Shown here: in pieces, positions 1 through 64,000 of the stretch
Position numbering within the stretch: position 1 is the first letter of the stretch
How the letters are laid out: every line of letters begins with the position of its first letter
Assembly: GCA_013388835.1 (NCBI GenBank)
Contig: JACAEL010000026.1
Location: 92,780 to 156,779, forward strand
From: Candidatus Thorarchaeota archaeon
GTDB taxonomy: Archaea; Asgardarchaeota; Thorarchaeia; Thorarchaeales; Thorarchaeaceae
Direction: 5' to 3'
Length of the DNA stretch: 64,000 nt
Notes under the pieces: model-generated
Seen by the model: the letters and a program-made list of their open reading frames with translations, nothing else
Told to the model about the DNA's origin: nothing
Databases searched by the model: none
Position numbers and translations under genes: made by a program

Positions 1-72
1 CAGGAATCAATAAGGAAGACCCGGAGGGCTTGATGACCCCCTCCGGTCAGTCTACACATAGTGGCATCAGTT

Positions 73-606
73 CTAGTCCTTGTTAGACTCAGAAGGTGCT
101 GGCCCGGCAGGCTTTCGTCCCCCAAGTCTGGCGTCTATGTGCAACAGAGCAGGAATCGAGTCCTTTGCCATCTTGATCAGGTCCCGGTTCTCTGTCGCGT
201 TCTTCTCTTCCTCCACTTGTTCGTTGTAGAACCAGCGGAGGAATGACTGTGTGGCCCTGTCGCCCAGCCGCTCGGCAATCTCGCCTATCTTGTATATGCG
301 CTCAGTCACGGTCCTCTCATGGTTGAGTGCGTCCTCGAAGACCTCCAGAGGTGAACCCCATTCTGTTCTTGGTGTCCGAATCTCCTTCAGCAGGGTCCTG
401 CCTCCCCTTTCCGTGACGTGTCGATGGAATCTGATGGCATGGTTGTATTCCTCGTCAGCCTGGACCTCCATCCAGTGTGCCATCCCTCTCAGGTTTCTGC
501 TTTCAAACCAAGTTGCCATCGAGAGGTATATGTAACCACTATACAGCTCAAAGTTGATCTGGTCGTTTATTGCATCGACCAGCTCTTTAGATATCTCCAG
601 ATTCAT
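73..606 (-). CDS. ftn: Ferritin (non-heme, ferritin-like diiron protein). The ORF-track N-terminal extension to 810 is probably not translated.
   Basis: Matches the ferritin consensus over about 170 aa: INFELYSGYIYLSMATWFESRNLRGMAHWMEVQADEEYNHAIRFHRHVTERGG, with ferroxidase-centre E/H spacing. An internal Met (MNLEISKELVDAIN) sits at the normal ferritin N-terminus and gives a typical ~177 aa protein. Stop codon is TAG. Confidence 0.8.
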   Translation of the reverse strand: MNLEISKELVDAINDQINFELYSGYIYLSMATWFESRNLRGMAHWMEVQADEEYNHAIRFHRHVTERGGRTLLKEIRTPRTEWGSPLEVFEDALNHERTVTERIYKIGEIAERLGDRATQSFLRWFYNEQVEEEKNATENRDLIKMAKDSIPALLHIDARLGGRKPAGPAPSESNKD

Positions 607-751
607 TTCCTCCGTTGGGTTTCTTGTGAGAGTTAACCGTAAGAGGTGATTAACTATATTTAAGCGCTTTGGTGTGGCACTGCCGTATGTGCGACGAACC
701 TTTTTGTACACGACTTCACCTAGTCGATGACGCGCACAGAGGTGTTGTCTT

Positions 752-3433
752 GTGGCCGAGCTGAACACACTCACTGTAATTATTGAATTCATTCCGCCTA
801 TCGTAGTCACGTTGGTCTATCTCATCGGACTGAGGCATCAGAGAAATCGCTACATCGAGGCATTTCTGCTTCTGATGTACATCAAGACTGTGACCTTCTT
901 TCTAATGTTGATGGCTCGCGCTGCTCTCGTCGTGAGTGGCTTCAATCCACAAGTCGATTCATCGACACTGGCATCGGTTCTCCTGACCGACTTCGTCTTC
1001 CAGTTCATGTACGCATTGCAAGAGCTACTGACATGGGTGATGGTGTCATTTATTGCAGTGCTGTTTGGTATGTTCGTGCTTGGAGTGAAGATGGCGTTTC
1101 AGGACCCACTGAAGATGCGTTTTGCAAACCTGATTCGTCGGATCACTGGCAAGACCCCCGAGAGTGACGGATTCAGTGGGTTCAGAGATAGGCTTAGTAA
1201 CCTGAGATTCGAAGGCCTTCCTGAACATCCGTTGGACCCGGCAGTGCAGTCACACGTATGGAGAGACTCTTGGAGAGACTACCTCATCATCGGGCTAGCA
1301 ACTCTGCTGCCATCAATACCCGCCTACATCGGCTCCTACCAGGACTACGTTTCAGGTGTCACCACCGCATCAGCTTATGCATCTGGTGTCTTTGTCCTCC
1401 TGACATGGATGTACCGTTTCGGGTATCCGTCGTCCAACCGCTTGGCAAAGGCTGCTGGGCTCAGACTGGGAGACCGAGACGTGGGCGGAGAGATGATGAG
1501 GGGGGTTCTTGGTTGGTTCTTTAGGTTCAACATCCTGCTCACACTGTTCTTCATCGGTCAGGATATCCATAGGGCGGTCTTCGCGCCACAGAGTGCTGAT
1601 GCCCTGAACAAGCTCGTCGATTACTACGTGCTGGGTGTGACTCAGGCCGCTCCGCCCATTCTATTTGCAATCATCGTGCTCCCACTGGCCGAGAAGTTCG
1701 CGGTCATCATGTATAAGAGCCTCTTCGAGTGGCTGTACGGCTTCAAAGCGCGCATGACCCAACTGCATCTGCGAGCAAGGGCGGTCAGTCTGGCGGGCTC
1801 TCTGACTACGGGTGGTGTTGCCACCCTTGGCTTCCTAGGTGCTATCGCGGGTGTGACACTGTTCACTGCATACAGCATCGGAGTCGGCTACGTATTCAGA
1901 CCCGGCTTGATAACAACTGATGTTGAGAAGCTGCTAGAGACCGCTGCCACGAATGCACAGCTGATAGTGCCGTTGAACTTCGTCATGCTAGTGTTTTCGA
2001 TTCCAATGGCCTTCATGATATTCACCGGAGTCGTTGGTCACTATGTGCGAAGCCGAACCGGCGGTAGTGTTGTGTCCTTCGGGGTCGTCGCTGCGGCTCT
2101 AGTCAGCATAATCCCCTACTTTGTGTTTCCGAACCTGGACTACATACTCGGGCCTGCGGTCAACGAAGTCGTATTCGAGGGCACCTCATTCTACAGAGTG
2201 CGGTGGCTTGTGTATGTCGCAACGGAAGATCTCCTCCTATCGAGGTACGCGTTCCAGTTCCTAGTGAATGTGCCGATATGGCTATCCTCTGCGATATTTG
2301 TCATGTACTACCTTGAGTATCGCAAGCGATGGCAGGTCAAGTGCGGAGTGACACTCCGACCGCTGCTAAGCGTCTGCGCCGAGGATGTCCGACATGTCGT
2401 GACGATGTTTGTCGTGGGACTTGCAGTGGCAGCCGCCGGCGTGATATGCCTGTCCTTCCTAGTGGCACCCGTGGTGCTGATCCATCTAATAGAATCGCTC
2501 ATTGCCGAAATAGGCCTGCCCGATGGTCTAGAGGCGGCCCTTGCAATGCCGGGAGTTATGCCACTGCTTCTGATGGAACACAACTTGATCCGGACTCTCT
2601 TGATGCTGGTCATAGGCCCGGTCTTTTGGACACTGATACTCTGGGTTGTTGCGGTGAAGCAGAAGACCCAATCGGAGAGGACTGTTGCACTACTTGGTAT
2701 TGTGATGATAGTCTACTGTGGGATAATCGCCATAGTTCTGACGATGCTATACCCGAACCCCTTCGGACCGCAGCCGTGGGTATCGCCACAAGCGGTCTTG
2801 GGATACCATGCACTGAGAGTGTACAGTGTCCTCTTTGGTGCTTGTCTATTGGTACTGCTGGTCCGGAGAGTTGCTGGTCTAAACAGTGGAGGCTGGTGGT
2901 TCCCACCACTTGCCACTCTCTTCGTGACGGAATACCTTGTCTATGATGACCAGTTCACACTCATAGCTCTGATTGTGCTTCCCTTCGTACTCGCACCTGC
3001 GATGAGAGTGCTTGAGAGGGACAAGACCCATGATGATGAGGACTTCTTACTCACGTACATCCGAGTGAGTCTCATGTCTGTGGCGATTGCGGAGGTGCTG
3101 TCAACAGCTCTCTGGGTGGCCGGCATCGGCACACTCGCATTCATGTATGGTAATGGCCTCTCGTATCTCGCAAGCATACTCCCTCACGGTGTCATCGAGA
3201 TACCTGCATTCCTGTTCGCCGCGGCAGCCTCGCTCACAATAGCAAGGGAGCTGGGTCCATCAGTGACAAGAGAAGAATGGGACGCCATTCCGTCGAAGAC
3301 AAGGTCTCTGTTGACTGATGCCCGACTCTGGAGGACGTTCATCCTGATAGCGTTCTTCCTGTTCATCGGGGCGATGATTGAGGCCTATGTGACTCCTCTG
3401 GTGTCTCAGATGGTGGAGTACGGATTCCTGTGA
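752..3433 (+). CDS. Large polytopic membrane protein (893 aa) whose C-terminal ~200 aa is SpoIIM/DUF95-like.
   Basis: Hydrophobic helices run throughout. The C-terminus carries ...MYGNGLSYLASILPHGVIEIPAFLFAAAASL..., matching the HG-x-x-E-[LI]-P-A signature of the stage II sporulation protein M / DUF95 membrane family. Start is GTG at 752; downstream ATGs are alternative starts. Stop is TGA. Confidence 0.6.
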   Translation: MAELNTLTVIIEFIPPIVVTLVYLIGLRHQRNRYIEAFLLLMYIKTVTFFLMLMARAALVVSGFNPQVDSSTLASVLLTDFVFQFMYALQELLTWVMVSFIAVLFGMFVLGVKMAFQDPLKMRFANLIRRITGKTPESDGFSGFRDRLSNLRFEGLPEHPLDPAVQSHVWRDSWRDYLIIGLATLLPSIPAYIGSYQDYVSGVTTASAYASGVFVLLTWMYRFGYPSSNRLAKAAGLRLGDRDVGGEMMRGVLGWFFRFNILLTLFFIGQDIHRAVFAPQSADALNKLVDYYVLGVTQAAPPILFAIIVLPLAEKFAVIMYKSLFEWLYGFKARMTQLHLRARAVSLAGSLTTGGVATLGFLGAIAGVTLFTAYSIGVGYVFRPGLITTDVEKLLETAATNAQLIVPLNFVMLVFSIPMAFMIFTGVVGHYVRSRTGGSVVSFGVVAAALVSIIPYFVFPNLDYILGPAVNEVVFEGTSFYRVRWLVYVATEDLLLSRYAFQFLVNVPIWLSSAIFVMYYLEYRKRWQVKCGVTLRPLLSVCAEDVRHVVTMFVVGLAVAAAGVICLSFLVAPVVLIHLIESLIAEIGLPDGLEAALAMPGVMPLLLMEHNLIRTLLMLVIGPVFWTLILWVVAVKQKTQSERTVALLGIVMIVYCGIIAIVLTMLYPNPFGPQPWVSPQAVLGYHALRVYSVLFGACLLVLLVRRVAGLNSGGWWFPPLATLFVTEYLVYDDQFTLIALIVLPFVLAPAMRVLERDKTHDDEDFLLTYIRVSLMSVAIAEVLSTALWVAGIGTLAFMYGNGLSYLASILPHGVIEIPAFLFAAAASLTIARELGPSVTREEWDAIPSKTRSLLTDARLWRTFILIAFFLFIGAMIEAYVTPLVSQMVEYGFL

Positions 3434-4372
3434 GTCGTCCGTGCTTCCCATCTGAGGGAAGACTGTCAGTTGTCTAACAGACACAGTTGGATGCAGGAGT
3501 CTTGCCACCGTAAGGAGACCATATTGGAGTAATTCTTCGAGGTCCGCCTTGGTGGTGAGTTGACCTCAGTTTAGGTATCTCTGCACCGGGATAAGCATAC
3601 TCGTGTGCTATCTCCGCGAGTGTCCAGCTTCTGGACGGCTATTGCCAACCCGTTGAGAACCGGATGCTGACCACGATTGCATCTAGGAGATGACATTCGG
3701 TGGCCAATGAATGCCAATGCACACTCTATGATCTGAGAATTGATCCGGTAGTGGTATTCGCGTAAGCCGAGTAGGCTGTATTAGACTCGTTCGAAGTGAT
3801 ATGGCCTGTTACAATGACCGTGACTCGTCCATCTCTGCTTCTAGCTGCAGGTTCATGATTGATGGCATTGCGACAACATCCGGTCTATGAGTGATACAGC
3901 ATGAAGAGGGGCTGTACCGGACGGCAGTATCTGGATCGATTGAGGTGTCGGTGCAGACAATCGAGGCGTCAACAGCGCCTGACAAGACTGAAGGTGATGT
4001 GATAGGTCCGGAACACCAACGACTGCCATGACTCGTCTAGCTGAAACGTCGTGGCGACACCATAAGCGGCATCTGCAGGTGGCTTCAAGAAACACTGCTC
4101 TTGTCCGTGCATGCTGTGATCCTCTCATTCAGATCGAAAGCAAGCGTCATGCTTGCCGGCTTGAAGTCATTTCCATACTGTCCAACCACAACTTCCGCAC
4201 ATGGAATTCACCATGAAGTAAGCTTATAACGTTTCCAACGGATATGACTCTATTGTTAATGGCCATCACCGATGAAGGTTTCGCGCTTGTGGACTGCCAA
4301 CTGTTGTGACACACTCCTTAGCAGTGCGAGACAGTCAGCGACTGATGGGCATCCGCTCAGAGGTGACCCTTC

Positions 4373-7300
4373 TTGAGGTTGAGAACAAGCAGCACTCCTC
4401 TAGTACTCCCATGTCTACTACTCACTCTGCTGATGATTCTGCCAGTCGTCCCGACAATACCGAGCGGGGCTGAATCTCTTGCTCCTGTCACGGTGTTGGG
4501 GCCACCGACTGGACCGAGCATGCGAGCAGATTATCCTTACAACTACACGCATGTTGTCTGGGAACAGGGAACAAGAAGCGAGTCTTACAGCGACTCTTAC
4601 GCGTTCCAGGACTGGCAGTTTGGCCCCGCGATAAGATGGCAGATCAAGAATGCCACCACAGGGGCTTCCATAACAGTCATGGATACGCTAGTGATTGACG
4701 GTTGGTTCGACTTGGAGGTACAGACTCCAAAGGCCTCTCTGCGAGGGCAGCTGCCATACGCAGTCGGTGTCATGGGCACATACTTCAACGTGACAGAGAT
4801 GGCGACTGGGGAATTCTCATCAAATACCATCGCCATGATTGCGGTGTATATTGTGCCCCAGAACCGCTGGGAGTTCTACTCCTCATGGAATGCGACATGG
4901 GCAGAGCCTATCGAGTCCGGTGGTTTCAAGGAGAGTCCTGTCGAGGCGACTGACCTGCCCCCAGACTGGAGCTTTGAGGATGAGTTCGGTCCTGCAGTCA
5001 ACCCCTTCCTTGAGCAGGACAAGACTGCCAGTCAGTACTACATTGGTCCAGATGATGTCTGGACAAGCTTTCGGTTCAAGCTGAACGAAAGCTCACCACG
5101 AGGGGTCTTCAGCTTTGGAGCAATGGCACTAGACAGCAACCTGAATCCACTGGCCGAGAGCATAGCCACAGAAGAGAGCGCAAGGACCGTGGGCATGACG
5201 CTCCACGAGGTCTTGGCCGAAGCCACTGGTGGTTACTACGAGTTGAGCCGCCTTGATGATGACGGCAACACGGTCTACTCGGCGACTCGGGGCGTTGACT
5301 TCAATGTGACACTTCGAATTGGAGGTTTTAACCTCGACAATGCGACTGTCTTCTTCGAGCTGCCGTGGCAGGTCCTCCGAGAGGAGTTGGTCGAAGGTCC
5401 CTACCAAGAGCACATTCAACGAACCGGCGGATGGGTGTTTGACGTGAGCGCGGGCACCTATGTCTGGAACGCGTCTCTGGTGGTCGATACTGTTGAAGTC
5501 CGATATGGCCTTCATTGGGAGACGCATCCGGTGTACATCGATTCGGGAACAACGTACTCTGTCTGGGATGACGACCTCGGGCAATATGTGGATGTCTGGA
5601 CCCCTGGCTATGTCGCTCTGGTTTACTGGTTCGAGAACAACTCCTTCTCGACGATGTACGGATACATGGTTGATGGTTACAAGTGGGTTGTCGAAGGCCT
5701 AGACGCGCACCCTAACCTGCCGCTGTCGTTCATTCTTAACACAACCTCAAGCATACACTACTATGCTGATGGGCACGACTACGTGGTCTTCAGAGGACAC
5801 GTCAGTGAAGACATGTTGCCCACCGGCGGTGCTAGTTGGCAAGCAATGCATATGGATGTCCAAGTCCTGACAGAAGACGACAAGCGACTGATACCCTTCG
5901 CAAGCCTGCCATTTGCAGATGAGAGTGACATCGCAATGGATCAGATGCTGAGGGTACTCGCCGTAGAGAGTCCTGTTTCCGTTGTTGAGTTGACTCGGAA
6001 AGAGGAAGAGTATCGATCCAACTGGTTATTCGCAGTTGACAGAGGTGACACCTTCACAGTGCGCGCGCGACTCCAAGGCGGCGCCGATGTGGCCGGTGAG
6101 ATTGATGGTGTGGCGTTCGTGCTTAGCTCCTATGAGCATGAATGGGGGACTGACGCCTTCGGTGACTGGTCACAAGAAGAGTCCGTGGAGCTGTGGATTC
6201 GTGCTTCACCTGCAGGTCAGTTCGAAGTGAAGACCTACAACACTACGAGGAGGGTGTCCTATGAATATGGCACATACTGGGAGTGGCAGTACATTGAGGT
6301 CTTCGACGGCTTCTGGGACTGGCAACTTGTAGAGATCACCGGATATGGCTGGCATGAGAAGTGGTGGAACTTTACGTCGGGCACTTGGACTGACATACCT
6401 CTGTACAGATTCGCTCCTGAGACCGTGATGCCAGTGACATTTGCTGAGGCTGGGAACCTCACCTACGAGTTGGTTGGCAATGACCTTCGAGTCGCATTTG
6501 ATGTGACTGTTACCCAGTCGATGCCTGAGACCAGTTGGGACTGGCAGTTCTTCTATGGCGACCTTCAGATGGTGATTGACTACGAGTCTGGTTGGGGGTA
6601 CCATGAGCTCTTGGGTTGGAAGTACGACTTGGTATACAGCTACCAGGATGGCCCGGATCGCCTATATGCAGAACGGCCGTATCGCGGGCATACAATGCGG
6701 AACAATGACACAGACGAGCTTTACCATGCAGACTGGAGTGCCTACATATCCATCGGTGGCACGAATCACACTGTGAGAAAGTTCGTGGAGCAGTATCCGG
6801 ATGGTCTTGTCTATGAGCGTTTCATCTACGAGGAGTGGGACCCCACTGCGTACGACCCGTGGACTGGAGGTTATACAGGCAATTGGGTGCGGTACTACGT
6901 ATTGGATAACGGTACACGCATAGACGTTCTTGAAGGACACGAGTCCGAGATATACAATATCACCGTGCAGTCCGGAGAGTGGTTCCTAGCGCTTCACGAC
7001 GCACCTTGGGGGGTGCCCTATATGCCGGGTCTACAGAGGCTGATGCTGGCGAACGGAACGGTGCTGATAGAACCTGACGCCTATTGGGCAGGCTTCGGAG
7101 CTACCCCACTTGGCACTGTCCCCGTTGCGAAGATTGGACGTTACTCGCTGCTGAATGCTTCCATCTCCGTCTACTGGGCTGTGGACCCCGTTTGGATGGG
7201 TGACCACTATACATTCTATGTCAATGGTACCAATGCGCCGGTAGATGTGTGGTACGGTTATGCGCCCGATATCGATTTCGAGGGCTACTTCTACTTCAAC

Positions 7301-10300
7301 TCCACTGACGGCAGTACGTACTGGTTCCTCGACGGACTCTGGCCAGTCGACATCTATAGAGGAGAGCATGGAGGCAAGGCGGTCATCGCACCTGAAGCAC
7401 TTGCCTACTACTTTGCATATACTGACATCAGGGGAGTGAAGGATGAGCTACCGTATCCCGGTGCTGTGCTCTATGGGCCCGAAGACCTAGAGTATGTGAC
7501 CCCGGTGGCGCTCCAAGTACACATCAATGGTCACTACCGTCCAACATGGCAAGCGGGCAGTTACCACTACTTCAATGCGACAGAGGGTCTTGACTACTGG
7601 TATCAGTTCTATCATGCAGACGTCGAGGGTGTCATCTATAACCTCACGCTCTTTGGACTGAACCCGAACAGTCCGTGGAGTCCGACCTACGAATGGGACT
7701 TCCCATGGGTGACCACGGGCAATGGGACCCAACACTTCCCGTCCCTCGACTTTGCCGGATGGAGACTGGCTTACGGGCATCGTGATGCCCAGACCTACGA
7801 GTTTGTCATTGATGGCTTCCTTGAGTTGACGAGCGGCTACTACGATGACACGTACAGTGCTGACTTTCTGGTCTACAATGGCTCCTCAGGTCACTACGAG
7901 GCCAGGACAAGGGATGGGTGGGTGTTGGCCCTCAATGATACCACAGGCGAACTCACAAGCGTGCGAGGGTACTTCTACAATCTAACCTTCACGAACGGCA
8001 CCAGTGTGTACACATCGTATCCATACGTGAACGCGTATGAGGTCTATGACCCCGTCAGAGGCATGTATGACCTGGAGTGGTTATACACATGGGACCTCGA
8101 TGGAGACGTCGTCAGTTGGAGTCTCGAAGACACCTACACCACTCGCATCGTGCAAGTCACCATCATTGACATTGGTTCTGTCTACTACTTCGAAGTCGAA
8201 GGAGTACTCAGAGAGTGCCAGTCATACATGTTGGTAAGTCGGTGGGACTTCTCAGGCCAGTCTTGGATTGAGTTCAACATCCCAAGTCCGAATCTCGAGT
8301 ACCCAACACTGTTGTATGACGTTACCAATTCCAGCGTCGTGTATGAGGTGATGCCCATGTATGCCAACGAGATGACGGAAGTCAACTACACGTATCACAT
8401 TCCGGTCTTTCATGCGGGCCCAACCAACTTCACTGGCAATTGGGAGATGATCCACAGACTGTTCACTTTCTGGGGATACGGAATGAAGATGGACTATGTT
8501 CCTCTGCCAGTGACGGTCATTCGCAGTCAGTGGACGATAGTTGTCGGCGTCCCCAAGTTCGGTCTCTGGGGTATCCAGTCTTGGGCAATAGACTTGTCCA
8601 CTGGAGCGCTTGACCTTGACGGAGACCTCGGCACGACTGATGACCAGTACTATGTGCTCCACTCTTACGAGAGCACGGACACATACAGGGTGGATGAAGA
8701 GTACCTCCGAGTGCACATCAAGTGGGAGCCCAACTCCACTGTGTCTGGCGACGAGGTCTATGTGGACTCATACACAGGCCTCCGAACGGTCAATTGGAGC
8801 TACGACTGGGCAGACAACTTCTACTGGCGGAGAGCAGACACTGGAGAGCCACTCACTCCTGCAGAGTGGACGCAGGTCACTGACACAATCTATGACAGCC
8901 AAGGTATGCCAAGACCCGGCTACTGGGACATTGCTTTTCTCAGCAGGAACTTCACTTCCGATGACCTCAGGCAGCAGGCCGCTGAGGAGGGTTGGGACTG
9001 GGCCGCCAGTGAGTCGCAGGAGTGGAGCTGGATCTGGTGGGAGCTCTCTGAACACTACGTGACGGAGCTGCCAAATGCGACAGCTGTGTCTGTGACCGTC
9101 TCATATCAGTACGCGGGAGCGTTTGCGTGGAATGACACCAACCGCAACAACTACACAGACATAGACCCGATGAACATTGAGAGTTCAGAGGTCACACACT
9201 ACTGGCTTCCTGTGAGCGTGGACGATGTGTCATTTATCACCCCGAACGGTTCTCTGTCCGGTGACATTATGTGGTCGCTCGACGCCGCCGTGCCCTTTGG
9301 GGTCACATTCACCAATGTGACTGGTGCTGCGTTTCCCTTCGGAGACCGCTCTTACTGGGACTGGTACGCGCAGCAGCAGACTGGCAGCAACTTCGCAACA
9401 TTTGATGAGCGGCCGACACTGACTGAAGTCAGCAGTTTCGGCATCGGGGTGTCATTCACAGGCGAGGTGAGCGAACCGGACAACACGGCGTCTGTGAAGT
9501 TCAACATGACTGTTGGTGACTGGATGGTCGACGCACCCGGTGGGCGCAGCCTCCTGACCAACAGGTCTCTCGGACTGGCATTCTTCACCGACGTCGAGCT
9601 CTATTCGGAGACCGGTGAACCAATCCTGCCTCAGTACACAGACGACCTCGGCAATCCGTTGTTCAACAACGAGACCGTCGCGTCTGAGAACTTCACACTA
9701 TCGACCGGGTTGTCCAGCTACGGCTCGATGAACATGGGTGACTCACCCTATGTCTGGTCCAAGAACAGAAGTGCGACCTACACGCGGGTGAACTCCCAGA
9801 CTGTTCCGCTCAGTGTATTCGAGGCTGCCTACATATCGGACAGCGGTATCACTGCGACCTCTTTTGACATCTCATCCAGTCAGTTCTACACCCTTGTCAA
9901 CTTCAAGTGGTGGGACGGCTATGCAGTGTCTGTTGATCCGGTCTTCATCAGCTATGTCTCGGGACAAGGCGTCACAGACAATACAGCTCCGTCGATAAGC
10001 AACGTCGAGACAGAGGTGCTCTTCGTCAATGGAAAGGAGCGGCTCTACTACACTGTGACTGTGACCGACACAGGTGGATCGGGTCTGGCAAGCGTTCGCA
10101 TTGTGAATCTGGATGACCTTGGCAGCAATGTCTCGCTGACGTATCGCGGAGACATTCAGGCATGGGTCGGATATGTGGAGATGCAGGGGACCACTCCATA
10201 CACCTTCAACTCCACGATTGCTGCAGTTGACTATGCCAGCAACGAAGCAACCAGCGATGAGATTCACCACACGTTCTACAACGACCCCACACCACCCGAG

Positions 10301-11611
10301 ATCTCGAACGTGGGGAGTCAGTCAATTGGCCCACAGCAGAGCTATGTTCTGATCAGTGCCACGGTCATCGATGTGGGCGCTTCGGGAACCGACCATGTTG
10401 ACATCTATCTCGTTAACACGGAGCAGACGGTCTCCATGAGCTACAACGCGTCGATTGACAAGTGGCAGGCATATGTAGCTAGAACTAGCGGTTCTGCATA
10501 CACACTGGCTTACAGAGTGCTTGCGTATGACAGGGCTGGCAACCTGAAACAGAGTTCGCAGTTCACATATGCGTTCAAGGACGCCATCGCGCCGTCCGTG
10601 AGTGCAGTCAGTGCAGTCACCGTCTACCCGGCGGGCCAGGAAGCATTGTACGTTAGTGCCTCTGTGGGTGATACTGGTGGCTCAGGACTCGCGTCCGTAC
10701 AGCTGACCTACACGATAAGTGGTAACCCCACCACCGTGGCAATGAGCTACAATGCGTCCACTGCTCGGTACCAGCACACGGTTCCCAACCAAGCGCCGGG
10801 CACCTACGTGTTCTACACGATAACGGCGACTGACAATGCCGGCAACTCGTTCACGACGACGGAGCGTGTATACAGGTTCTCGACATCGGGGGACACTCCA
10901 CCCGGAATAGGTTCGCTAAACCTGAACCCACAGGAGCCCTCCTCTTCGCAGGCCGTCAACGTGTCGGTGACCATCCTAGATGAGGGGTCCATTCTGAATG
11001 CAACCCTCTACTACAGGGTAAACGGAGGGCCCTATACTGGCCTTGCAATGACCCACACCGGTGATGTCTACTCTGCAGTCATTCCTGCGCAGCCACACGG
11101 CTCTATCGTGGAGTGCTATGTTGTCGCCTTCGACAATCTGGAGCAGAGGTCGGAGTCATCGGTCACTTCCTACACTGTCAACGACGATGTGACTGCTCCT
11201 GTCATAACCGGCCTGAGCATAGACAAGTCGACAGTCACTTCTGCGGACTCTGTCGTTGTGAGTGCAACAATAACCGATGATGTTGCGGTCAAGAATGCAA
11301 CCCTGTACTACAAAGTGGGGACGGGCAGCTGGATTGCAGTGGTGATGACACATGTGGGAGATGTGTACAGTGCCACAATCCCGCCACAGGCTGATGGCTC
11401 TGTGGTGACCTACTATGTCCGCGCATACGACACATCGGACAGACACAGCGACTCGGCTGAGCAGTCCTACACCGTACAGGACGCAACAGGAACTACGACG
11501 ACATCTCCGGTGTCACCTCTGCCAGAGATGACCATCATAGTTGTCCTGGGTGGTGCCGGCGCCGCAGTGGTCGCGATTCTACTAGTGCTCCGGTTGCGAA
11601 AGAAGAACTAG
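4373..11611 (+). CDS. Giant secreted surface protein A (2412 aa). N-terminal signal peptide, very W/Y-rich body with dense N-x-S/T sequons, five C-terminal ~100-aa beta-sandwich repeats, then a C-terminal TM helix and basic tail.
   Basis: The N-terminus MRLRTSSTPLVLPCLLLTLLMILPVVPTIPSGAES is a signal peptide beginning at a TTG start. The C-terminus ...IIVVLGGAGAAVVAILLVLRLRKKN* is a single TM helix with a basic tail. Many NxT/NxS sequons are present. It shares several conserved blocks with the downstream paralog: ALDLDGDLGTTDDQYYV, GMPRPGYWDIAF, FDERPT, DPVFISYVSG. Stop is TAG. Confidence 0.9.
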   Translation: MRLRTSSTPLVLPCLLLTLLMILPVVPTIPSGAESLAPVTVLGPPTGPSMRADYPYNYTHVVWEQGTRSESYSDSYAFQDWQFGPAIRWQIKNATTGASITVMDTLVIDGWFDLEVQTPKASLRGQLPYAVGVMGTYFNVTEMATGEFSSNTIAMIAVYIVPQNRWEFYSSWNATWAEPIESGGFKESPVEATDLPPDWSFEDEFGPAVNPFLEQDKTASQYYIGPDDVWTSFRFKLNESSPRGVFSFGAMALDSNLNPLAESIATEESARTVGMTLHEVLAEATGGYYELSRLDDDGNTVYSATRGVDFNVTLRIGGFNLDNATVFFELPWQVLREELVEGPYQEHIQRTGGWVFDVSAGTYVWNASLVVDTVEVRYGLHWETHPVYIDSGTTYSVWDDDLGQYVDVWTPGYVALVYWFENNSFSTMYGYMVDGYKWVVEGLDAHPNLPLSFILNTTSSIHYYADGHDYVVFRGHVSEDMLPTGGASWQAMHMDVQVLTEDDKRLIPFASLPFADESDIAMDQMLRVLAVESPVSVVELTRKEEEYRSNWLFAVDRGDTFTVRARLQGGADVAGEIDGVAFVLSSYEHEWGTDAFGDWSQEESVELWIRASPAGQFEVKTYNTTRRVSYEYGTYWEWQYIEVFDGFWDWQLVEITGYGWHEKWWNFTSGTWTDIPLYRFAPETVMPVTFAEAGNLTYELVGNDLRVAFDVTVTQSMPETSWDWQFFYGDLQMVIDYESGWGYHELLGWKYDLVYSYQDGPDRLYAERPYRGHTMRNNDTDELYHADWSAYISIGGTNHTVRKFVEQYPDGLVYERFIYEEWDPTAYDPWTGGYTGNWVRYYVLDNGTRIDVLEGHESEIYNITVQSGEWFLALHDAPWGVPYMPGLQRLMLANGTVLIEPDAYWAGFGATPLGTVPVAKIGRYSLLNASISVYWAVDPVWMGDHYTFYVNGTNAPVDVWYGYAPDIDFEGYFYFNSTDGSTYWFLDGLWPVDIYRGEHGGKAVIAPEALAYYFAYTDIRGVKDELPYPGAVLYGPEDLEYVTPVALQVHINGHYRPTWQAGSYHYFNATEGLDYWYQFYHADVEGVIYNLTLFGLNPNSPWSPTYEWDFPWVTTGNGTQHFPSLDFAGWRLAYGHRDAQTYEFVIDGFLELTSGYYDDTYSADFLVYNGSSGHYEARTRDGWVLALNDTTGELTSVRGYFYNLTFTNGTSVYTSYPYVNAYEVYDPVRGMYDLEWLYTWDLDGDVVSWSLEDTYTTRIVQVTIIDIGSVYYFEVEGVLRECQSYMLVSRWDFSGQSWIEFNIPSPNLEYPTLLYDVTNSSVVYEVMPMYANEMTEVNYTYHIPVFHAGPTNFTGNWEMIHRLFTFWGYGMKMDYVPLPVTVIRSQWTIVVGVPKFGLWGIQSWAIDLSTGALDLDGDLGTTDDQYYVLHSYESTDTYRVDEEYLRVHIKWEPNSTVSGDEVYVDSYTGLRTVNWSYDWADNFYWRRADTGEPLTPAEWTQVTDTIYDSQGMPRPGYWDIAFLSRNFTSDDLRQQAAEEGWDWAASESQEWSWIWWELSEHYVTELPNATAVSVTVSYQYAGAFAWNDTNRNNYTDIDPMNIESSEVTHYWLPVSVDDVSFITPNGSLSGDIMWSLDAAVPFGVTFTNVTGAAFPFGDRSYWDWYAQQQTGSNFATFDERPTLTEVSSFGIGVSFTGEVSEPDNTASVKFNMTVGDWMVDAPGGRSLLTNRSLGLAFFTDVELYSETGEPILPQYTDDLGNPLFNNETVASENFTLSTGLSSYGSMNMGDSPYVWSKNRSATYTRVNSQTVPLSVFEAAYISDSGITATSFDISSSQFYTLVNFKWWDGYAVSVDPVFISYVSGQGVTDNTAPSISNVETEVLFVNGKERLYYTVTVTDTGGSGLASVRIVNLDDLGSNVSLTYRGDIQAWVGYVEMQGTTPYTFNSTIAAVDYASNEATSDEIHHTFYNDPTPPEISNVGSQSIGPQQSYVLISATVIDVGASGTDHVDIYLVNTEQTVSMSYNASIDKWQAYVARTSGSAYTLAYRVLAYDRAGNLKQSSQFTYAFKDAIAPSVSAVSAVTVYPAGQEALYVSASVGDTGGSGLASVQLTYTISGNPTTVAMSYNASTARYQHTVPNQAPGTYVFYTITATDNAGNSFTTTERVYRFSTSGDTPPGIGSLNLNPQEPSSSQAVNVSVTILDEGSILNATLYYRVNGGPYTGLAMTHTGDVYSAVIPAQPHGSIVECYVVAFDNLEQRSESSVTSYTVNDDVTAPVITGLSIDKSTVTSADSVVVSATITDDVAVKNATLYYKVGTGSWIAVVMTHVGDVYSATIPPQADGSVVTYYVRAYDTSDRHSDSAEQSYTVQDATGTTTTSPVSPLPEMTIIVVLGGAGAAVVAILLVLRLRKKN

Positions 11612-11619
11612 AAATCGGT

Positions 11620-11650
11620 GCGGGCCGCGAGCCCGCTCCACCCTTTTTCC
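11620..11650 (+). terminator. Hairpin plus oligo-T terminator downstream of giant gene A.
   Basis: GCGGGC-CGCGA-GCCCGC forms a perfect 6-bp GC stem. It is followed by TCCACCCTTTTTCCTCTCTTTCTT immediately after the TAG stop. Confidence 0.55.
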
Positions 11651-11956
11651 TCTCTTTCTTGCTTGCACTCACTATCTCCTCAGAGTGCCATATTGAAGGC
11701 ACATTCACACGAGTCCTGATCAGTCTCGGGACATTCGTCTGAGATCATGTTGACGACCGCAGACGTTTCGTAACTCTGGCATGCCGACATGAGCAGTATG
11801 TGCTGCAGGTGGCAGTCACGCCTCCTCGGAGCCCCTTTACACGAATCATACATCGAAGTTTTCCTTATATGGATTGGCGGTAGCATCCTACTAGTAGACT
11901 TGAGCGCCACAGGTCTACCTGGTTATGTACGCTAAGTCACTGCACTGTACAAGACC

Positions 11957-14900
11957 ATGCTAGACCTGATGCGCATTTACAGGAGTTCAGTCAACATGCG
12001 AGCGAGATTGATAAGTCGCCAACTCCTCTCAGTTGCAGCAGTCTGTCTCTTCCTGTTCTCGATGCTGTCTTTGGATGCAGCTCCCCAAGCTGACAATATG
12101 ACCATCCAACCAAAGACAGAGACATCAACAGTGTCCCAGAGTCCGCATGGCAGTGGGACATATGTGAACTGGAACCAGGATAGCGGCAACAGCAGCAATG
12201 AGTGGACTTGGAGCAATACAAACTGGCTCTTCGGACCCAGACCAACCTTCAAGATATACCATCAGAACGGTTCTGAGCTCACGAAGGACAGTTATGCAGA
12301 GATTAACGAGAACCTCACCTTCCAGGTGACCGTTCCCAAGAATGTGTTCACTCATGGAGGCGTTCTGGGCCGGGTGAGCTTCTATGGCTATTACATGAGC
12401 TCAAACATGAACTTCAGCGCCAGCTTCAGCATGGAGTTCAATGCCTACAGCTACGAGCCATGGTATGCATACAGCTGGGCGTACAACTCTAGCGAGGGCC
12501 CATCTCCGCCCAGTCCGAGCTTCCTTGATATCCTACCATTGTTGTGCTCGAACAGTTCCGACGCGAACAGATACTATGTGAACTTCGTCGTGAGGTTCAC
12601 AGCCGAGTCACCGATTGGACTCTTTGGCATCGACATGACTGTTTCCGACAACAACTACAACACAATTGGGACCTACAACTATGGCTCCGGATGGGAGTTC
12701 AACGGGATTGCAGTGGGCATACCTCCGAACCAGGCATGGTCATTCTCCTACGGCGGAACCTACACCCTCCAGAAGCTCGACCTAGAAGGAGATCCCCTCT
12801 ATTCTGTAAGCAGAGGCCGGGACTTCATCATGCGGTTCAATGTGAGTGGTCCTGAACCAGAGTATGTGCAACTCGGTCTGCAGATACCGCCCATGATGCA
12901 GGTCGCGGTCGAAAAGACTGGTATGCACCGGGAGATGAAGGTCTCAACCGGTGGCTGGGTCTACGACACCACCATGCAGACCTACATATGGAATGCAACA
13001 GTCGAGGTGAGCTACTACGAAGACGTGTACGGTCCATATCAGTCGTATGAGTATGTCGATGTTGGCATATACAAGGAGGTGCAAGTGTATCGTCTCTATG
13101 AGGTCTGGGACCCGGAGCTGAGCCAGTTCAACCGCACGGTCGTTCTTGAGAACACCTGGGCTTACCGGTACATGATGTTCATCTACAACAGCTCACTGGG
13201 CTTTGAGACGAGACTTGGTTATACCTACTATGGCTATCCGTGGGACCACTATGTCGATGGTGAGTACAACCGGATTATCACTGTCTATGAGCCCATACCC
13301 TCTGACTATCCTGTCTTCTACGAACTCAACATGGGTCTGTGCTCTGTCAGTACCTTGGGCATTGACCTCACCGTGGATTTCGTCGGGCACTTCACTCAAC
13401 TCATGCAGCAGAGCGGTGCCTACGATTACTTCTCGTTTGAACCGCTGGTCATGGGTCCCGATAACGCAGTCTATCAGCCCTCGACGTATGGCCAAGCTCC
13501 AAGACAGACACCATCCGACTTCGAAATGGCCAAGAGGATCACGATTGAGCGCCCGGTGACCATTGCGCGCCTCCTCAAAGAGGATGGGACCGAGCCACGA
13601 GGCTGGCTCTTCCAGGTCAATCAGGGTCAGAACTTCATGGTCAAGGGAAGGCTTCAGGGCGGTGGGTCATTGGCGTCCGACATAGATGGCGCGGCCCTGG
13701 AACTTGAGGCCTATTCTGGTTCATGGACAGCTAACGAGTCCATATCCTCGCATGTCACATACGACATCGTCATGGACATGCATGGAAACCCAACGCTGCA
13801 GGCGTTCAATCACACTCAGAAGTACAACTACACCTATGGCAAGTACATGGACTACGTGTACACCAACATCACAGGCTGGCACTACGAGTACAACAGCTCG
13901 ACCAGCACATGGGAGTGGGTGAACAGCATGTACTGGGAGTGGCGCTGGATGGAAGTCGAAGGTTGGCACTGGCAGTGGTGGTACTACAACCAACTCACAG
14001 GCGAGTGGCAACAGAACGGCTTTGACTACCGAAGTTCTGAGGCGAAGGTATCAGACGACTTTGCTCGAGTCACAGGCTTTGCATCATGGGTTGACAGTGG
14101 AGACCTGTTCGTGACCTTCCTCGTCAACATGAGCGAGAGCGTGCCGTCCACAAGCTACTGGTGGGACTTTGCGTTCCTGAACAACACGTGGTATGAAGAC
14201 TATTCCAGTGGCTATGGCTTGCATCAGGTGCTCACATGGGACCGCGAATGGGTCTACAGCTTCGATATGGGTGGTGACAAGGTCTATGTGGATCCATTCA
14301 AACAGAATCAGCTGGCATTCCTCAACACAACGCTGAGCCCAGACTTCATGAGAGGAGAAGAAACTCCCTACATAGTGAAGGATGGTGTCCAGTACACCGT
14401 GAAGGTCATCAAGAGCTATGACCCGTGGTCCGGAACGGAGAATGAGGAGTTCTTCTTCTACGACCACTACGACCCGGAGGAAGGCAAAGACTACTACTAC
14501 TATCTCCTGCCCAACACCACGAAGGTCCTCGTCACATACACAGATGCGAAGTACATATACAATGTGACGGTGAATGACGCTGAGTGGTTCCTGACCAGCA
14601 TGGAGTGGCCGAACTACTGGTACGACTATGGCTCAAGCAGCAATTACGCATGGTGGCTCGATCTCTATGGAGCTGTGCACTACTATCCTGACCCCGTCTC
14701 CTATGCAGCCGTATATCATGACAAGGTGGAATTGGAAAACCGTCATGAATACATGTACCTCAGGTACGGTCTGGACGGTGTCCTGAACATCAGTCAGTTC
14801 TGGTGGGAGAGCCGCGATGGGTGTTACTATGCCACTGACATGTCCGGCAGTCTGTACAGGTTGGACTTCAACTATACGACCGGTGAATACCAAGCCATCA

Positions 14901-17776
14901 TCAACTCCGTCCTTCAGAGCGTCCGCGGACCAATGTACTACTTCATAGGCGAGTACGAAGGCAATGACGTCGTGCTGGCTGGCTGGGGAACCCAGAGGTT
15001 CTACTACACCGAGGACAACGGCGTCAGACATGAGATGCCTTATCCGGGGGCCAATGCGCAGTGGCACATGGACCTGAGCAGGACCGATAACTCTGGAGGC
15101 AAGGTACCGACCACCAAGTCGGTGATCTACAATGGCAACGTCTATCCTGTCTACAACATCTCCGCAGAACACTATGTGGACATAGGTGGCCAGACGTACC
15201 GGCTTGATATGCAGACAGCAGTCTATGGGTCTGCTAATGGAACCGACATCTGGAACCCCACAGTACTTGGGTACTATGGGGAATACGGTGTGTTTGATGA
15301 CAATATGTTTCTGAAGAACGGTACGGTCACCTACAACTCCGGCATGGACGGCTGGGTGGATAGCTACTGGGACGGCGAGGCCTACCAATACTACGCTGAC
15401 CTTGTCAACGGCACAAGGTGGTTGCTGAACAGAACGGGCTTCCTCACAGTCTTTGAGCGCAACTACAATGGCTCATCCCTGTTCACAACCAGAACTTATC
15501 CAGAGTTCAGATCTGTAGGAAACGAGACATGGTACGAGTATGTGGCCCTCAACGGGTCATTGTACAACTCGTCCGAATACCGTATCCTCGATGTGTTGAA
15601 CTCGTTCACCGTGGAGGCATACAACAACGGCTCGGCAGATGTCTTTGAGTTCATGGGTGATGTGTACGTGGTGGACGCCTATGTGCCGGTCTTCTGGAGC
15701 TGGAAGATAACCAACTCCAACTCGACAGGCGGTCCCTACTTCTTCATGAACTCCAACAGACCAGTCTACGAGTTCCAGTACCGGAGTACGACAGTGACTG
15801 CGGCCCCCAACTTCGAGAACATCTACAGGGTCAGAAACAGATGGGGCTACGCGTCTGTGTACGGACCAGCGCCTATTGCTAGCAGTGTCTACAAGAACTT
15901 CTACAACCTGATAATCGGAATGCCCGATTGGGGCATGTGGGGACTGAAGAATTGGGACACGAATCCGGACAATGGCGCACTGGACCTTGATGGCAACCTT
16001 GACACGGTTGACGACCAGTACTTTGTTGAACAGGAGTACTCCTCAAGGAGCACCTCGACCCACGAGTGGGACTTTATGAGCGTCTGGCTTGACTGGGATC
16101 CCAATTCAACCCTGCCGGGTGACGAGATGCACATCAACTCCTACCTGGGTCTGAGTTCATTCACATGGTCGTACGAGTGGAACCAGACGTTCTACTGGTA
16201 CCACGCTGCCGACATCACTCCACTCAACGCTTCCGAGATGCAGGACGTCAAGGACATAGTCCTCAGCAGTTCGGGTACTCCAATGCCCGGTTACTGGGAC
16301 ATTGCGTGGATGTGCAAGAACGTCACTTGGGCTGACCTGGTCGCCGAGGCTATCGCCAACGGGTGGGACTGGATGACCTCCAACACACAGACTTGGACTT
16401 GGCTGACCTTCGCCATCAACCAAGACTATGGGACCTCATACCAGGAGTCCGGGGTGGACTACTGGATGAATGTCGGCCTCCACTATGAGTTCAGTGGTCT
16501 GATGCTGTGGGAGGACGAGAACAACGACGGTCTGATGAATGTCGACCTCAACAACCCATCCAGCGGAGAGCTCACGCACTACCTCATCCCTGACCATGTC
16601 GACAGTGTCAGCTTCGTGACTCCCGGTGCGGCGTACGGCAACCTGAACGCATCCGGGTCCATCGTCGCTGGAGTGGAAGATGAGCTGACATATGGAATCT
16701 CGTTCAGAGGAGTGAACGGCACTGTCTATCCGTTCAACCTCTACGGATACTGGGGATGGTACGACCGGCAGGTGACCGGTGCGGATCTGAGGACGTTTGA
16801 TGAGCGACCGACCAAAGTGACCATTGACGAGCTGTCCTTCCTAGTCCACTTCCAGGGACATCTCAACAGCACGAGTCTGAACAATTACGCGACCATCAAG
16901 GTGGACAACTACGTGGGGAACTGGGATGTGGATATGCTGGGCGGACGGTCCAACCTCGTGAACAAGTCACTGGCACTCAACTATCTGGCGGATATCCGGA
17001 TGTCGAGCTTTGCATTCAAGGCAAACGGCTCGTTCACAGGGTCCGAGAGCACCGTCAGCAGCGATGTCTTCGAGATGGAGACGGCTGGTGCAAAGTTCGC
17101 TGAGATGGTCATGGGCGGCACAACATACGACTGGAGCAAGAACACGAGCGCTCCGTACGAAGTTGTGAGTCAGACGACTCCCATGGGCACGTTCAGGACC
17201 GCGTTCGAGTCTGAGAGCGGACAGTCTGCGACGGCGTGGAGCTTCACGTCTAGCATGTACTACGTGACCATCGGCTTCCCAGAGTGGCAGGGCTACAGCG
17301 TCTATCAGGACCCTGTCTTCATCAGCTATGTCTCCGGCCTTGGAACGTCAAGCATACCCAGTCCTGTGACATTCAGTCAGTTCAGTCAGAGCCCAATGAC
17401 ACCGGGAGCGGACGACTACGTCGAGATTGGTGTGGACATAGACTCACAGTACCCAATCAGTTCTGTCCGACTTGAGTACTGGACCAGTGGGTCAGCGCAT
17501 CAGAGCGTGCCGATGAACAATGTGCACGACATGCACTGGTCTGGTCAGATACCCGCGCACCCGCTGGGAACAACCGTGTTCTACAAGGTGATAGTCGAGA
17601 CAGAGTCTGGTCCATACGAGTCCTCGACTAGATCTTATGTGGTCGGCGGGACAACCACCTCTACTTCACCGTGGGTGCCAGGTCCGGGAGTCCCTCTTGA
17701 CGTACTTGTCATGGTCGTGGGTGTTGCGTCTGCAGCTCTGATCATCGTTCTCCTTGTGCTGAGACGACGTAAGTAG
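11957..17776 (+). CDS. Giant secreted surface protein B (1939 aa), paralog of protein A.
   Basis: ATG start with a hydrophobic N-terminus (LLSVAAVCLFLFSMLSLDAAPQA). The C-terminus VLVMVVGVASAALIIVLLVLRRRK* is a TM helix with a basic tail. Blocks shared with A: GMPDWGMWGLKNWDTNPDNGALDLDGNLDTVDDQYFV, GTPMPGYWDIAWMCKN...NGWDWM, FDERPT, DPVFISYVSG. It is extremely Trp-rich, with many N-x-S/T sequons. Stop is TAG. Confidence 0.9.
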   Translation: MLDLMRIYRSSVNMRARLISRQLLSVAAVCLFLFSMLSLDAAPQADNMTIQPKTETSTVSQSPHGSGTYVNWNQDSGNSSNEWTWSNTNWLFGPRPTFKIYHQNGSELTKDSYAEINENLTFQVTVPKNVFTHGGVLGRVSFYGYYMSSNMNFSASFSMEFNAYSYEPWYAYSWAYNSSEGPSPPSPSFLDILPLLCSNSSDANRYYVNFVVRFTAESPIGLFGIDMTVSDNNYNTIGTYNYGSGWEFNGIAVGIPPNQAWSFSYGGTYTLQKLDLEGDPLYSVSRGRDFIMRFNVSGPEPEYVQLGLQIPPMMQVAVEKTGMHREMKVSTGGWVYDTTMQTYIWNATVEVSYYEDVYGPYQSYEYVDVGIYKEVQVYRLYEVWDPELSQFNRTVVLENTWAYRYMMFIYNSSLGFETRLGYTYYGYPWDHYVDGEYNRIITVYEPIPSDYPVFYELNMGLCSVSTLGIDLTVDFVGHFTQLMQQSGAYDYFSFEPLVMGPDNAVYQPSTYGQAPRQTPSDFEMAKRITIERPVTIARLLKEDGTEPRGWLFQVNQGQNFMVKGRLQGGGSLASDIDGAALELEAYSGSWTANESISSHVTYDIVMDMHGNPTLQAFNHTQKYNYTYGKYMDYVYTNITGWHYEYNSSTSTWEWVNSMYWEWRWMEVEGWHWQWWYYNQLTGEWQQNGFDYRSSEAKVSDDFARVTGFASWVDSGDLFVTFLVNMSESVPSTSYWWDFAFLNNTWYEDYSSGYGLHQVLTWDREWVYSFDMGGDKVYVDPFKQNQLAFLNTTLSPDFMRGEETPYIVKDGVQYTVKVIKSYDPWSGTENEEFFFYDHYDPEEGKDYYYYLLPNTTKVLVTYTDAKYIYNVTVNDAEWFLTSMEWPNYWYDYGSSSNYAWWLDLYGAVHYYPDPVSYAAVYHDKVELENRHEYMYLRYGLDGVLNISQFWWESRDGCYYATDMSGSLYRLDFNYTTGEYQAIINSVLQSVRGPMYYFIGEYEGNDVVLAGWGTQRFYYTEDNGVRHEMPYPGANAQWHMDLSRTDNSGGKVPTTKSVIYNGNVYPVYNISAEHYVDIGGQTYRLDMQTAVYGSANGTDIWNPTVLGYYGEYGVFDDNMFLKNGTVTYNSGMDGWVDSYWDGEAYQYYADLVNGTRWLLNRTGFLTVFERNYNGSSLFTTRTYPEFRSVGNETWYEYVALNGSLYNSSEYRILDVLNSFTVEAYNNGSADVFEFMGDVYVVDAYVPVFWSWKITNSNSTGGPYFFMNSNRPVYEFQYRSTTVTAAPNFENIYRVRNRWGYASVYGPAPIASSVYKNFYNLIIGMPDWGMWGLKNWDTNPDNGALDLDGNLDTVDDQYFVEQEYSSRSTSTHEWDFMSVWLDWDPNSTLPGDEMHINSYLGLSSFTWSYEWNQTFYWYHAADITPLNASEMQDVKDIVLSSSGTPMPGYWDIAWMCKNVTWADLVAEAIANGWDWMTSNTQTWTWLTFAINQDYGTSYQESGVDYWMNVGLHYEFSGLMLWEDENNDGLMNVDLNNPSSGELTHYLIPDHVDSVSFVTPGAAYGNLNASGSIVAGVEDELTYGISFRGVNGTVYPFNLYGYWGWYDRQVTGADLRTFDERPTKVTIDELSFLVHFQGHLNSTSLNNYATIKVDNYVGNWDVDMLGGRSNLVNKSLALNYLADIRMSSFAFKANGSFTGSESTVSSDVFEMETAGAKFAEMVMGGTTYDWSKNTSAPYEVVSQTTPMGTFRTAFESESGQSATAWSFTSSMYYVTIGFPEWQGYSVYQDPVFISYVSGLGTSSIPSPVTFSQFSQSPMTPGADDYVEIGVDIDSQYPISSVRLEYWTSGSAHQSVPMNNVHDMHWSGQIPAHPLGTTVFYKVIVETESGPYESSTRSYVVGGTTTSTSPWVPGPGVPLDVLVMVVGVASAALIIVLLVLRRRK

Positions 17777-17784
17777 AACAGTGC

Positions 17785-17820
17785 GAAGGGGTGCAAGCCC
17801 CTTCCTCATTCTTTTTTCTC
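17785..17820 (+). terminator. Hairpin plus oligo-T terminator downstream of giant gene B.
   Basis: GAAGGGG-TGCAAG-CCCCTTC forms a 7-bp stem. It is followed by CTCATTCTTTTTTCTC. The architecture matches the terminator after gene A. Confidence 0.55.
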
Positions 17821-18126
17821 TTCCCTCTCCTCTTCTGCTTCACTTTCCCTCTCCCTATCTCTTTGTGTATCATTCTCTATTGCTGACTGTTGCTGCTGGA
17901 GCGACTATACGACGGACTTGCGGGCTGAATCCCCAGCGCATGCAGTCTCTGTGATGGCCTGTTCCTTCGGGTCGTGTCTGTGTCAAGCAGTCTCCAAGGA
18001 CACCTGTGAGGAATCCTTCTGCCCCGCACACGCTAGACGGTCTGTGACTGAGTGAAGCCTCGACAGCTCGTCATGCATACCATGCGTTCCGTGACAGGCA
18101 TGTCTCCGGGAGACGCCCTCTCGATA

Positions 18127-18558
18127 CTACTCCTTTGGAGAGATGAGTGGGAAGAGTTTGTTGTGGAAGAACTTAATGCCGGTCATGTGTGCCTCATAGA
18201 TGGCACTGAATGCATCATAAGATATGCCAGTGATGGGAATTGCGTTAGTCAGCACTATGTAGGACTTCTTGTCAACACCGAAGCTGACACCCACGAGACT
18301 GGCATTAGTCTTCAACAGCGTCTCGTAGATCGTTCTTCGACTCTTCAATGGTGTCTTCGAGAGGTCGTGAAGTCGAGTGGTGAGCGTTATCCAACTGGCC
18401 TCTGGGAACACCTCGATCTCTTCGGTCTTGGTGGGTCCGTGTGGAAATAGGCTGAAGGTCTTCTTCTCTTTCTCCTCGAACTCGACCTCCAGTCGTTTGA
18501 GGTACTCCTTTGCCAAGAACCATGTGGTGCTCACCGTAGACTCACCAGAAACACACAC
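18127..18558 (-). CDS. Hypothetical protein (143 aa; GTG start), unrecognised family.
   Basis: Protein-like K/E-rich composition (…FLAKEYLKRLEVEFEEKEKKTF…), lying 118 bp downstream of mutL on the same strand. A + strand ORF at 18052..18450 overlaps it and the two cannot be fully resolved from sequence alone. Confidence 0.4.
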   Translation of the reverse strand: MCVSGESTVSTTWFLAKEYLKRLEVEFEEKEKKTFSLFPHGPTKTEEIEVFPEASWITLTTRLHDLSKTPLKSRRTIYETLLKTNASLVGVSFGVDKKSYIVLTNAIPITGISYDAFSAIYEAHMTGIKFFHNKLFPLISPKE

Positions 18559-18676
18559 TGACGCAGTGCGAAGAGACTCATCGGTCTAATCAACTATCAG
18601 CAAATACCTAGTAAAACTCTTCGCTTTTTGTTGTTCTAGGTAGTTGCTGGGCAAATCATTCCCTACTGGCACTATC

Positions 18677-20437
18677 TCAGAGCAGTCTCTTGAAACGCAT
18701 GTCGAGCTCCTCCTGAGTGACCTTGATGAGGGTGGGCCTGCCATGCGGACAGTTGTATCTGTCGGGTGTCTTGGCCATGTCTTCAAGGAGTGCTCGAACC
18801 TCACCGATACTGAGAGGCTGACCTGCTCTGATTGCGGAGTGACAGGCAGTCACTTTGACTATCTCGTCCATGAAGTGCTCGCGTGCATGGTCCGTACCGG
18901 TTGAGAGAATGTCGTCGACAAGGGACACAATCTCCTTCTCTGATACCTGTCTGCCAAGGACTGCTGGCACCGATGAGACAAGGATCTCGTTACCGCCAAA
19001 GGAGCTTATTGAGAATCCGACAATGTCGAGCTGGTCAGTGAGAAGAAGCACGTCCTCCACATCTCTTGGGTCAAGACGAAGCACGATTGGCTCAAGGAGT
19101 TCCTGCGAGTATGCCTTGCCCTCGTTCACCTGTCTTCTGAGCCGCTCATACATGACACGTTCATGTGCTGCGTGCTGGTCCACTATGACGAGACCATCTT
19201 CGAACTCCAAGAGCAAGTATACGTTATTCATCTGTCCGATGATTCTGAAGAGCCCTCCCAAGTTCGGGATGTTCATGGTGGCCTCGTCAGGACTCGGTGG
19301 CGGTGTCTCCAAGACCGTCTTCTCCACCAGTGGCCATGTGGGAGTCCGCCTTGCCGGACCGGGAGCCGGTCTGTGGTGGGGGTAGTGTGATGGTGTTTCA
19401 TCGGACTGATGAAGGAAGTCCTCGAGCGTACCAGCAGGCTCGTATGGGGTCTCTTTCGTGATTGCGCGGTTGACGGACTCGTAGATGAGCTGGGTGACAA
19501 GGTCAATGTCCTGCAGACGAATCTCCTTCTTCGTGGGGTGGACATTGGGATCGACACTTCTCTTGTCCACAGTCACGTCGATGCAGCAGAGAGGGTGTCT
19601 GCCTCTCATGAGCAGGTTCTCGTAGGCAGCCTCGACTGCGCTGCTCATGCGCTCGTCGCATATGGGTCGTCTGAGGACAGAGAAGAGCATCCTCGACCGG
19701 TTGCCTCTTGTGATGTTCGGCCTGACAGCGAAGCCTTTCACCCTGACTCCGCTTCTCTCACCGTCTATTTCCACCAGGGAGCGGGCAATGTCAGAGCCCC
19801 AGAGGCTCACGACCCTGTCAACAGGACTCTGACCGGCTGGACATTCAATGATTGTCGTCCTATCACGACTGAGCCTGAAACCGATGTCATTCCTGACTAC
19901 TGCATGTGCTATGACGACATCGACAATCCTCTGCGCTTCGGTCTTGGGCTCTGCAAGGTGTTTTCTCCGGGCAGGGAACAGAGCGAACAACTCGGTGACA
20001 TCCACTGTGGTCCCTGGTGGACGGCTCGCCTCGGACACGGACACCTCTCCACCAGGACGTGAGACCAGCCTGGAGCCAGTCTGCTCTTCCCGAGCACGAG
20101 TCGTGATTATCAGATTGGCCACCGCCGCTATGCTTGCCAGTGCCTCGCCTCTGAAGCCATAAGTGGCAATAGCGTCGATATCACTTCTTGTCGCAATCTT
20201 GCTGGTGGAGTGACGTTCTATGCATATGGGAAGGTCTTCCTTCAGTATGCCACACCCGTTGTCAGCCACAACAATCTGGTCGATACCACCATTGGAAATG
20301 GAGATGTCTATGTGCGTCGCCCCGGCATCCAGTGAGTTCTCAACCAGTTCCTTGACTATAGATGCGGGGTTGTCAATCACCTCCCCGGCCGATATCAGGG
20401 CCACGACATCACTAGGCAAGACTCGAACTCTGCCCAT
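18677..20437 (-). CDS. mutL: DNA mismatch repair protein MutL: GHKL ATPase N-terminal domain and C-terminal dimerisation domain carrying the endonuclease motif.
   Basis: The N-terminus LPSDVVALISAGEVIDNPASIVKELVENSLDAGATHIDISI..DNGCGI carries the classic MutL/GHKL motifs. The C-terminal domain contains VIVDQHAAHERVMYERL, which fits DQHA(x)2E(x)4E, the endonuclease motif of MutH-independent MutL. Stop is TGA. Confidence 0.9.
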   Translation of the reverse strand: MGRVRVLPSDVVALISAGEVIDNPASIVKELVENSLDAGATHIDISISNGGIDQIVVADNGCGILKEDLPICIERHSTSKIATRSDIDAIATYGFRGEALASIAAVANLIITTRAREEQTGSRLVSRPGGEVSVSEASRPPGTTVDVTELFALFPARRKHLAEPKTEAQRIVDVVIAHAVVRNDIGFRLSRDRTTIIECPAGQSPVDRVVSLWGSDIARSLVEIDGERSGVRVKGFAVRPNITRGNRSRMLFSVLRRPICDERMSSAVEAAYENLLMRGRHPLCCIDVTVDKRSVDPNVHPTKKEIRLQDIDLVTQLIYESVNRAITKETPYEPAGTLEDFLHQSDETPSHYPHHRPAPGPARRTPTWPLVEKTVLETPPPSPDEATMNIPNLGGLFRIIGQMNNVYLLLEFEDGLVIVDQHAAHERVMYERLRRQVNEGKAYSQELLEPIVLRLDPRDVEDVLLLTDQLDIVGFSISSFGGNEILVSSVPAVLGRQVSEKEIVSLVDDILSTGTDHAREHFMDEIVKVTACHSAIRAGQPLSIGEVRALLEDMAKTPDRYNCPHGRPTLIKVTQEELDMRFKRLL

Positions 20438-20443
20438 CTGGGC

Positions 20444-22003
20444 TCACCTGTTCTTCGCAACGGAGAACTCCTCGATGCCGCCAACAAATGTGTTCTCCAC
20501 CACGATGTCCTTTATGCAGCTCGGGCTTGTTCGCAGAATGTTGTCCGACAGCACAACGAAGTCTGCGCGCTTGCCCACTGTGATGCTACCCGCGATGCGC
20601 TCCATGAAGGAGGCGTAGGCGCCCACAACAGTGTAGCATCGCAAAGCTTCTTCCACACTCAGTCTGACCTTTGGGTTCGGGTGCGTGGCGGCGGCCCATA
20701 TGCCATAGAGCGGTCCGTACGGCATACCGTCCGAACCAAAGCACACCCTTGCCCCATTGTCAAGCGCCACCCGGAACATGTTCATGCAGTCGACTCTATC
20801 ATCTTCGAAGCGGTCGTAGTAGAGTCCGCCTTCAAGCTGCCACGGAACGACGAAGTTGGGCTGCATGGAGAGGATGAGTCCCAGTGCTGTGGCACGGCGA
20901 ATCTGGTCCTCGCTTATCATCTCCGCATGCTCAATCCTGTGGCGCTGTGCTCTCATGAGTGACCTCTCATCGTCGCTCAGTGACTCGAATGTAGCAATGA
21001 GCATCTCAATGGCAGCATCGCCTATGGCATGGATGGCCGTCTGAAGTCCACCATGGACTGCGGTAGTGACCAGTCGCTTCAAGGCTCTGGGAGTAGTGAG
21101 AAGACGGCCCTTGTTCTTCCTGTCATCCTTGTAGGGCTCCGACACGGCCGCGGTGCGCGCGCCTATGGAACCGTCAATGAAGCTCTTGACACCACCAATT
21201 CGGACCATTGGACTGCCCATCCCAGATGTGATGCCCAGCTTGATCAGGTGCTCCATCTGCTTGTCCCTGATGTTGACGACCAGTCTTGCCGTCAACTCGT
21301 TGCTCGTCTCACATTCACGGATGAGCCGCAGTGTGCCAGGTTGAATGTTGTCAACCGCAGTGGTGATGCCATGCACATTCGCAATACGTGTGGCTGCAAC
21401 AACCCCTCTTCTGACCTCATCAGCGGTGGGATAGAGGGCCTTGTGTACGTCTGCCACGTCCCGATAGACCCCGATAGGGCGCCCCTTGGCGTCCTTCAAC
21501 ACGCCCTCTTGGTCCGGTATCGCCATCTGCTGCATAGCTGTGGTGTTTACTGATGTCAGGTGCATGTCAACGCGGTCCACTGCTATGGGATGATCTCTTG
21601 ACACAGCATCCAAGTCGGATGCAGTGATGTAGCGCTTTTCTGACCAGCGACTCTCGTCCCATCCATATCCTCGAATCCATTGGCCGGGAGCGTGCCGTGG
21701 CACAGCTTCTCTCAGGAGCGCTTGAACCTCCGCAATTGACTTTGCGTCGCTCAGTCTTACGTGGGACGCTCGTATGCCTTCGACAGTGATATGAGTATGA
21801 GCATCCACAAAGCCGGGTAGTGCGGTCTTGCCCCCAAGGTCGATGACCCGTCTGGCGGTGGGGAGAAGGTCTTCGATGTGTTCGTCCTTGCCGACAGCTA
21901 GGAACTTGAAGTTCTTGATTGCAAGGGTCGTAGCCATGGGCTGGGCTGGGTCCATGGTTATGATGTTGCCATTGAAGACCACGAGGTCTGCCTCAATCTT
22001 CAT
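20444..22003 (-). CDS. Amidohydrolase-3 family metal-dependent hydrolase (519 aa).
   Basis: The N-terminus …LAVGKDEHIEDL...RVIDLGGKTALPGFVDAHTHI is the amidohydrolase metal-binding HxH motif. A C-terminal ..DG.P..P...I.. block is also present. The gene ends 6 nt before the mutL start. Stop is TGA. Confidence 0.8.
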   Translation of the reverse strand: MKIEADLVVFNGNIITMDPAQPMATTLAIKNFKFLAVGKDEHIEDLLPTARRVIDLGGKTALPGFVDAHTHITVEGIRASHVRLSDAKSIAEVQALLREAVPRHAPGQWIRGYGWDESRWSEKRYITASDLDAVSRDHPIAVDRVDMHLTSVNTTAMQQMAIPDQEGVLKDAKGRPIGVYRDVADVHKALYPTADEVRRGVVAATRIANVHGITTAVDNIQPGTLRLIRECETSNELTARLVVNIRDKQMEHLIKLGITSGMGSPMVRIGGVKSFIDGSIGARTAAVSEPYKDDRKNKGRLLTTPRALKRLVTTAVHGGLQTAIHAIGDAAIEMLIATFESLSDDERSLMRAQRHRIEHAEMISEDQIRRATALGLILSMQPNFVVPWQLEGGLYYDRFEDDRVDCMNMFRVALDNGARVCFGSDGMPYGPLYGIWAAATHPNPKVRLSVEEALRCYTVVGAYASFMERIAGSITVGKRADFVVLSDNILRTSPSCIKDIVVENTFVGGIEEFSVAKNR

Positions 22004-22071
22004 GGGCTATCACATCTCTACCCGAGAATACGAATATAGACTTAGTGAGCTTCTTGAACGAGCTGCGTACA

Positions 22072-22719
22072 TCACTTGTCCTTGACTTTCTCCCAGTCCT
22101 TGAGAAACCTCTCGATACCAATGTCTGTCAGGGGATGGCTTATCATCTTGCTCAAGACATCCGGTGGGATTGTGACTATGTCGGCGCCGAGGAGGGCAGC
22201 CTCATGCACATGTATCGGATGTCTTACACTGGCAACAATCACCTCGGTCTCAAAGCCATAGTTGCCATAGATCTGTACGATGTCCTCTATGAGTGACATG
22301 CCCACATGGCCGACATCATCAAGCCTGCCGATGAATGGTGATACAAAGGTGGCACCTGCCTTGGCTGCCATTATCGCCTGATTTGCACTGAAACACAGTG
22401 TGACGTTCGTCTTGATGTCCTCTGAGGCAAGGACACGGACTGCCTTCAGTCCCTCCCACGTCAGGGGAATCTTGATGGCGGCATTCCCTATCCAGCTGTT
22501 GAGTTCTCTGGCCTCCTTGACCATCTCGACGGCGTTCTCAGCCACCACTTCGAGACTGATAGGTCCCTCGACGAATTCCGCTATCTCCTCGACGACCTTT
22601 CGGAAGTTGCGACCCTCTTTGGCCACAAGCGATGGGTTTGTTGTCACTCCGTCACACATGCCTCTGTCGTGGGCCTGACGGATTGCTTCAACATTAGCCG
22701 AGTCTATGAAGAACTTCAA
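22072..22719 (-). CDS. tal: Transaldolase / fructose-6-phosphate aldolase family (short TalB/Fsa type, 215 aa).
   Basis: [36 protein letters not shown]...[11 protein letters not shown]...[27 protein letters not shown] is the canonical short-transaldolase sequence, including the Schiff-base Lys region. Confidence 0.85.
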
Positions 22720-22734
22720 GTATGGTCTCCTCCT

Positions 22735-23397
22735 TCAACTCTCCCCTGCAGCCGCCCGTAGCTCCCTCACTGCCTTCGATATGTCGCCTGTCCCAAAGAC
22801 CGACGAGCCTGCAACGAAGAAGTTAGCACCTGCTTCCCTCAGGCTTCTGATGTTGTCCTTGCTGACCCCGCCATCAACCGCAATCTGGACTGATGGCTTG
22901 CTGCTGTCCAGAAGCTCTCTGAGCCGACGAATCTTTCGGATGGAGTCCGGCTGGAACTTCTGTCCTCCGAATCCCGGGCAGACTGACATCACCAACACGT
23001 AGTCAATCCTGTCGAGCAGAGGTTCCACCCACTCTGCAGGTGAGCCCGGGTTCAGCGTAATGCCCGCCTTTGCTCCGAAATCGGTTATCAGCTGCACTGT
23101 CCGATATACATCGTACGTCGCTTCCACGTGGGGGTATATCAGTTCCACCCCGGCATCCACAAACTCAGGAATGTACTTGTCGGGGTTCGTGATCATCAGA
23201 TGGGCATCCAGAGGGGTCTTTGTGATTCTTCTCATCGTGCGTGCGACGATTGGCCCAAATGATATATTCGGGACGAAGTGACCATCCATCACGTCGATGT
23301 GGAAGTAGTCAGCTCCGCCTCTCTCCGCGGCCTTGATGTCGTCCTCCAGACGAGCGAAGTTGGCAGACAATATGGATGGAGCAATTATGGTCTTCAT
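22735..23397 (-). CDS. rpe: Ribulose-phosphate 3-epimerase.
   Basis: IAPSILSANFARLEDDIKAAERGGADYFHIDVMDGHFVPNISFGP...DAHLMI...ITLNPGSP...VLVMSVCPGFGGQKF...IAVDGGV is full-length RPE with the metal-binding His/Asp residues. It lies 15 nt upstream of tal. Confidence 0.9.
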   Translation of the reverse strand: MKTIIAPSILSANFARLEDDIKAAERGGADYFHIDVMDGHFVPNISFGPIVARTMRRITKTPLDAHLMITNPDKYIPEFVDAGVELIYPHVEATYDVYRTVQLITDFGAKAGITLNPGSPAEWVEPLLDRIDYVLVMSVCPGFGGQKFQPDSIRKIRRLRELLDSSKPSVQIAVDGGVSKDNIRSLREAGANFFVAGSSVFGTGDISKAVRELRAAAGES

Positions 23398-23805
23398 GTG
23401 TACGGTCTCCCGCTGGCATGGGGGCTTGGGGGGAGGTCGATGAGGGACCAGCCGTCGTGCCGTATATCGTTTGCTATTAGGCGACAGAGACAGCAGGCAT
23501 AGCCAAACCGGTCTGGGGATTCTTCAGGAGATGTCGACGCATCAGGATAGACTGGGTGCTCCTGCGTGAGGCGGTTGATGTGTGCAGTCTTGTGTGCTAG
23601 CAATCAATCCCGTCAAGGCGATGACTCGCGGCGTCCCCTGTGCCATACAGCGAGCGGCAGACTGACATCCCGACTCTGCAACGAGCGGCGCATTGTAGAC
23701 ACGGGCTCATGGTGGAAACGCGTTTTGCCACAACTGGGAACAAGAAAGAGGGGTATGCAGAGGATTGTGCCCCTGCATACATATTCCTAGACTAACAGCG
23801 TAGGT

Positions 23806-25695
23806 CTACCAGACAGTCATGCCGACGCCGTACGCCTTGTAGTAGTGGTAGAAGTACGCGTCATGCATGGGGTTGAACTGGTATCCGAACATGTAGTCGG
23901 CTTCCACATGGAATGACTGTGCCTGGTACGCCCAGATGTAAGCGCAGTGATCCACTATGGCGTCCTGAATCAGACCATAGTACTGCAGTCGGAGGGTGGC
24001 GTTCTGCGTCTGAGCTGCAGAGTTGATCCAGCCATCGACCAAGGCGGCATTCCAACCCGGTGAACCCGTAAGACCGATTCGGAGCGGGTAGGTACCTGTG
24101 CTCTTGACGAACGGACCAACGTAGTTGTCAGGGTCTGCGTAGTCAGGAGCCCAACCCAGGAAGAAGAGCGGGAGCTGCTTGTTCCTCACCTGGTAGAGGT
24201 ATGACGCCCACTCAAGCGCATTGACATTGATTGTCAGTGTCTGTGCCGGCTTGGTGGAGTCCGGGTGGTTCAGGATGGCAGTGATACCGTCCTTCATGAG
24301 GAGACAGGCTCTCTCGCGGTTGGTGTTGCCGCTGTTGTAGTATATGTCCAACGTGTAGCTCATGTTGGCAAGGATTGCGGGTAGACCCTTTGTCATGGCC
24401 TCGTTCCACTTATCAACAGCCTTCTCGATGTCGTACTCGTACATGAAGAGACTGTCGTTGTGGCCGAACATGCCTATTGGGATTGGTCCCTGTCCTTGCT
24501 GACCAAAGCCATTCAATACGTTGTCAATGTATGTTTTGTAGTTGAATGCGTAGGACAGTGACTCACGGAGCTCCTTTATCACAAACGGGCTAAGTACTGT
24601 ATTGCCGGAACGGTTCAAGTACTGGTTCATGTTAAATCCGAGGAACATCACATCGTAGGTTGGTTCTTGGGCCCACAGCTTCAGGAACGGATTGGCTGAC
24701 TTCAAGTTGCCGTCGCCGCTGGGACCAGTCACACCATTATAGATTTGTGTTGCGTGGCTGACAGGCCAGTAGCCGATGTCAGTCGTGTGGGACTGGAGGT
24801 TCAGAATCCTGCTGCTGACATCCTCGTTGGTCTTGATAGTGACCCTAGTGATGTTGCCTGCGTACGGGGTGACCTCTGTCTTTGCTGAAGCGGCACGCCA
24901 GTAGTTGGGGTTGACATCAAGCTGGATGTACTGGTCTGGCACCCACGCCGTGACCATGTACGGTCCGGTGCCACAGGTGTGCGAGTCGACGTAGTCGTTG
25001 TGTTCACCTATTGTGATGCCACCATGCGCCTCAACCCATGTTGGGCTCATCTGCGCACCGACTTCGTAGGTAATCGCGGCAAGGAATGCAGCGTATGGGT
25101 AGGCAAGGCGGAACCTGATGGTGTAGGTGTCAAGGACTATGATTGCACCTGTCCCTGCGTCATTAGCAGCCTTCCATGCAGTGTAGTTGCCGGCATGTTG
25201 TGGACTTCCCTCACCATACTCGTATGCGGCATCCTCAATTGCCTGTCCACCAAGGATTGGCTCGGCAAACATCCAGGCCGGTCCGAAGGTGTCGAAGAGT
25301 GCCATCACGCGCTCGAAGTTGTACTTGACACAGCTTGCATTGAAGGGTGTCCCGTCGTGGAACTTGACATTCTGGCGGAGAGTGAAGGTCCAGTTGAGGC
25401 CATCACCGGATACGGTGTATCCTGTAGCAAGCAGCGGCACTGATGGTGAGGTGTCAGCTGAATCCCAATCATACGTGTACAGGGTTTCATAGACATTGTA
25501 CGAGATCCATGAGCCGAATGACTCGTAGTCAGTATGGGGATCCAGATACTCGGGGTTACCGATTGTTTCATACACGATTTCGTTCTTTGCGGTCTTTATC
25601 TCCGGTCTGACGGGTTGCATGAACAGATAGGCCACACCGACAGAACCGACGATTACTACCACAATTACTATCGCGATAATCTGGTTCTTCTCCAA
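23806..25695 (-). CDS. ABC transporter substrate-binding protein, family 5 (Opp/Dpp/Nik-type), with an N-terminal membrane anchor.
   Basis: An N-terminal TM helix (IIAIVIVVVIVGSVGVAYLF) is followed by the SBP_bac_5 pattern (…VYETIGNPEYLDPHTDYESFGSWISYNVYETLYTYDW...). It is divergently oriented from the permease genes. Stop is TAG. Confidence 0.8.
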   Translation of the reverse strand: MEKNQIIAIVIVVVIVGSVGVAYLFMQPVRPEIKTAKNEIVYETIGNPEYLDPHTDYESFGSWISYNVYETLYTYDWDSADTSPSVPLLATGYTVSGDGLNWTFTLRQNVKFHDGTPFNASCVKYNFERVMALFDTFGPAWMFAEPILGGQAIEDAAYEYGEGSPQHAGNYTAWKAANDAGTGAIIVLDTYTIRFRLAYPYAAFLAAITYEVGAQMSPTWVEAHGGITIGEHNDYVDSHTCGTGPYMVTAWVPDQYIQLDVNPNYWRAASAKTEVTPYAGNITRVTIKTNEDVSSRILNLQSHTTDIGYWPVSHATQIYNGVTGPSGDGNLKSANPFLKLWAQEPTYDVMFLGFNMNQYLNRSGNTVLSPFVIKELRESLSYAFNYKTYIDNVLNGFGQQGQGPIPIGMFGHNDSLFMYEYDIEKAVDKWNEAMTKGLPAILANMSYTLDIYYNSGNTNRERACLLMKDGITAILNHPDSTKPAQTLTINVNALEWASYLYQVRNKQLPLFFLGWAPDYADPDNYVGPFVKSTGTYPLRIGLTGSPGWNAALVDGWINSAAQTQNATLRLQYYGLIQDAIVDHCAYIWAYQAQSFHVEADYMFGYQFNPMHDAYFYHYYKAYGVGMTVW

Positions 25696-26338
25696 TTTTC
25701 TTCCTCCTTAGAGAGGCTACTCGTCCGGGGCGCAACCACGCCCGGATCCCTTGTGTAGTCCCCGCCATCTGAACAAAGTATCACTAGATGACGAGTCGTC
25801 ACACATAGGCCAATGCATCCGGTTGTGGCATCTAATATAGCTTACTACTTCCGCTTAGTGGTTCTAGTTAGAGAACTGGTTGCAATGCTGCGGAGATTGG
25901 ACATATGAAACGCACTCTTGCAAGACTCCTATCTTTGAGTGCGAACGGTGTTACCGTTCTAATGCGCTTCTTGGTGAAGAGCGCATCCCCGGGCGGTTGC
26001 CAGATGTCGCTAGAACGATCTCAATCTTACAACGAGCACCCACATCGGGTGAATGGTAGAAACTCATCGTAGATGTGCCGCGATACTGCTTGCCTGTGCG
26101 TACTAGACTCAGGCATCAGTGCACATGCAACATGTGTATCTGATAGTAGTTTGTATAAAGCAACCGCAGCCTCATTGTGCTTAATCCGTAGTCGTTTTAA
26201 GGTGCCCACGATGGCATCTAATGTGCTGGGAGTGTGCCCCGGCAGTCAGTTAGCCTTAAGTGTCGATTCAGTGTGGCGGGGCACAATCCACAACAGGCAG
26301 GACCGTGAGCCTGCTTCATAGTCCCCGAGGCACAAGAC

Positions 26339-27394
26339 ATGAAGTTGCGTGATTTCATAATCAGGAGGATTCTCCTCGCCATTCCAGTGATTTTTGGAGT
26401 GGTCACAATCACATGGTTCCTGGCTTACATCGTCGGTGATCCGGTTGCGATGTTCGTCACTGAGAGAACACCTGACTCTGCCGTGCCCGGAATACGGCTC
26501 AGGTACGGGCTTGATGAGCCATTGTATGTTCAGTACTTCATATACCTCCGGAACTTGCTTCAAGGTGACTGGGGTCGAAGCTACAGCGAGGCTCAAGACG
26601 CGCCCGTCTTGACCGTGATTGCACAGAAGTTCCCTGCGACCATTGAACTTGCGATGATTGCCATGGTATTCGCAGTGATTCTCGGCATCCCACTGGGAAT
26701 TCTCTCTGCCACCAAGAAGGACAGACCGGTAGACCATGTGACGAGAGTGTTCTCGCTTGCTGGCGTTTCCATGCCCATCTTCTGGTTTGGGCTGATGCTC
26801 AAGTACGTGTTCTTCTACCAGTTCTGCATCAGCGGACTACCATATCTACCCGGAGACTCGCGGTTTGATCCAAATGTGTGGAGAGTTATGCTCGGGAACA
26901 ATGAGGGGTATGTACCTATCACGAATTTCCTGCTGCTGGACTCCCTTCTCTATCTATCCCCGGCGTGCTTCGTTGACGCGCTCAGGCACTTGATTCTTCC
27001 CGGATTCTGTTTGGGTTACTTGACACTGGCCATAATAACAAGGATGATGCGATCCAGTATGCTTGAGGTCCTCAAGGAGGACTACATCACACTCGCCCGG
27101 TCCAAGGGGCTGAAGGAGCGGACGGTCATCTACAAGCATGCTCTGAGGAATGCTCTCATTCCTACAGTCACGGTAGTTGGTCTTGCATTCGGTGGCCTCA
27201 TGTCAGGAGCTGTGCTAACCGAAACGATTTACAGCTGGCCCGGACTTGGTCGCTGGGCGACTAGGGCCATACTCCAGTCGGATCTCGCCGCCATCAACGG
27301 GTTCACTCTGCTTGTCGCTTTCATATTCGTGACAGCCAATCTACTCGTTGACCTGCTCTATGGAACACTGGACCCACGAATCAGGTTCGGATAG
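26339..27394 (+). CDS. ABC transporter permease, OppB/DppB-like.
   Basis: MKLRDFIIRRILLAIPVIFGVVTITWFLAYIVGDPV... is a BPD_transp_1 permease with the EAA-like loop (..RSKGLKERTVIYKHALRNALIPTVTV..). Stop TAG. Confidence 0.85.
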   Translation: MKLRDFIIRRILLAIPVIFGVVTITWFLAYIVGDPVAMFVTERTPDSAVPGIRLRYGLDEPLYVQYFIYLRNLLQGDWGRSYSEAQDAPVLTVIAQKFPATIELAMIAMVFAVILGIPLGILSATKKDRPVDHVTRVFSLAGVSMPIFWFGLMLKYVFFYQFCISGLPYLPGDSRFDPNVWRVMLGNNEGYVPITNFLLLDSLLYLSPACFVDALRHLILPGFCLGYLTLAIITRMMRSSMLEVLKEDYITLARSKGLKERTVIYKHALRNALIPTVTVVGLAFGGLMSGAVLTETIYSWPGLGRWATRAILQSDLAAINGFTLLVAFIFVTANLLVDLLYGTLDPRIRFG

Positions 27395-27398
27395 GAGG

Positions 27399-29123
27399 AT
27401 GAAAAACGTGAAGAATGACCAAGGTGCGACCTCTCATGTCTCTGAATATGGGTTATGGGGAAGACTCCTTCCGATACTGCAGACTGTGTTTGTCTTGACT
27501 GTCATTGCTTGTTCACTGATTTCGCTCGTGGGGCCCATAATCAGCTTCGTAATCTCTGTACTCGGATACACCATAGGCATTCCAGCAGTCTTGACTGGTT
27601 GGCCTCTGCAAGCATTCATTCTCATAATACTTGGCTTCATTGGCTTTGGCAACGCCAAGGCCATGTCTAGCTACGAGTCTTTTGCTTACTCCTCCACACT
27701 GCAGATGAACCTGCTGAGTGCAGCTGTTCTCATTACGATCGGTCCCTTGGGCTGGACACTGGCTCCAGTGTCCGTACTTCTGGTTGTCCCCATGTTTCAC
27801 AAGAACCTCAAGCCCCTCTGGTACGCAGAGTTCAGGGAGGACATGGGGCCCCGAATGAAAGAGCTGAGGTATAGCCTTCACCTGGTCCGCAAGAGCCCGC
27901 TTGTCGTCGTCGGTATTCTCATCATACTTGTGTTCGTGGGGATCGCAGTACTGGCTCCGTTCATTGCACCTTATGGCCCAGAGGAGCGAGTCTGGACGGA
28001 CCCCAAGGCTCCCCCCGGTGCAGTGTCTAATTCTCCCAAGTTCTCCCAGAGATACGTCGAGCGGATAAACAACACGGCTCCGCTGTACCTGCCGAACGAG
28101 ACCTACATTCAATTCACTGTGACACCTGAGGAAGTTCGACTCCTCGAAGAACTCCCGAATGTGTACATGTCTCTGTCCGTGCGTGGGACAAATGAAACAT
28201 ACTATGCGCAGATTTATGCTGCCGTATACGATGTTGGGCGGGCACAGCTCCTCTCCATGACCCCTGAGCAGAGAGCCCTCCATAGAATCGCCGAGAAGTA
28301 CGATACCAACACACTTAGAACAACAGTCACTCTCAAAGACGATTCCCGTGACTATACCTGGCACTACTGGTTGAACGTCAGTCATCCTGCGATGCCTTGG
28401 AACCTCACAGGTGCACTGGTATTGAGATACAACCACTACTATCCGATTCACATCTGGGGTGCCGACGAGAACGGTGGTGACATCTTCAGCAGGATTGTCT
28501 GGGCCGCGCAGGTCGACCTTAGACTATCCGTGACCATAGTCGTCGTGGCCGTAGTGATAGGTGCGATGATAGGAGCCGTCGCAGGATACTACGGTGGAAA
28601 GATAGACGAGCTGATGATGAGGGTCACGGACATATTCTTCGCATTTCCAGGCCTGATACTCGCGATGGCCATTGTGATGGCACTGGGACAACGAAACCTG
28701 GAGAACATATCTTTGGCTCTAATGGTGACATGGTGGCCCGTTTATGCAAGACTTGTGCGGGGGCAAGTGCTTACGGAGCGTGAGAAGCTCTACGTTGAGG
28801 CCGCGCGGTCGGTCGGAGCCAGCGATATGAGGATTCTGCTTGTTCACATCCTTCCTAACACATTCCAGCCTCTGATAGTGCAGGCCACCCTAGACACTGG
28901 TGGAGTACTGCTGACTGCTGCAGGCCTGTCATTCATAGGTTTTGGAGCACAGGCTGGAGTCGCTGAATGGGGGTTGATGATTTCCACAGGACAGCTGTAC
29001 CTCACTGAGGCTCCATGGATGTCCCTCTATCCGGGTCTTGCCATTCTCATGACTGCGCTCTCTTTCAATCTGGTAGGAGATGGAATAAGGGACATATTTG
29101 ATCCCAAGCTCAGACGGAGGTAG
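27399..29123 (+). CDS. ABC transporter permease, OppC/DppC-like, with an extra N-terminal membrane region and a large extracytoplasmic insertion.
   Basis: The C-terminal half matches OppC (…GADENGGDIFSRIVWAAQVDLRLS...IFFAFPGLILAMAIVMALGQ...ARSVGASDMRILLVHILPN...). AGGAGG precedes the ATG at ~27399, directly after the TAG of the upstream gene. The first ~150 aa add 3-4 TM helices. A ~170-aa sequon-bearing loop is inserted before the core. Confidence 0.8.
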   Translation: MKNVKNDQGATSHVSEYGLWGRLLPILQTVFVLTVIACSLISLVGPIISFVISVLGYTIGIPAVLTGWPLQAFILIILGFIGFGNAKAMSSYESFAYSSTLQMNLLSAAVLITIGPLGWTLAPVSVLLVVPMFHKNLKPLWYAEFREDMGPRMKELRYSLHLVRKSPLVVVGILIILVFVGIAVLAPFIAPYGPEERVWTDPKAPPGAVSNSPKFSQRYVERINNTAPLYLPNETYIQFTVTPEEVRLLEELPNVYMSLSVRGTNETYYAQIYAAVYDVGRAQLLSMTPEQRALHRIAEKYDTNTLRTTVTLKDDSRDYTWHYWLNVSHPAMPWNLTGALVLRYNHYYPIHIWGADENGGDIFSRIVWAAQVDLRLSVTIVVVAVVIGAMIGAVAGYYGGKIDELMMRVTDIFFAFPGLILAMAIVMALGQRNLENISLALMVTWWPVYARLVRGQVLTEREKLYVEAARSVGASDMRILLVHILPNTFQPLIVQATLDTGGVLLTAAGLSFIGFGAQAGVAEWGLMISTGQLYLTEAPWMSLYPGLAILMTALSFNLVGDGIRDIFDPKLRRR

Positions 29124-29129
29124 AGAGAG

Positions 29130-30374
29130 ATGACAATAGCACAGAGTGAACTTGCCCTGAAAGTGAAAGGACTTCGTATGAACTTCTACACGTACGAAGG
29201 TGTTGTGAAAGCGCTCGACGGAGTCGAGATACGCCTCAAACGTGGTGACACAATGGGCATCGTGGGAGAGACTGGCTGTGGCAAGTCTGTCACTGCCAAG
29301 TGTATCCTTCGTCTGATAGAGCCGCCCGGACGAATAGAGGGCGGCCAGGTCCTGATATACGACACCGACCCTCAGACCGGAAAGGTTGTGGAACGAGACA
29401 TTCTGAAGCTGACAACCGAGGAGATGCTCGATATCAGGGGCAACCGCATCAGTATCGTCTTTCAGGACCCTGCCACCTACCCGAACCCGGTCTTCCGTGT
29501 AGGCGACCAGATAGCAGAGGTTGTCCTTCTGCACCAAGATCTTCGGAGAGATGCACTTCAGCTGAAGATTGACGAGCTGCGAGGAATGCTGTCTGCAGCA
29601 GAAGGCGATGCAACACAGGTTGGTGAGCACAAAGACTCATGCGAGTCAGGGGAACCCGTGAGAGCAAGGAGCCTGTCTCCAGAGAAGATGGCGAAGATAC
29701 GAGAGCAGATTGCCAAATACGAGTCGATGCTTGAGAATCCTCCAAAGCCTGACAAGAAGTACGCCAAGAAGGCGGCCATGCGTCGAGCAATAGAGATGCT
29801 GCGGATGGTTAAGATGCCCTCTCCCGACAGGGTAGCAATGCAGTATCCCCACGAGCTCTCCGGAGGTATGCGCCAGAGAGCGCTAATCGCCATGGCCTTG
29901 GCGAGCAACCCCTTACTCTTGATCTGTGACGAGGCTACGACGGCACTGGATGTGACTGTCCAAGCTCAGGTCCTCAATCTGCTTAACGAACTCAAGAAAG
30001 AGATTGGCAGCTCAATCATGATAATCACGCATGACCTCGGTGTCGTGGCGGAGACGTGCAACTCGGTCACTGTGATGTATGCGGGCAACACAGTCGAGAG
30101 TGCCTCTACGAAGGAGCTGTTCGAGAATCCTGTACATCCATACACAATTGGGCTGCTCCAGGCAATACCCAAGCTCCATGAGAACAAGGAGCGGTTGGAC
30201 CAGATTCTGGGCACGGTGCCCAATCTAATCAACCCTCCTTCAGGCTGCAGATTTCACCCTCGGTGTGAATATGCCACAGCAGAGTGCTCCGGGGTCAAAC
30301 CGGAACTGAAGGAGGTGCGCCCCGGTCACTGGGTCGCGTGCTACCATCCTCAAGGCAGAGTCGGAGGCGAATGA
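29130..30374 (+). CDS. oppD: ABC transporter ATP-binding protein, OppD/DppD-type, with a helical insertion.
   Basis: Walker A GETGCGKS, signature [15 protein letters not shown], Walker [13 protein letters not shown], and the C-terminal oligopeptide-ATPase domain (GCRFHPRC). A ~70-aa charged insertion (…[13 protein letters not shown]...[13 protein letters not shown]…) precedes the signature motif. Confidence 0.9.
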
Positions 30375-30375
30375 G

Positions 30376-31407
30376 ATGACAGAAGCACTTGTGAAGGTCA
30401 TAGGCCTTAAGAAGTACTTCCCGCTGACTGGCGGCGTCTTCAGAAAGGTCGTAGGCAAAGTACACGCGGTTGATGATGTGAGCTTCGAAGTATACAGGGG
30501 AGAGACCCTTGGGGTTGTTGGTGAGAGTGGTTGCGGCAAGACGACACTGGGCCGAACCATCCTTCGTCTGATCAATCCCACGGCCGGACAGATCATCTTC
30601 GACGGCCAGGACATCTCACGCCTCTCAGCAAGGGCGATGAGAGAACTGCGCGGTCAGATGCAGATAGTCTTCCAAGATCCCATGGCATCACTGGACCCGC
30701 GAGTCACCATCAAGAACTCTGTTGGAGAACCTCTTGTTGTCAATGGCGTTGCGCGTGGCCCAAAGATGCGTGAAATGGTACTCTCGTTGCTCGAAAAGGT
30801 CGGTCTCACAGAGGATCACCTGAACCGGTTCCCGCACGAGTTCTCTGGCGGACAGAGACAGCGCATTTGCATTGCCAGGGCCCTCGCTCTGAACCCCAAG
30901 TTCGTGGTCATGGATGAGCCCACCTCGAGCACTGATGTTTCAGTCCAGGCGCAGACACTGAATCTAATGAAGGACCTTCAACATGAATTCAAGCTCACAT
31001 ACATGTTCATCTCCCACAATCTCAGTGTTGTCAAGCACATGAGCGACAGGATTGCAGTCATGTACCTTGGTAAGATAGTTGAGCTCACACCGCATGACAT
31101 CTTCAGGAAGACCCTGCATCCCTACACGTTCGCTCTGGTGTCAGCAGTACCTGTGCCGGACCCGAAGTTTGCCGGGAGAGCACAGATCCTTCCGGGAGAG
31201 GTCCCCAGCCCCATCAATCCACCTGTGGGATGCAGATTCAATCCACGTTGCATATTCGCACAGGAGATATGCAGAACGCAGGAACCGGAGCTTAGAGACA
31301 TGGGTGATGGGCATCTGGTCGCTTGCCATTTCGCGGGTGAGCTTGACTTTGGCAAGAGCTCCCAGATGGAGTATGCTCAGGCCGACACTGCGGCGCAAGG
31401 GTTGTGA
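30376..31407 (+). CDS. oppF: ABC transporter ATP-binding protein, OppF/DppF-type.
   Basis: Walker [10 protein letters not shown], signature [15 protein letters not shown], Walker [13 protein letters not shown]-terminal GCRFNPRC. Its start overlaps the oppD stop (ATGAGATG). Confidence 0.9.
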
Positions 31408-31687
31408 CAGCTCGCCCGGGAGAGCGCCCAGAGAAGCCTCAGTACCTCAGGAGGTCAAAGACCCCGTGAGAGAGAATGAAGACGGTGACCACACCATAGA
31501 AGAGCGTACTGATTGGGATGAGTATGTGCACATCCCGGAAAACAGGCAGGAGAGCGTGAGCCTTGAGCTGAAGGACTATGTCGCGCTGTTCATAGCAGCA
31601 CTGCAGACAGTCTTCCTGCCGCTGGTCATTCTCTCCGTACTTCTCGTCGCAGCCGCTCTGGCCTTCACATTTCTCTGGTGAACCATC

Positions 31688-32038
31688 ATGCCTATCGACT
31701 GGGAACGGTACAGGTCTGTCATGGAGCCAATGGCAGTGGCCTCTGCCATCTCTGTCTTTGACCTACTCCTAGCACTGGTTGTCTTTCTCTTCGACCCCAC
31801 GAGGAACGTGTATTTCATTGCCTCAGATGCGCTCTTCCTGGAGTTCGGCGTAATGCTGGTTCTAGGGGCTTGTTTCATGTCTAGGGAACCAATCTCCGAG
31901 GCGGCCCGGCAGAAGGCGGATGGGACTCCTACGACGTCATGGCGTCTCTCACAGTTGGGCAAGAAGATACTGTATTCGACGGTCTTTGTCTTCCTCTTTG
32001 GCCTGTTGTTTGTAATTGTCGGCTATGCACTGAAATGA
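31688..32038 (+). CDS. Small hypothetical membrane protein (116 aa).
   Basis: Two to three hydrophobic helices (AVASAISVFDLLLALVVFLF; LFLEFGVMLVLGACFM; STVFVFLFGLLFVIVGYAL) on the same strand as the opp genes, downstream of them. Confidence 0.45.
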   Translation: MPIDWERYRSVMEPMAVASAISVFDLLLALVVFLFDPTRNVYFIASDALFLEFGVMLVLGACFMSREPISEAARQKADGTPTTSWRLSQLGKKILYSTVFVFLFGLLFVIVGYALK

Positions 32039-32824
32039 CTACCATCGCATTCCTGACGCCATCTCTTCCTCTTCCGACCGCCCTCCACTGAAGCGAGTCC
32101 AGACTGCCCGGGGTATGATGTAGAAGGCAAGCACTATCACCAGACCAATGTACACCATGGCAAGTGCCAGACTCCAGCCTGCGAGTGTTAACGCGGGGTA
32201 CAGGACGAGATACACTATCAGAGTGGAGATGCAGTGCGCTACCAGTGTTGGCACTTCTTGAGCCCAGGGCGCCAACAGGATGAACGTGATGCCAATGATG
32301 GCGGACCTTGCAGTCCACTGACGGACGGAATCCACTGCAATCTTGAAGTAGAGATAGTCATGCGCACACAAGCTCCTCCAGTCTGCTTTGCCCAAGTCCT
32401 CAAGGTACTTCTCGGAAATGCGGGGCCCGGAAGGTCCCAGTATTACCAGAAAGGTCATGGCGAAGACCGCCACTGCTCCACCAAAGAGCGCGATGGACTC
32501 TACTAACAACAACGTGAGAATGACTGCTGCACTGCTCATGACCAGTGCAATCACAAGGAAAGCGGCTAGCGTACGAGTGTTCAGAATGTCCTCAAAGAAG
32601 AGTCTCAGGTGGGTAGGTCTGTCAGAACTGATGTTCTCCATGGCCCACTTGTGAGAGTAGCACTCAGAGGGAACACCCTGCGCTGATGGGTCGAGGGATG
32701 AGACATCATAGTACTGGCGAATCCTGTCTCCGTGCTTCTCCAGTTGTACTAGTCCTCGTCCTCTGATTGCCGTTCGCACCAAGACTAGTACACCGCTGAC
32801 AATGAACGCAACACCGAGGTCCAA
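32039..32824 (-). CDS. Hypothetical polytopic membrane protein (261 aa).
   Basis: Several predicted TM helices (LAAFLVIALVMSSAAVILTLLLV; AVAVFAMTFLVILGPSG; IIGITFILLAPWA; LIVYLVLYPALTLAGWSLALAMVYIGLVIVLAFYII). No recognisable family. Confidence 0.5.
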   Translation of the reverse strand: MDLGVAFIVSGVLVLVRTAIRGRGLVQLEKHGDRIRQYYDVSSLDPSAQGVPSECYSHKWAMENISSDRPTHLRLFFEDILNTRTLAAFLVIALVMSSAAVILTLLLVESIALFGGAVAVFAMTFLVILGPSGPRISEKYLEDLGKADWRSLCAHDYLYFKIAVDSVRQWTARSAIIGITFILLAPWAQEVPTLVAHCISTLIVYLVLYPALTLAGWSLALAMVYIGLVIVLAFYIIPRAVWTRFSGGRSEEEEMASGMRW

Positions 32825-32842
32825 CTCTCAGCATCTCCAGCT

Positions 32843-33754
32843 CTACAGTGAATACCTCTCCCGTACCAGTCCTTCCAGTACGATGAGCCACATGCATCCA
32901 AGCAGTTCTCTTGAGGAGTCACCGCCTGTCTGCGCAGGCAATCCCAGAAGCAACACGACGTCCCCTCTGAGGGCGTTCTCAGCGTACTGCCCAGTCTTGA
33001 GTCTGAAGAGGCTTCCGTCTCCACTGATAGAAAGCCCCAGATCATGAAACGTCCTTGGACTATCACAGTACCTGTAGTCGAAGTCACGACTGAGGTCCGG
33101 CAGAATCTGGGTGTCTGGTCCAGATACTCGTATCCGAAGCCTGAACTGGCGCAAGACATAGTGAGCGACCAAGTCCTTCCGACCAGTTCCAGCCGGTATC
33201 AGAATGGGCCTGCCCTCCGGCCTCTCGACCAGACGCGCCTCGACAAGACCGGAGAAGTCACCACATTCACCTGTGAACACAACCTCATCATGGCGGTCGA
33301 TGTCTACAGCGAGATCCCCTATGACTTCTCTCTTCACTCCCTCAGGGTTGTCCTTGGTCTCGGCGCCAGGTTCCCAGTGAAACCACGGGACGGTCAGCAT
33401 CGGGAGCATCTTGTCCGGGTATGACCGCTTCCGCTCCATGATCTTCTGCGTGGCTGGATTCGTCACAAACAGAGCAAGTGAGAGAGGACGAACGCTTCTC
33501 AGATGTTCCTTGAGGAACTGAACCGCAGCTCCTCTGTCCGGGCACAGCGACCTTGTCGCTTCCACAAGCTGAGCAATGGTCAGCTGAACCTGTCCTGCGG
33601 TGTCTATCTCCTGTTGCTGCGAGTAGTTCAGGGCGAAGCTGACTCCAAGTCGCTCTGACACAGCGTCAAGAGATCTGGAATCCAATCTGACTCGGGCTGC
33701 CACACTCGAATCGTCTGTGAGTCTAGCATAATCCTTCCGGTCTGCGCCACCCAA
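32843..33754 (-). CDS. Hypothetical protein (303 aa), family not recognised.
   Basis: Long ORF with soluble-protein-like composition and no motif I can assign. Confidence 0.4.
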   Translation of the reverse strand: MGGADRKDYARLTDDSSVAARVRLDSRSLDAVSERLGVSFALNYSQQQEIDTAGQVQLTIAQLVEATRSLCPDRGAAVQFLKEHLRSVRPLSLALFVTNPATQKIMERKRSYPDKMLPMLTVPWFHWEPGAETKDNPEGVKREVIGDLAVDIDRHDEVVFTGECGDFSGLVEARLVERPEGRPILIPAGTGRKDLVAHYVLRQFRLRIRVSGPDTQILPDLSRDFDYRYCDSPRTFHDLGLSISGDGSLFRLKTGQYAENALRGDVVLLLGLPAQTGGDSSRELLGCMWLIVLEGLVRERYSL

Positions 33755-33799
33755 TGGATATCTTGAATACCGCTACGAGTCTGGCAATCCCGAGCCGAT

Positions 33800-34657
33800 T
33801 TGACAGACGAAGCCAGTCACACACGCAGCAGCCATATCGACAGATGGCTGAGAGTCTTTAACGGAGGCCAGAGGAACAGTGGCGACACTCAGCCATTGAT
33901 TCAACAGGACTTGGTGCGACTCGTAAGAGACCGTGTTGTGGACTTCGACGCGCTTCATCTCTCAACCAGAAGACGGACCCCCGTTGCTGCTTGCAGACTG
34001 AGCGTTTCACCCGTTCGAGGGTCGATGGCTCTTGCAGACCTAGCATACCTTCCCGGGGAGCGCGAATCCGCGGAGTCGTTGATGGAAGTCGGTCTTGCAA
34101 AGGCGAGGGAACAAGGTCTCTCAGAACTGGTGATGTGGGTCAGCGAGAAGGCAACAGCAATCGCTGACATGACTGCGTGCTTCTGCTTTGAAGCGAGAAA
34201 AATACGGGCTAGGTATGTCAGAACACTGGCCGCCGAAGGAGAACCACCGACAGGTGAGCAGTCGTGCCGCACGGAGCCTGCAACAGGCCCTGGCCGCCTC
34301 TCTCAACTCCTTCTTGGGGGCGTCCCCAGTCTTACAGACCTCGTCTCTGAGTGGAAGAGCCCGTTCACAGTCGCTGTCAAGGACACAGATGTCTCCGTGA
34401 GCGTCTACGAGTCCGAGGACTCTAGGAGAGAGTGCTGGATTCACTTTCATAGCAAGAATCCGACAGACTGCAGAATGAGCATCTCCGTATCCACCCTCGA
34501 AGCCGTATTGGCTCTGCTGTACAGAAGAGGGGTCCGAAATGTCAACACCGAGGTGTGTCTTGATCATCACTTGAATGACTCACTCTCGCAAGCGGGATTC
34601 GAGCTCGTTACAACATACTATGAGATGGTGATGTCGTTACAACAGGCCGAGGACTAG
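33800..34657 (+). CDS. Putative GNAT-family N-acetyltransferase, possibly a tandem GNAT fold.
   Basis: …LMEVGLAKAREQGLSELVMWVSEKATAIADMTACFCFEARKIRARYVRTL… resembles the GNAT acetyl-CoA-binding core. Two overlapping - strand ORFs exist, and the call rests on motif resemblance only. Confidence 0.4.
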   Translation: MTDEASHTRSSHIDRWLRVFNGGQRNSGDTQPLIQQDLVRLVRDRVVDFDALHLSTRRRTPVAACRLSVSPVRGSMALADLAYLPGERESAESLMEVGLAKAREQGLSELVMWVSEKATAIADMTACFCFEARKIRARYVRTLAAEGEPPTGEQSCRTEPATGPGRLSQLLLGGVPSLTDLVSEWKSPFTVAVKDTDVSVSVYESEDSRRECWIHFHSKNPTDCRMSISVSTLEAVLALLYRRGVRNVNTEVCLDHHLNDSLSQAGFELVTTYYEMVMSLQQAED

Positions 34658-34860
34658 ACGCTACAGAATTACTCACACTTCGTCTGTCGGTATGCTCGTG
34701 GCTGTCGAGCTTGAGGTAGTGTTCTACATCTTCACATCGTCTCACATGGCATACCAGTCGAATGAGCCAGTCCACACGGTGTTATGAAGAGACTCGACAG
34801 AAGCTCGGCGCCTGTTGGCATCCAGCAAGACGATGAAAGACTAAAATCCTCGTTGTTAGC

Positions 34861-36105
34861 ATGCGCGGGCGTGATGAACACTATATGTTATCCCGCTCTG
34901 CGATCGTGCTGATGTTATTGCTTGAACTCATCTGCGGTCTGCAGGTCTATCAGCGGCTTTACCAGGTCTTCTTGGTGGATGGGGGAGTGATATTTGGAGA
35001 TGTTACTTGCCACTACTTCCCGGCAGGCATGGCCATCATCAACGGGCATTCTCCATATGATAGTCCATTCATTACTCATCCGCCGCTGATGTTGCTGTTG
35101 TTCGCGGCTGCCGTGTATGTACATCCAGCCCCGTACTCGATTGGCATCCTCATCATGTGCACATACTTCCTATTGCCTCCGCTGGCTCTTGTGACTGCAT
35201 TGCAGCGTCTTAGCGAGCGCCTATCGGTTCTGACTGCGTGGGTTGTCACGCTCAATCCACTGACTACTCATGGATTCGTTGTGCTCATCGACGATGACGT
35301 GATTATCATGCTCGGGCTGCTGGTAGTCGTATGCCTCTATCCTCGTCACCGTGTTGCATCCTCATTGGCTGCTGCCATCTTTGGGGGAATGAAGTTCGTT
35401 CCCCTTCTGGCTGGTGTGTTCTTGGTCATGTTGGACAAGAATACCTGCCTGGCGTGTCGTCTTCGTCTTCTGTGCCTTCAGGCTGTGGTCTTCTCATGTA
35501 TCATGGTGTTGGGCACCGCGCTCTGGGGGTCGGTGACTCTGACTCGCTTGCTTCACTACACTTCCTACGTGAAGATTGACTATCCCGCCATGAACCCCTA
35601 CTACGTCCTCTTCGTCTTCTGCCATGTACCTGAGTACCTGCTTAGACTAGCGTCGGGCGTCGCAGCGGCCGTTCTAGTCAGCGCCTACTTCCTCTTCCGG
35701 AGGAGATCTCAAGGCGAGGGTCCGGATTGGACTGTGCTGGACGCAACTGTCGCCTGTGTAGTGGTGCTCTTGGGCAACGTTGAGACGAGCTACATGTACT
35801 ACTCTTGGTTGATACCACTTGCCTCACTAGTCGCGCTTGGTGCTCTGGCCCAGAAGCGTATCGTGACTTCCCTCTGCCTGCTAATTGAGTGCGTGGTATT
35901 TGGCTATCTTGCCTCCGAGTGGGCCTACTACACATGGGCCTACGGGGAATCCTTCTTGGTATGGGCATACGTGGCGTCATGTATTGCCCCGTTCGTCCTT
36001 CTGTGCGTCCTGGCAGTCGCTTGTACATCAAGAACGCAGCAGGATGCGGGCTCAGTTACCTTCAAGAGGACTATGCAGTGGGAAGGAGTCGTTGGAGTGC
36101 GATGA
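34861..36105 (+). CDS. GT87/DUF2029-like polytopic membrane protein; putative GT-C family glycosyl(mannosyl)transferase.
   Basis: Ten or more hydrophobic helices. The N-terminal loop GDVTCHYFPAGMAIINGHSPYDSPFITHPPLMLLL fits the D..Y..A...G.sPY....YPPl signature of DUF2029/GT87. Its stop overlaps the start of the downstream ATPase (ATGA). Confidence 0.45.
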   Translation: MRGRDEHYMLSRSAIVLMLLLELICGLQVYQRLYQVFLVDGGVIFGDVTCHYFPAGMAIINGHSPYDSPFITHPPLMLLLFAAAVYVHPAPYSIGILIMCTYFLLPPLALVTALQRLSERLSVLTAWVVTLNPLTTHGFVVLIDDDVIIMLGLLVVVCLYPRHRVASSLAAAIFGGMKFVPLLAGVFLVMLDKNTCLACRLRLLCLQAVVFSCIMVLGTALWGSVTLTRLLHYTSYVKIDYPAMNPYYVLFVFCHVPEYLLRLASGVAAAVLVSAYFLFRRRSQGEGPDWTVLDATVACVVVLLGNVETSYMYYSWLIPLASLVALGALAQKRIVTSLCLLIECVVFGYLASEWAYYTWAYGESFLVWAYVASCIAPFVLLCVLAVACTSRTQQDAGSVTFKRTMQWEGVVGVR

Positions 36106-37187
36106 ATGACGAGGTCATCCTGCGCGTCAGGAATCTGAGAGCGTTCTACACATCTTCTAAGGGTCTGGTCCGGGCTGTAGACAATGTCAGCTTCGATCTG
36201 AGAGAGGGCGAGTGCATCGGCATACTGGGGGAGTCAGGATGTGGTAAGAGTTCCATGGCACTCGCGATAATGGGTCTTTTCGAGAGAGTCGCTCGCTATT
36301 CTGCAGGTACCTCGAATGTCCCTGGTCTACGTCAGGAGTTTGATAGAGGTCTTACTGCAGCGGGAGAGAGTCGGCCGGGTGTTCAAGGGAAGGTGTTCTT
36401 CAGGGACTTGGAACTGACCGCCCTTCCGGAGGAGGAGTTCGTAAAGATCCGGGGGCGGCAGATCTCATTGATTCCCCAAGGTCTCCAGCATGCGCTCAAT
36501 CCTCAGTACAGCATCGGCTATCAGACTGGGGAGCCTGTTGAGGTCCACGAAGAGAACATTCGTCTGATACAGCTGAAGCGTCGTGTACTGGAGTACCTCG
36601 GACTGGTCAGCATCGCAGACGCAGGCACAAGGTTCGTCCTTGACCCGAGTTCTTTCTCTGGTGGCGAGGCGCAACGGATTCTCATTGCAATGGCCCTGAT
36701 AGCCGGGCCCCATGTGGTCATAGCTGACGAGCCCACGTCTGCACTGGACGTCACCATACAACGTCAGATCATGAACGTCATGGCGATGATTCGTGATGAG
36801 TTCAGTGTTAGCCTGATACTGATAAGCCATGACGCTGGTGTGATTGCTGAGCTTGCTGACCGCGTCGCTTGCATGTACGCAGGCAGGATCATGGAGATTG
36901 GAACCGCAGAGCAGATGTTCCTGAGACCTTCACATCCTTACACTATGGGTCTGATGAGTTCGTTCCCCACCATTGCAATGATGAGAATGAAGGCAGGCGG
37001 GAAGAGACCCGTCCTACGAGGGATTCGGGGCGACCCGCCAGACCTCACGAACGTGCCGAGCGGATGTCCCTTCCATCCCCGCTGCGACTACGCCATTGAC
37101 CGATGCAGGACCGAAGTCCCGGAGTTCAGAGAGGTGGAGAAGGACCATTGCATAATGTGTCATAGGTATGGAGAACTCACCACCTGA
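36102..37187 (+). CDS. Orphan ABC ATP-binding protein, OppD/F-type (oligopeptide-family C-terminal domain).
   Basis: Starts MNDEVILRVRNLRAFY. Walker A GESGCGKSS, signature FSGGEAQRILIAMAL, Walker B VIADEPTSALD, C-terminal GCPFHPRC. A ~50-aa insertion after Walker A is shared with the convergent ATPase. No ABC permease lies adjacent. Confidence 0.85.
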   Translation: MNDEVILRVRNLRAFYTSSKGLVRAVDNVSFDLREGECIGILGESGCGKSSMALAIMGLFERVARYSAGTSNVPGLRQEFDRGLTAAGESRPGVQGKVFFRDLELTALPEEEFVKIRGRQISLIPQGLQHALNPQYSIGYQTGEPVEVHEENIRLIQLKRRVLEYLGLVSIADAGTRFVLDPSSFSGGEAQRILIAMALIAGPHVVIADEPTSALDVTIQRQIMNVMAMIRDEFSVSLILISHDAGVIAELADRVACMYAGRIMEIGTAEQMFLRPSHPYTMGLMSSFPTIAMMRMKAGGKRPVLRGIRGDPPDLTNVPSGCPFHPRCDYAIDRCRTEVPEFREVEKDHCIMCHRYGELTT

Positions 37188-37376
37188 CCTGCAATCACGA
37201 CCTGTCCTATCGCCACACAGTTCAGCGTTGTCCAACCGCGCGTTGCCAGCGACCTTCCGACAACAGGACGATACTGAATCGGTAGTGCCTCCTGCCGTTG
37301 GGCTAAGTTGCGTAGGCGACACCGAGGACTCACGCTCAGCCTGATGTTGCGGTGGACCTGACTGCTGAAGAGGCGA

Positions 37377-38504
37377 CTAGAACTCGGGCAGTCGCTCGTA
37401 TAGGTGGCAGGCAACCCAATGGCCCGGTTCGACCTCTCTGTACTCTGGCACTTCCTGACGACAGACCTCATCGCAGTACTCGCACCTGGGGTGAAAGACG
37501 CATCCCTTAGGGGGGTTGGTCAGGTCTGGGGGCGAACCCGGGATGCCTCGTATTCTGAGCCCCTTCTGACGTATCCGCCACATCATCTCCATGGAGGGAT
37601 TGCTCATGACGAAAGCCCTGGTGAATGGATGACCGGGTGACTTCAGGACGCGCACGGTGCGGCCGAACTCCACAATCTTTCCCGTTGTCATCACTGCAAC
37701 GCGGTCAGTGACGGCAGCTTGGAGTCCTTGGTCGTTGCTTATCATGAGAAAGGCAAGGCCGACCTTCTTCCGAATGAGGTCAATGGCGTCCATCACACGT
37801 TGTTGAACACCTGGATCGAGTCCTGTTGTTGGTTCGTCTGCAATCATCAGAGAGGGTCTGGTAATGAGAGCCATGGCTATCATCACACGTTGGTCCTCTC
37901 CAACGCTGAAGTCACTTGGCTTGAGGTCCTTTCTCAGGTCCACCTCCGCCAGGTCCACAAGGTCTAGGACCTCCAAGACCCTCCGAAAGACCTCACGCTC
38001 AATCAGTATGTTGTCCTCATCGTGGACCCAGAGAGACTCGGCAGTCTGGATGTTGATGGTGGTGTAGGGGTTCATTGACTTCTTTGTTCCCTGCGGTACG
38101 TATGTGATCTCGTTTCCCCTTATCTTGCGATAGTCCTCCTCGCTCAGAGCAAGCAGGTCTTTTCCCTTGAACCATATGTGACCCTCGACACCAGGGAGTG
38201 TCACTCCGAGATCGGTTGATGACAGACCCTTCCGTCTTGCCTCGTCCCTCATCTCCCAGAGTCGCTTGTTGTGCTCGTCTCCCGACGATGAGGCGTAGTA
38301 CCTCGAGACTTGGTCGAAGATGCCCATTATGGCCAATGCCACAGATGTCTTGCCCGCACCAGACTCTCCGAACAGCCCGACTGACTCACCCTCGCGAATG
38401 TCAAACGACACATCATCGACTGCCCTTACAAGTCCCTTCTTGGATGTATAGTACGCTCTGAGGTGTTCAACTCGAAGAACGGTCTCATCGTCTGCACCAG
38501 ACAT
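37377..38504 (-). CDS. Orphan ABC ATP-binding protein, OppD/F-type; paralog of 36102..37187, in convergent orientation.
   Basis: Walker A GESGAGKTS, signature (FSVGEDQRVMIAMAL), Walker B MIADEPTTGLD, C-terminal GCVFHPRC, same insertion after Walker A. The start was chosen at MSGADDETVLRV; the ORF could extend to 38630. Confidence 0.8.
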   Translation of the reverse strand: MSGADDETVLRVEHLRAYYTSKKGLVRAVDDVSFDIREGESVGLFGESGAGKTSVALAIMGIFDQVSRYYASSSGDEHNKRLWEMRDEARRKGLSSTDLGVTLPGVEGHIWFKGKDLLALSEEDYRKIRGNEITYVPQGTKKSMNPYTTINIQTAESLWVHDEDNILIEREVFRRVLEVLDLVDLAEVDLRKDLKPSDFSVGEDQRVMIAMALITRPSLMIADEPTTGLDPGVQQRVMDAIDLIRKKVGLAFLMISNDQGLQAAVTDRVAVMTTGKIVEFGRTVRVLKSPGHPFTRAFVMSNPSMEMMWRIRQKGLRIRGIPGSPPDLTNPPKGCVFHPRCEYCDEVCRQEVPEYREVEPGHWVACHLYERLPEF

Positions 38505-38719
38505 GCTCCGCTGCTTGGACGTCGAGTAAGAAATATGCTGTGGCTGGCGCATCGCAGGGATTGTGCTGTGGACTTGACTGAACACGAACTGCTGGAGCTC
38601 CCTCGGTGTAGTAGTCTTTCGGCGAGGCAATCCATGCGCCCGTCAGGTCGAGACTGTGTTGAACGGACCACTACCTTAATACTACCGCCACACGGCGAAA
38701 GACGGGCAAGGCACAGTCC

Positions 38720-39994
38720 ATGTCTGATTCTTCCGCTCGACTGCTCCCAGTCTACGTACCATACCTGCTCCAGTCAATGGCGCAGGCCATAAGCTGGCAG
38801 TTCGTTACGTACTTCGTCAAGCACGACCTCGGCGTCGAGTCCTTCCTGCTTCTCACCGTAGTGTGGGCGGTTCCTGCGCTGGTCACAACGGTTGCCGTGA
38901 ACGTGTGGGGGGCGGTTTCCGACCGGATTGGGAGGAAGAAACCATTCATGCTGGTCGGTTTCATCGGATATGCTTCCACATTCCTGTTGTACTCTCAGGT
39001 CACGGACGCTGTCCAGTATCTTGTCGTCGCCTGCTTCGGAGCGCTGATGGGCTCTGCCTCAGTGCCGGTCGGTCAAGCATACGTGACGACAGGGACAGAA
39101 AAGCGGGGTGAACGCCTTGGGTACTTGCTTGTCGTGCAGTCCGCCGGATGGTCCGTCGGAGCATTGTCCAGTGGTGTCTTGTATGACGTGGTCGGAATGC
39201 GCGTCCTCTACGTTGTGGCTGCCTCTCTGGCCATCGTAGCCACGGTGAGCTGTGGGCTGTTCGTCATGGACATGCGTATCCATGTGACCTCGACGGAAGA
39301 GCGTGTCAGGTTCTCAGTAGTGATGAGACGGCCGGGGATGGCCAGACTGACTCTTGCGGCCTCTCTCAGCGCTATCGGGAACAATGCCATTGCCTGCATG
39401 CTGATGATCATGGTTGTCGATGAGCTGGGCGGCACAGAGGGCATGGTTGGCCTTGCCAATGCGCTGGCGACTCTGCTTGCCGTCGTGTTTACAGGTTTCG
39501 TTGGTAAGCTCACCGACCGCAAAGGCCCTGTCAAGGTGCTCGTGATAGCTTACTCATCGTATGTCTGCTTCGCCACGGCATTTGCACTTGCGACGGACCC
39601 GTGGGTGGTCACTGCGCTCTATGCATTGCCAATCTACCCGTTGGCGTCCACCGCCGCATTCGCCTATGCAGCAAGGGTCTCGAAGGAGTCTGAGCGGAGT
39701 ACATCAATGGGACTAGTCAATGGAGCGCAGAACGCAGGGGCGGCACTGGGGCCCATTATCGGTGGTTTGTCTGCAGAGTTCGTCTTCCTTCGTGTGCAGC
39801 CAATCTCGTGGCTGAACATGCTGTTCAACCTGCTTGCACTCCTCTTCGCTCTCTCTCTGTTGAGAGTCTGGGCCGGTCTTCACGCGCAGGACAGGGCCAC
39901 TGACACGCACTCCGTCAGGAGCCCCATCGAGAAGGTGTCAGGCCTAGTCGAGGGGAATGTCTCGTCCGTTGATGAACACACGGACGGGCTTTGA
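38720..39994 (+). CDS. MFS (major facilitator superfamily) transporter.
   Basis: Twelve-helix hydrophobic profile, MFS loop-2/3 motif GAVSDRIGRKKPFMLVGF, and two repeated 6-TM halves. Confidence 0.8.
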   Translation: MSDSSARLLPVYVPYLLQSMAQAISWQFVTYFVKHDLGVESFLLLTVVWAVPALVTTVAVNVWGAVSDRIGRKKPFMLVGFIGYASTFLLYSQVTDAVQYLVVACFGALMGSASVPVGQAYVTTGTEKRGERLGYLLVVQSAGWSVGALSSGVLYDVVGMRVLYVVAASLAIVATVSCGLFVMDMRIHVTSTEERVRFSVVMRRPGMARLTLAASLSAIGNNAIACMLMIMVVDELGGTEGMVGLANALATLLAVVFTGFVGKLTDRKGPVKVLVIAYSSYVCFATAFALATDPWVVTALYALPIYPLASTAAFAYAARVSKESERSTSMGLVNGAQNAGAALGPIIGGLSAEFVFLRVQPISWLNMLFNLLALLFALSLLRVWAGLHAQDRATDTHSVRSPIEKVSGLVEGNVSSVDEHTDGL

Positions 39995-41002
39995 GTAGAA
40001 GTCAAACGGGTCCCCGGACCAGAGGACTATGTCCGCATCCTTTCCAGGCTGAAGAGAACCAACTCTGTCTTGAAGTCCGAGAATCTCCGCCGGGTTGATC
40101 GTCACACACCTCAGTGCCTCTTCATAGCTGAGCCCGTGTTTGATTGCATACATGGGCAAGAGCTGGAAGTGAAGCATCGGAGTGAGCGAGTCGGTCTGCA
40201 GTGCTACCTTGACGCCTGCACGCACCAGCTTGACCGCGGTCTCAAAAGAACGTTCTCTGGTCTCGGGCTTGCTGACCCAGTACATTGTTGGACCTACAAC
40301 TGCTGGAAAGCCTGACTTCGCTATGAAGTCCGCAATCTTGTGCCCCTCTGTGCAGTGGATGAGTACCAGTCGCAGGTGGAACTCATTGGCAACACGAATC
40401 ACTGTGGCAATGTCGTCTGCACGATGTGCGTGCGCATGAAGCGGTATCTCCCTCTTGAGGACCTTGGCGATGGTCTCCAGGCCCAGATTCCGCTTCGGTG
40501 GATTTGGCGGGGTCTCGCCCTTCTCTCTCGCCTCTCTCGCCCTGTCCCCGTACAGTGTCCACTCGTTCAGATAGTCCTGGCCTTCGGTGAGAGTCCTCCT
40601 GAGCAGAGCTGCGACTCCCATCCGGGTTGAAGGTGTGCGCTTCTCGGTGCCATGCACCCTCTTGGGGTTCTCGCCCAGCGCGACCTTCAGCGCAGAGGGA
40701 GCAAGGACGAGCATCTCATCGACGACGCCACTCGGTATGGGCTTGATCACGAACGACTGGCCGCCAATTACATTGCCTGACCCGGGTCCAGTGTTGATGC
40801 ACGTCACCCCTCCCCGGACCACTTCCTTTAGCGACGGTTCGAACGGGTAGAAGGAGTCGATGCCTCGCATGTCCGGCGTGATGGGGGTGGTCATCTCATT
40901 CCCGTCCTCTCCCGCCCAGCCGATAGAGCCATCGAACAGTCCCTGGTGTGTGTGGGCGTCAATGAATCCCGGAGCGACGAACATCCCCTTCCCGTCAATC
41001 AC
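39944..41002 (-). CDS. Amidohydrolase-family metal-dependent hydrolase. Start uncertain: the conserved N-terminus continues upstream to ~41128 without a canonical start codon.
   Basis: PGFIDAHTH(Q) HxH motif, plus the downstream ..HAHA.. and ..DS... metal-ligand regions. The ORF-track start is the GTG at 41002. The upstream in-frame translation IKAIVNATVVCPVRGRITGGTIVFDERIVAVGESTKPPPEAEVIDGKGMFVAPGFID is a typical amidohydrolase N-terminal beta-sandwich, yet contains no ATG/GTG/TTG. The only candidate is an ATT at ~41126-41128, preceded by GGAG. Confidence 0.7.
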   Translation of the reverse strand: MIDGKGMFVAPGFIDAHTHQGLFDGSIGWAGEDGNEMTTPITPDMRGIDSFYPFEPSLKEVVRGGVTCINTGPGSGNVIGGQSFVIKPIPSGVVDEMLVLAPSALKVALGENPKRVHGTEKRTPSTRMGVAALLRRTLTEGQDYLNEWTLYGDRAREAREKGETPPNPPKRNLGLETIAKVLKREIPLHAHAHRADDIATVIRVANEFHLRLVLIHCTEGHKIADFIAKSGFPAVVGPTMYWVSKPETRERSFETAVKLVRAGVKVALQTDSLTPMLHFQLLPMYAIKHGLSYEEALRCVTINPAEILGLQDRVGSLQPGKDADIVLWSGDPFDFYSKPVRVFINGRDIPLD

Positions 41003-41292
41003 TTCGGCTTCTGGTGGCGGCTTGGTACTCTCCCCGACCGCAACAATGCGTTCGTCGAATACTATGGTGCCTCCCGTGATTCTGCCTCTTACAGGGCAGA
41101 CGACTGTCGCATTGACAATGGCTTTAATTCCTCTGTCTCCCTGTGACCAGGGTCTGCCCTAGGAGAAAAGGATTGCGCACAGCATACCGAATCGCTTGAA
41201 TTGGCTGCACATGCCGTCCTAGACTGAGCTGAATGGGAGCGCAGTGTCATCACCACGTGGTCCGACGCTCCGGCTGTTGTCACTGTCATCGA

Positions 41293-42294
41293 CTACATTT
41301 TCTTGGCAATGATGGAGACCAAGTCTGCAAGTCTCTGCGAGTAACCTGCTTCGTTGTCGTACCAAGCCATGACCTTTGCCATGTTGCCAACCACGAAGGT
41401 AGAGAGCGAATCGTAGATGCAAGAGTGAGTATTGCCTATGAAGTCCGAGGAGACGAGTTCCTCGTCAATGTACTGCACAATTCCCTTCATCTTTCCGTCG
41501 GCAGCCCTCTTGAAGGCGTCGTTAACGCTCTGCACCGTGACCTCCTTCTCGAGGTCCACCACTAGGTCCACAAGGGACACGTCCATTACCGGAACGCGGA
41601 TAGCAAGTCCGTCCAGTTTGCCCTTCGCCTTCGGATAGACAAGACCTATCGCCTTTGCTGCTCCCGTCGTCGTGGGCACGATGTTCCAGCATGCAGCCCT
41701 AGCTCTCCTCAGGTCACTGTGCTGCATGTCAAGTATCCGCTGGTCGTTGGTGACAGCGTGTATCGTGGTCATGAGACCGCGCTGGATACCGAATGCCTAA
41801 TCCATTATCTTGACCATAGGAGCCAAGCAGTTTGTCGTGCAAGAGGCGTTGGAGATCATGTGATGCTCTGCAGGTCGGTAGTCGGCATCATTGACACCAA
41901 TGACGACCGTAAACATCTCCCCCTTTGCAGGAGCGCTGAGAACCACCTTCTTTGCCCCAGCAGTGAGGTGCTTCTTGCAGTCCTCGGCCCCACGAAAGAC
42001 CCCCGTCGACTCCACCACTATGTCAACGCCCAAGTCCTTCCACGGCAGCTTTGTGGCATCGCGTTCCATCAGTGCCTTGATCTTCCTTCCGTCAACGACA
42101 ATCTCCCCGGCACCATGAGTCACCGAGCCGTTGAATGTGCCCATCACCGTGTCATACTTGAAGAGGTGGGCCAGTGTCTTTGCATCAGCAAGGTCGTTGA
42201 GTGCAACGACCTCGTACTCCTTCTTTCCAAGCGCAGATCGAAGGAAAAGACGGCCTATTCGACCGAACCCGTTGATTGCCACTCTAACAGTCAT
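41293..42294 (-). pseudogene. gap: Bacterial-type (class I) glyceraldehyde-3-phosphate dehydrogenase gapA, interrupted by a single in-frame TAG at ~41797-41799.
   Basis: The N-terminal half VAINGFGRIGR...SNASCTTNCLAPMVKIMD ends in TAG (TGA is not used here). The same frame then continues AFGIQRGLMTTIHAVTNDQ...RRARAAC.NIVPTTTGAAKAIGLV...WYDNEAGYS. The TAG aligns with a variable D/E/K residue of the conserved KV(I)ND-x-FGI linker. No frameshift and no other lesion is present. Confidence 0.75.
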
Positions 42295-42661
42295 TTGTCA
42301 CTCCACCGAGGCCTCAAGAGACCTGAGGGAGTCGCCGTCAGCTCGGCTATATATCTTCCGAAATCCCGACTCCCTTAGACAGCCGAACGACTCCAGACGA
42401 TAGTGCAGTGTTGGCGATTGGTGAGGTGACTTGCGACTCTCAGTCCGAGGAAGTGACTAGATAGGGCAGTGGTTCGCCAAACTGATGCTCAGGACAGAAC
42501 GAGCCCATGACGGGTGAGTGAGAGTGGCGACAATCAATGTGGGCGAACAGACGGACCCGGTCACTGTCTGGCACGCCCGCAGGCTGCCAGGGGGGATTCG
42601 TCATGGTGCCCTTGGTGGTCGATGCACATTTGTGAACTGTTATTAATGAGGGAGCAGAGAG

Positions 42662-42841
42662 ATGACGAGTGACTCGGGAGGTCACAATATGGGTGATCAT
42701 AGCAACCACATGTGCGACTACTCAAAGCATCACAGCGTCGAAGAGATGAGAGTCCGGGTGAAGGACCCGAAGTGGATCTGTGAGGTCTGCGGACGGACTG
42801 CAAACAACAAAGAGTACCTCTGCAGGCCCGTAGCGCTGTGA
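42662..42841 (+). CDS. Candidate small Cys/His-rich protein (59 aa), below the ORF-track length cutoff.
   Basis: GAGGGA precedes the ATG. Translation is MTSDSGGHNMGDHSNHMCDYSKHHSVEEMRVRVKDPKWICEVCGRTANNKEYLCRPVAL*. It has four Cys including a CxxC, and a His-rich N-terminus. The overlapping antisense ORFs are R/S-rich and look non-coding. Confidence 0.3.
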   Translation: MTSDSGGHNMGDHSNHMCDYSKHHSVEEMRVRVKDPKWICEVCGRTANNKEYLCRPVAL

Positions 42842-42923
42842 ACCAAGAATGGTGGAGAGGTGTCCTCGGAATCCGAAACACCTCTCACCTACTATTCGTA
42901 GACTACTTGCATATCAGCAGAGG

Positions 42924-44525
42924 TCATGGCAGTGGCGGGGTGATTATGCAGTCCTTCTCCCACTCCACCTCAAAGCCATATTCCACTTGGAGTTCCTTTC
43001 CAGGGTCTATTGTGGCTTCCCACTCGAGTACTCCCATCTCGAACTTCTTCTCCGGAAGCGAAGGGGGTGGTTGCAGAGTGACTGTTATCTTCTCGGAGCC
43101 ACTGTAAGGAATCCTATCAACAATGCGAATCTCAGCAGGGTTCTTCGAGAAGTTCTTCAGTTCAAGCCTGTACTTGTAGGCCCGCTTCTTCTTCCCCTTG
43201 GTGATGCCCGCCTTCTCGGTGTCCTTCAGAGCCAGCTTCTTCTCCGCCTTGATGTCATATGCAGTCCGGGTCCCGATTCTGATCTTCTCACGCGGGGCCA
43301 CGAGATTGATGTGGGTCTCGCCGATGAAGTCACCGTTTGCATAGACCCTCACCTTCCCTGGGAGCATCACCGAGTCGCCGTTTGTCACCTCGTCCTGAGC
43401 TACCACTTCCGACATCGCATAGGCGTTCCAGTAGTATAACACCCTTGACACGAAGGTCTCCTCGGTCAGAGTCACTGGATGAGGCTCCCTTCCGGACTCG
43501 ATAGTCACACGACCTGGGACCGCGTAGATGACTGTGCCACCCAGTGATTCGGAGACCGCGGCGAATGACTCCTCGATTTCCGTGGCACTCGTTTCCTGCT
43601 CTTCAGCACGCTCGTACTCGTATGCACCAGCCTCTTCCTTTGCTCCCGACTGAGGCTCCGCCATCCTCTTTCGGTCTCTAAGGGCAAAGGCCTTTGGTAG
43701 CTGTCGCGCCGCCCTCAGCACGTCCACATAGAGTGGTTGGGCCTTCACTGCCTCTACTCGTGTTGCCGAGGCAGTAGACACAGTGAGGGACACATCGTCC
43801 CAGTCCTCGAGCGTGTTGTTCCAGACTGTCGCGATTCTCTTCACACGCGAGGACTTCTCAGACGTGTCAATGTCGTACATTGGTGTCCATCCTGACTGTC
43901 CCAGCTGGTATGTGACCTCAAGCTCGAGGTCCGTCGCACTGCTCGCATTCACTGTGATACTAACATCGGTCAGAGTCTCTGTGCGCCTCTCTCCTTGGAC
44001 TCGGTTCAGGTTCTGCTCGGTCGCCTGAATCGCAGAGGTGACCTCTCTCAACTCCCTCGACAGGTCTCTCAGTCTCTTCTTTGCGTCACGTAGTATCGCC
44101 GTTGTCGCCTTGTCCATCTCAGACAGGTTGTCCATCTTAGACTCTCCAGCAGCATACCATTTGCCGAACTCGGAGGAGAACTGGAGTGACATTGAAGATG
44201 CCCTCTTGACACGTGCTTGCTGTTGCGCGATTGCGTCGTTGATGTCATCTCTTCTGCGCTGCAGTTTGAGGAGTTGGTCTCGCAGCGTCTTGAGTTCTCC
44301 CTCTGGTTCATATGTCCTACTCACATGTTTGACGTCAATACCACGCAGGACTGCATTGCCCTTGCCCTTCACTCTGAACGAGTTCTCTTCAGCATATGCG
44401 CTGATGCCCGAGACCATCAGAATCTGCTCGCCCTCTACTAGCTTTGCCTTTCCCCTCCTTGTGATCCTAGCACCGTCTCTGAAGACCGTGACCTCAGATA
44501 TTCTTGTCTCAATGTTCTGTGTCAA
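42924..44525 (-). CDS. DUF4140/DUF4139-family protein (MuiA-like conserved hypothetical), paralog 1 (533 aa).
   Basis: The N-terminal block ISEVTVFRDGARITRRGKAKLVEGEQILMVSGISAYAEENSFRVKG matches DUF4140. A central coiled coil follows. The C-terminal blocks LEVTYQLGQSGWTPMYDID...EDWDDVSLTVSTASA and VIYAVPGRVTIESGREPHPVTL...GKVRVYANGDFIGETHINLVAPREK match DUF4139. Confidence 0.7.
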   Translation of the reverse strand: MTQNIETRISEVTVFRDGARITRRGKAKLVEGEQILMVSGISAYAEENSFRVKGKGNAVLRGIDVKHVSRTYEPEGELKTLRDQLLKLQRRRDDINDAIAQQQARVKRASSMSLQFSSEFGKWYAAGESKMDNLSEMDKATTAILRDAKKRLRDLSRELREVTSAIQATEQNLNRVQGERRTETLTDVSITVNASSATDLELEVTYQLGQSGWTPMYDIDTSEKSSRVKRIATVWNNTLEDWDDVSLTVSTASATRVEAVKAQPLYVDVLRAARQLPKAFALRDRKRMAEPQSGAKEEAGAYEYERAEEQETSATEIEESFAAVSESLGGTVIYAVPGRVTIESGREPHPVTLTEETFVSRVLYYWNAYAMSEVVAQDEVTNGDSVMLPGKVRVYANGDFIGETHINLVAPREKIRIGTRTAYDIKAEKKLALKDTEKAGITKGKKKRAYKYRLELKNFSKNPAEIRIVDRIPYSGSEKITVTLQPPPSLPEKKFEMGVLEWEATIDPGKELQVEYGFEVEWEKDCIITPPLP

Positions 44526-44539
44526 TACTCACTCATCTC

Positions 44540-46135
44540 CTATACCAGCGGCGGACTGACTGTCACGCCCTTCTCCCAGAATACCTCGTAGCTGTACTCG
44601 ATTGTCTCCTTCTTTCCGATGTCGATGGTCTTCTTCCACTGCATGACTCCAAGTTCATACTTCTCAAGACCTAGCCTCTCCCAGTCGACCTTCACTTCAA
44701 TTGCCGGGTTCAAGCTGTGCGGGACCCGGTCAAAGACTTCTATCTCTATGGGCCGCTTGGAGAAGTTCTCCAGTTCGAGTCGGTAGGTGTAAGACCTTCT
44801 CAGCTTGCCTCGTGTTATCCCCGTCTTCTCAACCTCTCTCGACACCATCTTCTTCTTCGCCTTCACGTCATATGCGAGTCGAGTGCCCATCTTGAACTCC
44901 TCGCGTGGCGATACGAGGGGCATCAAGGACTCTCCGATGTAGTCCCCCTCGGCATACACTTTCACCTTGCCGGGAAGGATCACGCTATCGTTGTTTGTCA
45001 CTAGGTCCTGTGCCACGACCTCGGACATCCCGTCTGCATACCAGTAATGTATGGTCTTGGTGGCTAGCTCCTCCTCTACGAGCGTCACCGGATGGCGGTC
45101 ATCGTCACACGGTATGGTGACAGGCTTCGGGAGCTCGTATACTGACACTCCCGATGCGGCCTCCGATACCTCCGCGAACTCCTCTAGCATCGGCGGCGCG
45201 GGCGGTGGTCGGGCTGCTTCGACTTTGAGTGACGGAGCTGCTATCGGCATGGTCTCCCCTGGCATGGAGGGTGGCATGCCGCCGCCGGTCATGCTCCGAC
45301 TTGGACGTGGAGGTGGAGGAGAGTAGACGTCGATTATGAGTGGAGTGGGCTCGACTGCCTCTACAGGCTGTGCTGTCGCGGATGAGACAACCAGCCCCAC
45401 TCGCTCCCACGGTTCCATCGTCTGGTTGGTCACCATGGCCACCCGTCGTATCTTTGCCTTTGTTGGAAGGAGGTCCACGTCATAGGTAGGAATCCATCCT
45501 GCCTCGTCGCACTGGTACGACACTTCGAGCTCAACTTCGGCTCTCTGAGAGACCTCCAGATTCACCTCGACGTTGTAGGAGACCTTCGTTCGTCTCTGGT
45601 ACTCGTCACGACCAAGGTTCTGTCGTACTACATTCATCTGGTCCTCCAACTCACGCATCTCTCTCTCAATGTCTCTGAGCTTTGACCTTGTCTCCGCAAT
45701 CATCTTCCCCGAGGTCTTGTCCATCTCTGTCAGAGCGGTGATGTCCCCCTCGTTCGCGGCAAACACCATGCCAAAGGTGCCTGCAAACTCGTTGTTCATC
45801 GCTTCGAGTTGGCTCAGTCTGGCTGTGTGGAGTTCGTGGTCGTCCTTGAGCTGCTGATACTGGTCTTGGAGACGCTCGAGTTGGTCCCGGAGTGCCTGAA
45901 TGTCCCCTACGGGTTCATAGACTTCGGTGTGGCGCTTGACATCAATACTTGAGAGTGATGCAGGTCCTCGTCCCTTCACCCTGAAGCTGTCCTCATGTGC
46001 ATACTCGGTTATCCCCATGATCAGTACCTTCTGAGGTCCCGCTTCAAGGGTCCGTTTGCCTACGCGCGTCACGCGGGCTCCATCCCTGAAGACAGTGACA
46101 CGCTTGATCTTCGTTTCCATTTCAGTCAAAGGCAA
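44540..46135 (-). CDS. DUF4140/DUF4139-family protein, paralog 2 (531 aa), with a Pro/Gly-rich linker.
   Basis: Collinear with paralog 1 (KRVTVFRDGARVTRVGKRTLEAG...FRVKGRG; LEVSYQCDEAGWIPTYDVD...EPWERVGLVVSSATA; GKVKVYAEGDYIGESLMPLVSPREE). It lies 14 nt upstream of paralog 1 on the same strand. Confidence 0.7.
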   Translation of the reverse strand: MPLTEMETKIKRVTVFRDGARVTRVGKRTLEAGPQKVLIMGITEYAHEDSFRVKGRGPASLSSIDVKRHTEVYEPVGDIQALRDQLERLQDQYQQLKDDHELHTARLSQLEAMNNEFAGTFGMVFAANEGDITALTEMDKTSGKMIAETRSKLRDIEREMRELEDQMNVVRQNLGRDEYQRRTKVSYNVEVNLEVSQRAEVELEVSYQCDEAGWIPTYDVDLLPTKAKIRRVAMVTNQTMEPWERVGLVVSSATAQPVEAVEPTPLIIDVYSPPPPRPSRSMTGGGMPPSMPGETMPIAAPSLKVEAARPPPAPPMLEEFAEVSEAASGVSVYELPKPVTIPCDDDRHPVTLVEEELATKTIHYWYADGMSEVVAQDLVTNNDSVILPGKVKVYAEGDYIGESLMPLVSPREEFKMGTRLAYDVKAKKKMVSREVEKTGITRGKLRRSYTYRLELENFSKRPIEIEVFDRVPHSLNPAIEVKVDWERLGLEKYELGVMQWKKTIDIGKKETIEYSYEVFWEKGVTVSPPLV

Positions 46136-46369
46136 TCTCCGGTCCTTTCGGTATTCATGTGAGCTTTTATTCTTTCACCATGACAGTCTCTGTTGCGGAA
46201 ACCAGGTCCGGAGTGAGCAGACGCGCCGGCATTACCAGATTCGCATCGAGTATTGAGACTGAGAACCGTCCCCTGCGTCAGTCTCAGCCATGCGATAATG
46301 GTCATGACGACTTATGAAACAGGGTCGTGTGCAGATGAAGACGCCCGAACGCTTTCCAGTCTGCATCCT

Positions 46370-46912
46370 CTATGCACGGCGAGCTCTCTGAACAAGGGCG
46401 ATGAGCAGGAACATGAGCAACAGAATGACACCGGTGGAGAGCAGGATCCACTTGATGGCGGTGAAGGAAGCGGACAGCAATACGTTGGCCTCTGCCACAG
46501 CAGGATATGAGTGGATCATCATTGCGATTGCTATGTTCTCAAGGTAGTCGAAGAACGCTGCCAGTAGGGACAAGAGCGCCAAGACGCGATAGCGGACAAG
46601 GTATTCGATGCCATTTGCCAACCGAAGCGTCATCAGGCAGAATGCCAGGCCATATGCAGCTGGAAAGACCGAGTCGAGGAGCTGCAGCTGCCCGTAGAGT
46701 GACAGTCCTTCTGGTCCCAGAGCACCGAAGAGCTGAGTCATCTCGTCATAACTGTAGAATAGCCTCATGTCAAGTATGGGCAGTCCTCCTGACAACCCGA
46801 CTATTCCGGGTACGAGGAACATCATCGCAGCTCCTGTGACTAGCGCGATGATAGTCACGACATACAGAACGTACGTCCGAGCCCAGTGATCCAGAGATCG
46901 AATCAGACGCAT
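46370..46912 (-). CDS. Hypothetical membrane protein (~180 aa).
   Basis: Four to five hydrophobic helices. The start was chosen at the internal Met (MRLIRSLDHWARTYVLYVVTIIALV); the ORF-track start at 46996 adds an unlikely non-hydrophobic leader. Confidence 0.45.
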   Translation of the reverse strand: MRLIRSLDHWARTYVLYVVTIIALVTGAAMMFLVPGIVGLSGGLPILDMRLFYSYDEMTQLFGALGPEGLSLYGQLQLLDSVFPAAYGLAFCLMTLRLANGIEYLVRYRVLALLSLLAAFFDYLENIAIAMMIHSYPAVAEANVLLSASFTAIKWILLSTGVILLLMFLLIALVQRARRA

Positions 46913-46996
46913 GGCTCTCTCGTTCTCGTCCAGACTACATCTCCTGCTTAAAACGATGACTGGGAGATCGTAACGGATGCACACAGTCAGAGACAT

Positions 46997-47274
46997 GCCC
47001 TTGATTGTGCCGGAAAAGTGCCTTTCATCATAAGTATGATATCCATTAGTATATCCTTTATGCTCTATATCGCTCTTACAGGACGGAATATACCCAGATT
47101 GTGTATTAAATCGTATTCCATTGCATTATGGACGTCAGTGGATATATGAGTGTGTAATGTGGCGATGCAAATCCCATAAGTGCGCTCGTGCCTAAGTCAT
47201 TGACAGGCTGCGGACACAACGGAGCAGATCTCAAGGCACACCTGAAGTATCACGAGCTAAGGAGCAACTCGCAC
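46997..47274 (+). promoter_or_regulatory. AT-rich intergenic region upstream of the GH3 gene, with TATA-like elements (candidate archaeal promoter).
   Basis: Local AT content is much higher than the window average (…TATATCCTTTATGCTCTATATCGC…TGTATTAAATCG…GGATATATGAG…). AAGGAG lies 12 nt before the ATG at 47275. Confidence 0.3.
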
Positions 47275-48819
47275 ATGACGATGCTAAAACGACTGGTCAA
47301 GATGGTTGCCGAGAAGAAGGCACACGCTATCGACAAGATGCTCGAGCATCAACAGGAAGTGATGGAGTCAAAGCTGACGTCCATACTCCGAAGGCACCAT
47401 GACACAGTCTATGGAAGAAAGTATGGGTTCGAATCTATCAGAACCGCCGAGCAGTATGCTGAGCGGGTTCCACTGGTTGACGCTGAGAAGCTCAGGCCCT
47501 ATTTCGGAATGACTTATGTGGACCCGAAGGGGGGAATACTCACCAAGGACCCTGTGATATGGTACCTGCAGACCTCCGGGACAACAGGACACCCGAAGCG
47601 AGTACCCATAACCCGCCCCGGTCTGAAGGACTCGTCCAGAGGCTCTGCCATGACATGGATGTCATTCATAAACGCGGAGGAGGAGAACGCAGACATCCTG
47701 GACGGGACACTTGTGACTTTCGGTGCTGCATCAGTGCTCGATTGGGTGAACGGAATACCGGTGGGTTATGCGACGGGTGTCTATGCTCGCCACCAGAACC
47801 GGCTATTCCAGAGGCTCATCAAGCCGGGTGAGGACATCTTCAACATAACTGACATGGACACAAAGATGAGGGCCTATGCTCGGATTCTTGCGACCGAGAA
47901 CGTGACAGGACTTCAGGGTATCACGACGCTTTCGCTATCTCTGATCAGACGGATGCAGGACCAGTATGGACCTTGGCTTGCAGAAGAGCTCAGCAATTCC
48001 GAAGGCAGGAACAGGATTCTAGCATCTCTTGACGATGAGGGTCGACTTGATGTCAGTCAGCTCTGGCCTAATCTGAGGCTCTTTCTGGCCAGCGGAATCG
48101 ACACCACTCCCTACAAGGTCTGGATGACGAAGACCTTTCCCAACCTGAGCGTTGTCGAGATTTATGGTGCATCAGAGGGTGTCTTTGCTGGTCAGCTTCT
48201 GGAACCCCAAGAAGGGATGCAGCTGTTTGCAAACACGCACTACTTCGAGTTCATTCGAGAGAATGACGCCAACGAACCCAACCCTGCTGTGATTCCTCTC
48301 TCCGAGGTCAAGGTCGGAAGCAGGTATGAGATTGTCCTAACTAACATTCAGGGCTACTACAGATATCGCTTGGGGGACGTAATGACCTTCACGTCCACTG
48401 ATCCCTATTCTGTGAGCCGGATATCAAGAAGGGGAAAGGTGGTGAACCTGTCAGGTGAGAAGGTGTCTGATGCGCATGCGTCGATTGCGATGAGTGAGGC
48501 CTGTCGGAGGACGGGTGCACAGGTGGTTGACTACACCCTGTTAGGAGTGATAGAGAATGGGATTGGCCACTACACAATCGCTGCGCTGTTCCGAGACGAC
48601 TCAGTAGACTCCATAGAGTTTGTCCAGACCTTTGAGGAGTCCATGATGAGCATAAACCCAGAGTTCAGGGTGGTGAGAGAGGTTGGTGCACTGGGCCCAA
48701 CCGTGCTGAAGAGGCTTAAGGTACCGTACTTCGATGAGGTTGTCAAGCAGAGCCACCTGCAGGCAAAGCCTCATTGTCTGACGACCAGCAAGGACGTACT
48801 CTCGCTATGCGAGTCGTGA
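47275..48819 (+). CDS. GH3-family adenylate-forming enzyme (GH3 auxin-responsive-promoter superfamily, PF03321-like acyl-acid amido synthetase).
   Basis: YLQTSGTTGHPKRVPIT matches the GH3 SSGTSxGxxKxxP adenylation motif. YGASEG matches the GH3 Y-x-S-SE motif. Length and C-terminal domain fit the GH3 family. The start at MTMLKRLVKM is preceded by AAGGAG; the ORF track extends it to 47188. Stop TGA. Confidence 0.7.
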   Translation: MTMLKRLVKMVAEKKAHAIDKMLEHQQEVMESKLTSILRRHHDTVYGRKYGFESIRTAEQYAERVPLVDAEKLRPYFGMTYVDPKGGILTKDPVIWYLQTSGTTGHPKRVPITRPGLKDSSRGSAMTWMSFINAEEENADILDGTLVTFGAASVLDWVNGIPVGYATGVYARHQNRLFQRLIKPGEDIFNITDMDTKMRAYARILATENVTGLQGITTLSLSLIRRMQDQYGPWLAEELSNSEGRNRILASLDDEGRLDVSQLWPNLRLFLASGIDTTPYKVWMTKTFPNLSVVEIYGASEGVFAGQLLEPQEGMQLFANTHYFEFIRENDANEPNPAVIPLSEVKVGSRYEIVLTNIQGYYRYRLGDVMTFTSTDPYSVSRISRRGKVVNLSGEKVSDAHASIAMSEACRRTGAQVVDYTLLGVIENGIGHYTIAALFRDDSVDSIEFVQTFEESMMSINPEFRVVREVGALGPTVLKRLKVPYFDEVVKQSHLQAKPHCLTTSKDVLSLCES

Positions 48820-48889
48820 GCAGCTCTCCGCTCTCATGATGCGCGCTAGGAGCCGACGGAGTGTCCCGGCAGATGGATTCCGAGAGCTC

Positions 48890-49567
48890 CTAGCCCTCCT
48901 GCATACTGGTTGTGGGACTGGGAGCAGAAACGCTCCCATGGTACCACGGATTGATGAGTGCTACTGTCGCTATGAGTGTGGCCAGTACGTTGATGGTGTC
49001 TGCGACGAACACAAGCCCCATCGCAATAAGAGATACACGCGACAGCTGGCTGACGATTATCAGTGATAGGGATACCAGCATGAGTTCGCTGCGGACCTCC
49101 TTGAGCCGACCGGTTCTCCACGTCACGGCAAAGGTCGCTGCGAGACCGAACATCATCACGACGAGGATTGGAATGAGGAGAGCTTGGACCGTCGTGCTAT
49201 CGGGAGCCAGAAGAGCTACGAGAATCCAGTAGACCAGCAGGGCCACGAGTATCTTTACGTGGTGGCGCTTCTGTCCAGGGAGCCAGATTATGAGAAGCGC
49301 AGTCAGCATGGGGAACGCGGTGCCTGCTATCACCAAAGCCCTTACACGTAGAACCTCCAGACTATCGGGCAATATGGCTGCTGCGACCAGCGTCTGGATG
49401 AGCATGTTGATTGCCTGCATGATGAAGGTCACTCCGAACAGAAAGGGAAGGTCTGACAGCAACCTCGCTTCCTGCCTGGACCACTTGAACAGCAGGTAGC
49501 CCGACAGTATGAAGCTGATGATCACAGCGAAGAGGGTGGACATCACATAGAGCGTCGTTATCTGCAT
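48890..49567 (-). CDS. Hypothetical polytopic membrane protein (225 aa).
   Basis: Six or seven hydrophobic helices. No family recognised. Confidence 0.45.
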   Translation of the reverse strand: MQITTLYVMSTLFAVIISFILSGYLLFKWSRQEARLLSDLPFLFGVTFIMQAINMLIQTLVAAAILPDSLEVLRVRALVIAGTAFPMLTALLIIWLPGQKRHHVKILVALLVYWILVALLAPDSTTVQALLIPILVVMMFGLAATFAVTWRTGRLKEVRSELMLVSLSLIIVSQLSRVSLIAMGLVFVADTINVLATLIATVALINPWYHGSVSAPSPTTSMQEG

Positions 49568-49615
49568 CTTCTCACCTCGGCGACCGTTTCAATGCCTTTT
49601 CTCACGGCCTCCTAT

Positions 49616-50539
49616 TTAAGCACGTTGTGACTGACTCTCACGAACCAATGTTGCCCTCAGCTGCAACAGAGCCCGCTCCATGTCCACGACCGTACGCTTG
49701 GAGAATAGCACCAAGTAGAATGAGAACACTACTATGAAGGCCATCGCCATCATGCCCATGAGAACAGGGTCATTGAAGCTGAAGTCCGGGCCCTGAACTG
49801 AGCCTTCAGATCCGACCTTGAATCCCTCGTTAAGGAAATTGATCAGAGTGTGTGCAACGATATTACCAACGAGACTGGTTCGTAGAGAGAATCGCTCGTA
49901 GTAGACTCCGAACATGGCTCCTAGAAGGCCGGACAGCAGAATCATTGAGACCCACTCGGTCGGAGGCGCTCCATTGGCCATGGGCCAGCAAGCGTGCCAG
50001 AAGCCAAAGACTATTGCGGAGAGCAGTATGGCTCGACGGACTGCCATCTTCTGGCGCAGGGAGTTCTGCAACATGCCTCGGAAGAGGGTCTCCTCAAAGA
50101 CGGCGTTGACAAAGAAGAAGAAGAATGAATACAATAGCAAGGACGGGTAGACGACGCTGAGACTGAGGGAGTATTCGGGATTCACAAACAGTCCGTACGC
50201 GACCGTGCTGCCGACGATGACCAAGAAGAAGACTGAGAAACCCACTAGTAACCCGGAGAGGACGAGAGGTCTCAGGTGTTTCTTGCTGAGACCTAGCACC
50301 GATTCAATCTCGTTCCGTCTGTAGACCCACACGACTGTCAGAATCACAGTGAGGGGACCAAGCTTGGATGGGAGAATGTTCATCCACGTGTTTCCAAGCT
50401 GCAGCACAAACACATCCACGACACGCCACATCGCTGACATGAGAAGAATTATGCAAGTCAGGGTCAGTAGACCGATGCTGCTCAACCGTCTCTTGGTTTC
50501 AGTGTGCACAGGCAAGTCATGCTCGGTAGTTGTAGTCAT
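49616..50539 (-). CDS. CPBP-family intramembrane metalloprotease (CAAX protease / Abi).
   Basis: Motif 1 AVFEETLFRG, motif 2 FGFWHAC (FxxxH), motif 3 region …IVAHTLIN…, within a multi-TM protein. The start was chosen at MTTTTEH, preceded by AAGGTGG; the ORF-track start is 50584. Confidence 0.7.
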   Translation of the reverse strand: MTTTTEHDLPVHTETKRRLSSIGLLTLTCIILLMSAMWRVVDVFVLQLGNTWMNILPSKLGPLTVILTVVWVYRRNEIESVLGLSKKHLRPLVLSGLLVGFSVFFLVIVGSTVAYGLFVNPEYSLSLSVVYPSLLLYSFFFFFVNAVFEETLFRGMLQNSLRQKMAVRRAILLSAIVFGFWHACWPMANGAPPTEWVSMILLSGLLGAMFGVYYERFSLRTSLVGNIVAHTLINFLNEGFKVGSEGSVQGPDFSFNDPVLMGMMAMAFIVVFSFYLVLFSKRTVVDMERALLQLRATLVRESQSQRA

Positions 50540-50914
50540 TCCATTCCACCTTATTGTTGCGACATATCGAGGTGCTCTCGGCACAATATAAGGTCCGAAA
50601 CTGCCCGGTTTCTGAACTCGTCCACGTCTTCATGCCGACTCTTCATTGCCCGTACCGGAGCCGCAGGGCTGCACAGGGACAGTGCGAATGCACATTGCAT
50701 GAGAACCTGATGGTGCATTCTCCCAGTATTCGGCAGTTCTAGCACTGAGGCACTTCGATGAGTCGTCGCAGTAACGGATCGGGCTGAGGCTTCAGACGTC
50801 CTACATGATGGAATCTTGATATGTCAGGCCAACTGCTGGAAGGAGACCTGAGCATGAGGCCGTACAAGTCCCGCACATTGACGGACGAACCAGTGTATTC
50901 TGAATCCGGCCTGA

Positions 50915-51076
50915 CTAGCCAACTTTCTCGAAGTCTTCCTTTGCGGCGCCGCACATGGGGCAGACCCAGTCATCAGGTATGTCCTCAAACTTCGTACCTG
51001 GGGCAATACCACCATCGGGGTCACCAGTGTCCTCATCATAGATGTAGCCGCAGACCGTGCATTCCCACTTAGCCAT
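50915..51076 (-). CDS. rub: Rubredoxin (53 aa); below the ORF-track length cutoff.
   Basis: Translation by eye: [53 protein letters not shown]. Both CxxCG knuckles (CTVCGY, CPMCGA) and the conserved aromatic core are present. Stop TAG. Confidence 0.85.
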
Positions 51077-51349
51077 CTGTCTTTCCTCATTGGTGATATG
51101 GTGTGGCTGAAGGCTGTTCCCTCAGCTTTTCAGTCCAGTCAGCCATCCTGTGTTAAAAGGCTTCGGATGTAGTTCATCGTACGTGGATGTTCGGGTGACG
51201 ACTCTTGCTTGGTCCTTCTCGACTCTGAGGATGCGACGTTCTGCGCTTGCACCCAGGACGTGACTGTTGTGACAGAGCGTCTGATGGGGAAACGTTAATC
51301 TTGAACCACTCTATCAGGTCTTCGACCCCACTTCCGGGATGCCGCAGGG

Positions 51350-51883
51350 GTGACATTACGCATGGCAGAAGATGGCACATATCTGAGAGCTAAACTGACA
51401 GAGATCAACGTTGCTATTGACAGGCTTACGGACATGATGAACCGGATGGTCGAGGTTATGACCCGGCTCAGTGAGTCAACGCAGTCTCTGGACAGTCTGA
51501 GCAGGTCCGTGGCGGGAAACAACGAGAGGCTGGACGAGCTGATGAAGACGCTCAAGGGTCTGTCTGCGGGGGGTGGCCTTACTGCTGAGGGGCGCGGTGC
51601 TGCTGACAGGGGTCAGCTCTCTTCGCTCGCGGCAGTCCTTGACACACTGGACAGTCAGATAAGGGACGGCGTCATCGCGAGTGACCTGGCCAAGAAGATT
51701 GATGACTCTGCAACAATGATGGAGCAGAAGGGAGGTGCTGCAGCCCTGGTGGTCAAGATGCAGCGCTGGGTCCGAATCCTCAGGACTTACGGGAGGGTCG
51801 ACCCGATAAGCTCCGCTGACCTGTCCAAGCTTCGGGCGGATCTGAAAGAGTGGCAGAAGGAAATCAGCCAGATGCGTACATAG
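51350..51883 (+). CDS. Hypothetical coiled-coil protein (177 aa).
   Basis: Heptad-like helical composition (…NERLDELMKTLKGLS…LSKLRADLKEWQKEISQMRT), preceded by an AT-poor but conserved-looking promoter gap. No family assigned. Confidence 0.45.
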   Translation: MTLRMAEDGTYLRAKLTEINVAIDRLTDMMNRMVEVMTRLSESTQSLDSLSRSVAGNNERLDELMKTLKGLSAGGGLTAEGRGAADRGQLSSLAAVLDTLDSQIRDGVIASDLAKKIDDSATMMEQKGGAAALVVKMQRWVRILRTYGRVDPISSADLSKLRADLKEWQKEISQMRT

Positions 51884-52023
51884 GATTCATCGGTATTGTG
51901 TAATGCCAGTCAGTTTATCGTCACCGCATGCAAAAAAGGCGTATCTAAAGCCACATGCTGAATGCTTAATAGGCGAAGAGAGGACAATAAATCTGACTTC
52001 GCCGGGATAACCAGAGGTGCACG

Positions 52024-52365
52024 TTGATGATTGACTCGCGGACTGACGATGCCATAGGTGGTATAATCAACGAGTTCCCACAGCCCTACCGAGATGCGAC
52101 CATGCGACTGTGGGAGCTCTGGAAGAATACAGACCCAACGCCACCTTATTACCTCTCATGGTCTGAGTTCGCTTCGAATCACGACGACGCAGGAGCACTC
52201 TACACAGAACAGAGAGTGTACAACAGAAGAATCACCAATGAGCTCAGGTCGCTTGAAGTACCAAGGACGCTACGCCAGAGAGTAGCACACGCTCTGGCAG
52301 CAGTCGCAGGGATCTTCCTGGTCGTGTTTCTAGCGCTGTCACGAGCACTCAGAGCTGCAGAGTGA
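52024..52365 (+). CDS. Hypothetical small protein with a C-terminal TM helix (113 aa).
   Basis: Soluble N-terminal region followed by the C-terminal hydrophobic helix AAVAGIFLVVFLALSRAL. Confidence 0.4.
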   Translation: MMIDSRTDDAIGGIINEFPQPYRDATMRLWELWKNTDPTPPYYLSWSEFASNHDDAGALYTEQRVYNRRITNELRSLEVPRTLRQRVAHALAAVAGIFLVVFLALSRALRAAE

Positions 52366-52432
52366 AGCGAGCACCACTCGCTCTGCCTGAGAGTCCTCCT
52401 TATAACCAGTGAGGCAGCTGTGCCCATAAGAT

Positions 52433-53926
52433 ATGGTCGAACTGCTAGATGAACTGCCGTCCGACATGGTGTGTCTGCTAGACGAGGCAGCCGCCGCACT
52501 GAAGGGCGCTCGAAGAGGACTGGTGGTCTCGCACAATGACGCCGATGGTATATCTGCCCTTGCTATCCTTCTCACAACGCTTCAGCGAGAGGGCATCCCC
52601 CACGTATGGAGGAACATCCACCAGCTGAACTCGGACACAGTCCTCGAAGTGGCAGGGCTTGTGAGAGAACACAGTCCAGACCTCGTCGTATTCACGGACC
52701 TTGGGAGCGGCCAGATGCCACTGATACTGGACAATGTGACCCCGGAGATGGGTGTCACACGAGTGATTGTATTGGACCATCACCTGCTCCAAGACCGGGC
52801 AGAAGACGGTCTCCCCGAACATGTGACAGAGCTGAACCCCAACATACATGGCATGAGCGGCAGCAACGATGTCTCAGGGGCGGGCATGGCATTCCTGTTG
52901 TCCGTGGCTGTACGAGCGACCAACACGGATCTGAGTGAGCTTGCTGTGGTTGGCGCATCGGGTGACATGCAGGACTACTACGGCAAGGGGTTTGTCGGAC
53001 TCAACGCACGCATTGTAGATGCGGCTAAGAGAGCCGGTTACATTGCCGTCGAGAGAGACCTCACATTCTTTGGCATCAACACGAGACCCCTTGCTCAGCT
53101 CTTGGAGTACGCTACGGAGCCGTACCTCCCCGGCCTGACGGGCAATCGAGATGCATGTTACAGCTTCTTCACGGAGCGTGGCATCCCATTGAAGAGCGGA
53201 CCCGACGAGTGGAGGACATGGTCCGACCTGAACAAGGAGGAGAAGCAGCTAGCAGTTCAGGGTCTCATCGACGTTATCCTAGAGCACTATGCGGACCCAT
53301 CCATCGCACGAGGGATAATCGGTGATGTGTTCGTACTATGCAACAGGCCACGGAAGTCTGAGATGAGAAGCGCCAAGGAGTTCTCGACTCTGCTGAACGC
53401 CTGCGGACGGAATAGAAGGGCCGAGGTCGGTGTTGAGATCTGTCTAGGCTCCGAGGAGGCGTATGAACTCGGCAAGGCGCTTCTCCAGAGGCACCGAGCA
53501 AACCTTGCTGACGCGCTTCGGAGGCTTGAAACCGGTGGGGCCTCTGACAGACGAGGGATGTATTATGTCAATGACCCGCTGACGCCCGATACAATAGTGG
53601 GCATCGTGATTGGCATGGCGCAGGCAGCGAGGATAGTGCCCGATGACAGACCGGTGATTGGTGTGAGCACAAACACGACCGCCAACACCCAGAAGGCAAA
53701 GCTGTCCGGTAGGGCTCCACGCCATCTCGTGGACCGCGGTCTCAGTCTCAAGGAGGTCTTCGCCAACTCAGCAAAGAGGCTCAATGAGAGACATGGTGAG
53801 ATGCTGGCAGAAGGAGGTGGTCATCCGATGGCTGCGGGTGCCTTTGTCCGTGTCGAACATCTCGATGAATACGTCAGTCTGGTCTCAGATGAGATTGAGA
53901 GGATGTTGGCACAAAGAAGAGGGTAG
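52433..53926 (+). CDS. DHH-family phosphoesterase, archaeal RecJ/GAN (Cdc45-like) nuclease homolog.
   Basis: DHH motifs: SHNDADGISA (motif I), VFTDLGSG (motif II), VIVLDHH (motif III), and the DHHA1 GGGHPMAAGAF motif near the C-terminus. Length 497 aa, typical of archaeal RecJ-like proteins. Confidence 0.75.
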   Translation: MVELLDELPSDMVCLLDEAAAALKGARRGLVVSHNDADGISALAILLTTLQREGIPHVWRNIHQLNSDTVLEVAGLVREHSPDLVVFTDLGSGQMPLILDNVTPEMGVTRVIVLDHHLLQDRAEDGLPEHVTELNPNIHGMSGSNDVSGAGMAFLLSVAVRATNTDLSELAVVGASGDMQDYYGKGFVGLNARIVDAAKRAGYIAVERDLTFFGINTRPLAQLLEYATEPYLPGLTGNRDACYSFFTERGIPLKSGPDEWRTWSDLNKEEKQLAVQGLIDVILEHYADPSIARGIIGDVFVLCNRPRKSEMRSAKEFSTLLNACGRNRRAEVGVEICLGSEEAYELGKALLQRHRANLADALRRLETGGASDRRGMYYVNDPLTPDTIVGIVIGMAQAARIVPDDRPVIGVSTNTTANTQKAKLSGRAPRHLVDRGLSLKEVFANSAKRLNERHGEMLAEGGGHPMAAGAFVRVEHLDEYVSLVSDEIERMLAQRRG

Positions 53927-53958
53927 CGAATTGGGAGGCCCCCCTCCCCAGTGGACTA

Positions 53959-54417
53959 TTAGTACTCCTCTGCCGTCAGAGAAGCGCCGATTACTCCGGG
54001 GATGAAGAGCAGACCAAAGGATGCCGCCAAGTCTATTGCAATTGTCTGGGCGAGGTTGGCAAGTGCCGTGGGTTCGAGTGCCATGCTCAGCGAGAGGGCT
54101 GCGTATCCAATGAAGAACAGGACTAGAGCAATGATGGACACGAACAGCATTCTCACTCCGCTCTTAGAGATGAGCCCGGCGATAAACCCGGCCACGCCAA
54201 GAGCGACAATTGGAGCGTAGACACCAGAGAGCGCAAAGTGATAGGGGAATATCAGCTGAGCAAAAAGCAGCGCCCCCTGATACTTTAGAGCATCAGTCAG
54301 ACTGGGTGAACCGAGGATTGCCTGTATGGCAGCAATGTCGAGACCCAGTATCTGAAAGGCCCCAATCACTATCGACACGATTAGTGTGATTAGAAGTGCT
54401 ATTATTGTTCGGAACAT
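53959..54417 (-). CDS. Hypothetical small membrane protein (152 aa).
   Basis: Four hydrophobic helices; no family. Confidence 0.45.
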   Translation of the reverse strand: MFRTIIALLITLIVSIVIGAFQILGLDIAAIQAILGSPSLTDALKYQGALLFAQLIFPYHFALSGVYAPIVALGVAGFIAGLISKSGVRMLFVSIIALVLFFIGYAALSLSMALEPTALANLAQTIAIDLAASFGLLFIPGVIGASLTAEEY

Positions 54418-54550
54418 CTTGATTCAACTCCGAGAGTTGACTGCGTACAGGCAGGTTCTAGTCCACTTATATCTGTTAGCACACCTGTTCATGCCAAGCT
54501 GAACCGGTCCTCAGACGAGGTGGTCTCTTCAACCGGTCGCGGGACTCCTC

Positions 54551-55714
54551 TCAGATTGATGCCAGCGAGTCTGGTATGGGTGCTTCAGACTGACATGAAG
54601 TACATCTTACACAGGATATCTGCGAAGCAGTCTGGGCTGTGGGAAGCGAGACTTTGAAGCTGGTATTGCATATCGAACAATGGGCCTTGATGTAGCCTCG
54701 CAGCTCAATCGATTTGCGCCATGCTCGTTCAGCTTCAGTCCTCTGTCCTCGTCTACCGAGTTCCACTGCCAGCAACACCCATGGCGCGGCTGAGTTCGGG
54801 TCGTGCTCGGTGGCTCTTCTGAGGCACTCAAACATCTTCTCGTGCTCGCCAAGTCTGAGCAGTGCATCACAGAGCCGGTACCAAGAATCACAGTCCTCAC
54901 ATGTGAGACTCCACGCCCTCTCAAGATACTTGTTGCTCTCTTTCTCTGCTCCCAGGTATTTCGATATGACCGCAAGTCGGCCCAGTGCCTCAACACTATC
55001 CGAGCTCATCTTCAGTGCGTCGCCAAACAGTGTCTCAGCTCTGTGATAGAGTCCTGACTGGAAGTAATACTCTGCAGCCAGCATCTTGGTCCTGTAGTCA
55101 TTGGGGGCCATTGCAATGGCACGCTCCACAAGTGGGGCCGCCTCCTCAAAACGCCCCAGGATCACCGACGAGTAGGCGTAGTTGGTTAATGCTATCAGTG
55201 AGTCAGGGTTGAGGTGGAAGAGCACACCCCACTCTTGTGCAGCCTCAGTGTAGTCGCCTTGCTTGTGCAACACCATCGCTCGCAGATTATGCAACGCAGA
55301 GTCGTTGGGGAACCGACCGACTCCCTCGTCCAGTAGCTTGGCTGCCTGACGGTAGTCAGTTCGCTGATAATGCACTTCCGCAAGATCCGCCCATGCTTCA
55401 GGCACATCTGAACCCAGTGCCAGTGCCCGTGTCAGGTACTTCTCTGCGCTGTCGTAATTCTCAAGGGCCTTGTACGCTCTACCCAGGAAGAGGCACAACA
55501 CACAGTGTTCTTCGACCAGTTCTTCAGCCTTCGTCAACACCGAGACTGCGCGCTGGGGTTGCGCAGACTGGAGGTATGCAAGTCCCAGAAGCACCATTGC
55601 ATCCGGGTTGTCGTCGTCTTCCTCTAGGATTGCCTCCAAGACGTGCATGGCCTCTTCGATGCGACCGTCTTCAAGCGCTTCCTCTGCGAGCTTGAGTCTG
55701 TCGCTCTTCACCAT
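54551..55714 (-). CDS. TPR-repeat protein with a C-terminal zinc-ribbon-like Cys cluster.
   Basis: Multiple 34-aa TPR units (…AMVLLGLAYLQSAQPQRAVSVLTKA…; …AWADLAEVHYQRTDYRQAAKLL…). The C-terminus is HCSICNTSF...CVRCTSCQ (CxxC...CxxC). The start was chosen at MVKSDRL; the longer ORF-track version overlaps the divergent methyltransferase gene. Confidence 0.7.
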   Translation of the reverse strand: MVKSDRLKLAEEALEDGRIEEAMHVLEAILEEDDDNPDAMVLLGLAYLQSAQPQRAVSVLTKAEELVEEHCVLCLFLGRAYKALENYDSAEKYLTRALALGSDVPEAWADLAEVHYQRTDYRQAAKLLDEGVGRFPNDSALHNLRAMVLHKQGDYTEAAQEWGVLFHLNPDSLIALTNYAYSSVILGRFEEAAPLVERAIAMAPNDYRTKMLAAEYYFQSGLYHRAETLFGDALKMSSDSVEALGRLAVISKYLGAEKESNKYLERAWSLTCEDCDSWYRLCDALLRLGEHEKMFECLRRATEHDPNSAAPWVLLAVELGRRGQRTEAERAWRKSIELRGYIKAHCSICNTSFKVSLPTAQTASQISCVRCTSCQSEAPIPDSLASI

Positions 55715-55811
55715 ATGTGCCTCTGTCCTCAGCCAATCCACGAGTGACGACGTCGTGATTCTGGCGGCTAGGGCTGACTGACCACAAGTCTCGATATAAG
55801 TACGAATCGAT

Positions 55812-56651
55812 GTGGCAAATGTGATGTACGCCACTCCTTTCTCTCTGTTAAACGGCGTCAGTCTCCTCAGCCAGAAGTCAAGGCTGGCAAAGTTCAGGGA
55901 TGCGCTGTCAAGAGTGGTCCGACAGGACTCTCTTGTGATCGACCTCGGGTCGGGATCTGGAGTCCTTGCGCTGCTCGCCGCCAGAATGGGTGCCCGACGG
56001 GTGATTGCAGTCGAGATAAACGAGAGCACTGCGAACTACGCCCGACAGGCTGCACGACTGAACGGACTTGAACAGAAGGTCGAGTTCGCAGTATGCCACT
56101 TTGCGGACTTCTATCCTGATGAGCTCGCGGATGTTGTGGTCTGCGAGATGCTCTGCTCGATGATGCTCGTCGAACAGCAGGTTGCGGCAAGTCATCATGC
56201 AGTGAGGCATCTGCTCAGACCGGGCGGGGTGTTACTCCCAAGACGCGCGGACGTGTACGTTGTGCCCGTTGAGTGTGAGGATGTCTGGAGACGGTTCAAG
56301 TTCGACACTCTGGTCTTTCCGCCGATGCCTCAGACGGTAGGTGTGGGAGAGGCCCGGGACCTTGCAGACCCACAGGCCGTCGCACACTTGGACTTTATCT
56401 CTTCAGCACATCAGACGGTCGATGCGTGTATAAGCTTCCGGATTGCTGAGGACGGGGTGATGCATGGCATCTGTGGGATGTTCGAAGCGTTCTTGGACGA
56501 TCTGACAAGACTTGACATGACAGACGGCTGGCGCGACCTGTTTGTACCACTAAAAGACCCAGTCGAAGTGACCGCTGGTGACTCGGTCGTGATAGAGTTG
56601 TCCTACACACCGGGTGAACTGCACACATTGAGACTTGTCGCCCGGCGGTGA
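55812..56651 (+). CDS. SAM-dependent methyltransferase, protein arginine N-methyltransferase (PRMT)-like.
   Basis: Motif I VIDLGSGSGVLALLAARMG, post-I RVIAVEINE, and the double-E-loop region DVVVCEMLCSMMLVEQQV followed by LLRPGGVLLP. A ~130-aa C-terminal beta-domain follows, as in PRMTs rather than PrmA. Confidence 0.6.
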   Translation: MANVMYATPFSLLNGVSLLSQKSRLAKFRDALSRVVRQDSLVIDLGSGSGVLALLAARMGARRVIAVEINESTANYARQAARLNGLEQKVEFAVCHFADFYPDELADVVVCEMLCSMMLVEQQVAASHHAVRHLLRPGGVLLPRRADVYVVPVECEDVWRRFKFDTLVFPPMPQTVGVGEARDLADPQAVAHLDFISSAHQTVDACISFRIAEDGVMHGICGMFEAFLDDLTRLDMTDGWRDLFVPLKDPVEVTAGDSVVIELSYTPGELHTLRLVARR

Positions 56652-56713
56652 CGGGAGGCACTTGACTAAGGTTTTTAACCGGACACTTCTGCGTCTGGAC
56701 TGCTGGTGATGCC

Positions 56714-57379
56714 ATGGAGCTGAAAGGTCCACTGTGTTATGTCTTGGACTTCGACGATGTATACAACTATGCCTATCAGACTTCGCTCAAGATAAAGGAG
56801 TCAGGCTGGAGACCGGACGCCATCGTGGGTATTGCGCGAGGTGGTTGGGTACACGGCCGAGTACAATGCGATCTTCTCGGAGTCAAGGACCTGTTCAGTG
56901 TCAAGATTGACCACTGGGGAGTCACTGCCACAAGAGACGGACGTGCGAAACTCACCTGCCCACTCAACGTTGATGTGCATGGCAAGAAAGTCCTGGTTGT
57001 CGATGACATCACGGACACTGGTGAGAGTCTGACCACGGCTGTTGAACATGTCAAGTCCTGTGGTCCCGCCGATGTCCGCTCAGCAACACTGATGCACATA
57101 GTGGGCTCCAAGTTCGTGCCGAACTACTTCGGCGTCGAGGTGACTTGGGCATGGGAGATATTCCCATGGAACTTCTTCGAGGACGTAACGAATCTCGTCA
57201 TGGAGATATTCAAGGGTGAGAAGACTGACAGGATGACGACCGCCGAACTCAAGCGTCACCTCAGGGAATACAACAACCTTGTACTCTCCGATGAACAGAT
57301 GACAAAGATAAAGGCGCACATGGAGTACCTTGGAAAGCTGGAGAAGACCGGTGCTGGCGACTGGAGGGTCGCCAAGTAG
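56714..57379 (+). CDS. Type I phosphoribosyltransferase (probable purine PRTase).
   Basis: PRPP-binding motif VLVVDDITDTGESL, an upstream GIARGG flexible-loop region, and a C-terminal ~50-aa extension. Confidence 0.75.
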   Translation: MELKGPLCYVLDFDDVYNYAYQTSLKIKESGWRPDAIVGIARGGWVHGRVQCDLLGVKDLFSVKIDHWGVTATRDGRAKLTCPLNVDVHGKKVLVVDDITDTGESLTTAVEHVKSCGPADVRSATLMHIVGSKFVPNYFGVEVTWAWEIFPWNFFEDVTNLVMEIFKGEKTDRMTTAELKRHLREYNNLVLSDEQMTKIKAHMEYLGKLEKTGAGDWRVAK

Positions 57380-57454
57380 GGCTCTGTCAGGACTTGGAAT
57401 ACTCCTCTCAATGGCGCAGAAACAGATCCCATATTGCGGGGAGCGAAAGAGGGA

Positions 57455-60400
57455 CTACTCCCAGTCGGTGGGCAGAGCCGCCAGTCCGCTCTTCAGCTTC
57501 ACTCTCAGTACGAGCGCAACAATGCCCAATACGAGGCCCCCATAGGCAACAGGAGACGTGGCTGCGTCCAGTGTGACTGAGAGTGGTCTTGTCGTCACGA
57601 TGATCTTGAACTCCTTCAGGTATTCCATATCCACAGGAACACCTCCGATCCACGCACTGACTCTGTACTGACCTTCAAGGAGAGGAATGAATGAGAACAC
57701 GACTCTGTCATTGGAGTAGGTCTGGACGGAACGGTTCAAGACCAGTGAATCGTTTACGTCGTACACACTGATGTGCATGCTTCCCCTCCAGCTCTCATCC
57801 ACGCCCAGGATTCGGATGGTCAGGCTCAGACTTGTGTTTTCACCTACGTACGCTGGTGTCAGCTGCTCGATGTCAATGGTCTTCACAGGTGTGACTGTGA
57901 TGTTGGCAACGAGGTCTGCGGGTGCGATTGACTCAGAGCCCTCGTAGTAGGCGACCAGCATGTACTCGTCCGCAAGAAGTCCCTCAACACTGAAGGCAGC
58001 CGTTCCCAGCGTGTTAGTTGATGCAGTCTGATTCAACCTCAGCACGCCGTGACTGAGGAAGCATATCCTCACACTCACCCCGACTAGCGGCGCGAGCGAC
58101 GTCCGGAGCGTTACTGACACGTGTATTCTCTGGTCGTATGGTGTTGCTTGCGGGGCATCCAGGTCAATGAGCGCCTCGTGACGGGTCAGGACGTCGAGGC
58201 TCGTGGTTGCGTTTAGGTACCTGCCAGTACTCTGGAAGACTATGACCAGGCGATAAGTCCCAGTCTGGGAAGGCCTCCACGCGACCTCCACTGTCCCAAG
58301 CGAGCTGACCACAAGTTGCGTCTGAGTCGTCAGTGGATTCCCATAGACCTCAGCGCCCGTCGGATTGAACAGACTGACAAGCACGTTATGACCCGACATG
58401 GGTGAGCCAAGGGAGTCGGACACGAGGACGACCACTCTGTGATCATGGCTGAGAAGGCCTGGGATTTGAGCCTGAACCACCTCGAGCGCCACACGACTGG
58501 TGACGACCAGTGAGGACTCGTACACACAACCCAGACGCTCGGCTGTGTCCTGGACCCGTACTGACACACTGTAGTCGTCTGGCAACAGACCTGTCAGGTT
58601 GAGCAAGACCTTGTCTCTCGCAAAGACCAGACGCCCTCCCAGGTCAATTGGACCGGACGCGAGACTCAGGACAATCTCAATCTCCAGTCCTGTAGGGTCT
58701 AGGGGCACACCGGTCTCATCCAGAACTTCGATGACAGCAGACACCAAGTCACTTCGGTCGAGTGACTCGGGTATCTCTGCATTGATGCTTGTCGTTCCTC
58801 TCACGAAAGCGGTCACTGCCACAGACGAGGCGTGATAGTGTTCGGTGCCCTCAAAACGAACTAAGACTGTGTAGTTGCCCATTCTCTGAATGAGGATGCT
58901 TATGTTCTCGGGCAGACTGCTTCTCTGTGTCACCCCGCCAGACAGGACAAGTCCGTACTCATCGTGGTAGACATCATAGAGAATCTGCCGACCCTCCAGT
59001 ACTGCGCCCTCAGTGTCCTGGAGCAGGGCGGTCAAGACCAGCGGCACTGTGCCTGCAAGTGGAGCACTGCCTTCCACAATCGCGACAGTGATCTGTGTGC
59101 CGAATCTCACATCCACAGTCACTGACCCGCTTGACGGCAGGTGAATTCCAAGACCTGAGAATGACACCTCGAGAATCCACTCGCCCTCTGAAGGTATCGC
59201 GACGCTGTACGTGACCCATCCGTCAGGACCGGTCACAAGAGTGACCGGGCCAATGTCAAGAGATCCGGGGCCATCCACCATTACAACCAGTGTCATGTCC
59301 GCCATCGGGAGCGAACTTGAGTTGCTGAGGCTGATGCTTGCGTTCAGGCAGCCTCCCACCTCAATGGTCTGAGTCACATTGAGAATCTGAATGAATGTCG
59401 GAGAGTAGACGACATGATACTCCTCGACGGTGAAAGCATGAGTGCTGGGAGTACCACTGGACGAGACCGTCACCCTGTAAAGACCTGCGAGCGATGGAGT
59501 GAAGGGCACGGTGGCAAGTCCGTTCTGGAGTGTGACCACCACGTTCTGGGTGAGTGCACCAAGTCTGACCGGGTTACCAAATGGGTCTCTTAGAGCGACT
59601 GTGACCGACATCCCTGAGATTGGGACTCCCAGTTGGTCAAAGACCATGACTTCAATGTAGACTTCGGTGGCCAGAGTAGGTGGATCCGGCAGGAAGTCCG
59701 TGGTGACGACGCATTCGCTCACTGCCATGAACTGTATCTCTGCATCTGCACCCAGCAGGAACTGCCCCTCAGTGGGTCCGGCTCTCACCATGAGGGTGCC
59801 ACGGCTATGCTGCACCAGATACATACAGCGCAGGGTGCCATTCGCATCTGTCAGGCCAAAATAAGTCCATACTGGGACGAGGTTCACATCAAGGACCTGA
59901 ATGCGGACACTGACGCCCGCGTCCTCACCGGGGCACTGAATCTCGTAGGTGATGGAGAGGTTGTCAAACAGATTGACCGTGGATGAACTCAACTCAAGCA
60001 CCCCCTCGGCAATCTCCATTACAGATAGAGTACTGGACGTGGAGTTGTCAAGGTAGTACGTGTCACCGGTGTGCGTGGCTGTCACCTGTGCCACGCCTCT
60101 GGCTGAGGGATACCATGTCACCTGAGCAAGTCCCTCCAAGGAGACAATACCGGCCTCGAACACCTTCTCATCGTCCATCCATATGGCAACCACAATGCTT
60201 CGGCCCACGACAGACCGGCCCAACGCATCCGTGAGACCGACTTGTATCTGAATGGAGCTTCCCAGCAGGACTGTGAGGTCGTGCTGTACGACGAGGTTGG
60301 GTGTCACTCGCACCCTCTGAACCATGATGCAGGAGGAGGGGGCATTCTCCTCTTCTCCGCCGAATTGAGCAGTGAGAATGAAGTCTCCCACCTCATCAAA

Positions 60401-63400
60401 GTAGTGCGCAAGACTGCACGTACCTCCGGTCCCCGTGGTGCGAACCACCGAGTCACGAAGGGTGCCATTTGCCCACTGGACCGACAGCGTGACCTGGTAC
60501 CCCACCATGGGTGTCCCCTGCCAGTTCACAAGCTGAGCCACAATGCCAAGTGTCGTACCCTGTGTGATAGGGTTGCCAGAGAGAAGCAATGCTAGAGTAG
60601 TCCTGCCACGGACGCTCCACACAGTGGTGTTGACGAGTCCTCTGAGGCAGTCCTGATCTGGCATGTCCAGTGCGACTGATAGGCTTCCCGGTTCTTCAAG
60701 GCCGACTTGAACCTGCAGCGTCCCAGACTGCGTAGTCGTGCCGAGAGTGTCAACGAGGACTGCTCCATTCAGTTCGACTCTTATGGACACGTTTACCCCT
60801 TCAATGCCAACACCATGGAAGCCGACAATGGTCACTTGAAGCATGACATTGGATACAGCCTCGAGAGTGTTGCTCCACTCCAGTTGGAAGTCTGCTTGTT
60901 CATACACGTCGGTAGTCCTCTGCGCCATGGCAGCCTCATACACGCCCTGTCTTGCGGACTGAGCAGTCACCGTAGTGGGTCCCCTGGCATCGGGGGTCCA
61001 GATAACGACCAACCAGCCATCGGAGCCGGTTGTACCCGTCGCCTGATGCACGGTGACCCCCTCGCGGACAATCATGACCTCGACCAGAAGTCCTTGGACT
61101 GGCTGCCCCATGTGATCATTTGCACGCAGTGCGATTGCTTCCTCTTCTCCCACTTCGAGTATCATTGGTGACAGACTGATTGTGACAGGCAGTCTGGTCT
61201 CGGTGCTCATCTCGCCGCTGGCAGCCCCTCTAGATAGAGACCCCGGGTACTCGAAGCGGATGAGATAGCTGCCTGCGCTATTTGGCACCCACTCCCAGGA
61301 CACATGCCCTGTCGAGTTGGTGGCAAGGCTTTGGAACACCACCTGGATGTCTGGAAGGAACACTATTCGTAGCTGTATCTGTGAATTGACAAGAGGAGTC
61401 CCTGCACTATCTGTCAGCCTTGCCCATGGTCTGTACGACTGACTGACAAGTGAGTCTGCCATGACCCCGCCAACTGTGATAGTCGTCGACGACCAGGACA
61501 CGATACCGACCGTCGTGTCCGAGCCGAGCAGGTGAACCGAGCCCAAGAACTGCCCGGTGACAGTGTACTCTCCGTTCTCTCCCAGTTCGAGCAAAAGCAT
61601 GACATAGCCTGTGGCGTTCGTTGTAAGTTGGGCGTCGAACACCACCTGTGCAGACGGACTGAGTACTATCGCATGGACGGACATTCCGGAGAGACCGTAG
61701 CCCCGCGAGTCGATGAGGCGCAGAGACATATCTGCCGTCGAATACTGGTTAACAACTGATGGACCGGAGTAGAGCATTGCAGTGTTCTCGGCGACGACAA
61801 TCTGACCGGAAGCACTGGAGGATTCAAGACTGCCATTTCTGGCGAAGTAGATTGTGAACGTGAATTCGCCTCTGTCAAGGGGCGACCAGACAAACACACT
61901 CTCCCCGTAGGTTGAGACCGCCGAGTCGCTGTGGACTAACTGGTCCGCGCTGTCCCATATCTTGATGGTGACATTCTGCGAGGCAACGGCGCTCCCATTG
62001 GAGACCAACCTCAGAGTCCAGGGGATTGAGATCTCATCTCCCAGCACTCCTTCGATACTTGACTGCGTGACTATCTCAGTCTGTAACGGTTCAAGAACCG
62101 TTATCACGTCGCTGAGCACTAGCATGTCACAGTGGGTCCGCTGGACAGTGACTGTGATAGGATGGGCTCCATCCCCCATGTCATCAGTGCTTACCGAGAA
62201 GTGGAGAGGGCTCTCAGTTGCATAGTTCCACTCTCGGTAGACTGGTGGTTCCCCTAGCCGCACTGTCACTTGACAGGGGCCAGCGGCAGCCCCGCCCTCC
62301 AGATACCAAGTCGCAGTCCCGTTCACCAACTCCCCTCTCATGACTGTGGGTGTCTCAACTGTCAGGTCGCCAGCAAGAGAACTCCTCACCTCGACATCGG
62401 ACGCCGCAAATGACCTGCTGACCCTGACATCCGACACCACGAGCGACACTCTCTGAGACCCCAGCAAGGAAGCGTCATATGGGACCGGGACAGAGATCAC
62501 GTCGAGGCTGCTCAGGCCAGTGTACTCCGTCCAGCTTCCAAACGCGTTCACGAACACGGTGTGGGTCGGGGAGGCTGAGGAGATGTTCAGACTGACACTG
62601 AATGCCTGTCCGAGGGTGGCAGTCAGCGGGAACGTGACGTCCAGCGTGGACCCCGTCGCGTTGACCATTCTGGTACGCAGGCCGAGAATCGACACCATGC
62701 GGAGCACGTCCGCTGTGAACACTGGCTGCCAGCCTGTGGTTGAGTTGAACCAGCCATTGCTGATACCCGCGGAGACAGCGTCAAGCACCTCCGAACTGTT
62801 GAACAACTGAAGTGCTGAGGGCGAGACCAGACCCGCAGAGACCAGTAGCGCAACACTCGACACATCCAAGCTCAGTGCCCACAGGTCATTGTACTGGACT
62901 CTGGTCTGGATGACTGTGAGTATCTCGCTGGCCATGATGGAGTCGATGAGACCGAGCCGAAGTGCCGCGCGCATGCTGAGGAAGTCAATAGCTGTTTGGT
63001 GTCCCGAGAATGGCCTGAGTGTCCAGCCCTCACCGGACCACATCCCGCCCTGATATGCGGCGAGTACAGCCGCGTTGAGTTCATCTCTGTAAGTGATCGA
63101 GTTCATGAAGCCGAGCGTGTATAGTACCTCGACTGCGGCGGCGGTGTACTGCATATGGGGTGTGCCAATTGGTACGTTGGTGAGTCTAAAGTGACCGCTG
63201 GAGTCCTGGGACTGCAGGGCATATGTCGCTGCAGACGATGCGAGCGGTGTCGGATACATCTTGAGGACCTGTGCTGACCCAATCCCAAAGTACTGTGTCC
63301 ACACGCTCTGAATCCGATACTGGGACTCTCTGTACTCAGGCGAATATGGGTATGCCGTGATGTTTGCCCATGTCGGGTACTGAGCCCATGTGGAAAAACC

Positions 63401-64000
63401 TGTCAGGTAATCGGCGGCAGAACTCAAGTCCACCAAGTCTGAGGAGTGAGTGGCTCTTGCACTCAGCGTGAGCCAGTAGGTCCACATCAGGGACGGGAGC
63501 GGCTCAACAAGCTCAAAACCCACCGGGCTCTCACAGGTGTTCACGAAGCCAATGATGCCTTCTCCGATGGCACCGGTGGCGTTGAGGTCGAAGAGGCACG
63601 ATGCAACAAGCGCAGTCTGCTCTCCCTTTGGCAGTATGTCTTCCGACTTCGCCGTGATGGAGAATCCGCCCGAATCGTGCTGATTGAGAGCAAACCACTC
63701 GAGTCCTCGTGTCCTATTCTGTGTGCTCAGTGTGCCCATTATCGCCATTGTGCTCAGCGCCGCAGATGTGCCCGCGACTCTCTCGGTTGACATACCGAGC
63801 TGTTCTCTGAAGGAGCCATCACCAACCATCATGCGCGTGATGAACCACGAAGTGAGCTTCAACGGGTCGTTGTGGCTCTTGCCAATAAGCTGTAGCGACC
63901 TGACGTACCTTGCTGCGTACGAGCTGCGCGGCGAAATGCTTGTTGGGTTGTTCCCGATGGCTCCCCAGAGGTCGGGATTGGAAGTCTCCTGGCCGTCGAT
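57455..64000 (-). CDS. Giant surface protein C (>2180 aa); the 5' end lies beyond the window.
   Basis: The open frame continues to the window edge: upstream of the track's TTG start there is no stop. The N-terminal region has prenyltransferase/alpha-alpha-toroid-like repeats (…LNQHDSGGFSITAKS…; …QSQDSSGHFRLTN…). A long array of Ig-like/Big-type beta domains rich in S/T/V/G follows. The C-terminus is a TM helix and tail, AYGGLVLGIVALVLRVKLK…*. Confidence 0.85.
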   Translation of the reverse strand: MDGQETSNPDLWGAIGNNPTSISPRSSYAARYVRSLQLIGKSHNDPLKLTSWFITRMMVGDGSFREQLGMSTERVAGTSAALSTMAIMGTLSTQNRTRGLEWFALNQHDSGGFSITAKSEDILPKGEQTALVASCLFDLNATGAIGEGIIGFVNTCESPVGFELVEPLPSLMWTYWLTLSARATHSSDLVDLSSAADYLTGFSTWAQYPTWANITAYPYSPEYRESQYRIQSVWTQYFGIGSAQVLKMYPTPLASSAATYALQSQDSSGHFRLTNVPIGTPHMQYTAAAVEVLYTLGFMNSITYRDELNAAVLAAYQGGMWSGEGWTLRPFSGHQTAIDFLSMRAALRLGLIDSIMASEILTVIQTRVQYNDLWALSLDVSSVALLVSAGLVSPSALQLFNSSEVLDAVSAGISNGWFNSTTGWQPVFTADVLRMVSILGLRTRMVNATGSTLDVTFPLTATLGQAFSVSLNISSASPTHTVFVNAFGSWTEYTGLSSLDVISVPVPYDASLLGSQRVSLVVSDVRVSRSFAASDVEVRSSLAGDLTVETPTVMRGELVNGTATWYLEGGAAAGPCQVTVRLGEPPVYREWNYATESPLHFSVSTDDMGDGAHPITVTVQRTHCDMLVLSDVITVLEPLQTEIVTQSSIEGVLGDEISIPWTLRLVSNGSAVASQNVTIKIWDSADQLVHSDSAVSTYGESVFVWSPLDRGEFTFTIYFARNGSLESSSASGQIVVAENTAMLYSGPSVVNQYSTADMSLRLIDSRGYGLSGMSVHAIVLSPSAQVVFDAQLTTNATGYVMLLLELGENGEYTVTGQFLGSVHLLGSDTTVGIVSWSSTTITVGGVMADSLVSQSYRPWARLTDSAGTPLVNSQIQLRIVFLPDIQVVFQSLATNSTGHVSWEWVPNSAGSYLIRFEYPGSLSRGAASGEMSTETRLPVTISLSPMILEVGEEEAIALRANDHMGQPVQGLLVEVMIVREGVTVHQATGTTGSDGWLVVIWTPDARGPTTVTAQSARQGVYEAAMAQRTTDVYEQADFQLEWSNTLEAVSNVMLQVTIVGFHGVGIEGVNVSIRVELNGAVLVDTLGTTTQSGTLQVQVGLEEPGSLSVALDMPDQDCLRGLVNTTVWSVRGRTTLALLLSGNPITQGTTLGIVAQLVNWQGTPMVGYQVTLSVQWANGTLRDSVVRTTGTGGTCSLAHYFDEVGDFILTAQFGGEEENAPSSCIMVQRVRVTPNLVVQHDLTVLLGSSIQIQVGLTDALGRSVVGRSIVVAIWMDDEKVFEAGIVSLEGLAQVTWYPSARGVAQVTATHTGDTYYLDNSTSSTLSVMEIAEGVLELSSSTVNLFDNLSITYEIQCPGEDAGVSVRIQVLDVNLVPVWTYFGLTDANGTLRCMYLVQHSRGTLMVRAGPTEGQFLLGADAEIQFMAVSECVVTTDFLPDPPTLATEVYIEVMVFDQLGVPISGMSVTVALRDPFGNPVRLGALTQNVVVTLQNGLATVPFTPSLAGLYRVTVSSSGTPSTHAFTVEEYHVVYSPTFIQILNVTQTIEVGGCLNASISLSNSSSLPMADMTLVVMVDGPGSLDIGPVTLVTGPDGWVTYSVAIPSEGEWILEVSFSGLGIHLPSSGSVTVDVRFGTQITVAIVEGSAPLAGTVPLVLTALLQDTEGAVLEGRQILYDVYHDEYGLVLSGGVTQRSSLPENISILIQRMGNYTVLVRFEGTEHYHASSVAVTAFVRGTTSINAEIPESLDRSDLVSAVIEVLDETGVPLDPTGLEIEIVLSLASGPIDLGGRLVFARDKVLLNLTGLLPDDYSVSVRVQDTAERLGCVYESSLVVTSRVALEVVQAQIPGLLSHDHRVVVLVSDSLGSPMSGHNVLVSLFNPTGAEVYGNPLTTQTQLVVSSLGTVEVAWRPSQTGTYRLVIVFQSTGRYLNATTSLDVLTRHEALIDLDAPQATPYDQRIHVSVTLRTSLAPLVGVSVRICFLSHGVLRLNQTASTNTLGTAAFSVEGLLADEYMLVAYYEGSESIAPADLVANITVTPVKTIDIEQLTPAYVGENTSLSLTIRILGVDESWRGSMHISVYDVNDSLVLNRSVQTYSNDRVVFSFIPLLEGQYRVSAWIGGVPVDMEYLKEFKIIVTTRPLSVTLDAATSPVAYGGLVLGIVALVLRVKLKSGLAALPTDWE

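Follow-up and report, generated by a model that had tools for sequence, protein, structure and literature searches.

Where a gene for a polytopic membrane protein runs into the start codon of an ABC ATPase gene, the question is whether the two products work together. Such a place lies in the 64,000-nucleotide stretch of a Candidatus Thorarchaeota genome analysed here (the window): the stop codon of a putative membrane glycosyltransferase gene overlaps the start of an OppD/F-family ATPase gene (ATP1), and a paralogous ATPase gene (ATP2) faces the latter (Table 1). A preliminary description proposed that the three form an ATP-driven module, flippase or exporter, handling a glycan or lipid-linked oligosaccharide. 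Were that so, the locus would encode a glycan-handling machine of a new kind, a GT-C glycosyltransferase driven by an ABC motor; what follows speaks against it, and follow-up effort is spared. We consider it probable that the locus is a lineage-specific juxtaposition, produced by rearrangement, of two unrelated systems: a GT-C enzyme and a pair of ATPases.

Table 1. Coordinates of the analysed features in the window.
Feature	Position	Strand	Remarks
Canonical oligopeptide ABC transporter	23806..31407	.	OppA (-), OppB, OppC, OppD, OppF (+); own two ATPases
OppA	23806-25695	-	
OppBCDF	26339-31407	+	ends 3.45 kb upstream of the membrane protein gene
Conserved five-gene block hypA-E	31440..34657	.	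between OppF and ATP1; tblastn synteny
hypE	ends 31681	+	matched by its tail
hypD	31688-32038	+	
hypC	32039-32824	-	
hypB	32843-33754	-	
hypA	33800-34657	+	
GT-C-fold (GT87-like) divergent membrane glycosyltransferase (predicted)	34861..36105	+	414 aa
Stop/start overlap ATGA, GT-C gene/ATP1	36102..36105	+	read from sequence
ATP1, OppD-like ABC nucleotide-binding protein	36102..37187	+	361 aa
Spacer between the convergent ATPase genes	37188..37376	.	189 bp; lacks the GC-rich palindrome of relatives
ATP2, degenerate OppD-like ABC protein	37377..38504	-	375 aa; orientation as in relatives
MFS transporter	38720..39994	+	divergent from ATP2; conserved neighbour of the pair

The membrane protein

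The membrane protein has approximately 10–12 hydrophobic segments. Its earlier assignment as GT87/DUF2029-like stands by profile and fold comparison only: the Pfam and NCBIfam HMMs give no matches to it at E ≤ 0.01, the gathering threshold of Pfam PF09594 (GT87/DUF2029) is not reached, and its close relatives P0126–P0128 likewise match no Pfam family at E ≤ 0.01. The profile of its family yields 43 matches among 1.8 billion representative sequences; 37 of these (34 remote and three close family members) were scanned with Pfam, and GT87 is found in 21 of them, PMT_2, PIG-U, or PIG-M in others. Sequences from the PDB show no matches to the family profile. In profile–profile alignment (hhalign), the family and GT87-like proteins align over 289 columns with 99% probability and an E-value of 4.4e-18.

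The invariant residues of the family are Asp47, the putative catalytic base, conserved in all eight members; His51; Tyr52; Asp144–Asp146; and Lys178. Asp47 and Lys178 align with the invariant Asp and Lys of GT87-like proteins, the former also with the invariant Asp of GT87-positive proteins, while Tyr52 aligns with the conserved GT87 Tyr after a one-residue shift. The protein has the GT-C core module, being polytopic with N-terminal transmembrane helices, and Asp47 lies where the catalytic Asp of GT-C enzymes is expected, in the first extracytoplasmic loop (JM1) directly after TM1.

The closest known systems are PimE, the mycobacterial polyprenyl-phosphate-mannose-dependent alpha-1,2-mannosyltransferase (CAZy GT87, Pfam PF09594; PDB 9dm5); GPI mannosyltransferase I (PIG-M/Gpi14, GT50; 9wno); and PIG-U of the GPI transamidase (7w72). 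Eukaryotic GPI-pathway proteins are among the best structural matches. In PimE, Asp58 is the catalytic base, Tyr62 is essential, and Lys195 is among the residues that coordinate phosphate and whose mutants are inactive (PMC12041525); their equivalents here are Asp47, Tyr52, and Lys178. The structural identity to PimE is 16%, and the invariant Asp144–Asp146 triplet, together with other family-specific motifs, sets the archaeal family apart from it.

Profile and predicted fold together mark the membrane protein as a GT87-like glycosyltransferase of the GT-C fold. Judged by PimE and the other GT-C(A) enzymes, it would most likely take a sugar from a polyprenyl-phosphate donor, presumably dolichyl-based as the protein is archaeal rather than mycobacterial, on the outer, extracytoplasmic face of the membrane, and transfer it to a lipid-linked or protein-linked glycan, with Asp47 as the catalytic base and Lys178 holding the donor phosphate; this rests on fold and motifs. 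GT-C enzymes draw on sugars already activated as lipid phosphates and do not require ATP, and no ATPase partner is known for any of them.

The branch is apparently very small and Asgard-restricted, with GT87, PIG-M, and PIG-U as its nearest relatives: approximately eight members are seen among the 1.8 billion representatives, the closest to the window protein being 42% identical, and scans for further loci returned a single, already known one in species-representative genomes and a single one, truncated at the gene, in JGI metagenome contigs. Current Pfam and NCBIfam models miss this branch, and its structural matches to the GPI pathway make it of some interest to the question of how eukaryotic membrane glycosylation is rooted in archaea. 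An alternative start of the gene at ATG 34885 (Met9) agrees with the N-termini of homologues and with a TATA-like CTAAAATC at approximately 34841. A foreign origin of the gene was considered and ruled out by GC, GC3, and codon usage; since GC and GC3 match those of the neighbours, the gene is native.

The ATPase pair

ATP1 and ATP2 are 48% identical, and both contain the ABC_tran and oligo_HPY domains in Pfam, so that the earlier description of two paralogous OppD/F-type ATPases with a shared insertion is borne out. The top NCBIfam models are OppD/DppD for both, at 275 bits (ATP1) and 237 bits (ATP2), well under equivalog cut-offs (575 bits for PRK09473 OppD); an equivalog-level match to OppD or OppF is not reached. 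Orthologues of ATP1 (66–78% identical) occur in many Thorarchaeota assemblies and those of ATP2 (63–75%) are likewise widespread in this group. We take the two for a pair of OppD-like nucleotide-binding proteins that is found throughout Thorarchaeota and originated by duplication.

The best solved relatives are OppD and DppD of Mycobacterium tuberculosis and OppD/DppD of Escherichia coli, with E-values of 1e-94 to 1e-61 for OppD/DppD structures (M. tuberculosis Rv1281c, 8j5q; E. coli DppD/DppF, 8z1v; T. tengcongensis DppD, 4fwi). In ATP1 all motifs are canonical (Walker A GESGCGKSS, Q-loop PQG, signature FSGGE, Walker B IADEP, H-loop SHD). Unlike OppD/DppD, ATP2 has a degenerate signature (FSVGE) and H-loop, with Asn in place of His (ISND); the loss of this His and of the second signature Gly is retained in all 15 ATP2-like sequences, with the pattern FS[VM]GE. 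Also unlike OppD/DppD, both proteins carry a family-specific insertion of 28–40 residues directly after the Walker A helix, longer in ATP2; in ATP1 it is helical, comprises 28 residues (66–93), and has no counterpart in M. tuberculosis OppD, nor does the OppF of the window contain it.

The C-terminal domain is shared with OppD/DppD down to the C-x5-C-x6-C-x17-C motif. Cys322, Cys328, Cys335, and Cys353 of ATP1 are invariant in 40 sequences, ATP2 has the same four, and the spacing is identical to that of E. coli DppD. In E. coli DppD/F, cysteines so spaced bind a [4Fe-4S] cluster, and assembly with the permease in DppBCDF depends on them (PMC12136057).

Both proteins are OppD-like, and thus do not make up a D+F pair as in Opp/Dpp importers. 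As ATP1 is catalytically canonical and ATP2 degenerate, the two would most likely form an asymmetric heterodimer. The model of ATP1 is poor (pLDDT <50) at residues 130–149 and 169–178 of the helical subdomain, the part expected to dock onto a permease.

Gene order in relatives

We compared 11 contexts, namely five GT-C homologues with a readable downstream region and six loci with ATP1 orthologues (L007, L008, and L010–L013). The closest relatives are only 78% (ATP1) and 42% (GT-C) identical, and what is compared is conservation beyond the genus. None of the five GT-C homologues is followed by an ATPase gene; downstream are genes for a methyltransferase (L001), adenylosuccinate lyase (L002), a NosD-like protein (L003), a LiaF-like protein (L005), and an MFS transporter (L015). 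Conversely, none of the six ATP1 loci contains a GT-C gene. The preliminary description had itself named conserved linkage in relatives as the test of its module, and with 0 of 11 contexts retaining the linkage the proposal fails that test.

Several neighbours were considered as candidates and rejected: the 417–418-aa proteins of L001 and L005 are not GT-C paralogues but unrelated TPR-like soluble proteins; the unannotated neighbours of ATP1 in L011 (337 aa) and L010 (401 aa) are not hidden GT-C homologues, one being soluble and the other a single-anchor surface protein, both unrelated; and the L015 MFS transporter is not orthologous to that of the window.

The five-gene block hypA-E, which has no Pfam matches and in which two genes encode membrane proteins by hydrophobicity (the small hypC and hypD), is conserved and anchors the synteny, thereby revealing an inversion of ATP1. 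In relatives, the MFS gene is divergent from an ATP2–ATP1 tandem, or ATP1 stands alone, beside five genes of unknown function and the canonical opp operon. By tblastn synteny, OppBCDF, hypB, hypC, hypD, ATP2, the MFS gene (52% identical to that of L007), and the amidohydrolase gene, also downstream of the pair, retain their relative orientation; only ATP1 is flipped, as compared to all six relatives examined. Hence, ATP1 came to adjoin the GT-C gene when it was inverted out of the ancestral ATP2–ATP1 tandem. This tandem would have stood beside the MFS gene and close to the canonical opp operon, with a few genes in between, and the inverted ATP1 would have landed directly behind the GT-C gene. 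Repeats, inverted or direct, on either side of the segment could account for the event, but the search for them found nothing beyond matches at chance level and the paralogy between the 3' ends of the two ATPase genes.

The inversion and the adjacency might also be a mis-join, given that the source is a metagenome-assembled genome, that the arrangement is unique among the seven genomes compared, and that the GT-C and ATP2 proteins of the window are absent from the protein collection, where ATP1 is present. We hold this to be very unlikely, however: at both junctions the ORFs are clean and full-length, no gene is truncated, and the ATGA overlap is in frame; the segment has no flanking repeats that could cause a mis-join; GC content and codon usage are uniform; and assemblers do not typically err by inverting 1.1 kb inside a long contig.

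Signals at the gene overlap

The overlap itself is as earlier described: in gcgATGAatg, the TGA of the GT-C gene (36103–36105) overlaps the ATG of ATP1 (36102–36104), with GGAG located 4 nt upstream of the latter. Alignment with orthologues supports a start of ATP1 at 36102. Relatives have a TATA-like box approximately 35 nt upstream of the ATP1 start and, directly past its stop, a GC-rich palindrome GTGAGCGCC-N4-5-GGCGCTCAC; both are absent in the window, and this box and the 3' hairpin would have been lost with the inversion. Scanned for the TATA consensus, the window as a whole did not rise above chance level, and Rfam and tRNA scans of the window gave no matches.

Given the overlap, the GGAG, and the missing TATA-like box, we infer that ATP1 is likely co-transcribed with the GT-C gene in this genome, probably since the inversion, so that its expression would now be tied to that gene. 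Such a tie could be favoured by selection. Co-transcription is, however, no evidence for a physical or mechanistic partnership of the two proteins, and the locus is a clear example of a rearrangement-born 4-bp overlap that mimics a functional operon.

One machine or two systems

The same signals, namely the overlap with its upstream GGAG and an ATP1 devoid of its own TATA-like box, are what would be expected if the GT-C protein and the ATP1/ATP2 dimer were one machine for flipping or exporting a lipid-linked glycan that the former builds or transfers, and the lack of an adjoining permease and the giant sequon-rich proteins of the window would fit it too. These giant proteins, earlier said to be encoded nearby, are real, but they lie at a distance of 17 kb or more and are not linked to GT-C homologues elsewhere. 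Against the machine are, besides the linkage missing in all five GT-C and all six ATP1 contexts, the distributions of its parts: the pair is widespread in Thorarchaeota and the GT-C family is rare, hence nearly all owners of the pair do without this GT-C protein. Further, the nucleotide-binding domains are of the importer-type Opp/Dpp family, their [4Fe-4S] domain for permease assembly being intact, and in the GT-C model (moderate confidence, pLDDT 67.8, mostly in the N-terminal half) short loops alone link the helices and no coupling helix is obvious. We regard such a machine as extremely unlikely.

Known ATP-driven handling of lipid-linked glycans, as by Wzm/Wzt, TagGH, and PglK, relies on ABC2-type or fused exporter membrane domains and on nucleotide-binding domains of other ABC families. 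The locus resembles these systems only in the general idea: its nucleotide-binding domains are importer-type and, as far as is known, differ in type from those of Wzt, TagH, or PglK that serve glycan export, which counts against the machine, and no ABC2_membrane or ABC_membrane match is found nearby, the membrane proteins there being only the GT-C protein and the MFS transporter. A variant in which the inversion was selected, with the ATP1/ATP2 dimer docking onto the GT-C protein as a nascent ATP-powered glycosyltransferase or lipid-linked-glycan flippase, strains belief to a similar degree; to our knowledge, there is no precedent for an importer-type ABC motor combined with a GT-C fold.

Possible roles of the ATPase pair

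With the GT-C enzyme and the ATPase pair taken as separate systems, the pair has to be accounted for on its own. No permease or binding protein stands beside it in the window, in agreement with the earlier observation and unlike in OppD/DppD systems, and no permease adjoins it in the six relatives. It could, accordingly, be a soluble ABC module outside transport, in a regulatory or enzymatic complex, for which PhnK/PhnL of C-P lyase are a precedent, or work with hypC/hypD; its adjacency to the GT-C gene would still be incidental. The H-loop and signature losses fixed in ATP2, the family-specific insertion, the low-confidence helical subdomain, and the conserved synteny with hypA-E, two of which are membrane proteins, are consistent with that. 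Nevertheless, the pair keeps the Q-loop Gln, the Walker motifs, and an oligo_HPY/[4Fe-4S] domain that is complete, the canonical opp operon is always close to it, and ATP1 is convergent with hypA, which excludes a single operon with the hyp genes; we find either role unlikely.

As a separate transport system, the ATP1/ATP2 dimer would power a permease pair of the Opp/Dpp type; candidates are the neighbouring OppBC, for which it would be an alternative motor, and a permease encoded elsewhere. Such a case is documented in Borrelia burgdorferi, where one OppDF heterodimer serves two permease pairs, its genes, like those of ATP1 and ATP2, being unlinked from the permeases they energise (PMC5736914); unlike there, ATP1 and ATP2 come in addition to a canonical OppDF in a nearby operon. 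A spare asymmetric OppD-like pair with a conserved degenerate subunit, widespread in Thorarchaeota, is a question for Asgard transport physiology. The canonical opp operon with its own D and F, correctly placed upstream in the preliminary description, is located approximately 3.5–5 kb from the pair; its OppB, OppD, and OppF are orthologous to those of the relatives' opp operons (64–85% identity), and OppC, split in some relatives, is 41–75% identical.

Locus Organization

The stop codon of the gene for the 414-aa polytopic membrane protein (GT-C protein) overlaps the start of the gene for the OppD-like ABC ATPase ATP1 as ATGA, read from the sequence at 36102; in the alignment, this start matches the N-termini of ATP1 orthologues. 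The genes of ATP1 and its paralogue ATP2 are convergent, 189 bp apart, and neither a permease nor a binding protein was found in the flanks of the pair, while the canonical oligopeptide transporter (opp) operon upstream has its own D and F subunits. All locus features of the preliminary description, i.e., the overlap with an OppD/F-type ATPase, the facing paralogue with a common insertion, and the ATPase pair standing apart from a complete opp operon, were found, and its observation is thus confirmed. The window also encodes archaeal markers, e.g., a DHH-CID (GAN/RecJ-like) protein.

Canonical OppC is unusually long (591 aa, with an N-terminal extension). In canonical OppD, the helical subdomain is enlarged by an insertion of ~95 aa, so that the ABC_tran match is split over residues 29–271. 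Among the five genes without family assignment between OppF and ATP1 (hypA–hypE), small membrane proteins are encoded by hypC (about 5 TM), hypD (3–4 TM), and hypE (C-terminal anchor); hypA is loosely GNAT-like, by eye only. A large protein collection holds a 100% identical entry for ATP1 (P0006, Candidatus Thorarchaeota MAG), but none for the GT-C protein or ATP2 on its two sides, for which gene calling or collection coverage may be the reason.

Coordinates of features in the window and at related loci
Feature	Coordinates	Strand	Remarks
Giant ORF	4373–11611	+	2412 aa
Giant ORF	11957–17776	+	1939 aa
OppA	23806–25695	-	
OppB, OppC, OppD, OppF	26339–31407	+	
OppC	27348–29123	+	
OppD	29130–30374	+	
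hypE, hypD, hypC, hypB, hypA	about 31440–34657	mixed	
GT-C protein	34861–36105	+	
ATP1	36102–37187	+	361 aa
ATP2	37377–38504	-	375 aa
MFS transporter	38720–39994	+	
Amidohydrolase	39944–41002	-	
DUF4140/DUF4139 protein	42924–44525	-	about 530 aa; tandem paralogue of the next
DUF4140/DUF4139 protein	44540–46135	-	about 530 aa
GH3-family protein (acyl-acid amido synthetase type)	47188–48819	+	full three-domain; Asgard archaeon
Giant ORF	57455–63862	-	2135 aa
ATP1 3' palindrome, locus L007	9093–9114		
ATP1 3' palindrome, locus L008	9092–9114		
ATP1 3' palindrome, locus L011	9092–9114		
ATP1 3' palindrome, locus L012	9120–9141		
ATP1 3' palindrome, locus L013	4697–4718		
GT87 protein, locus L002	989–3073	-	694 aa; neighbours 1–936 and 3086–4794

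Identity of the Membrane Protein

Direct Pfam and NCBIfam scans of the GT-C protein gave zero matches, and its family profile matched no PDB sequence. The family is tiny: five homologues were found in 5.8 billion clusters, and a profile search of 1.8 billion representatives retrieved about eight close members. Two of these have an organism name, and they are labelled Thorarchaeota and Lokiarchaeota (GTDB title Promethearchaeota). With E≤1e-3 as the limit, the profile also detects 38 proteins that are more remote. When 37 profile matches (34 remote proteins and three close family members) were scanned with Pfam, 21 were assigned to GT87, and others to PMT_2, PIG-U, or PIG-M. Alignment of the family with six GT87-positive proteins by hhalign yielded 99% probability (E 4e-18, 289 columns), with the invariant D47 and K178 of the family aligned to an invariant Asp and Lys. 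These residues occupy the positions of D58, the catalytic base, and K195 of the GT87 enzyme PimE, where D58, Y62, and K195 are each essential and K195 is among the residues tested for donor-phosphate coordination (PMC12041525). Judged by the profile matches, the hhalign result, and the Asp/Lys alignment, the protein is a divergent GT-C enzyme from the GT87/PIG-M/PIG-U neighbourhood. The earlier GT87/DUF2029-like label holds at the level of profile search and hhalign; however, there is no Pfam-level GT87 membership. GC, GC3, and codon usage of the gene are native.

A bona fide Pfam GT87 protein is encoded at the Lokiarchaeota/Promethearchaeota locus L002. Its gene belongs to a GT2/GT4/NTP-transferase cluster and lies ~5 kb away from the homologue of the GT-C family, so that two GT-C types coexist in one genome.

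The ATPase Pair

Both ATP1 and ATP2 contain ABC_tran and the C-terminal oligo_HPY domain (Pfam); their best NCBIfam models are OppD/DppD, with scores well under the equivalog cut-offs, and their closest solved relatives are NBDs of peptide importers. They are 48% identical and have in common an insertion directly after the Walker A helix. For residues 66–93 of ATP1, M. tuberculosis OppD has no equivalent, and the model shows them as a helical excursion, at moderate confidence. ATP1-like proteins have the signature xFSGGExQR (23/23 sequences), canonical Walker A and B, and, in the variants listed, the H-loop His; ATP2-like proteins have FS[VM]GE in the signature position (15/15) and, among the variants listed, Asn or, in one sequence, Ser for the H-loop His. 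Unlike in the usual asymmetric ABC dimers with one degenerate site, both degenerate elements reside in one subunit, ATP2, while ATP1 is canonical. Both proteins keep the C-x5-C-x6-C-x17-C motif, which in E. coli DppD/F holds a [4Fe-4S] cluster on which their assembly with DppBC depends (PMC12136057).

The most economical reading of these sequences is an asymmetric ATP1/ATP2 heterodimer that would energise an Opp/Dpp-type permease, either the neighbouring OppBC, with the pair as an alternative motor, or one encoded elsewhere; Borrelia Opp offers a precedent for NBD sharing (PMC5736914). A role of the pair outside transport seems unlikely to us.

Conservation of the Linkage

The preliminary description asked whether the glycosyltransferase is linked to the ATPase pair in relatives; this linkage is not conserved. 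The genes downstream of GT-C homologues encode a methyltransferase at L001, adenylosuccinate lyase at L002, a NosD-like protein at L003, a LiaF-like protein at L005, and an unrelated MFS protein at L015; one more locus is cut off at the gene. Reciprocally, the GT-C gene is found at none of the six ATP1 orthologue loci read (L007, L008, L010–L013), all of which have ATP1 followed by the hypA–hypE block and the canonical opp operon. By tblastn, hypB, hypC, or hypD (one or two per locus) was matched in five of these six Thorarchaeota relatives; L007 gave no hyp match above threshold, but its genes follow the same pattern and the tail of hypE is matched there.

The ATPases themselves are widespread, with >120 orthologue clusters each (66–78% identity for ATP1, 63–75% for ATP2). 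At L007 and L008, ATP2 stands in tandem ahead of ATP1, with a divergent MFS gene. This tandem is probably common, since several small contigs (e.g., 4454, 7935, and 8265 bp) have matches to both, co-occurrence being deduced from equal sizes in the two match tables.

Inversion of ATP1

Comparison with the six loci (tblastn) shows that opp, hypB/C/D, ATP2, MFS, and amidohydrolase genes keep their mutual orientation, and that only ATP1 is reversed in the window. Flanking repeats that might explain the inversion were sought, and none were found; a mis-assembly at this point we regard as quite improbable. In the relatives, a TATA-like box (CTTATAT, TTTAATA, or CTTAAAT) lies about 35 nt before the ATP1 start; in the window this position is GT-C coding sequence, only the start-proximal ~15 nt being alignable, and the GT-C promoter now probably drives ATP1. 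In the GT-C protein, the C-terminal ~27 residues lack conservation and are modelled with low confidence, consistent with an ORF that just continues until the first stop it meets at the new junction.

At five loci, a perfect GC-rich palindrome, GTGAGCGCC-N4-5-GGCGCTCAC, follows the ATP1 stop by 3–5 nt; it is absent in the window and in L010. Possible explanations are a conserved hairpin at the 3' end, as a terminator or stability element, and a site bound by a protein. Other intergenic DNA of the five loci is not alignable.

Because the linkage is unconserved and the inversion explains it, the GT-C/ATP1 adjacency is best treated as incidental, which we consider likely. A genuine new coupling of the GT-C protein to the ATPases, proposed earlier as an ATP-driven glycan or lipid-linked-oligosaccharide flippase or exporter, is very improbable. 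Glycan-export ABC systems combine ABC membrane domains with other NBD families, and neither is present at this locus; GT-C enzymes take their energy from the lipid-phosphate sugar and are not known to have an ATPase partner. Both the GT-C protein and the ATPases belong to known kinds.

Other Features of the Window

The sequon-laden giant proteins noted earlier were recovered as three ORFs with 51, 44, and 31 N-x-S/T sequons (in order of coordinates), about 2–2.8 times the naive composition-based expectation, which would fit surface proteins with heavy N-glycosylation.

Follow-up and report, generated by a model that had tools for sequence, protein, structure and literature searches.

The window analysed here, a stretch of 64,000 nucleotides of Thorarchaeota DNA, carries a type I GAPDH gene that is interrupted once, at codon 166, by an in-frame TAG. 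The gene is read on the minus strand from 42294 to 41293, where a single frame runs through 165 sense codons, the TAG, another 167 sense codons and a closing TAG, and the break is a real discontinuity rather than a chance pattern of open reading frames. The explanation tentatively preferred, at slightly less than an even chance, is a very recent and real nonsense allele. The features of the locus and of the gene that follows it are listed below.

41293..42294, minus strand: complete reading frame of the type I GAPDH (333 codons, interrupted once by TAG; terminal TAG)
41800..42294, minus strand: N-terminal 165 codons, with the NAD-binding domain and the catalytic-Cys motif SNASCTTNC (Pfam Gp_dh_N, PF00044, E = 8.9e-39)
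41797..41799, minus strand (plus strand CTA): internal TAG at codon 166 (probable ancestral state GAG, Glu)
41293..41796, minus strand: C-terminal 167 codons and terminal stop, with the catalytic domain including His179 (Pfam Gp_dh_C, PF02800, E = 1.5e-60)
42301-42307, minus strand: putative Shine-Dalgarno-like GGTGGAG, read from the sequence 7-13 nt upstream of the GAPDH ATG
42348-42354, minus strand: putative TATA-like ATATATA, read from the sequence ~57 nt upstream of the GAPDH ATG
39944..41128, minus strand: amidohydrolase gene directly downstream of GAPDH, with an ATT (41126-41128) at the position of the orthologues' start codon

The Gp_dh_C match of the C-terminal half spans profile positions 11-158 of 158 and, together with Gp_dh_N, gives the locus the two-domain architecture of the enzyme with both the catalytic Cys and the catalytic His. 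When the halves are joined and the TAG is replaced by E, the protein passes the NCBIfam type I model TIGR01534 (437.1 bits, cutoff 367.2) and fails the type II archaeal model NF003251/PRK04207 (24 bits, cutoff 185), in agreement with the class I, bacterial-type GAPDH named in the initial annotation. C152 and H179 fall in invariant columns when the protein is aligned with 19 close homologues, and the SNASCTTNC motif is itself invariant. The best database homologues, annotated as type I GAPDHs from Candidatus Thorarchaeota or Promethearchaeota, are 333-336 aa long and align from end to end with up to 76% identity. The coordinates, the common frame of the two halves and their full GAPDH quality, all noted earlier, are borne out by the translation, by Gp_dh_N and Gp_dh_C and by TIGR01534; the peptide reported around the break, LAPMVKIMD*AFGIQRGLMTTIHA, is exact. 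As sequenced, the locus does not offer an uninterrupted frame for a single polypeptide of ~333 aa, the TAG falling at codon 166. Judged from these comparisons, it belongs by descent to the Asgard type I GAPDH family, but in its present form the full enzyme is not encoded. In the 630-bp spacer that precedes GAPDH lies a 59-aa ORF with a CxxC motif (42662-42841, plus strand), possibly a zinc ribbon, that has no Pfam match and whose exact sequence is absent from the protein collection searched.

The genes of this region stand in the order: two MuiA/DUF4140-DUF4139 genes, GAPDH, amidohydrolase, MFS transporter and OppD/F-type ATPases. The same order recurs, wholly or largely, in ~10 Thorarchaeota contigs of other genomes or metagenomes, and also at locus L161. 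This conserved Thorarchaeota synteny marks the GAPDH as the vertically inherited gene of the clade. Liu et al. (bioRxiv 10.1101/2020.10.19.343400) report that in most Asgard genomes the archaeal type II enzyme has given way to type I GAPDH. Both observations speak against the 'horizontally acquired, dispensable' copy proposed in the initial annotation: on gene order and family membership, the gene is not an extra copy that was acquired horizontally and could be dispensed with. Type I GAPDH is the usual enzyme of Asgard archaea, and this gene should not be read as a spare one.

Several neighbours deserve a short description. The tandem pair upstream of GAPDH (42924-46129, minus strand) consists of two ~530-aa paralogues with DUF4140 and DUF4139 domains, annotated by NCBI as 'mucoidy inhibitor MuiA family' (NWF95587, NWF95588); a MuiA-family tandem pair precedes GAPDH in ~10 examined Thorarchaeota loci. 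At 47158-48819 (plus strand) lies a GH3-family protein with the N-terminal, middle and C-terminal GH3 domains, a member of the family of plant auxin-amido synthetases in an Asgard archaeon. At 22072-23397 (minus strand), the genes for ribulose-phosphate 3-epimerase and fructose-6-phosphate aldolase/transaldolase adjoin in the same frame with a single TGA between them, and form a pair of non-oxidative pentose-phosphate genes near the GAPDH locus.

The internal stop has no counterpart among the relatives compared. Of 164 full-length GAPDH matches across 160 fetched loci, none contains an internal stop, and a TAG is kept at this site in 0 of 14 Thorarchaeota orthologues and 0 of the 164 homologous loci. 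On this sampling the TAG is private to this genome. Coding potential continues past the stop, although the stop itself is unique to this genome. At the corresponding codon, 13 of the 14 Thorarchaeota loci carry GAG or GAA and one carries CAA; the closest relative (locus L081) has GAG. In the protein alignment, the codon-166 column holds E in 16 of the 19 close homologues, with K, G and T once each, and the wider set of 164 homologues shows D (62), E (55), Q (38), K (4) and N (2) as well as H, R and G. The site is a variable polar position, 14 residues past the catalytic Cys. As the orthologues mostly have GAG or GAA at codon 166, the TAG is most simply a single G-to-T change from GAG; on the plus strand, this would be a C-to-A change at position 41799. 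This agrees with the earlier view, in which the residue lost to the TAG is acidic or polar and its codon is one substitution away.

Apart from the TAG, the gene is well preserved. It departs from the homologues at only one (P80A) of 114 columns that are invariant among the 19, within the range of 0-10 deviating columns obtained for intact homologues in the same test; at one further, nearly invariant column, F is conservatively replaced by Y. The putative Shine-Dalgarno-like and TATA-like signals also look intact. The premature stop of a nonsense pseudogene is thus present, without the further degenerative changes expected of one. This lack of other decay suggests that the lesion is either very recent or present only in the data.

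Searches for other copies gave little. The exact 165-aa and 159-aa fragments of the GAPDH are absent from a collection of 15 billion proteins. By exact sequence, nine other genes of the window are present in it, all on one NCBI contig (accessions between NWF95567 and NWF95596). The absence of both halves beside the presence of nine contig neighbours would fit annotation of the gene as a pseudogene by the depositor. A 30-mer spanning the TAG, in which the mutated base was set to N, had 0 matches in metagenome contigs, and protein-guided scans of genome and metagenome contigs for a conspecific GAPDH returned nothing closer than 72-76% identity. The ten top GAPDH hits were considered as a possible second copy in the same MAG and set aside: no listed accession starts with NWF (most of these hits carry no accession), and hit P0002 sits on a contig of another assembly, GCA_053491595.1.

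Stop codons were tallied for non-overlapping ORFs of at least 150 codons in the window and in 14 related Thorarchaeota loci (L001-L011, L016, L081, L082). TAG is the commonest terminator in the window, where it ends 18 of 33 long ORFs (TAA ends only 2), and the 130 long ORFs of the related loci end in TAG (61), TGA (40) or TAA (29). TAG is the rarest stop in most prokaryotes, and the preference for it here and in the related loci is unusual by comparison. Some of these TAG codons clearly mark genuine ends: an OppC-type permease finishes ...DPKLRRR-TAG directly before an ATPase gene, and a 1,946-aa surface protein ends with a C-terminal hydrophobic anchor followed by RRRK-TAG. Wholesale reassignment of TAG in the window is excluded, natural protein ends preceding what is here the commonest stop. 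These counts also uphold the earlier opinion that pyrrolysine recoding is unlikely.

A scan of the window for stops with at least 70 open codons on both sides identified no other real gene split in frame; the GAPDH TAG is the only stop in the window that divides one recognisable gene. The other same-frame pairs of long ORFs are neighbouring genes or off-frame ORFs. Four adjacent pairs proved to be separate neighbours: an amidohydrolase and MutL at 18677-22006, ribulose-phosphate epimerase and fructose-6-phosphate aldolase at 22072-23523, an Opp permease and ATPase at 27333-30374, and a pair of neighbouring genes in the same frame at 31079-32038. The latter region opens a run of five consecutive ORFs of 118-309 aa (31079-34657) without Pfam matches and almost unmatched in the syntenic loci of relatives; this block may be a lineage-specific or mobile insertion. 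The window also includes three giant ORFs, at 4367-11611 (plus strand, 2,414 aa), 11936-17776 (plus strand, 1,946 aa) and 57455-64000 (minus strand, >2,180 aa, continuing beyond the window edge). Their Pfam matches are few or weak (Big_1, Big_3_5, filamin-like and macroglobulin-like repeats, CBM_56), and they are probably surface or adhesion proteins.

Signals of recoding are absent from the sequences examined. No Rfam family reaches the gathering score in the GAPDH region or in the whole window, and at E <= 10 the GAPDH region yields a single irrelevant weak match on the opposite strand. The 120 nt from the TAG onward fold with -38.5 kcal/mol compared with -32.8 +/- 3.6 for shuffled sequences (z = -1.6), which is not significant (11 of 200 shuffles fold as well). 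No tRNA gene, with a CUA anticodon or otherwise, occurs in the window or in 15 related loci, which are small parts of their genomes, and no pyl or methylamine-methyltransferase gene was found among the window ORFs scanned against Pfam. Programmed read-through, one of the explanations offered in the initial annotation, thus finds no positive evidence: neither a conserved stop nor a stimulatory element downstream of it is present at the GAPDH locus. The marks of pyrrolysine recoding, a conserved stop and depletion of TAG, are likewise not seen, rarity of TAG as a terminator being typical but not universal for Pyl-using archaea.

A second anomaly lies next door. The amidohydrolase gene directly downstream of GAPDH starts in register with ATG, GTG or TTG in five of six orthologues, and the sixth (L011) has an ATG one codon upstream. 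In the five orthologues, a conserved GGAG-like motif precedes the start and K/I-A-I/L comes after it. The window has ATT at the codon in register, and the first ATG, GTG or TTG beyond it is a GTG that lies 52 residues inside the conserved protein. Derived from an ancestral ATG, the ATT would represent a G-to-T change on the coding strand, of the same class as the GAPDH TAG; both sites read T[C>A]A on the plus strand and they are 671 bp apart. Two changes of the same class at nearby critical codons make a damage-type artefact modestly likelier, although two events are too few for statistics. ATT is a permitted rare start codon, and here it may be a genuine initiator unrelated to the GAPDH TAG. 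Decay of the amidohydrolase was considered and rejected: 21 of 246 conserved columns deviate, as in the outgroup orthologue L002 (20 of 245).

All that could be measured speaks for a single-base lesion outside any recoding programme, and the preferred scenario is a simple one. A single unprogrammed G-to-T change (GAG to TAG) would have struck codon 166 of the standard type I GAPDH of the lineage. TAG, an ordinary and indeed preferred stop here, would end translation after 165 residues, and the product, which would carry the NAD-binding domain and the catalytic Cys without the remainder of the catalytic domain, would leave the allele non-functional. On this view, the MAG consensus would have caught a nonsense allele or pseudogene of very recent origin, the base being truly present in the cellular DNA and the protein not rescued by read-through. 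Predicted pseudogenes are frequent in archaeal genomes and make up to 8.6% of CDS in S. solfataricus (PMC8211752). A real allele is favoured by the length of the contig (167,857 bp), which implies decent coverage, and by the intact state of the other genes examined. However, GAPDH is a core gene of the lineage, is free of decay and adjoins an anomaly of the same class, all of which favour an error or a minority allele. A fixed GAPDH knockout would moreover be costly in a peptide-fermenting archaeon that needs gluconeogenesis, which again speaks for an error, for a minority allele or for read-through as a rescue.

An error in sequencing or consensus, with GAG in the DNA and the gene intact and functional, is a serious but still doubtful alternative. 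It would require a C-to-A miscall on the plus strand, arising for instance from an oxidatively damaged template or a dip to low coverage. Changes of the G-to-T / C-to-A type form the classic 8-oxoG artefact class. In a gene that is otherwise perfect, core and syntenic, selection should purge a real knockout, and the second C-to-A in the same T[C>A]A context at the amidohydrolase start points in the same direction. However, consensus substitution errors are rare at the good coverage that usually goes with a contig of this length; complete domain matches were obtained for the other window genes scanned against Pfam, and no further stop or frameshift was noticed in them; and the amidohydrolase ATT may be a genuine rare start, two events being in any case statistically too few.

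Alternatively, the TAG may be real and leaky, a near-cognate tRNA or an orphan tRNA with a CUA anticodon inserting a residue often enough to provide sufficient active GAPDH. In the 164 homologues the site is occupied by D, E, Q, K, N, H, R or G, so almost any insertion should give an active enzyme, and a core gene without further decay is what such rescue would leave. This is nevertheless unlikely: the stop is unconserved in orthologues and has no stimulatory RNA structure, and TAG is the main stop of the lineage, so that efficient amber suppression would harm about half of the proteome. The +4 base is G, which also follows several genuine TAG terminators in the window and is not a leaky stop context in bacteria and eukaryotes. 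A 2021 review (PMC8211752) recognises read-through of stop codons in archaea for Sec and Pyl alone, which also weighs against a leaky TAG, as does the lack of a CUA-anticodon tRNA in the window and the 15 related loci, small as these are. In its favour, Sun et al. 2021 (PMC9723677) describe an orphan 'tRNAPyl' in some Thorarchaeia without pylSBCD and leave its role open. The more specific case, in which such a 'tRNAPyl-like' tRNA partly reads the TAG and the sole GAPDH is made from an amber-interrupted gene, is improbable; if true, it would represent natural amber suppression in Asgard archaea without Sec or Pyl.

Insertion of pyrrolysine itself is very improbable. Its sole support is the TAG codon together with the sister class Sifarchaeia, in which, according to Sun et al. 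2021 (PMC9723677), a Pyl system is paired with high TAG stop usage (21%). That study restricts the Asgard Pyl machinery to Sifarchaeia and reports Thorarchaeia without pylSBCD. In addition, the window has no pyl or methylamine-methyltransferase genes, about half of the ORFs end in TAG, no PYLIS-like element was found, and the site is an ordinary, non-catalytic surface Glu at which no orthologue has TAG. Finally, the two halves could be produced separately and assemble into an active enzyme, with restart at an ATG (41772, Met175) located 8 codons past the TAG, which opens the 159-aa ORF. This arrangement is scarcely credible. Residues 166-174 would be lost, the ATG is not preceded by a Shine-Dalgarno-like motif, the break lies inside the catalytic domain between Cys152 and His179, and none of the 164 homologous loci contains a split GAPDH.

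As it stands, the interruption is of little consequence, the gene appearing to be treated as a pseudogene already in the depositor's annotation. In metabolic reconstruction from this MAG, however, 'GAPDH absent' should not be scored on the TAG without reads. If the TAG were confirmed by reads and a full-length protein found, there would be evidence that amber codons are read through in a lineage whose main stop is TAG.

Comparison with known systems places the locus as follows. With the Asgard type I GAPDH (TIGR01534; asCOG cog.001204, Liu et al.) it shares the domains, the length of 333 aa, the SNASCTTNC...H179 signature and the neighbourhood. Annotated Thorarchaeota type I GAPDHs are 65-76% identical to it; they have Glu at codon 166 where this gene has TAG. 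The closest solved structure is that of the Geobacillus stearothermophilus GAPDH (PDB 1GD1), to which residues 3-332 align with E = 9e-126. There, the TAG position corresponds to the Glu of KVLHEQFGI, which follows the catalytic Cys by 14 residues; 1GD1, which comes from a bacterium and has an uninterrupted ORF, serves only as a structural reference. The Pyl-recoded genes mtmB, mtbB and mttB of Methanosarcina, Methanomassiliicoccales and Sifarchaeia likewise have an in-frame UAG in an otherwise intact gene. However, in those genes the UAG is conserved in orthologues, lies in the active site and is accompanied by pylTSBCD in the genome, whereas the GAPDH UAG occurs in one genome, at a variable surface position and in a class reported to lack pylSBCD. 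Closest are ordinary nonsense pseudogenes and 'internal stop' genes, which also differ from intact orthologues by a single premature stop; the category that suits the locus best is that of an ordinary MAG gene with an 'internal stop'. It differs from ordinary nonsense pseudogenes in that it shows no additional decay and concerns a core metabolic gene, and for these reasons the lesion must be either very recent or an artefact.

Follow-up and report, generated by a model that had tools for sequence, protein, structure and literature searches.

Background and closest described systems

The two genes described here, which we call paralog A (upstream) and paralog B (downstream), belong to the TIGR02231/MuiA family, a large group in which we counted 8048 representatives of 50%-identity clusters at E <= 1e-3. 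The DUF4139 family ranges over bacteria and archaea and, according to papers that mention DUF4139, also eukaryotes. The family's name goes back to a phenotype seen on overexpression in one bacterium and does not denote a biochemical activity. In Pseudomonas aeruginosa, the ECF sigma factor SbrI drives muiA, which is induced by envelope stress, and the review that describes this states that the role of MuiA needs to be re-evaluated (PMC10418997). The literature on DUF4139, DUF4140, TIGR02231, and MuiA, archaea included, yielded nothing more than lists and, in one review, a paragraph about Pseudomonas MuiA. It revealed no biochemical function, and the original prediction's statement that the function of the family is unknown is fair for the literature searched.

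Homologs of A and B are also present in other Asgard lineages, namely, Helarchaeota (P0251), Freyrarchaeota (P0311), Odinarchaeota (P0290), and Promethearchaeota (P0258). These proteins match A and B in length and architecture and likewise have no N-terminal leader, but they are single-copy (as in Hel-, Freyr-, and Odinarchaeota) and encoded by lone genes with unrelated neighbors. They further differ from A and B in that most carry a bipolar loop within one chain, with a basic first half and an acidic second half, as in P0251 (+7 and -6, respectively). We found no functional partner conserved across the Asgard phyla, the neighbors of the single-copy homologs being mutually unrelated.

A tandem pair of full-length family members

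We analyzed a window of 64,000 nucleotides from a Thorarchaeota MAG, in which A and B are encoded back to back on the minus strand:

44540..46135, minus strand: paralog A, the upstream gene, 531 aa from the first TTG, stop codon TAG (ORF, Pfam, TIGR02231)
42924..44525, minus strand: paralog B, the downstream gene, 533 aa, TTG start, TGA stop (ORF, Pfam, TIGR02231, AF2)
44526..44541, minus strand: A-B junction, a 14-nt spacer with the Shine-Dalgarno-like motif GGAGATGA, as read from the sequence

Both proteins are full-length members of the TIGR02231/MuiA family (DUF4140 plus DUF4139). Against a curated TIGR02231 cutoff of 112.6 bits, A reaches 231.7 bits (its residues 9-526 covering model positions 1-523) and B 280.9 bits (its residues 8-526 covering positions 1-521), so both matches run end to end. 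The N-terminal DUF4140 domain (PF13600, gathering cutoff 27) is found at 79.2 bits in A and 70.8 bits in B, and the C-terminal DUF4139 domain (PF13598, gathering cutoff 31.8) at 112.3 and 141.2 bits. These scans place the membership originally predicted above cutoff in both proteins. The two ORFs of 531 and 533 aa also agree with the predicted tandem paralogs of about 530 aa set 14 nt apart; BLAST aligns them at 43% identity over 528 residues with 3 gaps (E = 2e-154). Identity to bacterial members of the family is only ~25-30%.

Both A and B start with TTG. An alternative second TTG of A at 46129 would give 529 aa, the length annotated publicly for P0001, and is the likelier start, as its Shine-Dalgarno spacing is better than that of the first TTG. 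P0001 (529 aa) is a Thorarchaeota protein 100% identical to A, and another public protein, P0121, is 100% identical to B. The gap between the genes (44526..44539) holds most of the GGAGATGA motif (44540..44533), which overlaps the last base of the TAG stop of A and lies 7 nt ahead of the TTG of B. In gene-called relatives, the spacer measures 7-14 nt. A spacer this short leaves no room for a promoter, which argues for co-transcription of A and B and probably for coupled translation.

Architecture and predicted structure

The domain order of A and B is that of the family, including a variable loop inside DUF4139. The pair stands apart from the family at large in lacking a leader and being presumably cytoplasmic, in existing as an obligatory A/B pair that combines a basic, Pro-rich loop with an acidic one, and in its Asgard host. 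In an AF2 model of B (pLDDT 88.6), residues 1-72 form a beta domain and 77-125/131-178 an antiparallel helical hairpin; beta strands occupy 181-250 and 323-523, with a disordered stretch between them at 274-309 (pLDDT < 50). The model bears out the predicted layout of a beta domain, a long coiled coil, and DUF4139. The hairpins map as follows:

45599..45904, minus strand: antiparallel helical (coiled-coil) hairpin of A, residues ~78-179, from the BLAST alignment to B
43992..44297, minus strand: antiparallel helical hairpin of B, residues 77-178, from the AF2 model

Strands 181-210 vanish when B is modeled without its N terminus, indicating that the hairpin is inserted within the N-terminal beta domain. 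The A hairpin gives weak, generic coiled-coil matches to SMC and ASRP. Together with the lack of any fold match to a cytoskeletal protein, these generic matches give no backing to the suggested cytoskeletal role.

Neither A nor B has a signal peptide, a transmembrane segment, or a hydrophobic N terminus, and the maximum 19-residue Kyte-Doolittle hydropathy is 0.89 for A and 0.97 for B. With no such segment and maxima below 1.0, the envelope association that had also been suggested finds no support. N-terminal leaders are present in ~26 of the 150 nearest family representatives (roughly a sixth). The same absence of a signal peptide speaks against A or B being a functional ortholog of P. aeruginosa MuiA, an exported protein induced by envelope stress that inhibits alginate production.

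Searches of the PDB by sequence, whether from B alone or from a 102-sequence profile, returned only coiled-coil noise (best E = 0.029) and no solved structure for any relative of A or B. Foldseek against the PDB likewise produced no match at E <= 1e-3 and no solved structure resembling the beta core. The best overall Foldseek analogues, all nonsignificant, are MacA, HlyD, and EmrA, which like A and B have a long antiparallel alpha-hairpin in a beta domain followed by further beta domains. Unlike these proteins, A and B have no membrane anchor, no out-and-back topology through all domains, and no match to their sequence families, and the resemblance is at most an analogy. Possible distant counterparts among known systems are the beta-sandwich modules found in PIG-T/GPI16, in OST1 (ribophorin I), and, as the mu-homology domain, in AP-2 mu2.

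The disordered loops of A and B

The difference between the paralogs predicted at the outset was a proline/glycine-rich linker in A that is absent from B. Both proteins, however, carry a loop at the same position:

45185..45325, minus strand: disordered loop of A, residues 271-317, YSPPPPRPSRSMTGGGMPPSMPGETMPIAAPSLKVEAARPPPAPPML, Pro/Gly-rich, net charge +2
43575..43718, minus strand: disordered loop of B, residues 270-317, 48 residues, LRAARQLPKAFALRDRKRMAEPQSGAKEEAGAYEYERAEEQETSATEI, from AF2 pLDDT

The BLAST alignment of A and B passes through both loops nearly gap-free. The linker is therefore not an insert missing from B, which has its own loop of ~50 aa, but the predicted divergence stands insofar as the composition of the two loops differs. 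The A loop retains the group-A motif PPPAPP just ahead of a conserved EEFAE and is the second most P+G-rich among 120 A orthologs. The B loop is basic in its first half (+5) and acidic in its second (-7).

Across 120 orthologs of each type, the A loops are basic and proline-rich as a group. PPP occurs in the loop of 105/120 A orthologs versus 0/120 B orthologs, and a basic cluster in 111/120 versus 10/120; every B loop (120/120) is net negative. In the window's own pair, the basic patch has shifted from the A loop to the B loop.

Conservation and age of the pair

Both genes are present in 55 of 64 loci from GTDB species representatives of Thorarchaeota, always in the order A to B on one strand, and the remaining 9 loci are interrupted by contig ends. 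The comparison of gene neighborhoods proposed with the original prediction thus reveals an invariant order wherever both genes are visible. The 120 A-type and 120 B-type orthologs split cleanly, with 55-65% identity among members of the same group and 43-50% across groups, and the deep-branching pairs L070 and L071 occupy basal positions in the A and B clades. Two clean ortholog groups indicate that the duplication is older than the class. Outside the loop, A and B show fixed differences at only 17 columns; most are conservative changes, with no clustering in the hairpin. With so few fixed differences, no paralog-specific interface stands out.

Charge compensation between the loops

The loop charges of A and B evolve in a compensating way. 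Over 43 genome pairs, the net charge of the A loop is anticorrelated with that of the B loop (r = -0.71, p = 7e-8), and the relationship persists after independent (phylogenetic) contrasts (r = -0.69, p = 3e-7); none of 2000 tip shuffles reached it. Five charge controls (loop versus rest and rest versus rest) were not significant. The summed charge of the two loops has a variance of 4.8, compared to 14.4 expected for independent loops, and the K/R counts of the two loops trade off against each other (r = -0.63). These loops are a clean example of coevolution between two disordered regions, and they offer a concrete, testable handle on a key part of the protein and on its mode of assembly.

Gene neighborhood

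A membrane protein gene precedes A in the same direction:

46370..46996, minus strand: upstream co-directional neighbor, a 208-aa polytopic membrane protein with no Pfam match

In 8 other Thorarchaeota loci, a member of this membrane protein family immediately precedes A, and in 22 others a membrane histidine kinase takes that position. We ruled out that the 208-aa protein is a truncated kinase sensor domain, as it has no similarity to the kinase N terminus. The window lacks both the histidine kinase and the M20 peptidase that border the pair in sister genomes, and no sigma or anti-sigma gene lies next to A and B.

A proposed two-subunit complex and its alternatives

We propose, at roughly even odds, that A and B are two subunits of one soluble cytoplasmic complex between which an ancestral bipolar loop was split. 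The hetero-oligomer originally predicted draws real, though indirect, support from the A-to-B order in 55 loci, the Shine-Dalgarno-like motif over the stop codon of A, and the compensating loop charges. Family membership, architecture, loop disorder, conserved synteny, duplication age, and charge compensation are demonstrated; physical contact between A and B, its stoichiometry, and the purpose of the complex are inferred. Co-transcription and probable translational coupling would help to keep the two proteins at matched levels. The subunits would each consist of an N-terminal beta domain with a projecting helical hairpin of perhaps 70 Å (estimated from ~48 residues per helix) and a DUF4139 beta-sandwich core from which a disordered loop of ~50 residues would emerge. 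Following a duplication that we place in an ancestor of the Thorarchaeota lineage, A would have retained mainly the basic, proline-rich part of the loop and B the acidic part, and selection may at present act on the combined charge of both. The two loops would probably lie close together in the assembled complex, where they could form an electrostatic pair (a latch) or a joint docking surface, leaving the PPAPPP motif and basic patch of A open to a partner. Our guess is that the complex serves as a scaffold or regulatory module tied to membrane or stress signaling, given the membrane protein or sensor kinase gene directly upstream and the induction of Pseudomonas MuiA by envelope stress.

Alternatively, A and B could be independent paralogs that form their own homo-oligomers in subfunctionalized roles and remain adjacent through a shared promoter, the charge trade-off then reflecting a third partner shared by both or a limit on their total charge rather than contact between A and B. 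Their near-equivalence outside the loops, with mostly conservative changes at the 17 fixed columns, fits such independence, as does the fact that single-copy homologs work alone in other Asgard lineages. However, neither gene order nor spacing varies across the 55 assessable loci, and the compensation is specific to the loops, with flat controls. Such compensation would be odd for proteins that never meet, so independence is hard to reconcile with the data, and we consider it unlikely, at perhaps one chance in a handful. Far less probable is a role as membrane-fusion-style adaptors whose alpha-hairpins bridge or regulate a MacB/FtsX-type ABC permease. The hairpin within a beta domain invites the comparison, but membership among membrane-fusion or periplasmic adaptors fails for want of any HlyD or biotin-lipoyl-like Pfam match and of a significant fold match beyond the hairpin. 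A prefoldin-like holdase, with the beta domains as a hub and the coiled-coil hairpins as client-holding tentacles, is a poor candidate as well: the likeness is limited to a generic antiparallel coiled coil, the topology is inverted (beta domains flank the helical hairpin in A and B, whereas helices flank a beta hairpin in prefoldin), the large DUF4139 beta core has no prefoldin counterpart, and the absence of a prefoldin Pfam match also speaks against membership.

The public label "mucoidy inhibitor MuiA family protein" would make A and B equivalents of P. aeruginosa MuiA, that is, envelope-stress proteins that work outside the cytoplasm and dampen a stress or exopolysaccharide pathway, which we regard as very improbable. 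To our knowledge, archaea, including the Asgard host, lack the AlgU/alginate system. The absence of signal peptides and transmembrane segments from A and B, set against leaders in about a sixth of the nearest representatives, and the low identity to bacterial members also weigh against equivalence. TIGR02231 membership, the control of P. aeruginosa muiA by SbrI under envelope stress, and the membrane sensor kinase directly upstream of A in 22 sister loci do favor it, although the role of MuiA is itself in need of re-evaluation (PMC10418997).

Returning to the two-subunit complex, the Thorarchaeota pair can be seen as a natural experiment in which a protein encoded by a single gene elsewhere in the Asgard lineages examined appears to have become a two-subunit one; its bipolar disordered loop was apparently divided between two copies, and the charge compensation between them can still be measured. 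If the complex is a true scaffold in Asgard archaea, it would have implications for the cell biology of the archaea most closely related to eukaryotes. If it is not, the annotation is still improved, as "mucoidy inhibitor" is misleading for an archaeon. A bolder extension, to which we give little credence, is a Thorarchaeota-wide cytoplasmic assembly in which the oppositely charged loops act as a tunable electrostatic latch for higher-order assembly or partner recruitment, the conserved PPAPPP motif and basic patch of A dock a proline-recognition protein or an anionic membrane, the adjacent sensor kinase perhaps exerts control, and the DUF4139 core is perhaps distant kin of mu-homology domains, ribophorin I, and PIG-T. 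Such a latch with eukaryote-like beta-sandwich kinship, if true, would be a new structural system in the archaeal relatives of eukaryotes.

Other features of the locus

Rfam and tRNA scans of the locus returned nothing. Searches with PADLOC and PHROGs gave only coiled-coil noise (LmuB, E = 2e-3, 15 bits; one PHROG of unknown function, E = 3e-3), with no meaningful match to a known anti-phage defense system or phage protein. A putative promoter precedes A:

46164..46176, minus strand: candidate archaeal promoter of A, GAAAGA followed by a TATA-like ATAAAAG, proposed from inspection of the letters

This candidate, whose GAAAGA part is purine-rich, lies ~32 nt 5' of the first TTG of A. In some genomes, a MacB/FtsX-type ABC permease is divergently encoded near the pair.

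Tandem MuiA family paralogs

The two paralogs, A (upstream) and B (downstream), lie 14 nt apart on the minus strand of the window, and each carries a loop at the same place in the protein.

46135..44540, minus: A, an ORF of 531 aa
45185..45325, minus: Pro/Gly-rich loop of A, residues 271-317
44525..42924, minus: B, an ORF of 533 aa
43575..43718, minus: loop of B, 48 residues

Pfam places DUF4140 at the N-terminus and DUF4139 across the C-terminal 320 residues of both proteins, well over gathering scores. TIGR02231, a full-length NCBIfam model (“mucoidy inhibitor MuiA family protein”), scores A at 232 bits and B at 281 bits against a cutoff of 112.6, and the two proteins can be aligned over their whole length, 43% identical and with three gaps. 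A and B are bona fide TIGR02231 members, and these matches confirm the original prediction of tandem DUF4140/DUF4139 paralogs. Both genes are already annotated in public metagenome-assembled genomes (MAGs), their closest database proteins, which come from a Candidatus Thorarchaeota MAG, being 100% identical.

Both ORFs begin with TTG. A second TTG of A, six bases downstream at 46129 and with GGAG seven bases ahead of it, gives the 529-aa A of the public annotation. About 32 nt ahead of A, a purine-rich stretch and then ATAAAAG make up a plausible candidate for an archaeal promoter, as read from the sequence. The motif GGAGATGA before B overlaps the final base of the A stop codon (TAG) and ends seven bases ahead of the B TTG; from this overlap and spacing, the pair looks co-transcribed and translationally coupled.

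The family is named after MuiA of Pseudomonas aeruginosa, which is transcribed under the control of SbrI, an envelope-stress sigma factor, and whose overproduction lowers alginate promoter activity; the review describing this considers the role to need re-evaluation (PMC10418997). A search for hydrophobic segments found none in A or B (maximum 19-residue hydropathy, 0.89 and 0.97, respectively), indicating that both are soluble, leaderless proteins, whereas leaders occur in about a sixth of the 150 nearest representatives of the family. Archaea are also not known to have an AlgU/alginate system, so “mucoidy inhibitor” should not be taken as the function of A and B.

An old duplication retained across Thorarchaeota

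Searching with A and with B gave separate sets of 120 best matches, forming two clean groups with identities of 55-65% inside a group and 43-50% across groups. Scanning a single genome for each GTDB species recovered 64 loci from Thorarchaeota. Both genes are visible in 55 of these, every time on the same strand and in the order A then B, and the other 9 lose one gene to a contig end; no other arrangement occurs among the 64. The spacer between A and B in gene-called relatives is 7-14 nt. In a neighbor-joining tree, A and B form one monophyletic clade each, the two members of each deep-branching pair (L070, and L071 with proteins P0244 and P0241) join the A clade and the B clade at their bases, and the Helarchaeota and Promethearchaeota homologs fall outside both. 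Homologs with checked gene context are single genes in Helarchaeota, Freyrarchaeota, and Odinarchaeota. The tree, the single-gene relatives, and the constant gene order together indicate a duplication that is old, specific to the Thorarchaeota lineage, and kept at every locus that could be judged.

On a 916-kb contig of a related MAG (L013, 7042..8651), A is split into three overlapping ORFs beside an intact B. The split could stem from assembly frameshifts or from decay of the A copy, and L013 is the sole possible exception to both genes being intact among the loci examined.

Divergence and compensation of the two loops

The original prediction described a Pro/Gly-rich linker in A that was absent from B. 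The linker is present in A, but B carries a counterpart in a nearly gapless alignment, and what distinguishes the two is composition, in keeping with the predicted linker divergence. A-type loops are basic and proline-rich (mean net charge, +3.1; n = 120), with a cluster of at least four K/R per eight residues in 111 of 120 and a typical PPAPPP end right before a conserved EEFAE. B-type loops are net negative in all 120 cases (mean, −8.3), and PPP occurs in 105/120 A-type loops versus 0/120 B-type loops. Pairwise identity is 46% among A loops and 32% among B loops versus about 64% elsewhere in the protein; the loops change faster than the remaining protein, yet not randomly. Only 17 alignment columns outside the loops hold fixed A-versus-B differences, mostly conservative, and the loop is the main feature telling the paralogs apart.

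Most single-copy relatives in other Asgard lineages and bacteria carry a bipolar loop on one chain, basic then acidic, with halves of +7/−6 in a Helarchaeota protein and +8/−10 in database protein P0273. We compared the A and B loops of the same locus across 43 nonredundant genomes and found their net charges to be strongly anticorrelated (Pearson r = −0.71, p = 7e-8). The relationship persists when Felsenstein independent contrasts are taken over a tree of the nonloop columns (r = −0.69, p = 3e-7, 42 contrasts), and 0 of 2000 tip shuffles reached the observed correlation. The variance of the summed loop charge is 4.8, versus 14.4 expected under independence, and the basic residue counts of the two loops trade off (r = −0.63). 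None of five charge controls was significant: these set the A loop against the nonloop part of B, the B loop against the nonloop part of A, each loop against the remainder of its own chain, and the two nonloop parts against each other. The window is an extreme case of this trade-off: its A loop has lost most basic residues (net +2) and is the second most P+G-rich of 120, and its B loop has gained a basic first half (+5) before an acidic second half (−7).

These patterns are most simply read as an ancestral bipolar loop that was divided between the two copies, with selection now acting on both loops as one unit. Such selection would require the loops to operate together, most simply inside one heteromeric complex. 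A common third partner would account for the compensation too. The predicted hetero-oligomer thereby gains indirect backing from loop charge, which such a shared partner would also explain; the cytoskeletal role and envelope association proposed alongside it found no support.

The pair belongs to a known, uncharacterized family. The literature searched describes neither its obligate A/B pairing across Thorarchaeota, nor the division of a bipolar loop into one basic/proline-rich and one acidic half, nor the compensatory evolution of these halves.

Predicted structure

An AlphaFold2 model of B, built from a 102-sequence alignment (mean pLDDT, 88.6), contains the following features.

Residues 1-72: beta domain
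Residues 77-125 and 131-178: antiparallel hairpin of two helices, about 48 residues each
Residues 181-250: beta strands
Residues 274-309: unstructured segment, pLDDT < 50
Residues 323-523: beta-rich region

Removing residues 1-180 loses strands 181-210 from the prediction, which suggests that these strands belong to the N-terminal domain, completing it, and that the hairpin is inserted inside this domain. A PDB sequence search with the family profile gave no match, and a Foldseek search with the B model returned nothing at E ≤ 1e-3. The best, nonsignificant analogues were the MacA, HlyD, and EmrA adaptors and the mu-homology domain of AP-2, with values in the range of generic beta-sandwich similarity, so no homology is claimed; the modeled fold tells very little about function. 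No recognizable catalytic motif occurs in the columns invariant across both paralogs, which is more in line with a role in binding or scaffolding than with enzymatic activity.

Tested for membership, A and B fall outside both the membrane-fusion adaptors and prefoldin. With the former they share only a hairpin inserted in a beta domain, and with the latter only an antiparallel coiled coil and the presence of two related kinds of subunit.

Gene neighborhood

Neighborhood comparison across archaea, as originally suggested, recovered the A-then-B order in 55/55 judged Thorarchaeota loci. No conserved partner gene emerges from the neighborhoods compared. The gene upstream on the same strand encodes a membrane histidine kinase in 22 distinct sister loci; in 8 loci and in the window, it encodes a 208-aa polytopic membrane protein. 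In most sister loci reaching far enough, the pair is followed by an M20 peptidase gene on the other strand, with a conserved 50-aa cysteine-containing ORF past it in at least 10. Farther upstream, 12 distinct loci encode a MacB/FtsX-type permease on the opposite strand. Single-copy homologs of other phyla have unrelated neighbors. This context gives a weak hint of a membrane-protein or signaling link.

The kinase, about 410 aa long, is encoded 70-90 nt ahead of A (L001 6663..7922, L002 6668..7912, L003 3566..4789, and 19 more loci) and has a multipass membrane N-terminus, an H-box-like LLxHDLxND motif, and a HATPase_c domain. Deep-branching L070 has a receiver-domain gene divergently upstream. 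The MacB_PCD/FtsX-type ABC permease (about 820-860 aa) is divergent from the pair (L002 3855..6446, minus; L071 544..2997, minus; 10 more loci). MacA, the best though nonsignificant Foldseek analogue of B, is the adaptor of MacB; the adjacency may be coincidence.

The kinase, peptidase, and permease are all absent from the window, which keeps the small ORF and, downstream, the consecutive genes for GAPDH, an amidohydrolase, and an MFS transporter. Loss of the peptidase with these genes retained (42295..42923, compared with L001-L071) suggests a local deletion or rearrangement in the window's lineage.

Other features of the window

42689..42841, plus: small ORF, 50 aa (59 aa from 42662), MGDHSNHMCDYSKHHSVEEMRVRVKDPKWICEVCGRTANNKEYLCRPVAL
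41293..42294, minus: type-I GAPDH, just downstream of B
47188..48819, plus: GH3-family (acyl-acid amido synthetase-like) gene
4373..11611, plus: giant ORF, 2412 aa
11957..17776, plus: giant ORF, 1939 aa
57455..63862, minus: giant ORF, 2135 aa

The small ORF is convergent with B in the 629-nt B-GAPDH gap, behind GGAGG. It is 62-72% identical to ORFs just past the M20 peptidase in 10 related loci and matches Prok-RING_2 faintly (E = 0.008); it is probably a genuine unannotated protein, predicted to bind zinc. The GAPDH gene has one in-frame TAG at codon 166 (41797..41799; …APMVKIMD*AFGIQRGLMTT…), with the frame unchanged on either side and Thr at this position in the L002 ortholog. Because TAG is the commonest ordinary stop in the window (19/33 long ORFs), a sequencing or assembly error, population variant, or recent pseudogene seems more likely than recoding.

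The GH3 gene, with N-terminal, middle, and C-terminal GH3 domains, belongs to a family known best from plants and is divergent from the cluster formed by the membrane gene, A, and B. The three giant ORFs probably encode large surface or adhesion proteins. The 1939-aa ORF has no Pfam match whatsoever, and the 2135-aa ORF contains Big_1, Big_3_5, Filamin, and MG2/MG4-type Ig-like repeats and a prenyltransferase-like toroid region.

Follow-up and report, generated by a model that had tools for sequence, protein, structure and literature searches.

Does the PRMT-like gene of a Thorarchaeota genome encode a protein arginine methyltransferase (PRMT), where does it come from, and does its product work with the tetratricopeptide repeat (TPR)/zinc-ribbon protein encoded back to back with it? 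We addressed these questions in a contiguous stretch of 64 kb from a Candidatus Thorarchaeota archaeon, referred to here as the window. Both open reading frames lie where the initial annotation had placed them, with the methyltransferase on the plus strand and the TPR/zinc-ribbon protein on the minus strand. The features of the locus are collected in Table 1.

Table 1. Features of the methyltransferase–TPR/zinc-ribbon locus, in window coordinates.
Feature	Coordinates	Strand	Details
TPR/zinc-ribbon protein CDS	54551..55714	-	387 aa; ATG start (MVKSD...); TPR Pfam families, E 1e-20 to 1e-33
C-terminal Cys4 zinc ribbon YIKAHCSICNTSFKVSLPTAQTASQISCVRCTSCQSEAP, then conserved tail MPxxL	54578..54694	-	CxxC-x21-CxxC; C346, C349, C371, C374
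TPR superhelix	54698..55714	-	Residues 1-339; 20 helices (about 10 hairpins); DSSP of AF2 model
Divergent intergenic region	55715..55823	.	109 bp to ATG 55824; 97 bp to GTG 55812
Methyltransferase TATA box TATAAGTA	55795..55802	+	TATAAG[TA]A in 12/13 loci; L012 keeps ATAAGTA
Conserved promoter-proximal box ATGTGGCAA	55810..55818	+	Between TATA box and start codon; TTATGGCAA in most loci
PRMT-fold SAM-dependent methyltransferase CDS	55824..56651	+	275 aa; alternative in-frame GTG 55812 gives 279 aa
Motif I VIDLGSGSG, SAM-binding glycine-rich loop	55935..55961	+	Residues 38-46; translation
Double-E loop VCEMLCSMMLVEQQV, predicted guanidinium-binding hairpin	56139..56183	+	E108-x8-E117; translation, PRMT7 alignment
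C-terminal beta-barrel domain	56244..56648	+	Residues about 141-275; shortened arm segment 150-184
D234-G235-W236 at PRMT 'THW' loop position	56523..56531	+	Translation, profile alignment

The initial annotation took the methyltransferase for a PRMT rather than for PrmA, and sequence, profile and structural comparisons all bear out a PRMT fold. The best 60 matches of a phmmer search against the PDB were all PRMTs, with PRMT7 at an E-value of 2.4e-17 and residues 17–163 aligned, double-E loop included. A profile built from the Thorarchaeota family matched PRMT7 at 6e-31 and PRMT9 at 1e-27, in alignments that cover the beta-barrel as far as the THW position. The AF2 model has a pLDDT of 95, and the top 50 Foldseek matches obtained with it were again all PRMTs (TMq about 0.8). 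Across these searches, the top matches were PRMT7 from mouse (4c4a) and Trypanosoma brucei (4m38/5eku) and PRMT9 (6pdm/7rbq/8rbk). Motif I, the double-E loop and the PRMT-specific C-terminal beta-barrel are all present; the Pfam family PRMT_C (PF22528) was not matched, and PRMT5_C scored under its cut-off. Judged by its sequence and predicted model, the protein is a compact class I enzyme with the fold of eukaryotic PRMTs, not a canonical PRMT.

An identity as PrmA, the methyltransferase of ribosomal protein L11 (lysine and N-terminal), would agree with current database annotation. PF06325 (PrmA) is the best Pfam match by E-value (3.6e-15), and at NCBI, P0001 (the call for this gene) and many of its orthologs go under the name '50S ribosomal protein L11 methyltransferase'. 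However, the Pfam match pairs residues 31–119 with profile positions 154–240 of 296 and is thereby confined to the class I Rossmann SAM-binding core that both enzymes share. The part of the profile before position 154 is unmatched, with a PRMT beta-barrel in its place, and the NCBIfam prmA model gave 47 bits, far under its cut-off of 183. The fold comparison refutes this assignment, to which we give almost no credence, and we regard the PrmA naming of these proteins as a systematic misannotation, corrected here. A PADLOC match to mad2 of the MADS defense system (1.4e-19) was likewise set aside, being limited to the Rossmann part (residues 21–138); among three neighboring genes tested, none gave a defense-system match of note.

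The predicted binding residues are strongly conserved. Within motif I, D40, G42, G44 and G46 are invariant across 25 Thorarchaeota orthologs (alignment A2), and the acidic post-I position 64 is occupied by E or D in the Thorarchaeota, bacterial and eukaryotic groups. The proposed alignment of the double-E loop holds: HMMER pairs it with lsEifgtmmlgEs of TbPRMT7 and itElfdteligEg of PRMT7, and both E108 and E117 are found in 11/11 Thorarchaeota, 60/67 bacterial and 5/5 eukaryotic sequences. In the N-terminal helix motif ML.D..R...Y, the arginine (R20) is invariant in all groups compared. R20, E108, E117 and W236 do not vary among the Thorarchaeota orthologs, and their conservation extends to bacterial and eukaryotic relatives.

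Two further PRMT hallmarks that the initial annotation had singled out for checking, the THW loop and the dimerization arm, depart from their canonical form. Of Thr-His-Trp, the Thorarchaeota orthologs retain the Trp alone. The translation of positions 56514–56546 reads DMTDGWRDLFV, the D, G and W of this loop are invariant in the 25 orthologs of alignment A2, and the family profile 'edGWrdlflPl' aligns on PRMT9 'ETCWEQAVYPV' and 'SHWKQAAVVL'. The column of G235 holds His in eukaryotes and in 23 of the 67 bacterial sequences; the middle THW residue is Cys in module 1 of PRMT9 (T-C-W) and Ser in PRMT5. The helix Asp position (residue 17) is H in seven and Q in four of the Thorarchaeota sequences, and D in 60/67 bacterial and 5/5 eukaryotic ones. 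From our own alignment, we take this position to be that of PRMT1 D51, the partner of the THW His. Both residues contribute to PRMT1 activity, and since both are replaced here, changed catalysis or specificity may follow. The helix Met (PRMT1 M48 in our alignment) is Leu in 10/11 Thorarchaeota sequences and Met in 57/67 bacterial and 5/5 eukaryotic ones, and Q119 occupies the position of PRMT1 M155.

The arm segment spans 35 residues, compared with a bacterial median of 48 and 47–55 in eukaryotes, and is thus about 13 residues shorter; the AF2 model places one short helix (152–158) where PRMTs have a longer arm. Type I PRMTs need arm-mediated dimerization for activity. The members of this class (PRMT1/8/3/6, CARM1 and PRMT2) are about 20–24% identical to the Thorarchaeota enzyme and have a canonical THW loop, the helix Asp and a full dimerization arm, whereas the Thorarchaeota enzyme is without all three. 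PRMT7 and PRMT9 have in common with it the Rossmann and beta-barrel domains, the E-x8-E double-E loop, the N-terminal helix Arg and the THW-loop Trp, and PRMT9 module 1 also resembles it in the non-His middle residue of that loop. However, PRMT7 and PRMT9 consist of two tandem modules, while the Thorarchaeota protein is a single module that differs from them in its D-G-W loop, replaced helix Asp and shorter arm.

The neighboring gene product is identical to NCBI entry P0121, 'tetratricopeptide repeat protein [Candidatus Thorarchaeota archaeon]'. A longer reading frame of this gene with a GTG start (54551–56029), which overlaps the methyltransferase gene, was rejected, as the ortholog alignment gives it no support. 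In the AF2 model (pLDDT 91.6), the TPR superhelix is followed by four short strands at residues 341–379, in the zinc-ribbon region. The four ribbon cysteines are invariant in 13/13 orthologs and in 8/8 of a second ortholog set. The best Foldseek matches include the TPR domain of O-GlcNAc transferase (OGT), designed CTPR superhelices, SPINDLY, BBSome TPR subunits (chains 4 and 8 of 6vbv/6vbu) and APC/C subunits. The OGT domain is the best structural match, in a likeness that is generic to TPR superhelices. Orthologs share 36–46% identity and, where named, carry only Thorarchaeota names; generic TPR proteins follow from E 1e-16.

The divergent TPR/zinc-ribbon neighbor reported by the initial annotation is real and conserved. 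It is adjacent to the methyltransferase gene in 13/13 loci, comprising the window and 12/12 related Thorarchaeota loci; one locus is labelled Hermodarchaeota. At least seven genes are syntenic in Thorarchaeota: two small ORFs, RecJ, a membrane protein, the TPR and methyltransferase genes and a phosphoribosyltransferase gene. Because this larger block is also syntenic, adjacency alone is weak evidence for a partnership and could stem from gene order being conserved in general. A Nudix gene is present in most other Thorarchaeota loci and absent from the window and from L012, and the gap between the methyltransferase and phosphoribosyltransferase genes ranges from 62 to about 790 bp across loci; the pair is undisturbed by either variation. 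At none of 68 non-Thorarchaeota loci is a TPR gene placed in this way, next to the PRMT-like gene and divergent from it. L026 carries a same-strand TPR ORF immediately upstream of the PRMT-like gene, and the TPR matches at L051 and L053 are all weak and 1.5–2.7 kb off. A precedent for combining the two domain types is the PRMT9-like protein P0274, whose 850 residues comprise N-terminal TPRs and two PRMT modules. The Thorarchaeota locus does not have this PRMT9-type architecture, its TPRs being encoded by a separate, divergent gene that ends in a zinc ribbon.

Upstream of the methyltransferase gene, the promoter elements help to define its start. The reading frame ends at 56651 and could begin at GTG 55812 or ATG 55824; the NCBI call (P0001) uses the ATG. 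An in-frame ATG lies exactly 29 nt downstream of the TATA box (+29) in 8 of 10 analyzable loci, among them L008–L010, in which no start codon occurs at +17, where the window has its GTG. Since the +29 spacing is conserved while some loci have no start at +17, ATG 55824 is the likely start codon, and its distance from the TATA box would imply a leaderless mRNA. The shared divergent region described by the initial annotation is confirmed, but its stated length of 97 bp gives way to 109 bp with this start. The spacer measures 82–126 bp in 12/13 loci. The pattern TATAAGWA has a single match in the whole 64-kb window, namely the methyltransferase TATA box. We also considered the promoter-proximal box as a universal start codon of the methyltransferase and rejected it: L008–L010 read ATAGGGGAA at this position, with no in-frame start, and the ATG in the box of L001 is out of frame.

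On balance, we consider it probable that the locus encodes a PRMT-fold methyltransferase of bacterial derivation that carries out arginine N-methylation, with the TPR/zinc-ribbon protein as its scaffold, recruiter or substrate. In this mechanism, SAM would be held by motif I, the acidic post-I residue E64 and R20 of the N-terminal helix, and the guanidinium group of the substrate would be clamped between the two double-E glutamates, E108 and E117. W236, located in the D-G-W loop on the C-terminal beta-barrel, would close the pocket. The enzyme would most likely N-methylate an arginine side chain, with a protein or peptide as its substrate. We infer arginine as the substrate, a protein as the target, and a physical complex in which the TPR/zinc-ribbon protein acts as adaptor. 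The latter would most likely recruit or scaffold the substrate, in a role resembling that of the TPR domain in OGT or of the TPRs at the N terminus of PRMT9, or could itself be the substrate, and it may compensate for the shortened dimerization arm. Within the 64-kb window, we found no convincing RG/RGG-rich ORF as a candidate substrate.

We further asked whether the two proteins might form a two-subunit PRMT in which a substrate-selecting TPR scaffold replaces both the arm and the THW His, convergent with or related to PRMT9. This would be the first system for protein arginine methylation to be described in Archaea; we regard this extension as possible, yet rather doubtful. PRMT5–MEP50 is a two-subunit PRMT like the proposed pair, but MEP50 is a WD40 rather than a TPR protein. 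OGT, PRMT5–MEP50 and the proposed pair would follow the same idea, in which a non-catalytic repeat protein presents substrates to an enzyme. Should the activity prove true, protein arginine methylation, usually deemed eukaryotic, would operate in an Asgard archaeal lineage, and the 275-residue protein would offer a minimal PRMT from which to learn which parts of the fold, such as the arm and the THW His, are dispensable.

Several other readings of the locus have to be weighed against this proposal. The TPR/zinc-ribbon gene could be a mere syntenic neighbor whose product does not work with the methyltransferase, as the collinearity of the entire block in Thorarchaeota genomes and the lack of an equivalent divergent TPR neighbor at bacterial PRMT-like loci would suggest. 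We take this possibility seriously while leaning against it: the methyltransferase–TPR junction is the sole invariant one, with flanks that vary in Nudix presence and gap length, both families share the same narrow phyletic range, the spacer is short, varies little in length and has conserved promoter elements toward the methyltransferase gene, and TPR–PRMT fusions such as P0274 are known. At the level of sequence, these observations support the methyltransferase and the TPR/zinc-ribbon protein as a functional pair.

The substrate could also differ from the one proposed. A PRMT-fold enzyme might act on a small peptide, a natural product or free arginine, with the TPR neighbor unrelated to it. 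Bacterial PRMT relatives have been proposed to act in this way in secondary-metabolite operons, the distant homologs P0046 and P0063 carry a PqqD-like domain (PF05402), and the Thorarchaeota clade falls with bacteria in our rough trees. Nevertheless, we find such a role unlikely, because the neighboring genes are housekeeping ones (archaeal RecJ, phosphoribosyltransferase, Nudix), no NRPS, radical SAM, dioxygenase or precursor-peptide genes occur in the neighborhood, the nearest bacterial subgroup consists of stand-alone genes in varied contexts, and the only invariant, lineage-matched neighbor is a protein–protein interaction scaffold. Less likely still is an altered acceptor, whether a non-arginine nucleophile or monomethylation only with unusual kinetics, resulting from the loss of the THW His and helix Asp. 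All Thorarchaeota orthologs do have G235 for His and H or Q17 for Asp, and the Leu-for-Met replacement and Q119 point the same way, but both glutamates of the guanidinium clamp are invariant, W236 is kept, and the middle THW residue also varies in bona fide PRMTs such as PRMT9 and PRMT5.

As to origin, essentially no members of the methyltransferase and TPR/zinc-ribbon families turned up outside Thorarchaeota. In an exhaustive search with the methyltransferase family, scores fell from 334 to 171 bits on leaving the Thorarchaeota clusters. The premise of the initial annotation that prokaryotic PRMT homologs are rare does not survive: at least 423 tblastn-confirmed PRMT-like relatives are present among GTDB species representatives, such genes are carried by hundreds of bacterial species, and a bacterial radiation and a bacterial origin of PRMTs have been described (PMC3417536). 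The bacterial stand-alone proteins (loci L013–L080) are full-length homologs of the Thorarchaeota enzyme, with 25–35% identity among the matches listed. Among further archaeal matches is the Woesearchaeota locus L042. In the literature we searched, no PRMT from Asgard or other archaea was described, and PRMTs are not treated in PMC12872458 or in the archaeal histone papers.

A subset of 25 bacterial proteins has in common with the Thorarchaeota family the signature D[VI]V[IV]CEML...E[QK]Q and a D-W motif. Members of this 'CEML' subgroup come from, for example, Nitrosomonas, Methylobacter, Haliangiales, Labilithrix and Pirellula. They resemble the Thorarchaeota enzyme in the double-E signature, in D-W replacing H-W and in a short arm; in contrast, the helix Asp is retained in them, their genes lie next to neither a TPR/zinc-ribbon gene nor any other conserved neighbor, and they read LNALRF where the Thorarchaeota barrel motif is VHGLVG. 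Clustering of the genes around these 25 closest loci revealed no shared neighbor, and no characterization of 'CEML' PRMT-like proteins was found in the searchable literature. In crude NJ trees of moderate support, the subgroup joined the Thorarchaeota clade with bootstrap values of 0.70 (146 columns) and 0.68 (264 columns). Thorarchaeota sequences nevertheless score better with a broad bacterial HMM than with one built from the subgroup, and because this conflicts with the NJ grouping, the 'CEML' proteins are only tentatively the nearest relatives.

A special tie to eukaryotes found no echo in the trees: the 264-column NJ tree grouped Thorarchaeota with eukaryotes in 0/300 bootstraps. Neither of the two type I sequences in the full-length tree, PRMT8 and the fungal P0115, ever joined them (0/300), PRMT7 and PRMT9 were not grouped with them in the rough tree, and PRMT8 scored 212 bits against the bacterial HMM versus 87 bits against the Thorarchaeota HMM. 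As far as these comparisons reach, the Thorarchaeota family is best interpreted as having branched off from the bacterial PRMT-like radiation, not as an ancestor of eukaryotic PRMTs, with transfer presumably from bacteria to the archaeal lineage and probable fixation in the ancestor of Thorarchaeota. An archaeal-precursor story for eukaryotic PRMTs is tempered by this placement of the gene as a branch of the bacterial radiation, which is large and deserves biochemical attention. Among the nearest non-Thorarchaeota cluster representatives, P0150 alone bears a source name, 'protein arginine N-methyltransferase 1'.

The initial annotation described a methyltransferase (MTase) gene divergently paired with a gene for a TPR/zinc-ribbon protein. 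This observation is confirmed, all of the sequences quoted for it (double-E stretch VCEMLCSMMLVEQQV, motif I and the C-terminal CxxC...CxxC) are present in the window, and the interpretation as a whole is partly supported. Identical NCBI proteins exist for both products, namely P0001 (275 aa, [quoted passage not shown]) for the MTase and P0121 ([quoted passage not shown]) for its neighbor. The window accordingly belongs to an Asgard archaeon, in keeping with the archaeal RecJ encoded nearby. A longer, GTG-initiated TPR ORF reaching up to 56029 was rejected, as it overlaps the MTase gene and lacks ortholog support.

Coordinates of the gene pair, its motifs and other features in the window
Feature	Position	Strand	Basis
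MTase ORF	55812 (GTG) or 55824 (ATG) to 56651	+	ORF calling
TPR gene ORF, start ATG (MVKSD...)	54551-55714	-	ORF calling
Double-E stretch	56139-56183	+	translation
Motif I, VIDLGSGSG	55935-55961	+	translation
C-terminal CxxC...CxxC of TPR protein	54578-54694	-	translation
Conserved promoter elements	55795-55818		
TATAAGWA	55795-55802		
Gap (133 bp) downstream of TPR gene	54418-54550		
152-aa hydrophobic protein	53959-54417	-	
Small ORF upstream of RecJ	51305-51883	+	
Small ORF upstream of RecJ	51997-52365	+	
Giant ORF, 2412 aa	4373-11611	+	
Giant ORF, 1939 aa	11957-17776	+	
Giant ORF, 2135 aa	57455-63862	-	

The database name would make the MTase a PrmA (L11 methyltransferase), and PrmA is indeed its top Pfam match (3.6e-15). 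That match is limited to the shared Rossmann core (residues 31–119, aligned to profile positions 154–240 of 296), and the NCBIfam prmA models score 36–47 bits against cut-offs of 183–269. The best 60 PDB sequence matches are PRMTs only (PRMT7 at 2.4e-17, followed by TbPRMT7, PRMT6, PRMT1, CARM1 and others), with alignments running from residue 17 to about 163 and E108 and E117 falling on the double-E glutamates, as the initial annotation had proposed. A profile of 25 Thorarchaeota orthologs retrieved PRMT7 (6e-31) and PRMT9 (1e-27), the alignment now reaching through the beta-barrel; Pfam PRMT5_C gave a weak match to residues 197–263, below its cut-off. The AlphaFold2 model (pLDDT 95, pTM 0.90) likewise returned only PRMTs among its best 50 Foldseek matches (TbPRMT7, E 2.8e-23, TMq 0.81). 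Because the PrmA match is confined to the Rossmann core and the best PDB and Foldseek matches are all PRMTs, we reject the PrmA identity and consider the PRMT-family fold secure. The gene is thus misannotated at present, and we found no description of it, or of any archaeal or Asgard PRMT, in the searchable literature. The PADLOC "mad2" model also matches the MTase (55824-56651) through its Rossmann part only (1.4e-19), which could give false defense-system calls in automated annotation.

The MTase keeps, invariant or nearly so, R20 (the SAM-carboxylate arginine, equivalent to PRMT1 R54 in our own alignment), motif I, the acidic post-I residue, both double-E glutamates and the THW-loop tryptophan. 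Two elements singled out for checking, the THW loop and the dimerization arm, proved non-canonical. The THW position reads D-G-W in every Thorarchaeota ortholog, HMMER aligning "edGWrdlflPl" on PRMT9 "ETCWEQAVYPV" and "SHWKQAAVVL"; P0053, a bacterial-type homolog, retains THWKQ, the same as PRMT8. The aspartate of the N-terminal "ML.D..R" helix, present in 60 of 67 bacterial and all five eukaryotic sequences, is H or Q in Thorarchaeota. In PRMT1 this aspartate interacts with the THW histidine, so the Thorarchaeota enzymes have replaced both members of the pair together. The arm-bearing segment (residues 150–184) comprises 35 residues, compared with a bacterial median of 48 and a eukaryotic range of 47–55, and contains one short helix in the AlphaFold2 model.

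The 387-aa TPR protein matches many Pfam TPR families. Its model (pLDDT 91.6) contains 20 helices, or about ten hairpins, and a four-stranded ribbon at residues 341–379; in Foldseek comparison this model comes closest to generic TPR superhelices (the OGT TPR domain, designed CTPRs, SPINDLY, BBSome TPR subunits and APC/C subunits). All 13 orthologs have the four ribbon cysteines (C346, C349, C371 and C374), and a conserved MPxxL tail comes after them. Orthologs share 36–46% identity and, where named, are all from Thorarchaeota; below them come generic TPR proteins at E 1e-16. The gene adjoins the MTase gene divergently in all 12 related Thorarchaeota loci, and an equivalent adjacent divergent TPR gene occurs in none of the 68 inspected non-Thorarchaeota loci with PRMT-like genes. 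Only one of the latter, L026 from a Thermoanaerobaculia MAG, has an adjacent TPR gene at all, a large ORF (2891-5662, +) directly upstream of the PRMT-like match (6001-6849) on the same strand; L051 and L053 show only weak TPR matches 1.5–2.7 kb away. Within a known enzyme family, the MTase is a compact variant specific to its lineage, and its partner is both conserved and unusual.

Adjacency could simply reflect the collinearity of a whole block in Thorarchaeota genomes (two small ORFs, archaeal RecJ [NF053576, 3e-122], a 152-aa membrane protein, TPR, MTase and a phosphoribosyltransferase), which weakens the case for a functional link. The flanking junctions of this block vary, however: the gap between MTase and phosphoribosyltransferase ranges from 62 to about 790 bp, and most other Thorarchaeota loci have, between the TPR gene and the membrane-protein gene, a Nudix gene that the window and L012 lack. 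The TPR–MTase spacer stays at 82–126 bp in 12 of 13 loci, and this steadiness, together with the same narrow phyletic range of the two families and TPR–PRMT fusions among relatives (the PRMT9-like P0274), argues for a link. On balance, we favor the predicted functional pairing.

In 12 of 13 loci the shared spacer carries TTATAAG[TA]A, and the 64-kb window has no second TATAAGWA. Another conserved box, TTATGGCAA, lies about 8 nt further on. In 8 of 10 analyzable loci, including the window (55824), an in-frame ATG follows the T of TATAAG at a distance of exactly 29 nt. As this corresponds to the usual spacing between an archaeal TATA box and the start site, it suggests a leaderless MTase transcript, predicted to begin at 55824. 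The spacer would then measure 109 bp rather than the 97 bp of the initial annotation. We also considered the TTATGGCAA box as a universal MTase start codon and rejected it, since L008–L010 have no ATG there and the box ATG of L001 is out of frame. The promoter is conserved at the DNA level across the window and L001–L012 although the proteins are only about 50% identical, which suggests regulated expression and possibly a regulator-binding box.

We propose that the MTase would catalyze SAM-dependent N-methylation of an arginine guanidinium gripped by E108 and E117, with W236 shutting the pocket. Recruiting or holding the substrate would be the task of the TPR superhelix and zinc ribbon, which may also stand in for the shortened arm. 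Whereas the fold, the motifs, the gene pairing and the distribution are demonstrated, the acceptor, a target protein and an MTase–TPR complex are inferred; the window holds no RG-rich substrate candidates, and the bacterial relatives offer no contextual clue to the substrate.

A search of 5.8 billion proteins yielded about 41 MTase-family clusters at 49–56% identity, all named ones from Thorarchaeota, before identity fell to ≤34%. An exhaustive hmmsearch of 1.84 billion representatives gave two full-length Thorarchaeota clusters (410 and 334 bits) plus fragments, then dropped to 171 bits, with 272 matches at E ≤ 1e-30 and 6,750 at E ≤ 1e-10. Judged by sequence, the family is tight and isolated. 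Among the matches listed for GTDB species representatives were 12 Thorarchaeota loci, one labeled Hermodarchaeota, and tblastn confirmed more than 400 further relatives, a lower bound. Prokaryotic PRMT homologs, initially considered rare, are instead common; the 68 loci retained for inspection span many bacterial phyla and include one Woesearchaeota locus.

The double-E signature D[VI]V[IV]CEML...E[QK]Q and the D-W motif are common to Thorarchaeota and a 25-member bacterial "CEML" subgroup of stand-alone proteins of about 320 aa (e.g., Nitrosomonas, Methylobacter, Haliangiales, Labilithrix and Pirellula). In neighbor-joining trees (Kimura distances, 300 bootstraps), which are crude and possibly subject to long-branch effects, the Thorarchaeota clade received 0.99–1.00 and its grouping with this subgroup 0.70 (146 N-terminal columns) or 0.68 (264 columns). 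None of the 300 replicates of the full-length tree united Thorarchaeota with the two type I eukaryotic sequences, and in the N-terminal tree all five eukaryotic sequences (PRMT7 and PRMT9 among them) formed a separate, weakly supported cluster (0.30). PRMT8 scored 212 bits against a bacterial HMM and 87 against the Thorarchaeota HMM; as a caveat, Thorarchaeota sequences scored higher with the broad bacterial HMM than with the CEML-subgroup HMM. Our conservative conclusion is that the MTase forms a divergent branch of its own within the prokaryotic PRMT-like radiation, probably acquired from bacteria by the Thorarchaeota ancestor and with no specific relationship to eukaryotic PRMTs. A direct bearing on the origin of eukaryotic PRMTs is unlikely.

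The locus labeled "Candidatus Hermodarchaeota" (L003, JBHLLF010000073.1) has the same gene layout as the Thorarchaeota contig L004, with near-identical match coordinates; either the family reaches Hermodarchaeota or the MAG label is questionable. A PqqD-like domain (PF05402), which serves in peptide recognition in RiPP pathways, is present in two distant PRMT-like homologs of about 423 aa (P0046 and P0063); this agrees with the proposal that peptides are substrates of some bacterial PRMT homologs. In four metagenomic proteins of 676–744 aa (P0155, P0166, P0189 and P0203), the C-terminal half contains a good PRMT module, a second stretch matches more weakly, and the N-terminal half is without a Pfam match. 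Their better module is apparently C-terminal, opposite to mouse PRMT7, whose N-terminal module is best by profile.

The Nudix-hydrolase-like gene (about 150 aa) lies downstream of the TPR gene in L001 and L003–L011 (e.g., L005, 4246-4695, -) and was recognized by eye from its GGGVExGETxxxAxxREVxEETG box; the window has a 133-bp gap in its place. The 152-aa hydrophobic protein, encoded on the same strand as the TPR gene, recurs at 50–70% identity in 11 of 12 related loci, gave no Pfam or PADLOC match and is probably membrane-bound. The two small ORFs, syntenic in eight Thorarchaeota loci at 47–64% identity, had no Pfam match. Among the giant ORFs of the window, the 1939-aa ORF has no Pfam match whatever and the 2412-aa ORF only borderline ones (DUF7743 and CBM_56). 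The 2135-aa ORF, not syntenic in related Thorarchaeota loci, resembles a surface protein, with Big_1, Big_3_5, Filamin and MG2-like Ig domains.
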